Below are positions 1 through 64,000 of a stretch of 64,000 nucleotides of DNA, piece by piece (within the stretch, counting starts at the first letter, position 1; every line of letters starts with the position of its first letter). The DNA comes from Perna viridis (taxonomy: Eukaryota), in contig CM074518.1 of assembly GCA_037379345.1 (NCBI GenBank), positions 21,886,001-21,950,000 of the forward strand, read 5' to 3'. The translations under genes were made by a program, and so were the position numbers. The notes beneath the pieces are model-generated. The model had not been told where the DNA came from. It was given only the letters and a program-made list of their open reading frames with translations, and ran no database searches.

Positions 1-321
1 AAACTTTTCAGTGATATGGTACTTCATGTTACAATTTTATATAGGTTCTCACCTTAAAACTTATTGTTTCTAAACAAAACAATTATGGACATCGATAAGA
101 TCGGGATACAGTTAAACATGTTTTTTTTTGTTATTTTTATGTGATAGTATTAAAATACATTTTTAAATTATAATTCAGCATGAGAAATTATATTAGCTAT
201 AATATATCGGTTTCAATTTTGTTTTGGGCGAGTATTGCTTTTAACTTTGGATTATTCAATAGGAAAAGCGTTATTTAATTCTATATTTGAACTTTTATAT
301 GTAACTTAATATCTTATAAAG

Positions 322-3300
322 GTCAGATAGGACAAGGAGCCGTAGACAGCCATGTTTATGAGGAGGAAGCGTCTGGTCCTGTTTACTTTGAAGTTGTAGA
401 CCGACCACCATCAAATTCGTATACAGTCCTACCTTCGGTATGTAGACTTTTTCATTCAAATCATAAAATGACGTATTCGAATGATTTTTGCAAAAATATT
501 AGTGTTCAAGTTCATACACCTAATGTGACCATTTTACATTGCATATTTCCTATTATATTAGATGTCTGTATTCTGTCTGAAGTCTGTGACTAATTTGAAT
601 CGTTAAGTGCTATCGAAAAGATCAAATTTAAAGGAGAAAAACGTCAGAAGAAGGAAAATGAAACGAGAAACAAACTTTAAAGAGATGAAATGAAATGTAA
701 GAAGTGTTAAGCTTTATACAAATTGAAGGCTATGAAATAGGTAATATATCCTAGTTTTCGCTCATTCATTGAGTGGTACGAACGTACGTCAAGGTTATTA
801 TATCGGAAATATCTGAAAATGTCCCAATCGAACTGAATCTGGTCGGTCGGTAATAAATTATTAGTACTATTATTGTATTATCAACGGAAAAAAATGCTTA
901 AGTAATTTTGTTTTCCTTTATCATATTATGAAGAACACAACAGAAAATCAGATTCATTATCATACCCAAACAGAACCACCAGCCCTTCCAAGTCGTGGCA
1001 GCGATACGTTCAATCACATAAGTAGCTTAGAGGACCAGTTCAAGGTAAACATGACAGAGTTGTCAGTACAAAAAACATTCTGGCAATATATTGTTTCGGT
1101 TACTTATATTTCGAAGCGTGAAACATTTTTGCCCCTATTATTTGATGAATAACTATATTTTGAAATATTCTTGTTTGAATATATGTCTTTGTTCAAGATG
1201 TCTTTATCAGAAATGTCTTTCATTGTTTTAGTTTTGTTCGCATAGGATAATTTAGGAAAAGATAAATAATTAAAGAATATGTATATAGCAATATTGAATG
1301 TGTTTGTTGCTTCATTTTCTGTTTCAAACATAATTTACTATAGGTTTTAAAAGCAGTGTCTGTTGAAGATGGTTATGAGGTTTTGAACCGATCTAGAGAA
1401 GGTAATTTAGCATGTTGATACGAGGTTTTGTCTGTAAATCATTAACCATCAGACATGAATTTAACTCCGAAATTTACTCCGGAAAAGAAGATGTCGAGTA
1501 ATTAAGGAAAAGCAACGGAACTATGTTTCGATGGTAGTCAAAAGAATACAATCCACTGATAACGACTAGATACACACAAAAATGAACATGAAATAACAAA
1601 AATGACGCATATAAAGAAACAAAAGAAAATGAGCAACATAGACTCCACTAAAAACAAGGAGCATGGACTAGGTAAGCCATCTTGAAACACATACCCATCG
1701 AGTTGCTCATAGAATGTCACGTACGCGCCCACGAAAGATGACAGGAACACTATGACACGGTGAACAAATCGGTTCTCATGGTGCAGTAATATAGATTTAC
1801 AGACATGTAATGCGTTATACACTAGTAATCTGGACGAAATCACAGCAAAATGCACTCTGATGTAAGCCAGGAATCGATTAAATATTCATGTAAATAAAAC
1901 AAAAAACATTCGTGTTTTTAAATACAATCCATATTTGATTTTTAGATGTAAACTTAGATCAAAAGACAACGGTATGTATTAATAATTTTTTTGTGTAACA
2001 ATGTATAAAGAATGGTCAAGTCAAGGAAACTAGGATTCCAACGGTTACTAAAAAACAAAATTCAGGGATAATTAGTTGGAAAAGTACATAGATACACACC
2101 AAAAGAAGATGAAATACCAAAATAAAACTGACAACGAATCAAACACTATTCTCGTCAGAACGAAATAGATATGATGGAAACAACAGCTGAAATAAGATTT
2201 AAACGATACGTTTAATGCACAATTAACTTTGCGAGACACGAGTTTTCGAAAACAAAGACAGAATATATAACACAGTTCGTATAGATATCCGTCATGACAA
2301 ATTCAATTCTTTTTTATTAAACATAGTTATTGTTATTTAATTGGTTTATCATCTAAAACGTGTGTGTGAGTAAGGAACAGATAACGTGATGATATTCCAA
2401 ATATTTGCAATATTTTTATTTAGAAAACAAACTTTATCAGTGGAATTTTAGAGATTCCAACTTCTGAAACCATGGAAAAATTCTGGGAAATGATATTTTG
2501 GCGCAAAATAAAGATCATAGTATTACTGGCACGGAACAACAATCAGGTATATGATTTGAGCATTTAATCGCTGAACCCATGAGTATATAATGCCTTTTAA
2601 GAAATATAAGTAATTAATTTAAACTTAAGTAGTTCATGAAGCTGTATGTTACCGAGGACACCATAAATCATAGCATTTTATAACTTAGCAAAATACGATT
2701 TACTACAAAAGCAATAATATTACTGTGTAGCGCAGGGAATGCCCCGATTTGCTTGGATTGTCTTAATAATCTGCCTATAAGCTATTAATTTCGGAATATA
2801 TTGATATGTCAATGTAATGTAAACTGTTATGGCACTAGTGCAAATATAGCTGTAAGTTAATGCAGTTTTTAAAAACAAGCTTAACCATTGTAATCAACTT
2901 TTTTTATTAGAAGAGTAGTTGTTTAGAATTTATTCCTCTTGGATTATAAGCTTGTGAAAAATGGAATTTTACTCGGAAAATGTTTCTTCTATATTATGTG
3001 AAAATAATAGGATACTTCAATTCATCATAGTAAATGATCGGACGTATATATAAGTTATTTCCAGGATTAATTATTATTCACAGGCCAACGATTTTTGTCC
3101 ATCAACAGACAGGCCAATTACATTGTCAACGTTAGTGCTCAAGTTGCAATCGGAAGAACAAGTTGACGATATTAGCATTATTTCTCTGAATATTACCAAG
3201 CATGTAAGTAATGTTCACCCTTATACCATGTAATAAAATACATAAGTATTATTCTGTGAACAATTTTAAAAAAAATATACATGAAAACATTATAAAGAAA

Positions 3301-6300
3301 CACACATATTATTTCACATATTGAATCCTAAATCGACTAATTTGTGAATTTTAGGAGCAAGAATACATTGCTATGGGAACCCAAATGTCACTTCAAGTAA
3401 CAATGTTCAAGACTGTCAATGTACCTAAACATTCAGCTGTTGATTCTACTTGTGATTTGATTAAAGCAGTGGTTGGTAGAAATGAAACACACGCAGTAAT
3501 TATAGACAGGTATTTTACATGTGCAATTACACTACCATAACACTGTCACGTGATCAGATCCATATCGGATGTAAAGGTTTAAAGCTTGATCCCGAAGGAA
3601 GATATCATAAGATCGTGAACTACTTGTTAACTGTGTTTCTGTTTATTGTGGTTACCCATTTACAGCAAAACTTCCAGGTTTAAACATATGAAGTATATTT
3701 GTCAAATTATTATAACTAACTATGCACCCGGACCATGCTCTCAGTTTAAGGTGGAGAACGCCTATCTACTGTTGAATCGTTGTACACGTTATTTGGTTTA
3801 TTTCATGGTCTTCGTTGTGTGTGTCTGGTTTCACTGTCTAGTCGTAAGCATTGGGTTTTAATCTTTTCAAAGCCGTCTAAATCTTGATTTCCCTTGCAAT
3901 GCTTATTGATTTTGATATATATTTTCAGAAATGCAAAACATAACTCGACGTCCTATTTGTTTTAACAAATCAGTAGAAAAATGTTACAATAACATTTTTT
4001 CGCAATTTTCAAATTAATTAAAAATCTCTTAACTACTTTATTCGTAGTTTTGATTCTGTATTAGCTGATTAGGTGAAGTGCTTTCATGTACAAATGGATA
4101 AGTGGTGTCTAGAATGTTCTAGATGAAAGTATATTTTAAATCGTTACCATTGAATTAGCATTCATCTACAAAATAATATGTTTTATGCAAATATGTACAA
4201 AACATTTATCTATATCAATTAGCTTTATAGAAATAATGAAAACTGTTTGTTTTTTAGCAAGTAATTATAAAAAAACTCTCATAAGACCTTGTTTTTTAAA
4301 AAAATATAGCTTAATGAACTGTACATCATGTACTAAGTTACAGCCCTAGATTAATCCTACGAAGAGGAATGACCGGGCCAGCGAAAGCTATATTTTTATA
4401 TAGCCTAGCAGTCCGCTGGACTTTGTACAGGCGGTGTTGCCATAGATGTCACAGCGGTACGAGTTCGAGTCTCGTGTAGGAAACGACCAAACATTTGCAT
4501 CGCAAATTTGACAGTTCTAACATCGTTGGTAATTTTTCAGACCTTTCTATACGTTTATATATCTTCCCTGTATCAATTTGATCCCATGGAGAAGTGTAGC
4601 AAATAGAGTCGTCACATTTTGAGACGTTTGTATATATATTTATATTCAAAAAATCCTTTTTGACGAGTTTTATTGATAGTATTGTTTGAGAACCACTGGG
4701 TGTGCTTATCAGTTGCTTTTGGAATTTGAACTAGCGTACAGAAAGAGCGAGTACGCTTTCGAAGTAGAAACAGCTTGTTGTCTTTTGTCCTGTTAGAGTT
4801 GTTGTAATCTGTATCGATTCAAGAGTCAAATCCGAATTCAACATATTTTATGGCTCGTTTTATTGTTGTATTTTCCCATCACTGTCCCAGGGTAGGGGTG
4901 GGTTGAGCGTTCATAAACGTGTTTTACCCCGCTGCATACTACATGTGCCTGTCTCAAGCCAGGTAACATGTATTCAAGTTGTTGTCGTTGTTTTGATATT
5001 GTTATTATTTGGGTTTTTTTCTTTAGATTAGGTTGGTGTTGGTCTTTAATGAATGGTCTAATTTCATTTGTGTTTTGGGGCCCTCGCAGCTTGTTTTAAT
5101 GGGATGGGTTTTGAGCATCATTGAAGACCGTGTGGTGACCTGCAAAGGTTTAATTACTCATTGTTTGACTTTTGATGGACGACTGTCTCAATGGCAATCA
5201 TAGCACATCTCCTATTTTTATTTCATACCCAAGCAAAATGTTCTTTCAGTGTTAAATACATATTTTGCTTTTTGATCTAATATGTTGCATCATCCACACT
5301 AATCTGTCGCTCTTCATTAATGCACATTCATTTTGTTACTTAGCAAAAAGCACTTCTAATATTTCAGCAAACTTTCATCCGGAAATATGTGTCCTGAATC
5401 TGGTATTGTAGCTGTGTGTATGAATGTGGCAGTTCAAATAGAGCAGGAAGGTCAATATAACATTTTGGAAGAGGCGATGATAGTAAAAAGAATGAGGAAT
5501 GATCTTTTTGTAAATTTTGTAAGTTACATCGTTTAAGTTGTTTGTTAATTGTGTGTTCGTGTGAAATTTTAATCCGGATACAGTTTTATGAAACCCACAA
5601 TCTCCACGGAGCGGCAGACGTTCGTTTCCTCTCTTACTAACCGCTGCAAAGAGGCCTTTCGAAATTTCCAGACGTTATTCAAATCATACGTCGTTTGACA
5701 GTTGGATGACGTCGCGTAAAATCATTCATTTTTTCCTGACTTTGCAAGATTCTCGCATTTTCTGAGAGGAATGACGCAGCGTCAAGAGTAAATTTTGAAC
5801 ATCAGACACTGTTTTGGAGCTTGCCATCCATCAGGAGGCAACATTTGGACATATGAACCGAAACACACCCTATTTAAAATCTCAATTGTAATAGTACAGG
5901 CAGAGTTGATTTTTGTTGTTAATTTACTCAAACACGGCTTGTTAAAAGTCTTCAAACCGAAAATTGATTTCTAATAAGTTTGCTACTTCTTGGTACATCA
6001 AATTAATACATAGTTATCAGAATGTTCTAATATTTTTCGTTTTTATCATAGTGTTTTATAGTGTAGAAAAAGCAATATAAAATGTCATATCTTTACCATA
6101 GTATTTACGCGTAAGAGGTTTTCGCTGACAAGAATGTAGTTTTTACCCATCCACTTCTTATGCTTTTGAATGGGAGTAGGAACGTGTAAGCCCTTATATT
6201 TACCGACACATATTGTCTTCTGTAACTATACAGCGTAAGATGGTAGACACGAAAACTACCACACATAAATCTGAGTCGTACTTAGATGGTCCGAGATATT

Positions 6301-6519
6301 TAATATGTATTCGAAGACTTTTTTTGGGGGGTATTTCTTTTCTATATTGTATATCTTACATTTCATAATAATTGTTCATCATTGTATGATCTGAATTTGT
6401 TTCAAAATTTCTGAAACAATACGGAGGATATACTCTATGTGGTTTTTGTTTTCTTTCAGGAGGAATTTGAGGCCTGCTACAAAACCATTGACTGTTATCG
6501 AAACATAAATAAGGTGTAA
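322..6519 (+). CDS. 3' part of a multi-exon gene: cytoplasmic Tyr-motif region followed by a degenerate (pseudo)protein-tyrosine-phosphatase domain; 5' end outside window
   Basis: A phase-consistent GT-AG exon chain was read by eye: 322-437 (GQIGQGAVDSHVYEEEASGPVYFEVVDRPPSNSYTVLPS), ~934/952-1044, 1344-1401, 1946-1971 (26-nt microexon), 2424-2546 (..ETMEKFWEMIFWRKIKIIVLL, like the PTP 'DFW.MV...IVML' motif), 3084-3203, 3355-3509, 5368-5518 (..NILEEAMIVKRMRNDLFVNF) and 6460-6519 (EEFEACYKTI..stop, like 'EQY.FCY'). AATAAA lies at 6519-6524. Confidence 0.7.
1538..1760 (-). mobile_element. Fragment of a dispersed repeat family (Penelope-like retroelement end)
   Basis: Reverse-complement similarity to 24735-24900 (..gtccatgctcc..gtttttggtggagtc..ctcatt..) and same-orientation similarity to 33400-33620. 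Confidence 0.5.
4386..4627 (+). mobile_element. tRNA-head SINE copy (A box deleted)
   Basis: Reverse complement of 43068-43320. It has a B-box-like gagttcgagtc at ~4462 and a 3' end gagtcgtcacatt..gagac. A third, 5'-truncated copy is at ~13800-13920. Confidence 0.6.
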
Positions 6520-7131
6520 ATAAAACAAGCTGAAGCATGTATTTGAACTAAATTAGAACTATTTTAAGTTGGCATGTTTTTGAAAAAGGGGTATTTTCAA
6601 ACTGAAATTTGTTTGGTTTGTTTATTTTTGTTTATTTTTGTTTTGTTTTTTGGTTTTTTTTTTTTTTTTTTGTCAAAACGATTTTTCTCCAATAAAATGT
6701 TAAAAACATTTTTCACGCCATATATGACAATTACCAAATTTGTCAAATTCATTCTTACTGCTTTTATTTTGAAAAGGTTATGTTACTTCATAAATTGACA
6801 TCAACTTACTTTGAAACACGGGTGATAAATTAGATAAATCCTTTTTTATAATATTTGTTATAACTGTGATACCACAAGCACGAAAAGAGTCTCAGTACTG
6901 TAAAATTTACTATAAAGACCATCTTGTTTTCCTTATTAAATGAAATTATATTTGAGTTAAAACATACACCCATTTCACTGATACATGTATAAACAAATAT
7001 TCACAAACGATACTGATTACAGTCAAGAGATAAACATATATTTTTAAGCGCCTTCATTCGTAATATATATATATATGTGTGTGTGTTAATCCCAATATTG
7101 TACAATATAATCAAAATGTATATGAGGGAAA

Positions 7132-7175
7132 GGGGAATTTGTTCTGAGTTGGAAACCCCGTTTCTATATTTAAAC
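7132..7175 (+). promoter_or_regulatory. Putative promoter of orphan Ro60 exon A: two kappaB-like motifs plus a TATA-like box
   Basis: ggggaatttg (7132-7141), tggaaacccc (7150-7159), then ctatatttaaa. The block is conserved in the duplicate at 10515-10560. Confidence 0.35.
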
Positions 7176-7289
7176 AATAGTTTTAAATTAACCAATGGTG
7201 TAATCTGAAATATTGACATGCGTTTCATGTTATGGATATATAAATGAACGAATGAATCGGTATTAGTGTTGGTCTTAATGGTTGATATA

Positions 7290-7543
7290 ATGGATGAAAT
7301 GGATATTTTTTGTGAACATGAAAACACGTCAAATGACGAATTTTCTTCGTTTCAAGCAATGGAAATAATTCCCCAAGATGACAAATTGACTTACTATCAG
7401 GTCAAAAACAATGAAGGGGGCTATGTGTACAAAGTTACTGACTTAACTCGAGTTTTGAGATTTCTCTGTTTGGGAACAGAAAAAGGTACATATTATAGCA
7501 AAGAAAAAGAGCTGAAGAGAGAAAACGCAGAATGTATCGATAG
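7290..7543 (+). CDS. RO60: Orphan Ro60 first coding exon ('exon A'); probable alternative first exon, with no second exon of its own
   Basis: Encodes MDEMDIF..QVKNNEGGYVYKVTDLTRVLRFLCLGTEKGTYY..ENAECID-R, the Ro60 N-terminal motif (RFLC.G.EGGTYY). It ends AG|gtaaat in phase 2. The start could also be the ATG at 7278 or 7299. The nearest Ro60 exon 2 acceptor is 19447. Confidence 0.8.
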
Positions 7544-10510
7544 GTAAATAACACATTTAACCACAAATGATTTGTTTCTCTTATATCAGAAACACATATA
7601 ACATTTCTAGCAGTTGTACGAAAAACATTTTTGACATTTTATTTAGGATAGGGAAAGATCTTATGACACGTCTGTAACTAATTAAAAAGATCATATCAAT
7701 ACTTGAATTATTTTGGTTTATTATATGTGTTACGTTATATTTGTATTGTTCCAAATTGGTAATTGTATTTAGCCCATAAGAACATCAAAACTTAAATGTA
7801 ATGTGCAAGGCATCTTTTACCGTTTTGTAAGCTGTTTCATTTTATTGGTGACAACCACTGTTTCAAATAGTGAAAATGATGCATGGTCATGCAGTTCCAG
7901 TACGAATGTTTCTTTATCTATCAATACAATAATATCCAGGTTAAACAATCTTAACACAGCAAAACATACTTTACTATAATATTTGTTCTTTCACTTTAGA
8001 AATAATATTTATAAATTGTCTTGTGGGAAGATTCAAGCTTATTTCTCATGTTTATGTTAAAAGCTTTTAAGTTTAAAATGGCGTATTACATAGCTATGGA
8101 AGTATATTAAATAAAGTCATTTATAATTAAATCTACAAAGAAATATTTCCTTAAAAAATACATGTGACCAATATTCGGTAAAAATATACTTAAACCGTGA
8201 ATATCGACTCTCCTTACGTACGATACAAAAAATATTTTTTGTTAAATTTAGTTTCTTTGTTTCTTCTTTGTTTGCTTTATGTTGCCATTTAGCTATTCAT
8301 TTTGTATGAGTTATAGGCTTCGTGTTTGTGTATGTTTATCTGTTTTGATTTGTTTTAGGACTTTTGTATTTTGTTTTTATTTTATTCAGTTCTATTGATC
8401 TTCTGTGGGGTATCTAAACATCAAACCAACATTAAGTAGGAAAAGCAAATTCAATTATATATTAGAACCCCCCCCCCCCGAAAAGAAACATCGGGGTGGT
8501 TAAGGATTTGTCAAATATGAAATATTCTAACATTTAACCTTTGCATTTCACAAGAATTAAGACTGGATTTTCGTGTTTTGAGCGTTTTATTTCCATTTTA
8601 CATTTATTTGTGAAAAACCATAATTTCAATATGGATAGAACAATTTATTCCTTTCTATGTTTTACCGGCTTTTTAACTAATTAATGTAATGAATTCGGAA
8701 TAAAAGTCGTGGGATTTGCAATGAAGTGTTACAATATATGTTTATGATTATACTAGGTGTATACTCAATCACTGTAAATTTGTACAGCATATTATTGAAT
8801 GACATAGAGGTCTATAAGTTTTGTTTTTGTTGTTTAATTTGGTTCTTTTTATCTATGTTAAACTAAACCTCTAAAAATAAAAAAAAATATATATTTCTCT
8901 GTGACACACATTCTGTGTTTTGTTTAATAAATGAAACAGATTGGAATTTTCATTTCTTTGTCGAAAAATATTGTAAGTTCCAAAAGGTCCCGACGTTGTG
9001 TGTATTGTGAATCTATCTGGAAATGCGGATGATAGTCTTTTCATATCAGTTTTTCATGTCATTTTTAAAACGGTTTAATTGTTGTTCTTATACATAAATA
9101 TACATAGAAGTATGAAATGATTTTTTTTTTATTCTGAATTATATAATTATGAGAAATTCAGATATATTTAGTAGGTTTTTTTTTAAATTTGTGATTGTTT
9201 TCTTCCTGATAATGTTTTGTTTGCATTGCTTTGCTGTTTTTATTGTTTTCGTTTTTGTTTTTTATTTTTATTTTTTTATGCCAAGTATGGTACACGTTGT
9301 TACATGAACGATTTTAATAAATTGACTCTGGAATTGAGTGCGTGAAATACGTATATGACTAGAGGCTTATATACCCATCACTTATTCAATGCATTCAAGA
9401 TAGATACAATAAACACTTTATGAACTTGCATTGTATTTCAAATGCATAAGAGGTAAACCGAACATGTTTTCTTTCAATACAAAATATCAGAAAGAGGTGC
9501 TTTATATTTTGATTAATAATGTATGGATGGAAACACATTATACATAAGTTAAGATTAGTTACTATGTAATATTCCTTGTCAGTATCTCTTGATTTTTGTA
9601 GTTTTTGAGGGACCGGTCAATATTTATTGTGGGAACCAGTGTATTTCATATTCTTCTTTTAAAAAATCCACTTGTCTGATTTTTTTGAATTTATAAAAGA
9701 AGGTTCATGTTTCATGTCAGTTGTGCAAAACAAATGTGCGTTCTTACTAATATATTAGAAATAAGACATGATTTGAAGTATGGATGCAACAGAGCATCAT
9801 TGTTTGTAAAATTAATGAGTAAGGTTTTAAATTAAACCTTATGCAAAAAAAACCCTCATAAATTTATTTTGTTCTAGATTACTTTACAGTAGTAAGCAAT
9901 TTAACTACTATCATGACATAAATAAGCTTGAACCTGCCTTCCGAATGTCATAAAAAACTATGTGAATTTTACATGGTTTGAAAGACTAGATTGTTTTGGG
10001 TTTTTTTTTTCCTACTTCATTTTTTGAATGAGTCTTTCCCAAACAAATTAGTAATTAAGGAATGGCTGTTATATTTTTTCCGGTCTATGAAGAAATAATC
10101 TCAATCAAGTTGGAAGAGTATTTGTTTTCTTTCCTTAATAATTGAGAAGCAGATGTATGTTAATCTCCTCATAATTTCATATACTTTGAGATTTTGGTGC
10201 ACGAATAATGATTTGATCAAATCTTTTTTAACACTTTCGGTGTTGTTTATTTCGCTTGCAAATAAATAGTTGCAGAGTATTCGAATTTAAAATACATGAG
10301 CATCATAGTATTTTTTTATATTAACAAAAAAATATGTTATGTCATGTTCATGTTAAAAAATTATCCGGTTTCAATGATTCGTATATAAGCAAAAATACAC
10401 ATGCTCCGGGTTAAAGTTAAATTATTTTAGAAATAATCCTGAATGCCTTCAATCGTAATGTAAATACTTTGTCTATAATATAATACAGTATAGTTGTAAT
10501 GTATTTGAGG

Positions 10511-10765
10511 AACAGGGGAATTTGTTTTGAGTTGGGAAACCCATTTCTATATTTAAACGATAGCTTTAAAATGAACCAATTACTGAACCGTATGCAATCT
10601 GATAGATATGAACTGGTAGTTTGAGAGTTAATGATAGTAATAATGGATTATAGTGCGTGTTAAATGTTACTGACTCAACTCGAGTTTGGGAAAAGAAGGG
10701 GTTTTATTTTAAAGCAATAAGAAAGAGTTGAAGAGAGAAAATGCGGAATATATCGATAGGTGAAT
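10511..10765 (+). pseudogene. Decayed duplicate of Ro60 exon A and its upstream region ('exon B')
   Basis: 10511-10580 matches 7128-7195. 10666-10765 (gttactgactcaactcgag..tttgggaa..aaagagttgaagagagaaaatgcggaatatatcgatag|gtgaat) matches 7434-7549 with a ~16-17 nt deletion and an in-frame taa. Most of the 5' half of the exon is missing. Confidence 0.8.
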
Positions 10766-12639
10766 AATACCTTGAAACACAAATTTAAGTAACTTTTATT
10801 CATTTTTAATTCAACTACTTTCTTTTTTTCTACACACAACAACGGTCTGGATATTATTCCAAGGAGCAAAGGAAAAATACTGTCGTATGTTTAACTGTTA
10901 TAAGATATTAGTAAAATTGTGTTTTGTAAGATCTACTTTTTTATTCTTTTTTATGCGTGTTCATTCATATCTATCTGGATCATCTGTTTCCTTTTCCTTT
11001 TTGTTCATCAATATTGAAACAAATCAAACTTTTTGTTCGCATTAACTGTAGCATCACTCCTTTCATCTGGATATAGTAAATATAGTTTCGTTTAAATCAG
11101 CGAATCAAAGTTCTTTCTTTAAAGTCCAATGCTTACTTTACGAACTATACATTTCCGTTCTATTGTTTCTGGTATTTTATTTAACTGTTTTAACATTCCT
11201 AAGGGAATGCTACTTTGGTATATAATTGTGTTTTTCCCAAATTTAAAAAAAATATTTCGGCCATGATAGGCCGTTTTTCAGTTTCCTTTCCAATCCCTTT
11301 TCCACATATTTGTGTTCCTCCATTTGTTTTCAGTTTTGTCATTACGTCTGAATGTCATAAGTATTGTGACGTCCAAAGTTAATAGTTGTTGTTTTGATAA
11401 TCTTATTATGAACCAAATCCATGAATTTAATTAATATTGAAAATATTACGTTTCAATATCATTTCATCACATTGCTGTGTATTGTGATTCACAATTACAA
11501 ACCAGTCTACAGAAACAAATTTTCTAATCAAATAGAAAATAAACAATGTAAGTGTATACATGAGTACAATAATACTTAACACATGACAGCCCGGTGATAA
11601 TTCCGTTCCACAAGTTTCTCTCCAATATATATTATAGCGATCCTAGGGTCGCATATGATATAGACCAGGGAACCAGATTAAATAATACTCTCCGACAAGT
11701 CGACTTATAATTACAAAATGGGTGCATGACAATTTTTAAAAGAAAAGAAAAAAAAATTGATATACAATGTGATAAAGCTTTTTGAAAATTGGCACATCCT
11801 CTCTGTGTATGAGAATAATGAAAAAAATTGGATTCATGAAAAAGATATTTAAAATTCTCGTATCTTTTCATGAATTGAAATTCCACGTTTGATTTTTTGT
11901 CTACACAGTAAATGTACAATTGAAAATCCATCTTGACTATTATGAAGACCTTTTGTGATAACCCTGTCACTTCTGTCCTTTATTTGAAATTCTGCTTTGA
12001 AGTACCAGTTTCTTTTTATACTCTCAATTGCTATTAGCTTTGAGATTGTGCATGATTTTGTTTCAATTTGCTTTACTTAAGCGGATGCACCAACATTCCC
12101 ACATTTTTTTTATTTCAACCTATACAATCTTCTGCGATTCCGTGTTAAGAGCACTAGCGTAAATAAGTGCTTGAATGAGAAAGATTAAAAATCATAATCA
12201 TTCAGCAACATATATGATATGTAAAGAACTATTAATGATTTTGAACAAATGCTGGATTTGCAAAAAAAGAAGGTCTTAAAAAATAACAGTTTTATTTTTT
12301 TAATAAAAAAAAGTTAATACATAGAAATGATTATGCATTTTGTCTGTATGTTTATAATATCTTGCTGTAAGTATTTCCATGTATATATTACTTTATACAA
12401 CTAGCATTTTCTTTTCCGTTTGTTTTGATTTGGTGTGAACGGTCGACCGCCTTGACACTTTTGGTATCGTGTTGGGGTTAACTTACTTAATGCAATTTAA
12501 TTGCAATGGAAACCAATTACGCTTGTCGATTTATTCCTCTAATCTTAAGAGTTCTTCTCCTTCAGAGTCCTGTTCGGTCAGTATTTTTCTAACAAATACA
12601 CTGACTTAGTTTATCCACGTCATGGATAAATATATCCTA

Positions 12640-12900
12640 AGAACTGGAAGTTAATGATGTAACCGACACTGCTTCCTCAATTTAGGACATACAACTCGAA
12701 CTTAAAATCCATTGGTCACCTAATTAATAGGTATTATGTTTAGAGAGACAATTTCAATTCTAAATAATTAACTTCTGTTATAAACCATCTTCTCCTACAT
12801 ACGGTGCTTACATTTCACAGTTGAGTAAGTGTACTGGAGCCTGCACTAGTGATGTCGATTTTCATAAACGTTGTCTATAAAGAACTAATCGCAAGTTATT
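12640..12900 (+). mobile_element. Decayed Penelope-like RT C-terminal fragment
   Basis: Degenerate coding remnants such as YPKxLEVNDVTDT and 'SPTYGAYISQLSKCTGAC', related to the ISQLIRYA segment at ~24503. Confidence 0.4.
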
Positions 12901-13799
12901 CTGTAACAACAGAACAGTATCGTCTAACTCCGAGATCGCTTCTTATTTTGACTCTTGTGTGCATTCACCACATAGATTTCCACCGGAACTCCTATGACCG
13001 GTACAAAAAGCAGGTTTGGCAGGCCATGAAACCTGATTAAACCACCATTTCATTTGAAACGCATGTACCAAGTCAGGAAATATAGTGGCCATTTTTTTCC
13101 TTTAGCCATGTAACCTATTTGTCTCTCGCCCGGTATATGGCTATTAGTAATTTTGTTATTAGCTTTACTTTGTACATCTGTGAAATGTCAACGTAATTAG
13201 CATATCTGCAAAAAATACTGAAAGAGAATTCAGATACAACATATATATAATAATGTATATTACATAAAACTCCGACTATAGTAAACAAGACGGCATAAAT
13301 ACAAAAAGAAAATCACAAAACACTAAAGCACTTGCAATATAAAATCTCACAACAACAAAAAAACTGTGAGTGATATCAGGTGCCCAGGTAGGGTAAGCTC
13401 CGCCAGCGGTCTATCATGTTGCAAGTAAGTAAAACCTAATAAACGTTAGTTTCCGTAGATTTTCAATGCGGTGAGACGGGAAATCTTAGTGGAGACGTCT
13501 TGTATAACAGAGAAATAAAAACCTTATATCCGACGAAGCCGACAATAAAGTAACAATTGTAGAAATGTGAACATGACCAGGACATAGAAATATATTTGGC
13601 AGTATTCTCACTATTAACAAACTCAAGAAACAAATTACATGCACGACAGAAAGATACTAACTATGAAATGTATTATCCATAGGCTGGACATGTTATAGGC
13701 TGGACATGGTATATCATCACTTAGCAAGGAAAAGTTTACAACTGGAAAGTCAAAATCATCACGATTTTCGTTTAGTTTCGATTTCGAATTAATATGTAT

Positions 13800-13920
13800 A
13801 CGTCTCTAAGTGTGACGACTCTATTCGCTGCACTACTCCATCGGATCATGTTTGATACCGGGAATATAACGCAAGCATATTAAGGTCTGAAAAATTCCAA
13901 ACGATTTTGGAACTGTCACA
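13800..13920 (-). mobile_element. 5'-truncated copy of the SINE at 43068-43320
   Basis: tgtgacgactctattcgct.cact.ctccatcggatca..ggtctgaaaaattccaa..gaactgtca is shared with 43079-43185. Confidence 0.6.
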
Positions 13921-16900
13921 TATACATATGTGACACCTGATTTTATATATATATATTCCGGTGTTCTCGGTATTCCAGAAATTCCAACAATTTTAAGTGC
14001 AGCTCAAGTGAAGCTTATGATATAGTGAATCGAGCATTATTCCCAAATATTTTTGACTTCAAATCCTTAAGTAGGCCTCATGGAAACTGTATTAAAAAAT
14101 TTAAGTGCATATGGAAGCTACCCACTGGAGATATTTACACTTAAAATTTTGTTGCGTTCTACTACAGAAAAATACGGGAAAATTTCCAGCAAGGATTTTC
14201 ACATTATAACCAGTCAAAAAATATTTCAGGATACTGCAGATCAAAGGAAATGAACATCGGGAGAGTTGTTTTAGGAGGTAACAAATGTATTTGAACAGTT
14301 TCGTTGATTATTCTGAGATATGATGAATCACTCCTGCCTGATTTTTAGACATTAGCCTTTGAGTATGCTTCGTTAGAATCAGGGTGGTTTTTCACAAAAA
14401 AAAAGATATTTCTACTTAATACTAGACATGCATATCTTTTAGTCATCTCTTGTGTAGTAAGTTTAGTGACTAAGGACAACCAGAAATATATAGACATGGA
14501 AACGTGTGGCGAAAAAATTAGAAAAATCGGATGTTGCGCAACTTGAAGAGTATGGGCACGTCAGGGTCTGCTGTTACGGTGTCAAATTCGTCATGAAAAT
14601 CTTACGAAGTCAAAAATGACTGCTGTAATCGCTTCGATACGGTAAGACTCTATCGAACCACTTATGTAGCTTGTCAAGAAACAAAAAACCTCTATATACA
14701 CGAACATGACCCTAGTTCGAATAGCTGAAGTTTTACTAGTAAATAAAATTGAGGACCAACTATAATGCATATTTAAAGTGAGAGCTTTACTAAGGTAATT
14801 TTGACAATTTTTTCAAATTACCTTGCTTTTGAAAACAGTCGTTGCTTATTTTAATATACAAAAACGGAATAGCTTATATCTGCCCACCGTGTCACACAGA
14901 AGTAAGGTGAATAACATTTTTTTCTCGCCTTGTCCTTTTTATATTTTTGGGGGAAATATTTATAAAGAAAGTAAGAACTAGCGTTTTAACAATACATATT
15001 TTACTACATCGCCAGTCATCTATCTCCAATACTGTTGTGATTGTCTATTAACAGAAGACATGATACAGGCGATACTTTCTGATTTATTCCAACCCATTTC
15101 AATACGACATCGCAAGAACAAATTGCAAAAAAAATACATATACCAAACAACATTTTTTAAAGTTGAAATTGATAACCGTGTGGAAGGGTTCTCTGCTACT
15201 AATTGAAATTATGGAAGTCGAGAAGGTTTTTCAATTTGAGAAACAACAGCCTTTTTATATTACTTCATGTTTGACAAAGGCTATAAAGGAGTTAGTAAAG
15301 TGTAAAGTATTGTCACTTCTATTTAACTCATTTCTATATATATAGGTTCGTTCGGCATTATTCGACACGTTGATTTCACTTAATGTGTGTCTCAGAGAAA
15401 ACCGAATGTAATCGTGATACATTAATTCGACATGTTGTTTTTATTTTATTTCTTTTCTAGTATTCCATGAATTATGTGCGATAAAGATAACTCCCATATT
15501 TATCCATTTTTCAAATAAAAATATAGTAAACTGTTACCTGTATATCATCTGATTAGAAAGTCAAATTGACTTAAATACATTATACCGATGCAGTCGGTTT
15601 TGAGTTCGCTTTAGCATTACGTGATATCAATCTAACCGATGAAGCTTACAATCTCGCATTTCAATGGACAAATGTGGTAATAACCGTGAAATTTAAGGTT
15701 CCATTGGGGGCATTAGTGTCCGGAATATTTTCGATGACTTTTACATATTTAATAATTTTTAATTCATATATTGAATAGTTGCAAATAGTTGAACCAATAA
15801 AATAATTAAAATACGAAATATACATGAAGTACAGTGATCAACCAGTTCACCAAATAAAATCTTAATCAGATTTGGTATTAACAGAGAGAGAATATGCGTC
15901 GGCTATCTTTTTTAAAGACAATTCCTGTTTCAAGTGATTCTAATAATATATCACTTCATGTCTGATCACATTTAATGTTAATAAGACTTCAGTGTAAAAA
16001 AATGACAGTGCCCAGCTCAGCATGATGAAAAAAAATATATCATAAAAGTATTCATTTTATCAATGAATAGACAAAGTAAAAATGCTGGATAGAGGTATAT
16101 TCTGGACACTATATAATGCAAATAGAATGATTACCATCTCATGTGGAATTTAAAATAATAAAATGTGTTTCCGTTTTAAGATTTTTCAAACTTAGTAAAA
16201 CATACATTCCTCAATGCACCCATTCGTCCTTTCAATAATATTTAAAGTTATTCCTAGTTTACTAAATCCAAAATGGTCGAAGCTGATATTTTTTGTTCTA
16301 GCACTAGAAATGATTCAGTACTGATAAATTTTAGATTCGAATTGTGTCCCTTACCACAGATGACAGTTTTTATTGTTAGTTAAAATATTGAGAACTTGCC
16401 ATTTTTTTATCTTCAAAATAATAGTAAATTTCTGATTCAGCTGGAATGCGTTGAATAGCGCAATCACTTTAGTAATGAATTGTACTGGTAGTTAAATTAG
16501 CAAATCCAATACATGACGAAAGTATTGCATTTTAGCGCCAAATTTATTTTGGTTACTATAAAACAAACAAAAAATACCTTTGAGATTTTCCCTCGAGTTT
16601 TATTACACCGTTTCTCTTTTCTATTTTAAAATACTAAAATCCCCACTTTCGATCCATAAATTATTTTAATCTCCAAAATTCTACTCTTTAGTTAACTTCT
16701 TATGTGTCAGAATCAGAATCTAAAATATTGGATTTATAAATATGAAATAAAGTCATATAAATTACATTAATTTAATTTTCCGATACAACAATCAATAGAA
16801 CTTGTTAAAAATGTCTACTGTAGTTGTATGTATGTCAATTATATATTATTATAAAAATTGCCTCTTTTTATACTTTTTCTTATATAAAGATATTTAAAGA

Positions 16901-16957
16901 AGATAAATAGTTAAACAAAGTCTTCACTGCTGAGTTCTTCAAGTCGATGATATCCGT

Positions 16958-16967
16958 GGAAATTCCC
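16958..16967 (-). promoter_or_regulatory. Consensus NF-kappaB site upstream of Ro60 gene 1
   Basis: ggaaattccc reads GGGAATTTCC on the minus strand, an exact GGGRNWYYCC match ~150 bp upstream of the ATG at 17117. Confidence 0.4.
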
Positions 16968-17116
16968 TAATCTAAAAATAGAAACAAGGAGTGTACACTT
17001 CATTCCAAAAGTTATTTCTGTTAGAAGTTAAAACGCAAAATAAGAAGAAATAAAAGTACGCAATAAATTATTTCGTATTTATTGCGTACTATTCAAAACA
17101 ATATTTCATATTTAAA

Positions 17117-17364
17117 ATGGATTCAGAGCTGCATGCACAAATGCAAATCGACAGTGATGAATTCTTTATACAACCTATGGGTGATTCTGTCGATCAAGGC
17201 ACCGAACTTACTTACGACCAAGTCGAAAACAGTACAGGTGGCTTTGTATACAAAGTATCAGACTTAACTCGTGTGTTGAGGTTCTTGTGTTTGGGGACCG
17301 AAGGTGGGACTTACTATGCCAAAGAGGTGGACTTGAAACGGGAAAATGTCCGTTGTATAGACAG
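17117..17364 (+). CDS. RO60: Ro60 paralog 1, exon 1
   Basis: MDSELHAQ..QVENSTGGFVYKVSDLTRVLRFLCLGTEGGTYYAKE..CID-R; donor AG|gtacaa, phase 2. Confidence 0.9.
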
Positions 17365-18462
17365 GTACAAATCGCTATTCAAATAGTTGATGTGATGACG
17401 ATTTTATGATCGGATCTTTAAAATTAATTCATTCATTTTATACAATTGTTAAAACAAAATATTATCTCTTTTCCTCTCGTGGATTAAATTAATTCGTATG
17501 ACTACGGGGCGCCGAATGGGACTTGATTTTTTTGTAATCAAAATCAATTTTGTGTACACAAAATTGAATTCCTTCACAACAAAATCATTTTTGTAGTACA
17601 AAACTATGTTACACAGACTAGTTTTATGATCTCTTCATTTTGTAATAACTAAATCATTTTTTTTTAGACAAAATTCAATTTTGTGAGACAAAATTTAAGT
17701 CTTTGTCACAAAAGTCAACAACATTGAATAATAAGTGATTGAAATAACATAAACACATGTAATGGGGAAATAATATAAAACGTGTAACGGGGATATTACA
17801 TAAATGCAATGGGAAAATATATGAACACTAATCTGTAGTTAATGATTTTAGAAAAGTGATCGATTTTTGTCACCATAAAATTCCTTCAAAAAAACATGAC
17901 TTAATTAGGTAAGCAATAAAAAGTAAGATGGATTAAATCTTACTAACTGAAGAAGCAGCGGGGATTTCATATTGGACATTTAAAAAAATCAAGATATAGT
18001 ATTCCTAAGGTTTCATTTTTCCCTTTTTTTAAATGATTTTAAGTCTATACCATTTCATGATTTTTTCCTAGAAAATATACTCGGGTTGTTGAAATGGGAC
18101 TTTTCCTTTTGCGCCACAACTCTTTTACGCCAGTACTCTTTTTTTCGCGAGTTTGCTTTTCGATTTCCATAGTACAATTGCGCCAATAAATTAATGATTC
18201 TTTTGCACCAGAATATAGGTAAATTTATATTTGTTATTATTTTTGTGCTATATTAGATGGGTGGTGTGGTTATTGTATGTTATTACATTAGCTGCGTGGT
18301 GTGGTTATTGTATGTTATTTGCAATTTTAAAAATCTCTTTGGCAAATTATATAATTAAAAAATGATACTTTTATTTTACTTAATAATGTAAATTTAACTG
18401 CGATTTTTTTTATCCAATTGTATCATTTTGTTTATTCTGTTACGCTAACAATTATATATTTA

Positions 18463-18700
18463 CCTGGTGTGGGGTTCTCGAAGCTGTCCTGAGATATGTC
18501 CAAAGTCACGTCCAAAAACCAACTTTAGGGTGAAGTTAGGATCATCTTATGACAATGTAAGGTTGAGCCTTGAAGCTAGGATGAAAATTGCGACTCGTCT
18601 TAACTTATGATAGCCTCAAGAACACGACTTACGACAGAGACGAATCCTAGTCTTAGGACACGTCTTATCCCTAAGATAGCTCCGAGAAACCCACCCCTGG
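18463..18700. mobile_element. MITE with ~23-bp terminal inverted repeats in the intron of Ro60 paralog 1
   Basis: cctggtgtggggttctcgaagct ... agctccgagaaacccacccctgg (19/23 inverted match). Confidence 0.6.
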
Positions 18701-19446
18701 ACATCAAATTATGTGGCATCAGTTATCTACAATTTTGTGTACACATAAAACGAGTAGTTTCAGAACACGTACTGGTACTCAAACGTGTTTTGCCAGTTTA
18801 GAAAAGTTTGACGTATTAGCTTTTGTAGGCAAAATTTTGAAGCATTTGAGATTAGATGTTCCTGCAATATTACAAGATCAAAATGAAAAGTTGACAATTA
18901 GTGTTTAAAAATCCGCAACTCGGAAAAAACTATATGTTAAGATTTTTAATACTATGTAATTATAACCATTATTAATCATAGTTTTAAAGTATCCTTTTAA
19001 TTATCCTATTTGGTTTTGTTCAACTGTGGAAATATAATTACAGATTTCATTGTTTCATCAACTTCCAGAGAAAGTTGAAATCACATTAATCTTTACACTT
19101 TAACAAAATTCCATAAAGATGAGGCTAGGTAGGTTATTTGTTTGAAAAACAAACCTCAGATCTGGTGAACATGACGAATGACTGAATACTTAGTCCGAAT
19201 TTTTTTTTTTAAATTGGTTGGGCACAATAGTATTTTGTATTTGTGACCATGATATCATATTAACAATTAATCCACAGTTTTCTTAGTAATAGTTAATTGG
19301 AAGCGTGACCTCAAATTACAGAATTTGAGAATTTTAAGTACATTTAATTTGGTGGTGAGACTGTAATCGAAAATACATTACGATTGAGTTGGAGGTTAAT
19401 CGTCTCTAGTATCATATGTTATCTTTAATATATATTTACATTTCAG

Positions 19447-20875
19447 ACTTATCATGGAAGGACGAGGCCTAGAAGTGGTTGACCTGATTTACAAAGTGAG
19501 CATAGAGGGACGAGCTTGTAAACAAGGACCGACGTTATTCGCTCTAGCCATATGTTCAAGATGCAACGAACCGAAAACCAAAGCCGCTGCATACAAAATT
19601 CTTAGCAGTGTTTGTCGTATACCTACACATTTGTTTGAGTTCGTTAAGTATTGCGAAGGTGAAAGTGCAGGAACGGGATGGGGGAGAGCTCACAGGGTCG
19701 CTATAGGAAAGTGGTACAATAATTTCTCAAAGAATCCGAAGAAACTCGCATATCTTGTAACGAAATACCAAACCCGTCACTCATGGAGTCACCGCGATGT
19801 CATTAGATTGGCACATGTTAAACCGGAAGATAACAAAATCGGTTTCATTTTGAAATACGTTGTTAAAGATATGGAAAGCGCACTTGTCGACTATCACACA
19901 GACCAGTCAATCGTTGATGTTAAAACTTTTTTAGATGCCGTTGAAGAAGCAAAGAAATGCAAAAAGGCTGACATCGAAAAAATGAGAGCTTTGATTGTTG
20001 AACATCAACTCGTTCGTGAACATGTTCCGACTAGTCTTTTGAATTCGAAAGAAATATGGGACACATTACTTCGGCTGATGCCCATGACTGCTACTATTCG
20101 AAACCTTGGGAAAATGTCCAACTTAGGTCTGCTTGATGTTGATTCTTTCGGCGAAAACTTGGTATGTTCTAAGCTAGAAAATTCGGAAATTCTGAAGTCT
20201 GCTCGGATCCACCCTTTTAGCCTTCTTGTAGCTTGGAATCAGTACAAGACAGGTCACGGCAAAAAAGGTAGCTTATCCTGGACGGTAAATGAGAAAATCA
20301 CTAAATCATTAGAGACATCTTTCTACAAATCATTTCAATACGTCCCAGCAACTGGTAAGCGCTATCTCCTCGCAGTTGATGTTAGCGGCTCTATGCGTTG
20401 CCCCGTAATTGGGGCAGCAGCAATAGAAGCTTTTGAAGCTTCAGCAGCAATGATGCTTTTGACAGCGAAGACCGAAAGTAATTACGAGGTTATTGCTTTT
20501 TCAAGGGGGCACACAAAACTACAAATAACTAAAGAAGATACATTACAAACTGTCCTTAAAAAGTGTACATATTTACCCTTCAGTGGTACAGACTGTTCCA
20601 TGCCAATGATGTATGCTATTGAAAATAAAAAGAAATTCGATGTTTTCATCGTGTATACCGACTCTGAGACATATCACGGTAAAATGCATCCATCAGAGGC
20701 ACTCAAGCAGTATCGTGAATATGCGAAGATTTTCGATGCTCGCCTTATTGTCGTCGGAATGGCCAGCACAGGGTTTTCAATAGCAGATCCTAACGATCCA
20801 TTTATGATGGACGTCGTTGGGTTCGACACGGAAGCTCCAAAGGCAATGGCAAACTTTGTCAAGGGGGAGTTTTAA
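19447..20875 (+). CDS. RO60: Ro60 paralog 1, exon 2 (TROVE + vWA, MIDAS intact); spliced protein 558 aa
   Basis: Acceptor tttcag|A CTT ATC ATG. Motifs: CRIPTHLF, GWGRA, TKYQTRHSWSHRDVIRLAHVKP, REHVPT, MPMTATIRNLGKM, ARIHP, LLAVDVSGSM, GTDCSMPM, YTDSET, SIADPND..MMDVVGFD. Confidence 0.95.
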
Positions 20876-22233
20876 AGTTCTGTTCGTTTGCATGGAAAGT
20901 TAGAACTAATATAGACATTAAATAACTGCCTTCTATTTGTATTGTCTCAAAATCTTCGGCCCGAAACTTACACTGTCACAGTATCAAATTTATCATATTA
21001 TTACATGTGACAAAATATTTTCCTAATCTCATTTTTCCCTTTGCATTCTTGTTAATCAAATACTTTTAGTTTTGAAAATTTTCATCTGAACTCACAACGA
21101 ATGTTCCTTATACCAAAGAACTACAGATTTAGTAAACTTGTTGACTAGTAAACTTCATCGATATGTATGTAAATATGTATGGTTTATCAAATAAATAATG
21201 AAGTTGTCGTGTTCGGGATAGCCCGACTCGTACATGTACAGTAAGTAAATATTGGAAAACAACCAAAGTCGCTTACAATGTATGTCCCATCTATATTAAG
21301 TAACATACCAAATTCGAAACCAATCCATTCAATGGGTGCCTAGATTTGTCTCTATCATTCCTTAAAATGCGAAAACGGCCAAGTCCCACAAAACAGGAAG
21401 TTGAATCGGACAGCACTCAAAACTGCTTACAACGTATGCTGCGTCTAAATAAAACCAAACATCAAATTTGAAATCAATCTATTAAATGGGAGCCGAGATA
21501 ATTTCGACGACAGTTTACTTACATTTATAAATCGTACTGTTATACATGTTGCAATGAATATATTTTTTTAATTTTATTTATATTTGATATTTTCCTGTTT
21601 CCATTTCCATATTGCTATTGGAAAGGATGTGCATAGGCCCCCAGGGGTGTAATTTCCTAATTACCACTTCACGTGGGTGCGCCAAAAATATGGGTATGGT
21701 TTTCATTAACAGTTATATGTTTGTTAAACCTGCAGCTATCCGATCATTCTGATTTGATGTCATAAACAAAATGTGTCAATTGAACTGACAAGAGTATGAT
21801 TTTCAATATAAAGATCTATCTTGATAATACAAACCAGCAGTCGAATTTATAGTTGCCGCCAAGATCTGATGGACTAATCGGTTTCATTACAAACTATAAA
21901 TACCACTTCTTATGAATATTCAGAGGCATTGCTATTGTATATCGGGAAACAAACGACTAACAAATACATACACTAATTTTAGAATGAGAACTGAAAAAGA
22001 TGTAAACCAAGAGTATCAAAGTCAAACAAATATTTAACCAATTGACTATTCAAACAAAACTTTACTTAATTAATATAAAAATATATCATTGCAATAGTTT
22101 GTATATTTCCGGTAAATTCCCCTTTTCTATTTACGTTCGTTGTTCACTTCTGTCAGTTGTTACGAAGTAAAACGACCAAGAAATATACAAAAAGTTACCC
22201 CCAAAGACGGCATAATCATTTGGACAGTGTATA

Positions 22234-22370
22234 ATGGAGACTGCATCGTCAGTTGGTGATTTCGAACTTTTAAGTCGATTTTTGATATATGGTAGGGAAG
22301 ACGGGGTGTATTTTGCAGAGTATAACCGTAATATTGGAGACATAAATAGATACACAAGAAGTCTTGACCG
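22234..22370 (+). CDS. Ro60 paralog 2, exon 1 (short, divergent; not in the ORF track)
   Basis: METASSVGDFELLSRFLIYGREDGVYFAEYNRNIGDINRYTRSLD-R. RFLIYGREDGVYF aligns to RFLCLGTEGGTYY. Donor CG|gtaagt, phase 2, in frame with the acceptor at 26284. Confidence 0.8.
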
Positions 22371-22435
22371 GTAAGTTCTTTTATCCATCAGAACTTTCAG
22401 TCTATTAGTGCTATTTACCAATTTAATTATCATCA

Positions 22436-23350
22436 TTTTATGCCCCCGCGACAATCGTCGGGGACATATTAGTTTACCCCTTGTCCGTCCGTCTGTCGCA
22501 GCGTCCGGATTACACATGATCATGGCTTGTCCGGCTATCTCCTCGTACAGTTTTTGAACTACATCTAATATATTTTACAGGATGTTTCCACACATGATGA
22601 AGGTGTGCAGAGGCAAAGGATTTTGATTTTCGTGAAATATTACGGATATTGGTGATAGTTACACTTAGTCATTTTATTCAGAAATATATAGATCATGGCT
22701 TGTCCGGCTATCTCCTCATACAGTTTTTTGAACTACATCTAAACTATTTTTTGCAGGATGTTTCTACATATAATGATGGTGTGCAAGGTCATAGGATCAT
22801 GATTTTCATGAAATATTTCGGAAATTGGTGAAAGTTAGACTTAGTCATTTTCATCAGAAATAGGGCTATATGGCTTAAAATCTCCTCATCTGAAATATTT
22901 TTTGCAGGATGTTTCTACACACAGTGATTGTGTCCAAGGTTATCGGATCTTGATTTTCATGAAACATTACTGAACTGGGTGATAGTTAGACTTTCTAGTT
23001 TTTGTCAGAAATATATCCCCAGCAACAAAGTTAGGGATTCTTTATTGGGGGTATTAACATTTTTTATGTGTCCGTCAGTCCGTTCGTCAGTCCTCTTTTT
23101 CACATCGCAAATAGTCTGACACTATTTTGCCAGGATACAATATGTAGATATGCGTATATTTAGGAATTTCTGATCCTCATATTGATCCCCATTTTTTTTT
23201 CGAGTTACGATACTGGAACAGTTTGTTATTGCAAGTCTTGGAAGGATTGAACTGAACCATCAGAGCCTGAGTATCACAAGTCTTGGAAGGATTTCTTACA
23301 GACACATTTGATTTACTATAAAAAAAAATCGTTACTAACAAATGACGCGG
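22436..23350 (+). mobile_element. Non-autonomous Helentron/HINE-like element with internal ~170-bp tandem repeats
   Basis: Starts ttttatgcccccgcga..cggggacata..gtccgtccgtctgtc. Repeated units gatcatggcttgtccggctatctcctc..aggatgtttc.aca occur at ~22518 and ~22691, with a degenerate one at ~22870. Confidence 0.5.
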
Positions 23351-24489
23351 GGGCTTCTGTGATAAGCAGGGCTTTTAGTTTTCTTTTTTGCTTCTTTTAT
23401 TTCACCACATGATATGATGCGTCGTCTGCGTCCTAGCAGATTTTTTGTTTCCGGGTATTTAATGTATCTGTATTAATTTGTACCGTGGGAGGTTCATAAC
23501 AATTAAGAATAGAATAGGGGATGTTTAAGTGACCTGAACCGCTTAAAAAGTGCTACAGAAACATGCATTTTTCTTATGTCCGGACATGAACACATATAAC
23601 AGGAGTGGATATGGCGAATAAGTCGAAGAGACAACAGCCCCGCCGGGAACAGCGGATGAAAAATGTCGACTCAAGGCTACCTATGGGTTATTGATGAACG
23701 ATGGATGAAGAAACCTTCACACAACAGGGCCGGCTGTAGCTGCAATATGCATAAGTGAATGGTTCCTTTTAACTTGTATCAAAAAGTGCCATACCACAAA
23801 AGAAAGGCTGGTATTGATTTCAGGAGTTCTGACAGGAACCATCTATGAATGATTAAGAGGTTAACATGGCCACGGTCACATAAATTTATTTTTTGGGGTT
23901 AGACATAAGTTTTTCGCATATTCTGACTGGGTAAAATTGTTTAGTATGATGAGATCTATTTGTAGACAAAATTTCGTTTTAATTCGTTAAGCCATGTTTG
24001 AGTTATTGCCCTTTTTGGACAGTCTTTTTGCTCTTTTTAATATTTGTTTTCTTTCAAAAATCGTCTCCTCTGACATAACTTGACCTATTAGATACAAACA
24101 CACAAGCTTGATATGAAAGTTCCTTGGGATATCCTGCATAGAACTATATTATGATAAGGCCGACAAATGTCAGCAATGGATCAAAGTTATCGGACGACTC
24201 CTTTTTAGAGTTATTGCCCTTGAAATGCGAGAAATGTTGCTTTTAGCAGTTGACATACTAGTGTTCTAGGGTATCCTGCATAAAGTGATCGTTTAAAATT
24301 TTTCATTGGCCGAATAACATGGCCGTTGTTACTAAAAAGTGAACATAGGGGTAAAAATACTTTTTTTTTGCTATTTTTCCTCAACTATATTTAACCCGCG
24401 GAAAAAAAGGAACAGTTGTGAATGACCTGTCATGGAGTAAACTTGTTTCCCTGTTCCATCTGTTCAAAGTCTTTGAGTAGATTGGATAG

Positions 24490-24975
24490 TTTAAACAGAC
24501 TCATATCACAACTCATACGTTATGCCGAAACTACGTAGACTTTTTGTATCGCGCTAGAATTCTAACAAATAGGCTTCTGGAACAGGGTTATATTGCTACA
24601 AGATTGAAGTTTTATGGTCGTCATCATGAACTCGTGGATCGTGTCGGTGTATCCATCTGCGCCATGAAAACCGATTTGTTCAGCGTTTCTTAGTTTTCCT
24701 TTCCTCTTTCGTCTACCACGGTCTTGACATTTTTATGAGCAACTCGGCGGGTGTTTCTAGAAAAGCAAAGGACGCTTACCCTACCGATGCACCTGGTCCA
24801 TGCTCCCAGTTTTTGGTGGAGTCCGAGTTACTCATTTGCTGTTGTTACTTTGTATGTATGATTTCAGTTACTTTGTGTTCTTTGTTGTCTATGTCTGTTT
24901 TCCATTTCTGGTTTTTGTTCCTGGATTGCATTCTTTTGATTGCTGCTACAACCTTGGTTCCCTTGATTACTCTTA
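24490..24975 (+). mobile_element. Penelope-like retroelement 3' fragment
   Basis: Remnants ISQLIRYA..LTNRLLEQGY..FYGRHHELVDR, followed by the family tail (gcttaccctaccgatgcacctggtccatgctcccag). An inverted copy lies at 33340-33800. Confidence 0.55.
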
Positions 24976-25397
24976 ATTTAAGAATAATGAAGATAAACGC
25001 TACTCATAATATAAACATGATATTCTAAGACGTCAGGCAGTATTGATATTTTTAGGAAGCCATTTTTAGAATGGCTGCAATTTGGCGATCACTTTCACTG
25101 ATTGCTCTGATTCCAATTATTTTTTTAGGAAACATGCTTGCATTTTAAGTTGAATGGTGTTCTGGACGGCCATTTTCCATGCTGCTTATTTTATACTTGC
25201 TTTGATTTCAATGATTGTTGGTTTATATAGTAAACATGGTCTCCTGAATTGAATGATGATGATGATGAAAATGTTGTATAGCCATGATTTAACTTCATTT
25301 TATGTTCTTTTTCAGCCATGTATATTAGGCTTATGCCCCCCTCAGACCCGGTAGAATATCAGAGCATAGGGTTAATGCACTTTGAAGTCATTTCAAA

Positions 25398-25748
25398 CAT
25401 TCTGTGTAAGAATCAGGCAATGAGTGGCGCACCATTTTTCTCAATTTGATCTTTTTTGCCTCAAACATACTCAAACACATCTAGAAAAGCTATTTGAAAT
25501 ATTGAAGCATTTGTGACGTAGATATTTTTTGACTGCTTATATAAGGGAAAAATTCGGGATAATTTTCCCGCCATTTTACATTTTAACTAAATTTGACTAA
25601 CATTATTATAAAGGCAAACTTTACAAACAATGGAACAGTAATTTCTTGAGGTTATGAGGTATAAATACTTAAATAATGCAATCAATTTTTCTTCCTCATG
25701 TGTCACACCATATACACATTATACCCGATTCTTAAACGGAGAAGTACT
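25398..25748. mobile_element. MITE, same family as 51643-52005
   Basis: cattctgtgtaagaatcaggcaat ... gattcttaaacggagaagtac, co-linear with the 51.6-52.0 kb copy. Confidence 0.65.
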
Positions 25749-26283
25749 GAACAGAATCTTAGGCACTCAGTTGAACTTACAGCATTCTTTAATAATTATG
25801 CTCTTTTCAGCATTTTTTGTTAAACATGACTTAAAAAAGCATGAAACCTTTACTTTCTTAGTTCATAGGGCATGGTTTTCCTGGTGAGCGATTTGCGCTC
25901 TTCGAGAGCCTCGTGTTTTGTAGTGATGTGAATTTCTCGAGAATTTGTAACACACAAAAATAAAGCGTTGCATGAACTGCAGCTATGTGTCTTGTTAAAT
26001 ATGAGATAGCCGATGAACATGCTCAGTATACACAATGTGCACTTTTGCGAAGAAAATCTAAGCTCCACCTCAAAGAAGAAACTGTCATGTATACAGCTGG
26101 AGCTGATGTTTTTTTTTTAATCCTGGTATGGTTGTTGTCTCTGACATATTCACCAATTCCATTCTCGTTATACTCATCGCCTTAACACGAAAGTGTATAT
26201 AATACATATTTATCAACACTGCTGATTATACTTAAAACACAGACTTAGTTGCACTAGTTTAAAAGAGTCATTTCTACTTTCAG

Positions 26284-27751
26284 ATTGATATCGGACGGTA
26301 AAGGAAAGGAAGTTGTAAAATTAATCAGAACTATTAGCAACGAGGGTCGTGCACCAAGACAAACAACCCTTCTGTACGCCTTGTCGCAGTGTGCAAGATC
26401 TAATGACATTCAAACCAAAAAGGCTGCATATCACGCTATAATAGACATTTGTCGGATCCCAACGCACCTTTTTCTTTTTGTCAAATTTGTAACGAAAAAG
26501 GGGAGCAATGGAGTTAGAGGGGGCTGGGGAAGAGCCACGAGAAAAGCTTTGTCAGAATGGTACAATCAGGAACGTTTCAAAAGCAATCCAAAGAGTCTTG
26601 TGCGAAAATGTACGAAATATCGAAAACGACATTCTTACACTCATAGGGATATTCTGAGGCTTGCGCATGTTAAACCTAAATCAAGCCACACCAGTCTTGT
26701 GCTTCAGTATCTTATTGAAGGGAAATATGCAGATTTTTATACTAGTAGTACAAATGTTTCAGACGGCATTGTTAATGAAACTAAAATTTTCATATTAGCG
26801 GTTGAGGAAGCAAAGCGCTGCACAAGAGAGCACATTGCTCGTTTGGCACAGCTAATTCGTCAACACCAGTTAGCAGTAGAACACATACCAAATAACCTCC
26901 TGGATTCCCCAGCCATTTGGCAGGCTTTAGTCTATCAGATGCCAATGTGTGCAATGATTCGGAATTTAGGACGAATGTCTAGTGTGGGGATTTTAAGGCC
27001 GGATTCTCTCGAAGAAAATCACGTAGTCGAAAGACTGCAAGAACAAGATAGATTACGAAAAGCGAGAATACATCCTCTAAATATATTAACAGCGTGGAAT
27101 GTTTATAAATGCGGTAAGGCCTTCAGTAGTGAAACCCCTATACGATGGGATGTCAATGGTAAAATTTCTTTGGCGCTGGAGAGAGCATTCTATCTTTCTT
27201 TTCCAACACCAAATCCCTCCGGCAAAAAGATACTTCTGGCAATCGACAATGGTACGAACATGCTCAACCATGTCATTGGAATGCCCATCGTCACAGCAAG
27301 AGGCGCAGCAGTTGCCTTGGCTCTTTACATGTCCAAGATAGAAACAGAAAACAGTTTGAAAGTTATCTCTGTTGTAAGCAATGCCACAGAGGAAATCTCA
27401 ATTTCACCAAACGATAATTTAGAAAGTTTATCCCGAAGGTTTGCTATAGTGGCCAGTTCTTCTTCAACAAGTGATTCGGCCCAACCAGTTCGTTGGTGCA
27501 TACAAAAACGAGAAAAATATGACGCCATTGTATACCTGTCTACGACAACTTCCTTTAGAACAGATAGCCCATCAGCTTGCATGCGTTATTATCGACAGTT
27601 TTCAAACATACACAATGCACGCTATGTAGCCGTTTCATTGTCAAGTAAAGACGGACAACCTATCGACTCCAATGACCAGTACATGCTCAGTGTCGTCGGA
27701 TTCGATACCGCGGCATTAAATGTTATTCTAGACTTTATAAGACGACCATAA
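26284..27751 (+). CDS. Ro60-like paralog 2, exon 2 (divergent; MIDAS degenerate); spliced protein 534 aa
   Basis: Acceptor tttcag|A TTG ATA. Motifs: CRIPTHLF, GWGRATRK, TKYRKRHSYTHRDILRLAHVKP, MPMCAMIRNLGRM, ARIHP, LLAIDNGTNM, MLSVVGFD. The ORF is uninterrupted. Confidence 0.93.
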
Positions 27752-29487
27752 TATCGTTCTCATTATAAGAAATTTGATGAATCAAAAAGAATTATGTGTA
27801 TGTTGAATAATGCGAGAAACACAAAATAAGGAAAACGTAAAATGAGCCTGATTCAAACATGATGAAAATAGATAACGGTGATGCTCACACCATAATATAT
27901 AGGAGAACCATTTGATTCTTAGGCAAAATGGGGGACTAGTATATTCTGGCCACGAATTTTAGGATAAAACAATTGTCTGACCCTCGTCATCTGGAAAAGA
28001 AAATAAATATTCATGTTTCATGGAGGATGCAGTTTTATAGCTATTACATTTATAAATTTTTACTGACTGATTAATTGTTTCGCTTAAAAAAAATCTTCAT
28101 GTATACGCTCTATCCCGAACATAATGCTTTATTGTTTTACAAAGAAGTAAAAATAGTTGTATTAACTATCAGTAAGAACAAGGAAGAAGTCAATAGAAAA
28201 AATTGGCAATGGAAGGTAGTTTTTATCTATTGTCTGAAGTTCACGGGTCAATAGCTACTAGGCTTCTTACCAAGAAAAGCACACACCGAGAAAACTGCAA
28301 CCAATTGACAAATACCTGCAAAAAACATCGATGCAAAAATTAACAGTCTCGTTATCACAGAAAATAATTTTCTAGGGAGAGGAATAGACTAGACAATTAG
28401 TGCACAGCCCATTAGTAAATTTTTAATGAAAAACTGTTATTTTATCGTTGTTTTAAGTACAAAGATACCAATAAATTAATATTCATTTTTGTTTTTGTTT
28501 TTTTTTGTTCTTTGTTCGCGTACTTCAAAATGTGATCTCTCATCAGCAGCATTATCTAGTGCAAATTGCATACATTGTATAAGGAATTCAAGATAAAAAA
28601 AATAAAGTATGTTCATAGAGTACTTAAACCCAAACCTGTCGAAACAAAAAGCCAAATCCAGCACTGAGTGTGTCCAAGGAGCTACATTATTATAGCTACG
28701 GTGTATAATACAAGAAATACTCACCTTTTGTGCCTATAGAGCTTTGGGGGGGGGGTTCAATCATGGCCTCGGTAGAGAAGACTGTCTTACTCTGTCAAGC
28801 ATAAATTAATAGGATAATATGTTTGGAGACCGAGTGGGCTGAAATGCTTACATGCGGGCTTTTGCTGGAAACCGGCTATACGCGTTAAACTAGAATGAAA
28901 CAGGGTTAAAGGTAATTGAAATATATGCCATAAGACGTAAAACCATAACCAATCAATATCATTTACTTGCGTCTGACTTTCTTGTGCACATTATTAAGTA
29001 CACTTAAAGTATCACAGGTACGACACGACAGGTCCCTCTATGAGCCTCTGAGTGCCCCTCCCCTTTTTTATCTGACAAATTTTCACTTTTTTTTCCTTCT
29101 TTCTATACAACATGAGTCACTGCAAATGCAAACGATAACACGAAACTGCAGTTACATCCACGTCCAGTTTCTGATATGTTGTAAAATATTACAAGCTCTA
29201 TTGTTCAAAATGATAGAATTTTTTAAAGAAAAAATATTTCTTACAAATGTTATTCCATGCCCATGTTCATTTTGATTCAAAATTAGTTTGACCTAAATAA
29301 TTAGCTAACGTAACCTGCGATAACCGTAGATGTATTATGACTATTAGTCTATTTTTGGTCAATGTAAACCCTAATATCTTAAAATAGAAAGACAAAAATT
29401 CTAAACCTGAAAATAGATTGAGTCGCACAGACTAGGAAAATAAATGATGCAAATCCGTCATTTGCTTTGTTAAGTTATAGCTGCTAT

Positions 29488-29621
29488 ATGGACACGATTA
29501 AAGATTTATATCTTGTTCGTCGATTCTTGATTTTAGGAAGAACTGATGGATCTTATTTTGTTGTCAAAGACGAAAATAGCTGTACAGCTACATTTAACGA
29601 GCACGTGGGCTGTATCAAAAG
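29488..29621 (+). CDS. Ro60 paralog 3, exon 1 (short, divergent; not in the ORF track)
   Basis: MDTIKDLYLVRRFLILGRTDGSYFVVKDENSCTATFNEHVGCIK-R; donor AG|gtaaaa, phase 2, in frame with the acceptor at 31339. Confidence 0.8.
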
Positions 29622-30398
29622 GTAAAACTATAATTTATTATTACAAATTCAATTTGTAATATTACAAAATGTGTGATATTTTATATATTATATTACTAAA
29701 TCAGGAATTTGTAATATTAGAAAATGAATTTATAATATTACAAATTGAATTTCTGATATTAAAAAAACCTTTTCTAATATTAAAAAAATGATTTTGTAAT
29801 ATTAGAAATTCATTTTATAATATTACAAAATATTGATTTTTGTCCACTTTGGCTTGCCATAAACATGGTTCTTATAATAAGGCCTACACAATCCTTCAAG
29901 GAGTCAAAGTTGTCAGACGACTCCTTGTTAGGGTTGTTGCCCTTGAAAGGGGAAAATGACGTTTTTTTTAAAACTATAATAGATAGAAAACAAGTTTCAT
30001 TGATGAAACGATCCTTATGATCAGGCATACAGGAGTCTTCAATTGGGTCAAAATTGTAGGACGACTCCTTGTTAGAGTTGTTGCTCTTGAACGGCGAAAA
30101 ATGACATTCTTTGCAATTTTCAGTTAATATCTTGAAAACTATAATAAATACGAAAAAAAAATCTTGATGAAATGATTCTTATGATAAGACCTTTAAAAGT
30201 CTGTATTGATCAAAGATGTAGGATACCTCATTGTTACAACTATTGCCCTTGAAGCGCAAAAATTGAACCAGGTGAGCGGCTCAGGCTCCATAGACTTCTA
30301 TTTCTTATTGAATCCCCGATTTGGTAAATATTTTCATTTCTTCTACCTATTGGCAATAGAAATATCTAGTCTTGAAATGAAATACTATATATTACAGC

Positions 30399-30432
<34 letters not shown>

Positions 30433-31338
30433 ACAAGTTGGCTCTTATCTTGACCTTATAGTTCGGAAATTGACTAACGATAAACTTTTCTTTAAAATTG
30501 AACTCTGTGACAAGCGCGAGGAGTTTTTTTCCAGTTGCAAACTATTTTCGTTCTAATGTACATGTAGTATCATTTTATTTAGCTGGTCCATTGTTTGGGC
30601 CTTTTGTCTTACAACTTACAAGTTTTGTTAGAGATGGCGATTATTACATTATTATGGTAAAGCATATTACACACAGTTTATTAGTATATATAGAGCATGA
30701 GTAACTTATATTGTTGGCTGGGCTATAGGTTTACATGTAATAATGGTCGTAATTATAACCTGATTGACAACTAATGGCTGCTAGTTTCCATTTTAATTTA
30801 CGTCAAACGACCTATATATATATATATATAGCTCCATCTATAAATAGATAATTTTCTTCTAACATAACAAATAAGATAAAATTAATTCTTAGGTCACGCT
30901 TCATTCCGTAAAAAAACTTTTAAGTGCATGTAAGGTCGTGTTTAATTGATCAGATACAAGCATAACCTTAGCAAGCAAAACGGTGGTTTTCATAATAGAG
31001 AAAGCACTGTTCAACCTTCAGCACAGTTACAATGTATTATTCTCCGCGGTTTTTTCGGATCATTTTTGTGTGTACTTTCATGTTTTGTGTTCTCTGTCTG
31101 TTGTCCTTTGAATTCGTCTTTCTGTTTTGGTTTTGTCTTTAGATTTCCTTTTGTTTGACTGTTCGATATTACATTGTATTACTTTTCCTTTGTCCCAGTT
31201 AAAATATACACTAATTCATTATTGTGTAGTATCATATGATGAAAAATTAATGTATTATTGACCATACTAATATATTCTAACATATTTGTGTATTGTAAAA
31301 GTTGACTGTAGTAACATTTTCATTTTTCTGAATTGTAG

Positions 31339-32818
31339 ATTAATCACCAATGGACAAGGGAAAGTTGTGGTGGATTTAATCAAACAAACAACTCGAGAAA
31401 ACCGTGCTCCGAGGTATGGCCCGCTACTATATGCGTTGGCGTTATGTGCCAAGTCCAAAGACAAAGCCACCAAGAATGCAGCTTTCAGAAGTCTTGCTGA
31501 AGTATGTCGTCTACCAACACATCTATTCCAGTTTATTAAATTTGCCGACATATTAAGTGGGTCCCACAAGGGATGGGGAAGGGCGCAACGCAAAGGTGTG
31601 TCAGAATGGTACAACCAAAAACATTTCTTAGACAATCCACTGAAACTATTACATCTTGGATGTAAGTACAGACGGCGAAATACATTCAGTCACAAAGATG
31701 TAATTAGGCTTGGGCATGTTAAACCTGCTAATCCACATGTGGCATTTGCAATTCGATATTTCGTAAAGGGAAAAAAGTATTTAGGTGATTTCAGAAAAAC
31801 GGAAGACATCGCTCTCAACCTGGCCTATCAGTATGTCTTAGCTTTGGAAAAAACAAGAAAAGTGTCCACAAATGATACAGTGCAGCTGTGTAAGTTGATA
31901 AAGGAACATCGATTCAGTCATGAACATATTCCAACAACTCACCTAGGATCAAAGGAAGTCTGGGAAAGTCTCGTTTCCTCGATGCCACTTACTGCGTTGA
32001 TACGTCATCTTGGTAAGCTAAGTGCTCTTGGTTTACTCAACCCAGGAGAACCCAAAGAAGATTATGTATTTAACAAACTCTGTAGTCAAACTGGTGTACA
32101 ATCTACTAAAATGCATCCATTCATTTTGCTTACGGCTTGGAACTCGTACAAACGAGGGTTTTCGGGACCTGCTGATCACAAACGTTCGGTTTGGGAAATA
32201 AACCCTAGAATCGCAAATGCGCTAGAAACTGCTTTTTACAATTCTTTGTCAAATGTACGACCGACCGGGGGAAGACTACTTCTTGCAGTCGATGGAAGTG
32301 AAGCAATGCTTCATCGACCTGCACATGGAATGCCTGAGGTGTCAGCCCGTAGTGCTGCAGTAGCATTGGTACTCGCTATATCTAAAATTGAAGCTCAGGC
32401 TCATAGAACAGGGAATGTTGAAACGGTCCTTCTTCTAGATACTGTCAGGCCGATTGTTATAAATACCCAGAGAGATAATGACATCGAAAGCGCAAGTCAA
32501 AGGTTCTCAGTCGAAGGCACCACTTCGAATCTCGATCCGGGCAGAGCCATCCAGTTTGTAGATTGGGCTTTAGAAAACGAGAAAACATTTGACGCCTTTG
32601 TTCTATTTACGATATCAGGAACACCTATTGTAGACGTGGCTCGGAGATATCGTGAGCAAATGAGCACACCACATTGCCGTTTTGTCAATGTAGTTATGAC
32701 TAGTATCGATTATAACGTTACTGACCCTCATGACCAAAATATGCTGAATGTTATTGGACTTGACTCGAAGGCTGTTTCTCTCATTTTAGATTTTATAAGA
32801 AATGGGATTAGTGAATAA
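31339..32818 (+). CDS. Ro60-like paralog 3, exon 2 (divergent; MIDAS degenerate); spliced protein 537 aa
   Basis: Acceptor ttgtag|A TTA ATC. Motifs: CRLPTHLF, GWGRAQRK, CKYRRRNTFSHKDVIRLGHVKP, MPLTALIRHLGKL, LLAVDGSEAM, MLNVIGLD. Confidence 0.93.
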
Positions 32819-33232
32819 AATGCTTACATTATATAATAGTTATTTTCGTAGTCTTTGGCATGTAAAAGTCTTAAAATCTTGATGATTACGTACATTGTAA
32901 GTAATGCTAACTGAACATGTGTTGTCATTTGTTTAAAATTTGTTGTGTGTCGTGTAATGGCTTCGGAGCAAATATTTTGAGGTTTACGGTTTGTTTTAAA
33001 CAGAAAAAAGACTAAATGTGTTTGCTTGTAAAATAGTGTAAAAAAGAAGGATATCCTAGAAATGAAATGTTAATGTTTACACATTGGGTTCTAGTCACGT
33101 TCATATTTCATATTAATGCACTGGTATATTTACTGGACTGGGTGCTTAACCAAGTGAAACAAATTTCTTGAGTTCTGCACGAACACTTGATATTAAACGT
33201 AAGATACATTAACTATTATACGTCACAAAAAG

Positions 33233-33292
33233 TTTGTTTGTTTGTTGGGGTTTAACGTCCGAGCAGCAATATTTCAGCTATATTCAGACGAT
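33233..33292 (-). mobile_element. 60-bp 5'-truncated SINE tail with an 11-bp target-site duplication
   Basis: Reverse complement of the tail of 38467-38983, flanked by gtcacaaaaag at 33222-33232 and 33293-33303. Confidence 0.8.
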
Positions 33293-33339
33293 GTCACAAA
33301 AAGAGTAACCGAATTACCACCTTTCACTATTTGCATGAC

Positions 33340-33800
33340 GAATAAAAGTAAGAGTAATTAATGAGCCAAGATTCTAGCGGAAATAAAAATAATGTAATCC
33401 AGGAACAAAGACCAGACATGGAAAACAAACAAACACAACAAAAAAAAAAACAAAAAAAAAAACATAAAATAACCAAACTGATACATACAAAGTAACAAAA
33501 GTAAATCAACTCGAACTCCACTAAAAACTGGGAGCATGGACCAGGTACATCGGTAGGGCAAGGAACCTCTGCATTAATCTAGAAACACCCGCTGAATTGC
33601 TCATAAAAAGTCAAGTCCGGGGTAGACGAAAGAGGAAAGGAAAACCAAGACACATTGAACAAATCAGTTTTCACGGTGCAGATGGATACATCGTAATGAT
33701 CCACGAGTTCATGATAACGACCATAAAACTTATGTAGTGATGACTACAATCTTGTAGCAACATAACCCTATCCAGAGGCTTAATTATAAGAAGTATACAT
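33340..33800 (-). mobile_element. Penelope-like retroelement 3' fragment (inverted relative to 24490-24975)
   Basis: Reverse-complement co-linearity with 24560-24975. Confidence 0.6.
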
Positions 33801-34129
33801 TTATTCACTGAGGACCCTCTACAGCACAATAATGATATATTGGTTAGGACTTTACACAAATTAAAAATTCAGTATCCGAGATGGACCTCAATTGATTAAG
33901 AACAAGTGTGTCAGGTAATCTGTGAATATAAAACTACCGAGCCTTGATAGGGACATACATTGTACATAGAAAAACACATCGATAAATTCTGGGAAAAAAC
34001 AGTGTTTAATCCTATTAAAAATGAAAATTACTTGACTTGACTTGGCTTCATAACAAATATCATTATACTTCAAGTCAATTTGATGAATTTTGGTTCAACA
34101 CGAGGGTAATATTCTGCTCTATCACATGG

Positions 34130-35050
34130 CTCAGAGGGTGATAAACAAGAACAACTTGATGCACTCTATGACTACTGCACAATGTGGAAACTTTAATTTA
34201 ATGTTGGCAAAATAAAATTGTTGTTTTTTTTCTAAAGGCAAGAAGTCTAAAGTTTTAATATTCAATGATGCATCTCTTGATATGGTTGATAGTTTCAATT
34301 ATTTAGGAATATTGCTGTCAATAACAGATAGCTTTTCAAAAGCGAAAAAAGGCAAACGTAGGAAAGGCAAATCGAACTATATACTAGGCAGATACCCACT
34401 GGAAATAAAAATTAAACAGAGAATCTTTAACTTTTGGCTTAAACTAGTTACTGGAAAATCTGAAAAGCTACCTGCAATTTTATTTAACTTTGCTCTTAAA
34501 AATATGGCGATAGAATATTCCGGATAAAAAAAAAGATTAAATCAATACTGGATGAGTGTGGTTTTTCTTTTATTTGAAACGAACAACACGAACATAATGC
34601 ATCTTGGATACTTTTTACAATTAAACAAAGCCTTTTAGACCAAATTTCAACAGTCATGGAGCCCAAAAGTGAAAAAAACTCGCCTGAATCTCTGAATTAT
34701 AGATTGTACAAAGAAAACTTTGGAATTGAAAATTATTTCAGAATTTTAGATGACAAAAACTATTATTACTCTTTGTAGATTTAGAACCTTCCCGTTGAAA
34801 GTGGGCGTTGGCAAAATATTAGTGGAGAAAATAGAAAATGTCATTTATGTAATTCGGGAGATATTTGGGGATGACTTCCATTATTTGTTTAAGTGCACAT
34901 GGTTTGATAGTAACAGAAAAAATCCTTCTCGCAGAAAAAATTTGTTAAAAGACCAAATATTATTAAATCTAAAGCTTTTATGAATAGATCATGTCCAGCT
35001 CATCACCTTCTGTTCTCAACAATTTATGTAAACTTATGCGACAAATTACA
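34130..35050 (+). mobile_element. Decayed LINE (CR1/L2-group-like) RT 3' portion
   Basis: Frameshifted remnants: YCTMWKL, VDSFNYLGI, LGRYPLEIKIKQRIFNFWLKL, LCRFRT..P.ESGRW, GDDFHYLFKCTWF. Confidence 0.6.
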
Positions 35051-35239
35051 AAGATGTTGTCTCAAGGGTAGTTCTCTAAATTCATGTATATAGAAATTCA
35101 TCATGAATGTGACTTAATACTATTTCTTCCAATACATGTACACTAACCAACTTCTTATGTATATTATGCATCTATGCAAATTGTATTGAATTTGTTCTCT
35201 GTACCATAGTATTATGGTATTTGAGTAATACAATATACA

Positions 35240-36100
35240 TAGCAAAGATCTGCACAAGATTTGTTTCTCCAAACACTACAGCTCTTAACTCCATTTTTAT
35301 AGTCACAACCTACCATGTACTAAACACCATCGGCCTTACCACAATTACCATTCATTTCTACAGTTGCAGGTTTTGATTTTACCATACCTACTTGACCCAT
35401 TAGTGATTTAGGAAACATCCATAATTCTCCCTTTTCCAAACACGAAATGAAATGTTCTTTCATATATTTTTCTTCGTGTTGAATATGAAGACCCCAGTAA
35501 AACCACTGATACAGAACCGTGTTTGTAACCGCATATAAACCACAGTCAACTGAATTAGATCGTTTATGAATTTCTGGGATTTTGACGAGAAGCCGAGTCT
35601 TAAAAACCCGATTTCTGTGAAAACTGTTTTGTTAAAATTGAATGCATGTCTTTAAGTTCCTACCCAAGGTATGCTTTCTGTTAAAATGTCTGCCTGGATA
35701 TGTTTTTCGTTGTAATCGAGTTTCTTTCTTTCATATGTAGGTTAAGTTAAGAATGTGGTAATTCTGGACTGACATCTATATATGTACGTGTTTCATTCAT
35801 TCCTGGATCGTCTCTAAATTAAATTGTAACTTTTTTCTTGATACCGGAGTAGATTTACTTGTTTTCCTTCTACTGTATTTGCTGGTAGGTGAAAATTGAC
35901 AATGGTTATTTTTTCAACAGGTTCACACCCTCTGTGGAGTTTTGCTTTAGGATATGGAAGCATGTTGTTGTAAATGACGTGATTCAATGGGAACTGTTGT
36001 GACACAATACTTACCACTTCTACCTTGAACAATAAAGGCACCCTGAGTGGGTACATGAGTGATTAGGTTATTGTCTATTACATACTTTGCATGTGCATGT
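35240..36100 (-). pseudogene. Decayed DNA-transposon gene remnant (SWIM finger, Ulp1-like protease and PHD-like finger; MULE/Zisupton-type architecture)
   Basis: Minus-strand remnants with stops and frameshifts: GAFIVQGRSGKYCVT..TTCFHIL (~35950-36050), NSVDCGLYAVTN (~35520-35560) and MKEHFISCLEKGELWMFP..C..D..MVGCD..CSVWRNKSC (~35250-35470). Confidence 0.5.
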
Positions 36101-37770
36101 GGACTACTTACTGCTGGAGGGAATTGATAATTCTGGGAGGACAGACAACTTTTTCCTGTACGTGCGATGTGTCTGATAAATTTTCCTTAGCCTTACATGC
36201 CATTTTTCATCCCCAGACTCTTGCTCCGCTTGATTTAAGGAAGACCATAAATATATTTGAGGCTCTTTTTTATGTATTCTATTATGTCGAAGGTGCAATA
36301 AGTTTTTTAAGAATAACTAATTCGTCACTCGAAATAGCTGCTCTAGAAAACTCGTTTTAGGTGTTACATGTAGTTACCTGTGCTAGACAAACCTCTAAGA
36401 ATCTCATAGTTTTCAAAGTTTTGTAAGAAGCGGTAACCGAGAACAAGCATGTTAACAGGCAGTTCCTGTCATTCATTCTCTTGTTTCAAAACAACATTAT
36501 ATCTCTCTGATAATTTTTGTTATACCATAGTATGGATCATAGAGTCCATCAAATTGGTCCAAAACCTATTCACCGGCATGATTAATTATGAGTTAGATTA
36601 ACGAGGTATGAAAGTTTTACAAGCCAATTAATGGTGATTAGAGATCGTTAATCCAATTTAGGCAGATTACGAAGAACATTTACACGTAGTTCGACCTGAA
36701 AAGATTTCTGCTCATAAAATTACTGTTGTGATGCTGATTAAGATTCTATATAGAAAAATACCTCCAAATTCTATTTTATCTACATTAATTTTCATAAAAT
36801 ATATATGTTAAGTTCTAAGCCTAATTATGTCGATGAATGAAGATTTAGTCCTGTCAAAATTTTAGATTTAACTATAAATCAATTTAAAATACCAAAATGC
36901 ACTTTTATTCTTCTTTAGAATTCATTTCGAATTTTTGAATGCCATTAAATAAAACAAAAGTTATAGCCAAAAATGTATCGGAAAATGCCCGTCCTGTTTT
37001 ATACCAACCCTCGATTTGCCGGTGAAAAATCACTCATGAGTAACATGTCTATTTTTCATTCGTCAAAAGTTAGTGCGTTTGTTGTAACTGTGTCGATCGT
37101 ATCGATTTTAAAAGAAACGTGTTTTAATTTATAAATTACTAATTTAAGACTTTCGACAAAGAAAGATAGTGAAAAACTACGATTTTCAGGATTAGAAGAA
37201 GTATTTTTCAAATTAATAATTGTAGAAATGTAAAAGAAAGATGTTACAGAAAAAGAAACGACATTAAGCAAAGAAAGATACGTACAAACACTGCAAGTTA
37301 CGATAAAAAATACATTTCACGAATTAACATTTAAACAATCTTCGATTAACCAAGAAAGAAAATACAGAGAACAAATGAGCAAGTAACAAAGTTAAAGAAC
37401 ATATTTATGGCGGATTTCCCCTTCCATAATGCTTCGGGGTGACAACAATTTTCTCGGGGTAACAAACTGCTCTATCACTCTCTAAGCTAAATGTCATTTA
37501 TAATAAAGAAAATGCATCGATAAAGAAAACAGAAAACTTTCATCATAATAATGAAAATCTCATCACAATAATGAAACTCTCATCATAATAAAGTATATCA
37601 TGAAAAATCACACAGAAGTATGGCTATCTAGAGCCACCGGGTGAACTTGTGGTCTATAGCACAAAACAATAATTCCCCTTTTCTAATTTTAGCTTATTCA
37701 CAGTATTATTCGGAACGTAACGGCAGCCATGTTAAACAAAAAAAATATGTAAGCCTACATAAACTGAGAC

Positions 37771-37982
37771 ATGGCTTTTCGAAATCATTCACAGCCATCC
37801 GGGAATCCAGTTCCTCAATGGGAACCGCTTATTGGACAAAGTAAAAACAAAGCTAAAGGGTATTCGTATGAAGTAACAGATGAAGTCAGACTGCTCAGAT
37901 TTCTTATTTTAGGGTCTGAAGGTGGAACATATTACACATCTGAGTCGGAATTAAAACGTGAAAATGTACAGTGTATCGACAG
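37771..37982 (+). CDS. RO60: Ro60 paralog 4, exon 1
   Basis: MAFRNH..PQWEPLIGQSKNKAKGYSYEVTDEVRLLRFLILGSEGGTYY..ENVQCID-R; donor AG|gtatat, phase 2. Confidence 0.9.
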
Positions 37983-38466
37983 GTATATATGTATCGATAA
38001 ATAAACTAGTTTATTGAATGGAATGAAAAACATTTTATAACGTTTGAATTACGGACAAACTCGAATTTCACTTTTATTTACGTGACTACCCCCTTTTTTA
38101 TCGGTCATTCGCAATTTACTTCCTGTTTACAATTGTGATGTAATTTGATATTTATTTAAATACGTATTTTAATACAAAGTGAACCAGAAAATATCGAATC
38201 ATGTCAATAAATTATACAGATTTATAAAGTATGTAAACTCTAGGGTTTATCAAACAAATATTGTGGTTATTTTTGGATCGTTGTATAAACGAGACGTTAT
38301 AATTGCTATTTGACAATGAACTGCATATGCATTAATATTATAATATTACAATGTAAATTGCAGCCCGCAACTTTGAAAGGGTATATAACACACAACAAAA
38401 TAGGAATGAAAATTAACGTTTTTTTTTTTCAAAACCTTTACACAAACCATTTTCTTCTCAGAAAAG

Positions 38467-38983
38467 CCCCGTGCAGGTCCGGGTGTTTTAAAGAATAGGC
38501 TTACAGCAGCGCTAAGTTTGTCGTAAAAGGCAACTAAATAGTGCTCAGAACCCTAGCCGGGGGCTAGGGCGCTTTGCCCACAAGGCAACTGGGATGTGTG
38601 CCCCAGGTGGTGGAATAAGGTACTCCTGGCGTGTTACATGCTGGGGTTGTGAGGCTATAATACGGAAAACCTGACCGCAAACCATAGTGATGCACCGTGT
38701 TGGGAAAGATGCCACGTTCCTCGCACGTTAAAGAACCCTACTGTGGTATTCTCCCGGAGTAGGAACCGTAGGGCTCCGCCACAGGAGGCTAAATTGCCCG
38801 ACCCTACCCACCTCTCCCTATTTCCAGTGGCAATAAAAATTTGTCGACCCCAATGTCCTTGTGTCCCACCCCTTTTTCATTTCATCATCAATTCATGTTC
38901 ATTTTATCATCAATTTCATGTTCATCGTCTGAATATAGCTGAAATAGTGCTGCTCGGACGTTAAACCCCAACAAACAAACACA
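38467..38983 (+). mobile_element. 517-bp GC-rich SINE-like retroposon in the intron of Ro60 paralog 4, with a 13-bp TSD
   Basis: TSD cttctcagaaaag at 38454-38466 and 38984-38996. Internal gcacgttaaagaaccc motif. Tail gctgaaatagtgctgctcggacgttaaaccccaacaaacaaac. Confidence 0.8.
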
Positions 38984-39928
38984 CTTCTCAGAAAAGGGTG
39001 GGAGGCTGTGATTTTATTAAAAAAATAATCGATTTTTTTCAGCAGTAATCGGGAGTTAAAAGAATTTATTTCAAAATCTACATTGTAATGTAATGGAGGG
39101 AATATTGATTCAAATTATTGTTTTTGTTCTTGGATGAGTAAACTTTTTTTTTTGCTCAAATTTGGAAGAACTTTTTTTAATCCCACCTCCAGTATGAAAT
39201 TGGTTGATTCCTAAATTTGCTCAATTCAAATGGTATAGCCTACCCAGTGGATATATAAAACTTTAAAAAAATCTTTTTGTGCATATATTTTACCCCATAA
39301 ATTAAGAAAAGCATAACTAACTCGTGAATTGAGTATAGCCATGTGATGTTGTACGTGCCAAAATGGGGAAAATTTGTTAAAGTACTTGTATGGAGTTAAA
39401 TAAGAGATAGGGAATCATGAATGTGATGGATGAGGATAGTGAAGAAGAATTTGTGAAGGGTTGGAATTTTGAATGGAGATTCCGTCACTCCGAGAGTGTG
39501 GGTAAATTGTTTTAAAAGAATATTGATCTATTTCATTCAATTTTATATAATTGTAACAATTAACTAATTAAAAAACAACTACACAGTGTAGTGTTTATAT
39601 TAAAAAATATATAAATATAGAATTAAAGTTTACAATAGTTATAATAATTTAATTGCGGAAAATAAAATGGGGATTCATTGGGAATGGGGGACGATGCATT
39701 GTGCGAATGGGTAGCCCTTTCAAATATGAATCGATTTACAAAAGTATCGGTTCCTGTGATGCTGTGCAAATTATTATATTTTTCTGGTTTTATCAAATTC
39801 CAAATAATAAGAAAATGCACGTAGAAAAAAAAAGCTTTAATTGAAACAATTTTGAGCAAAGTGTCAGGGAAATGTTTTCTATACACCAGTCAAAATGACT
39901 AGCCTTACTTACTGCGTTTGCATTTCAG

Positions 39929-52005: not shown

Positions 52006-55000
52006 TTAATAGTTTAAAGTCTCAGTCAAAATCATCATAATACTAATTCATAATATCAAAATAAAAATATTAACAGGAGATGCATCTGATGATCATTTTT
52101 AATCAGAAATCTAATTTTTCCATCTTCACAAAAAATTAAGTAAATCAAATAACAAATTATATAACTGATTTCAACTTCTATTGCTATTTTCAACACTTTA
52201 TAATAAGTAGAACGTTCTGGGTGACCTACAAGACAGTAAAACAGGTCATTCATAAAAAAGTTTTGAAATCTCTGGTTAACCTATTAAAACATTAAAATAA
52301 AATTCTTCCATCATAAAAGACTCCAGTAAAAAAGACCTAACAAAATTCAACAAAAACTAATGGAAGAAAAGAAATCGGTGGGAAGACTAAACATTGGGAT
52401 CACTCACCCTCGTTCTTTGGTTACCTTACATACAAGGAAGCATCGAGATGCACAATAAACTTGCTTGTCATGTTAAATAACTCCATACCAAGTCATACAC
52501 TCACATTATCACATTATTTTCTTAGAACCGATTTCATTGACATTCCATTGTTTTACCTAACATAAAGTTACTATTATGCCAACGACAAGTAACTACTGTA
52601 CATATTATTTTTCATGCTTGCTACTTTTTTTGCGGATTCTGTCAAGTGAGCATATTTGCAGGTATCCATTTTCGCATTTTTAAAAAATGATATGGGTTAT
52701 ATAGTGTTAAATATCAATTTCGCTAGTAGTATTTTTTGCGCATTTCTGTCCACTGTGAATATTAATAGGTTTACATTATTCTCAAATTAAAATCAGGGAA
52801 AACCAACTTTGGAAATTCAATTTTTGAAACTGCATGAGTAAATATGGAATAAATAAAGTTCATAATCACACTTGACAACTGTAATATGAATGGAAACTTC
52901 TTAAATCAGGTTCAATTGCCAAATGCTATGTCAGAGAATAACTTCAACAAGTGTAGTGAAAGGCATTACAGAATAACAGTGGACACAAATAGCTTTTGGA
53001 CCATGAGTTATATATTTCAGAGGCTTCAAAACTATATCTTTAACTGTATAATTTTGCCAATGAAATTGACAATATATTGAATCAGAATTTTAAAAATCGT
53101 TGAAGTCCCAACGAAAATAACTATGTTGATTTCCACAATATTCACATACTACAAAGATTTCCATCTATGAACATTTTTTTCACGTAGAAGGGGGTCATAT
53201 TTCCTATTCCCTATTACAGATAAATTGACAAATGTATGACTTGGTATAGAGCAAACTAAGCTCCACACAGCAGCAGATGTTCCATCTTAAACAAACTACT
53301 GCAGACCAGCCTTTTGAAATTCTCCGACATTATTCAACTCAAAAGTCATTTGACAATTGAATAAAGTCACATCAACTCATTCACATGTTCCTAAGATTGG
53401 AAGATTTTTCTTCAGTCTGCAGCATCTGGAGAAAGTCTGGAGTTGAGAACAGACAGTATAGCAAACCAACTTCCTACTTCATCATATATACCTTAGCATT
53501 ATATAAGTACATGTACTGAAGTGATATTACACATTTTTTATCTTTTAAAACAAATAATTACATTTCAAAAATCAGTAAAGTATTAAAATTACTGTACAAC
53601 TAATTCATAAATATTCTGACAAAAATATTGACAATTCTTATATAAAACAACAACTATTCACAAAAAAAAATTAATTTACAGAGAAAAAAATATGTATCAG
53701 TGCCTTTTATTGTCCACAGTTGTATATATTACAGCAGATTTTTATTGGTATTAGGATTGATTTTACCATAGATAAAGAGTATTGCTGATTAAGGACGGGA
53801 AAGTTTCTTCTAAAATACATGTATACAGTTTAATACATAGAAAGCATTGACAACATGTCACAAATTCTTAAAAAATATATATTTTTGTTAAATTTGCATT
53901 CTAAATAATTGCTTTTTTGGAATGTTTCAAAAAGCAGCTTATAAAGGCCAATCTAACTGCAAATATAGGTACAATGTGCCACTATAAGATCTAGCTAACC
54001 TATTAAACTGGATTCTTCAAGAAATAGTTGGAAAAGTTTCCAAGGAGCACAGGAAAATGATGTTCCTAGTCAAAGGGAGATAATACATTAGAAAAAAAGA
54101 AATCTGCACTATTGTGGAGTAAGGTTTGGTAACACCAAGCAATAAAAATAAAAACAACAAAAACAACTAAAATATAACAATAACAAAATATACCTGAATT
54201 AAGAATATGATATGCAACTAATTGAGATCTTGCAATAAATCATATAAATTGATTATAATTTGGTTATAGTTGGTAAGTGGAATTATTTATATCAAAAGCA
54301 ACAATAAATGAAAATTGGGTACAATAATTTCTATGAAGGATATCAAAAATTTAGTTTCCAGAAAATCAAATTTTTGAAAAGATTTAATTAATAAGTTAGA
54401 CTGTGGCTCTTTTCCAGACTGAATAAAGCATTATGGGAAAAGTATCATTTGAACAGTCTCAATATAAGTATGTACAACTCTCTTTCCCAAAATTCTTTGT
54501 AAAACTTTGAACACAAAATGGCTACTAAAACAACTGAAACAAAACCAACAGGAATAAGCACATATATACAAACAAAACATTCATAAAGAAAAAAAAAGAA
54601 ATGTAGCATATTCAAAAAGGAATATAAAAATAACAAACATTAATGTAAAAAGATGGATTCAAAAAGTGAATTTCTCAACTGGTGCCATATAAACTAGGGA
54701 CTAGAGAGATTCTGCACCATTTGTTGTTGAACACTCTTTCAATTGCAAGAATTTTGTCAAAAAATAACAACACCCCCCAAATCTTTAATTTATTTAATGT
54801 TATAAAACTGGAAATGTGTGTTTGAAAAGTACAGAGGAACCTGTCTAAACTGAACTACATATGGACTTTAACATTTGCAAAAACCAGTTAGTTGGTGGCA
54901 CATGACAAATTTTGTTTTCAAAAAAATTTTCATCTATTTCATATCCCAAATAAAATCGTTCTCAAAGTTTGAATGTTGGTTTTCAAATAACTGTAACGGT

Positions 55001-58000
55001 TAATGAGAATTCAATTACATAGAAAGCATTGAAATTCATTGGTAAAGGGAGATAACTTTCATTTTGTGCAAAGTTTGTTTGCTTTCTTAGTGAACTGTCA
55101 AATTATTTTTTCAGCCATCCACTTTTGATTTTAAAAAATCTTTTTACTATTACACAAATGATATAAACATTACATTGGAACAAAAAACATCAGTGGGATA
55201 AAATTTACTGGTTTCTAAATGGTAAGTCACTTAAACTGGTAAAGAGGAATTTTAAAGTGTCTGGTAAAGACAGATTTCAAGGTGTCATGGCACATTCTTA
55301 AACTAATTTGAAAATAAAACTAGGAGATAAAATTCTTTTAAACTGAAGAAATATGGATATGACAAACATGGTTGGCTTGCTTTATGTGTTTTTATCAACA
55401 AAATTCTTGCAATAAAGTAAATGAACACATTCATTTTTGAACACATATTAGAATAAGAACACATGAGCTGTTTGAGGAAACAAAATCATAATACTGGTAA
55501 AATGTCTATACTAAAAATCATTAAAATAATAACCTAAAAAGTTCAGATTTGCTTGTGTTACACATATTTAGGATAAAAGGAACTTTTTTAATGTTTAATC
55601 CCTTAACAAAATTCTAGCAGTTCAAAATCTGACAAGATTGATTACAGTCTATTGTCAAGTAAAGTATATGTTACATTGCAGTAATTTTGTGACAGATAAA
55701 AATTTTATTCTAATTATAGGAAATTCAAAGGAAGCAGAAAAAAACATTTTATACATTGTGAAAGTAGCACCTACAAATAATTCCTAATTAAATGCATATT
55801 TCAGCACCTCCATGTTAAGATGATATAATGATGTATGCTGCCTCATTGTAGTTCTATTTTTAATGAAAGTTGGAAGGGTTGATGAAAAGATTAACTGCAA
55901 AATACTTCCTGGAGAACTCAAGGTTGTTATGTACAAATATTTGATGATGAAAACATTTTTAATTTACTGACAATATCACAATTATACCACTAAAGTAAAT
56001 ATTTTCAATGATGTAAGAACTAGTTAAAACTGGCACAAAATGTCATAACTGAAAACAAGTGATTTACAATGTTAACAGATGAAGCAGGATTGATCATTGG
56101 TTTCTTATTTCTATCTTAACATTTTTCATGTCCTTTTAGTTGGTGATATCTACTTGAAATTTCATTAAAATCCAATTAACAAGAACATTCCATATAAGAA
56201 TCTTTAGCACAAAATCAATTCCGGCATAATTCACTAAAATATATGCTGGAATGAAATAATTCACAAAAAATTCACCAGTTGATCCTTGTGAAAAATTGTT
56301 TCTAATATTCAAGACTGAATCATGCAAATTTGTTTCTAAGTTGAAAAGTAACTCCAGAAAATATTTTGCAGGTGACAAGTAAAGGCAATCACTCAAACAA
56401 TATCAGCTGGAATGTAAAGACTTGCTAAGGAGATGATGGCAAAATATTACCCTTAAGGCAAAAGGTTTTAAAGGGAGACAAAACATATACTGAAAGAAAA
56501 ACTTGAATAACATGGCACTTAAAGCAATCTTGCTTTTAGATATTCATTTCATCATATCCAGAATGTAATTATTGGTATCATGGTTTTTTATATAAATGTT
56601 TTAAACATAACTGTGCTATAGATCTACTCCATTTATGTAGGAATAAAGTGTCCTTTTAGACAGATTAATGGCAATGATAAGCTGATGTAAAACAAAAATA
56701 ACATAGGTTATGACATTCACCATGCAATACTGTTATATTACAAAGCCAGCAAAGTGGCATTGTTAGTTATTGTGTACACACACATCAATAATTACATCTG
56801 GATACAATATATTGAACTCTTTTTGACACAAAATTGATGTATAAAAAAACAACAAGTACTATCAGCAGTGGAATTCTCAAAGATTCTGGAAGATTTCTAA
56901 AATAAACTCAATGTATCAACAATTGGAATGTTGATAGCCAATCATTTGATTCAATAGTAAATAACATAGAAAAAAAAACAACCAATCAGAACTATTTTGA
57001 CAAAGGCTCTTAAATCTACAATGTATACATTTTTCTATATAAATCTACATGTTCCCCTTACAACATAGTCTGATCATATCTACTGTGCACCTCTTGGCAT
57101 ATATGACATACTTGATATATTAGTGGTTGCAAAAATCATTCAATAATTCAAATACTAATAAATATCCTTCAAAAGAAAAATAAAGAAGAAAAATATTTAT
57201 AAATATAAATTTGTGAGAGTGATAAAAAATACAAGTACAACATGGAAATTATTTTAAGTTGCATCAGTAAAATGTGTTTGAAATTTTAAATAAAAACGTT
57301 GCTACATTCAAAATATCTATAATAATGTCAGAAAAGCACATCATTAAAAATTTATGGAGATTATTGCATACAAATTACAAAGATGCTGCCTTCATCAAAT
57401 ATTTGTTGAAAAAATAAACGTCCATTATTCAAAGATTGAATTGGTCATATATGGAAAGAAGGACATAATGTTAAAGAACTGTATACATGTAATTAAACAT
57501 ATAATCCCTAAATTTAACAAAAATTCAAATAAAATCATAAATATGTAAAAGTTAGTGAACAGCAACTTAATTTGATGAAAAAATCAAGTGTTCATTTTAA
57601 TTACAAGAAAAAGGAATTTTTCACTATTTGAAGGTTAATTCTAATTGCAGTAACTAATGTAGATATGAAAGTATTTCCCACTACAGTTAACTCCGACAAG
57701 ATGTTAACATGGATTTTCTCAGGTTTATGATGAAGTGCACAGTATTTATGAATCAGTAAAAGAGGACATTTACAATATAAAATACTACTAGCACTAACTC
57801 ACAACAGCACTTTAACATCAATTAAACTATATTCTATTTCAGAAATCTTTTCTCTTCAAATAATACATGGAAGATTCCAGTCTGTTTTGAGAATCATGAA
57901 CATCTATATAAATGATAATTTTTCCTCCCAATTTCCTCAAAAGACTTGACATTGGAAGACTATTAACAAATCTATGGAAGCAACATACATACATGTATTT

Positions 58001-58924
58001 TGGCAACTAATATTGCTACATTGGTGAACAAACCATTTTAGTGGAAAAAGATTTCTGAAATAACTGTTAATAAATGGCTAATTAAGTACATTTCAAAATT
58101 GTTCATTTATAAATATGTTTACATCATAGTCATTCATAAATGTATATCCAGTCTTCATTTATAAATCTAAAGCACATGAATATATATAGTCTATTTATAT
58201 CTTGGGAAGTTCACAACCGTACAAGTACATATCATAATATAGTTCACAACAATTTAGTTAACAACCAACATACAGTCATAAAGATTAATCAAAATAACTT
58301 TGTTTATTACATAGGAATGTGATTAAAAATAAAGACATTTCAAAATATCTTTGGTTAAGTGGACGAACCAGCATTTTAATGTGGTGAAAAAAATATTGGA
58401 TGATGAGAAAATGACAATGATGATGTCGGTCTTCGACCAAATGAAAAAACACCAAAATGAATCTATACGGTTCTCCGTCACAATGTTAATTATATCATGA
58501 GATTTTCTGTAGCAGTATTTCCTCAGATTATATCAGAGTCTTTAAATTAATACGAATGGAAAGAACTAATGAGTTATGTAATTTCTGAGAATGACTACAA
58601 ATACAATATATCAGTGACTTCATGTCAAAATTCATTTCTAAAGAAATATTTAATTCCTATGAAGTATTCATAGTTTTTCAAAAATTAATATTTTGCCAAT
58701 GAGTGTTGTCATTACTTGGATAATTAAATTTCAAAAGGGACAAAACCAATACCTTTCTAAATGTATTCTGATATAGCCTAAGAAATATACCAACTACAGC
58801 ATGATGTTCAAGGCCTTGCCTATGGCACAAATTGATATGTGTGACCAATGTAATGAAAATTATTGCACTCAGCAATCCCTATGATAACAGGAGACAGACC
58901 ATCCTCCCTGCTACCATGACAACC

Positions 58925-59781
58925 TCAGTCACTCATTCCTTCATCTTGGATATTGCTTTGAATGACATCATGCAAGAGTTCATCAACCGAATCGCCTTCT
59001 GCACTGATGCCCTTCTCTTCAAAATTAAGGTTGGGTACCAGAATGCTCAGCATGCGCACAACATTGTGGCGTAACATCTTCAACTTTAAGGAGTGTGAAC
59101 AGTTCTCACATTCAGCTCTGTCTGAACATAAAGCTCCATTTCTTGCGATGTTATTACATTCAGAAGATGACTTGGATGGTTTTTTGGTGAGATCAATAGC
59201 ACCATGGTTTTCTTCATTTGTGATGTTGGCATTACTGATTTCTTGTAGTGGTCTTGGGATCTTCTGTGATACAAGAGACAATGGTTGATCTTCTTCCTGT
59301 GCTTGTGGTGGTGACATGTTCAAACCATTCTGGGTAAAAAATGGTGACATGTGACCATTCACCATACTGTTTGGACTAGATTTTGGCAGGTTTGCAAGAT
59401 GCTGCTGGGCCATTTGAGAAACAAAATCTTTTGGCGACATATTTTCTGACTTGACTGGAGAGTGCTGCTGTTGCCCTGGTGATGAGTGCATGCCCTGTTG
59501 TGGAGATGGCAACATCATTGGCAATGGAATGTTTGACTGTGGCATCAACAAGGATGGTGGACCTTGATTTGGTGGCACCATAGTAGGTGGGTTATTAATT
59601 TTATACATGTTGACATCAGGTGACATGTGTGTTAGATACCCCATTCCACGAGGAGACCTATTTCTCTTCTCTTTGATATAGTATGACATAATGCCATCAT
59701 GCTTGTTAATGATATGACTTTTCAGACTGTGACTCTGGCTGTACTGTACACCACATGCACCACAGATGTACGGACGCTCAC
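58925..59781 (-). CDS. C2H2 zinc-finger transcription factor, terminal coding exon (third finger + Pro/Gln/Ser-rich region)
   Basis: The acceptor tttag|GT GAG CGT CCG TAC completes the TGERPY linker. The finger CGACGVQYSQSHSLKSHIINKH runs into ORF 58925-59689. Confidence 0.9.
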
Positions 59782-60480
59782 CTAAAACAGAAATAAAACA
59801 TTACGCATTCTAATCTACTTGTTCATGTATCTTATATGCAGTATCTACCAGGGTGAAATTTAGGAAGTACAAGCTGGTAGCCCAGATCACATTTTTGTTT
59901 AATATTTTCTATTTGGATGGACACTCACCTGAAACAGAAATACAGCCTTATGTCCTCTAATCTACATGTTCACCTCTTGTATGCAGTATGTATTTCTTTT
60001 TATCTGTGTTTCAGGTCCAATTTTATTGTGCATAATTTAAGTTATCTCCCCTTAAGTAATAACGGCTTTTCTTTCTGTAGTTAATAACAAGACATACAAA
60101 AAGGTCAAAGTTCATTTCCTGATTTAAATTTCACTTTCATATATATCAATGGTTTCCTTACTCCAAGTTTCTGTACTAAATACATAAATTATCTAGAAAT
60201 TTAATCACAATTAAACATAAATCAAGATTAACTGGTAATGCAATTACATTCACTTAAGTCTAAACAAACAGAGGAAACCATGAATTGTGTCAAAATATCT
60301 ATGACAATTAAATTCAAATTAATGCTGTGATTTTTTGTGGTGTTGGAATTAAGGAGCAGTGACCAAGTTGGATTTCATACACTACAAACACAAAATGTAA
60401 AATTCATAAGCAATATTCTAATTGCATAAAAAATATTTAAAAATATTTATGAATACATAACTGTAAATAGCTTGACATAC

Positions 60481-61714
60481 CTGTATGTATGCGGAGATGA
60501 ACATACAAATTACTTTGGTGCTTTGTAGTATAAGGACAATGTGTGCATTTAAAATACATGTCACCATTTCCAGAGTCAGATTTTCTCCGAGTGGTCCCCT
60601 TCCCTTGGTGGGTGTTGTCTATGTGATTCTCTAAGTTTTTCTGACGACGGAATGTTCTTTCACAATACTGACATTTGAGATAGTCCTTCTCAGCAAGTTC
60701 TTGTGGTGAAGAAAATTTGTTTTTGTCCATGAATGGCATGACATTTGGCATCATATGGGGATCTATGGGCCCTGGTGGGAAAGGAAACATTGGAAGACCA
60801 CTAAATGCACCATGTATCCAGTTTCCATTTAGTTTTGGTGGAGTTGTGAAGTCAGCAGATTTTGAATTGGTCATTTCAGCAATTTTCTCTGCTATCTCCC
60901 TTTCTCTGTCACTGAAAATACTTCTGTTTTCTTGGTCTTCAATGCTTGCAGGAGACTTAGAATTACCATTCAGTTCAAAGGACTTTTCTGGAGTTTTTAG
61001 TCCTTCACAAAGACCATTCATTATTCTTTCATCATGATTGAATCGTTTGATGAGATTTTGGCAGACATCACCATCAACTTCATCATCACGATCAACTGAC
61101 ATTTTATTATCACAACCAGTTTTCATATCAATCATCAAGCCATTATGTCCGTGTTCATCATCTTCATCGCCATCACTTTCTCCACTATAGTACCCATTCT
61201 CCACTTCAGGCTTCAGGTGACGTACTATGTCTTCTAAGGTGGGTTTTCTACGAGATCTATTTTTGTCTGGTGTGCCTATTTGAGATTCAGTAGAGCTACA
61301 GTCCTGTTCCATAGGGTCTGAGTCCATAGCCTCCTCCGGACTAAGATTGGGAGGACTTGAGTTAGAATTTCTCTCTTGATAAACAGAGTCTTTTGGCACA
61401 TCAGGGAATTCAATCTGTGGTGGGTTGTCAGGACTTGGAGTCATAATACTTTCTGGTGGTAACAACTGCTTATAGCTTTGCTCAGAAGAGTCTTTTGATT
61501 CAGTCTCCATAACTTTATACTGAGAAGACTTGATTGATGGTTCTGTAATTACAGTACAGTGAGATTGTATATCAACAACCATTTTGGACGAAATGTCAAT
61601 TTCTGGCGGTGGGCTTGGTGCTAGATTCTTTGGACTTGTTGCATACGAAAATGTCTCACATTCCATTATAAAATGACATGTCAGCAGATAAGATTGACAT
61701 CTAGGCACATGGTC
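60481..61714 (-). CDS. C2H2 zinc-finger transcription factor, large exon with two fingers
   Basis: Acceptor tttcag| at 61714, with the frame open from the acceptor and the first ATG at 61666. Fingers CQYCERTFRRQKNLENHIDNTH and CTHCPYTTKHQSNLYVHLRIH. Donor ACA G|gtatgt, phase 1. Confidence 0.9.
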
Positions 61715-64000
61715 CTGAAAAAGAAAGAGAGAACATTTAGTTTATGTACAAAAAAAAACTGTATTGTTAACAATACTGTAAATATATCATTTGTATTTCC
61801 TGTACAGAATGCAAAAATAACTTCATTGGAAAGAATGAAGTTGCTATAGAAACAGCATCAATATAAAAGTACAATGCTAATCCATTTAACTGAGAAAAAA
61901 AAATGCATTAGCTGGTATATAAACATATATAACACTATATGCAGACAGAGACCCTACAATTGTATAGAATCCAGAGCTATGTCAAAACTTATTAGTGTAA
62001 TGTTAGGAGATATAAACATCATGAAAATGGAAAATATATGGAATATTTCCTTATAGGTGGTAATTCTATATAAGAATATATATATAAGGAAACATGCTAA
62101 CTGTTTCATTTTCTTGTTGACACAATGATAATGTATTATAGGTAGACCTTTTCACCATTTGTATTAGTAAGATGTATTTGGTTTCCTTATTTTCAAAAGT
62201 TTCTATACAATTGATCAGTGTATTTTCTGTTATATTCACAGTGATTAAAAAATCATGGTTGTTTATACTAACTTGGTACTTCCATATGAAGTATTAATGA
62301 GGGTTTCAGTTCACCAGAAAATCTACATGTCTCTATTGTTCTTAACACATTTCCATTAATCAATATAAACTAAACTAGAAGTGAGCAAAGATCACTAAGT
62401 ATACCCTCGCTCCAAACTCCAGTTACTAATTGTATACACGGTCACTATATTACTCCTGATAGGTATAATGATTATTACTATAAACCAACATCTTTATACA
62501 GGTGGCTTTCTTATTCTACTATAAATCAATATATCACTAAATCAAATGGAACTGGCTATAGAACCTTCATTTTCAGGTATCACAAAAAGTGTCACACAAG
62601 ACATACTGAAAGCAAAGAAGAAACTGAAAAAATACATACCCTAGAATGACACAGATATCACAGAGATAAAGCTATCACAAAAAGAAAACAATTCCCCAGA
62701 TCTCAATTTATGTTTCGATATTCAGTTCTGTGTGAAATTAAGAAAATCATTTTGTCATAATAAAGACTAATAATAGTTTCATTGGAAAGAATGAAGTGAA
62801 TTATGGTCAGAAATGATATCATCATCATCATGAGCAATACACCAGACAGACACCTCATCCATCAGAACTTATCAGAACTACTGGAATGAATCATTTGTAA
62901 GTATAGCAAAATCTACCCTGAAAAGTTTATTATTGGAAAAATATCTATTTTTAGAATTAATTGAATGTGTATATAGGTGTGTTGTTGATGACATAAAAAC
63001 ATGACAGTTTCAAAGTCACTTAAATTCCAAGTCAATTATAAAGAAATTTGATTTTTCTTTTAAAAAGCCATTTTAACTTAATAGAACCAATATTACTGTC
63101 AACCAAATGAATAAGTTCCATTCACTTTTAACATAATACAAAACACAGTTAAAAGTATAGATTTAACAATTCAATTAAGGAAAGAATTGATAAAATAGTA
63201 CTGGTTTCTGCAAAAAGGTGACAGAAATCAGAACACATCATTAACCTTGAACTATATGTGATATCTAGGATCTTAAAATTCAATTGACAGATGTTTACTG
63301 ATTACATTTTCCAAATGTTTTATAATTTCTATGTTATTAAAGTAAAAAAAAAATACGTTTTACTAACATGCATCACTCCTATAACTCCTACAATTATCGA
63401 TAAATCTGCAAGGAAAATCACAAATTCTATCTAAAATTCCAGTTCCCATTTAAATCATCTGTTTGACATTTTCTCCTTAATAACTTAGAATTTCATTATC
63501 CAATAAAAGCCATCACTCTTGAACTGACAGCTTGCAGCAATAATTAATAAAGCTCAGTTCAAATATCAACAAAGAGGTTTATCAAAAACATTTTTACTTA
63601 AACTTAGTCAAGAACTATTATAATGAAATTTATCTTGATTTGGTGCTGAAATGTAAAGCAAGTTAACTTAACAGCACTTTCTCGTTTAGTTTTCTGTGAA
63701 CCACTTTCTGTGAGGTACAAATTGTCACAATTGACTTGAATGAACAACCAGTTTGAACTCCCAACAAAATGTCATAATTCCTATGAAAACTTAGATACTA
63801 TGATGTTATTTGTGAATCAAAGTTCAAGTGATCTCGATTACCTCTGATAACTACAGAAAATAAATTGAAGAAGTTACAATAACATTCAAAAAATTACTTC
63901 AATTTTTGTAGACTTCTGAAAAAAAAAATATTGGGGAAAACTTCTTGTTGTCAAGGATGAAAAGTCATACATTACATTTTAACATAACTTGACCACTATG

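Follow-up and report, generated by a model that had tools for sequence, protein, structure and literature searches.

A distal alternative first exon probably provides a second N-terminus for Ro60 in the mussel Perna viridis

Ro60 is an RNA-quality-control protein, and its gene called paralog 1 in Perna viridis has two homologous first coding exons, and assembled transcript contigs join each of them to the same exon 2. We consider it quite probable that the distal one, exon A (7290..7543, forward strand, 85 codons), is a live duplicated coding exon which is joined over 11.9 kb to the exon 2 of the proximal exon 1, likely has its own promoter, and supplies a second Ro60 N-terminus.

Splicing of the two first exons to exon 2

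Exon A is an open frame closed by the donor AG|GTAAAT, and the coding part of exon 1 (17117..17364, forward strand, 83 codons), closed by the donor AG|GTACAA, ends in the same phase. The exon common to both isoforms, exon 2 (coding part 19447..20875, forward strand), begins after the acceptor TTTCAG|AC at 19446/19447, encodes 475 aa and ends at the TAA stop codon 20873-20875. It contains the TROVE ring and the vWA domain of Ro60, with PF05731 and PF25045 above their cut-offs. By arithmetic, the spliced products are 560 aa for the exon A form and 558 aa for the exon 1 form; since exon A has three in-frame ATGs (7278, 7290, and 7299), its product is possibly 564, 560, or 557 aa. The open frame, ATG, and donor of exon A and the in-frame 560-aa Ro60 obtained by joining 7543 to 19447 had been pointed out in a preliminary description of this DNA, and both held.

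Four runs from four studies were compared over 6900-21200. All of them consisted of assembled contigs, whose RNA nature we infer, the records not stating it, and from which start sites, strand, expression levels, and the absence of a joint cannot be read. Three intronic bins (9285-9761, 15963-16439, and 16440-16916) were empty in all four runs, so the source of the contigs was not DNA. The joint 7543^19447 (listed as 7541>19445, with a cut of +2; GT..AG), for which the preliminary description had proposed a search in transcripts, was present in all four runs, and the record lengths left zero extra letters between its two sides. The same four runs contained the joint 17364^19447 (GT..AG). The introns of the two isoforms accordingly cover 7544..19446 (forward strand, GT..AG, 11,903 nt) and 17365..19446 (forward strand, GT..AG, 2,082 nt), the longer one containing exon 1 and a decayed copy of exon A, termed A'. 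At least half of the words of 7100-7544 were present in 20 of the 24 listed runs, from 8 studies; the remaining four runs had almost none of these words and are neutral as evidence. At the other end, the 3' UTR contigs of exon 2 extended beyond 21200 in three of the four runs.

A' (10352..10785, forward strand) matches 6956-7569, which is exon A with its upstream DNA, and was absent from the preliminary description. It carries a large deletion after ATGGAT, frameshifts, and one stop, and it retains the donor GT at 10760. No joint leaving A' was listed in any of the four runs, as contigs that do not show absence. A' is an example of how a dead exon copy looks, the frame of exon A being intact. 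A perfect inverted repeat with 14-bp arms and an 8-nt loop was found by pattern search at 17055..17090 (unstranded), ending 26 bases 5' of the ATG of exon 1; it was the sole one with arms of at least 12 in the window (the whole 64-kb stretch that was analysed), and its pattern occurred at one site in the genome. Rfam gave 0 matches in the 64-kb window, hence no Y RNA, a ligand of Ro60 proteins alongside misfolded RNA, was found there.

A separate promoter for each first exon is inferred from these contigs, and there is a small chance that exons A and 1 are instead mutually exclusive internal exons behind a common non-coding exon and promoter, or that read-through of the upstream gene extends into exon A. 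The first exon of vertebrate RO60 is non-coding, which is in line with internal exons, and an Ig/TSP1 gene lies upstream of exon A on the same strand. Moreover, the exon A junction contig of run X1 covers the DNA 5' of exon A (6900..7289, forward strand) and continues at least 243 letters past 6900, which would fit a long leader, read-through, or a further upstream exon; if colinear, it would end at 6657, within the T-tract 6654-6671. Against internal exons, however, the contigs of the two exons began at different places with no foreign 5' letters, at 7205, 7222, and 7243 in three runs for exon A and at 17105, 17116, and 17119 in three runs for exon 1. No joint entering exon A or exon 1 was listed within 6900-21200 in the four runs, and no AG dinucleotide occurs in the 60 bases preceding the ATG of exon 1.

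Divergence of exon A and its probable counterparts in Mytilus

In the 53-codon core, exon A and exon 1 differed by 27.7 synonymous and 21.3 non-synonymous changes (pS 0.74, close to saturation; pN 0.18), and the pN/pS of 0.24 (bootstrap 0.12-0.40) is a pairwise value, from which selection cannot be assigned to exon A's own branch. The differences in the core had earlier been described as mostly synonymous around an unchanged stretch. This was borne out: all eight codon pairs named at that time were among the 22 synonymous pairs found, and DLTRVLRFLCLGTE was identical in both first exons.

RefSeq predicts isoforms X1 and X2 with differing first exons for the RO60-like genes of M. californianus, M. 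edulis, M. trossulus, and M. galloprovincialis (XP_052066124/5, XP_071182053/4, XP_063401164/5, and XP_076114119/20/21). In these predicted models the last 475 aa of X1 and X2 had 0 mismatches in all four species. The shared constant exon suggested by the preliminary description is thus seen both in the two joints of P. viridis and in the same layout in Mytilus. Exon 1 of P. viridis was 70-72% identical to the Mytilus X1 exons, whereas exon A was 59-60% identical to X2 and 56-59% to X1, values which barely separate the two. Exon A grouped with the X2 exons at 81/88 in a 19-row exon tree, on a branch that was not starred, and was unplaced in a 34-row tree; the AU test rejected neither the grouping of A with its own exon 1 (p 0.255) nor that of Mytilus X1 with X2 (p 0.137). 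The residue Lys65 of exon A (7482-7484) stands at a column that is mostly Gly in Ro60 (of the 83 other rows compared, after prior removal of the eight Mytilus orthologue rows, 64 have Gly and a single one has Lys), and the change is shared with X2-type exons, with Asn instead of Lys in two of the four RefSeq X2 exons. From these comparisons of sequence, exon A is probably the counterpart of the Mytilus X2 first exon.

That exon A is a non-functional leftover, spliced by default into a product of no consequence, has a slim probability. Its branch was long (0.47 against 0.29 in the 19-row tree), and the low pN/pS may be inherited. The depth of its junction contigs, a poor gauge of level, lay below that of exon 1 in all four runs (exon A/exon 1: 20/57.7, 19.1/23.7, 18.2/101.3, and 5.28/114.8), exon A making up 4-45% of the summed depth, which is not an expression level. 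Nevertheless, exon A has kept an open frame, in contrast to the deletions and the stop of its sister A', and the annotations of four Mytilus species include intact X2-type exons. In a neutral simulation with indels left uncounted, few copies stayed free of stops (24%, 8%, and 3% at 10%, 20%, and 30% substitution).

The preliminary description had seen no remnant of exon 2 before 19447, and none was detected in 7544-19446 by tblastn, blastn, or a 92-sequence HMM. It is very improbable that exon A comes from a fifth full gene with a near-identical exon 2 of its own that the assembly collapsed or this haplotype lost. Ro60 genes do stand in a tandem array here, with paralogs 2-4 beyond 21200, and a 7.4-kb tandem copy with 100% identity, possibly an assembly flaw, is present at another Ro60 locus (C8:40.94-40.96 Mb). 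However, both joints enter one exon-2 sequence, spanned in all four runs by single unbranched contigs (1515-2301 letters, at most three differences), four Mytilus assemblies carry the same one-body model, and just one of the nine exon-2 matches in the genome (seven of them full-length copies) is of paralog-1 type. Given the synonymous saturation between the two first exons, a second exon 2 could have stayed near-identical only under constant gene conversion. Twin first exons were also observed at a second Ro60 locus (C8:40.945 and 40.953 Mb).

Encoded N-terminus and origin of exon A

According to structure prediction, exon A likely encodes a disordered acidic tail, a β-hairpin packing on the vWA domain, and the first helices. 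For the X2 isoform of M. californianus, the predicted model had a pLDDT of 88, with residues 1-18 and 62-68 below 50, strands at residues 34-36 and 42-45, and a TM score of 0.90 against Xenopus Ro60. The β-hairpin encoded by the variable first exon likely closes the Ro60 ring, and the rare Gly-to-Lys change is predicted to lie in a flexible loop encoded by exon A. Pfam gave no match to either first exon alone, and with exon A alone as the query against longer proteins, a weak test, none of 24 candidates passed. An oyster “PARP12-Ro60” entry (P0222) was rejected as a candidate; it looks like a fused model of adjacent genes, since its transcript-derived members hold PARP12 or Ro60 domains, never both.

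For exon A as a live alternative first exon, a segment containing a promoter and a first exon would have been duplicated, probably before the split of this genus from Mytilus. Transcripts from the upstream promoter would include both A' and exon 1, the latter being skipped because it likely has no usable splice acceptor before it, and the donor of exon A would pair with the acceptor of exon 2. The chief benefit likely lies in regulation, through a second promoter that would serve other tissues or stress, and a smaller one may be a protein retuned via the tail, the hairpin, and the Gly-to-Lys loop. A-type exons appear to have been repeatedly born and lost, as A' in P. viridis and two A-type exons in M. 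galloprovincialis suggest. A further-reaching cassette system is conceivable but rather unlikely, in which an evolving array of promoter-and-exon modules swaps the ring clasp and a cavity-side loop onto one body, so that the isoforms made under different stresses would differ in their RNA targets or in how the ring opens; mussel genera would have retained this system, and the second Ro60 locus may be where it is starting anew. If this were true, the locus would be a natural experiment on the role of the Ro60 N-terminus.

No paper on variable first exons of mussel Ro60 was found in the literature searched. The layout with two first exons is already implicit in the Mytilus RefSeq models, and the surprise is modest, as automatic annotation of Mytilus already lists the isoforms and the design is familiar. 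The two natural isoforms have 475 identical residues and differ solely in the N-terminal part, by which the ring is likely closed. This pair offers a ready-made test of the Ro60 N-terminus in RNA binding and localisation, and adds an invertebrate, non-receptor case of variable first exons in which the birth and death of exons can be seen.

Comparison with known systems

The nearest likeness is within the mussels. In the RefSeq models of the Mytilus RO60-like genes, as in P. viridis, a single 475-aa body can be preceded by any of two or three homologous coding first exons. The body of M. californianus is just 81% identical to that of P. viridis, so the P. viridis gene represents another mussel lineage. 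Exon A of P. viridis diverged faster than its probable Mytilus counterparts. The additional A-type copy, dead in P. viridis, has a coding annotation in M. galloprovincialis (isoforms X2 and X3). Vertebrates have a single Ro60 gene, and the family is expanded in mussels. Compared with Ro60/TROVE2 elsewhere (PDB 2I91, 1YVP, and 9NEP; PF05731 and PF25045), the mussel protein has the same domains and fold at 46-48% identity, but P. viridis has seven full-length exon-2 copies together with variable first exons.

A bivalve coding exon is also duplicated in oyster alternative oxidase, in which stress induction was measured (PMC5589949). The duplicated exons there are likewise used alternatively, with one variant more diverged; the difference is that the oyster gene duplicates exon 10, its last exon, and mussel Ro60 its first (PMC5589949).

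UGT1, UGT2A, GCNT2, and protocadherin are variable-first-exon clusters, which share with the mussel locus tandem homologous first coding exons of one phase, shared constant exons, relic exons, and exon birth and death (PMC1885805). The mussel locus has tandem same-phase first exons spliced separately to a common exon, an upstream exon without its own body in this assembly, and a relic exon. In these clusters the variable exon encodes a whole domain, whereas mussel exon A encodes 85 aa with a conserved core of about 53 (PMC1885805). The likeness to UGT1 and protocadherin drawn in the preliminary description therefore stood for layout and failed for scale: clustered protocadherins form a large array with stochastic promoter choice per cell, and the mussel locus has only two live exons and one relic. 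The scale is nearest to UGT2A, with two variable exons, and GCNT2, with two or three (PMC1885805). Mussel Ro60 is a small UGT1/GCNT2-like variable-first-exon locus, of a design that is well known.

Two first exons and one body

Exon A, the distal alternative first exon (7290-7543), has an open frame of 85 codons and ends at a GT donor whose phase matches that of exon 1, the proximal first exon of paralog 1 (17117-17364). Three in-frame ATGs were found at exon A (7278, 7290, and 7299); two of them, 7290 and 7299, are preceded by a purine at -3 and followed by G at +4. Exon 2, the common body, starts at 19447 and codes for 475 aa with the TROVE and Ro60 vWA domains; the computed spliced products are 560 aa via exon A and 558 aa via exon 1. 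No exon-2 remnant was found in 7544-19446 by tblastn, blastn, or a 92-sequence HMM. The open frame with a good donor, the missing remnant, and the 560-aa in-frame Ro60 of the preliminary description all hold, and the feature is real and was correctly read.

Of the 24 sequencing runs listed, 20, from 8 studies, contained half or more of the 7100-7544 words; none was on record as RNA. Four of the 24, each from a different study and all assembled contigs, were aligned to 6900-21200. The junction predicted earlier, 7543^19447 (last exon base^first base of the next exon), was recovered in all four: the alignments gave 7541>19445, and moving the cut by 2 yields GT..AG. The joint 17364^19447 was also present in 4/4 runs. 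Record lengths equaled the summed exon-A and exon-2 parts (329 = 299 + 30, 367 = 337 + 30, 367 = 320 + 47, and 913 = 883 + 30), and therefore no letters lie between the two exons. These runs behave as RNA, since depth was zero in three intronic bins in 4/4 runs and their totals (45-98 million letters) are far below the 723-million-base genome. Single contigs without branches covered exon 2, with no more than 3 differences; a collapsed second body is excluded only indirectly.

Among the contigs, which give no information on start, strand, or level, three began at 17105-17119 for exon 1 and three at 7205-7243 for exon A, none with foreign 5' letters. The exon-A contig of one run, run X1, continued 243 letters past 6900 and, if colinear, would have its end within the 6654-6671 T-tract. 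A perfect inverted repeat with 14-bp arms lies at 17055-17090, just before the first exon-1 contig starts; no other of this size occurs in the window, its pattern is present at one place in the genome, and it may represent either a palindrome of the promoter or a hairpin of the 5' UTR.

Duplication, constraint, and relatives of exon A

The preliminary description overlooked a third, decayed copy, A' (10352-10785), which aligned with 6956-7569, namely exon A plus its upstream DNA. A' was damaged by a large deletion directly after ATGGAT, more indels, and one stop, with the donor retained. Because the match includes the upstream DNA, the upstream DNA and first exon appear to have been duplicated here as a unit at least once, without exon 2.

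Exon A and exon 1 share 40 identical residues in a 53-codon core, 22 of them with different codons, including all eight synonymous pairs listed earlier. The pS was 0.74 and the pN 0.18, giving a pairwise ratio of 0.24 (bootstrap 0.12-0.40) that cannot assign selection to the exon A branch. In a 19-row exon tree, the end branch was 0.47 for exon A versus 0.29 for exon 1, and constraint on exon A is weaker than, or different from, that on exon 1. Exon A is unlikely to be dead, since few neutral copies stayed stop-free in a simulation that ignored indels (24%, 8%, and 3% at 10%, 20%, and 30% substitution). No variants were listed inside its coding part in 4/4 runs; for exon 1, run X1 had an allele with one silent and two amino-acid-changing differences (E>K, V>I), at 17204, 17222, and 17293.

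The best named match of exon 2 was the M. californianus RO60-like isoform X1, from a cluster of 16 members, 15 of them listed; its 81% identity suggests that the locus likely comes from a non-Mytilus mussel. Mytilus isoforms of this type are already present in RefSeq: in M. californianus, M. edulis, M. trossulus, and M. galloprovincialis, models X1 and X2 differ in the first exon and, compared within a species, show 0 mismatches over their final 475 aa. Among the members listed, M. coruscus had only an X1-type model, and the first exon of a third M. galloprovincialis model, X3, was a variant of X2. Exon 1 was 70-72% identical to isoform X1 and 59-65% to X2; for exon A, the identities were 59-60% (X2) and 56-59% (X1). 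A 34-row exon tree left exon A unplaced. The 19-row tree, built from paralog-1-type exons without the distant rows and using the L003 locus group as outgroup, joined it to the four X2 exons and database protein P0242 (support 81/88, not starred). Exon A carries Lys65; human RO60 has Gly43 in the aligned column. Other Ro60 rows had Gly in 64/83 and Lys in 1/83, a count made without 8 Mytilus orthologue rows and with one row gapped. Of the four RefSeq X2 exons, two had Lys and two Asn, and P0240, P0241, and P0242 also had Lys. A single old origin of exon A and the X2 exons is probable; repeated independent duplication is possible. With p values of 0.255 for exon A paired with its own exon 1 and 0.137 for Mytilus X1 paired with X2, neither alternative was rejected by the AU test.

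The structure model of the M. californianus X2 isoform, a stand-in for the exon-A product, had a mean pLDDT of 88.2 (below 50 at residues 1-18 and 62-68), strands at 34-36 and 42-45, helices at 48-58 and 74-85, and a TM of 0.90 against Xenopus Ro60. The accessible text of PMC12135203 describes two β-strands of the Xenopus N-terminus formed with the vWFA domain, likely aiding ring closure. Based on these features, the variable exon likely encodes a tail that is acidic and disordered, a vWFA clasp, and a flexible loop. That first-exon differences alter RNA binding is a guess; PMC11277228 treats general Ro60 function, with no Ro60 isoform in its accessible parts.

Other Ro60 copies and neighboring genes

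A two-exon structure like that of paralog 1 recurs farther downstream in paralogs 2, 3, and 4 (22216-27748, 29485-32815, and 37770-41393). Of these, paralogs 2 and 3 were strongly diverged (36-40% identity to paralog 1); their first exons are short, and the motifs of the vWA MIDAS region are altered. Elsewhere in the genome, three further full-length bodies were located on contig C8 (15.67, 28.18, and 40.93 Mb), one with a broken exon-2 fragment containing two stops (L016) directly upstream, and a distant TROVE gene on contig C7 (13.75 Mb). At another Ro60 paralog, a 7,381-bp segment containing the first exon is present as two tandem, 100% identical copies (C8:40943509-40950889 and 40950919-40958299; L006, L007, L018-L020) ahead of only one exon 2 (L013); the repeat reflects either a very recent first-exon duplication or an error in the assembly. 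Several distinct paralog-1-type bodies in ENA/JGI proteins (P0009, P0011-P0016, and P0019; 66-71% identity) suggest further expansion of paralog 1 in other organisms.

Read by eye, the same-strand upstream gene (L021 and window 1-2000) resembles a cell-surface receptor, having one TSP1-like and three Ig-like exons as well as small exons in which Tyr-bearing motifs occur. On the minus strand were a broken retroelement whose frames resemble reverse transcriptase and RNase H, also read by eye (45017-46947), and two large C2H2 zinc-finger gene exons (58928-61741).

Proposed expression and known systems

The locus contains two first-type exons, one body, both joints, and one relic, and each first exon presumably has a separate promoter. 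RNA from the distal promoter would run through A' and exon 1. Since no AG is present in the 60 bases before its ATG, exon 1 would likely not be recognized as an internal exon, and the exon A donor would then pair with 19447. A cap-proximal rule is known from protocadherin work. The likely gain would be a second expression pattern, with ring tuning possible.

No description of this Ro60 locus was found in the literature searched, subscription journals and supplements being outside its scope. In the accessible part of PMC6215123, a table of differential expression includes a Ro60 contig, paralog not specified; that of PMC5589949 describes a duplicated, alternatively used exon in another bivalve gene, oyster AOX. 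The layout of UGT1, UGT2A, and GCNT2, including relics and exon birth and death, is that seen here, as far as the accessible text of PMC1885805 describes it. The UGT1-type likeness proposed earlier stands for layout and fails for scale: the mussel locus is small, and its exons only presumably have their own promoters. With this layout, the mussel Ro60 locus joins a gene design already known.
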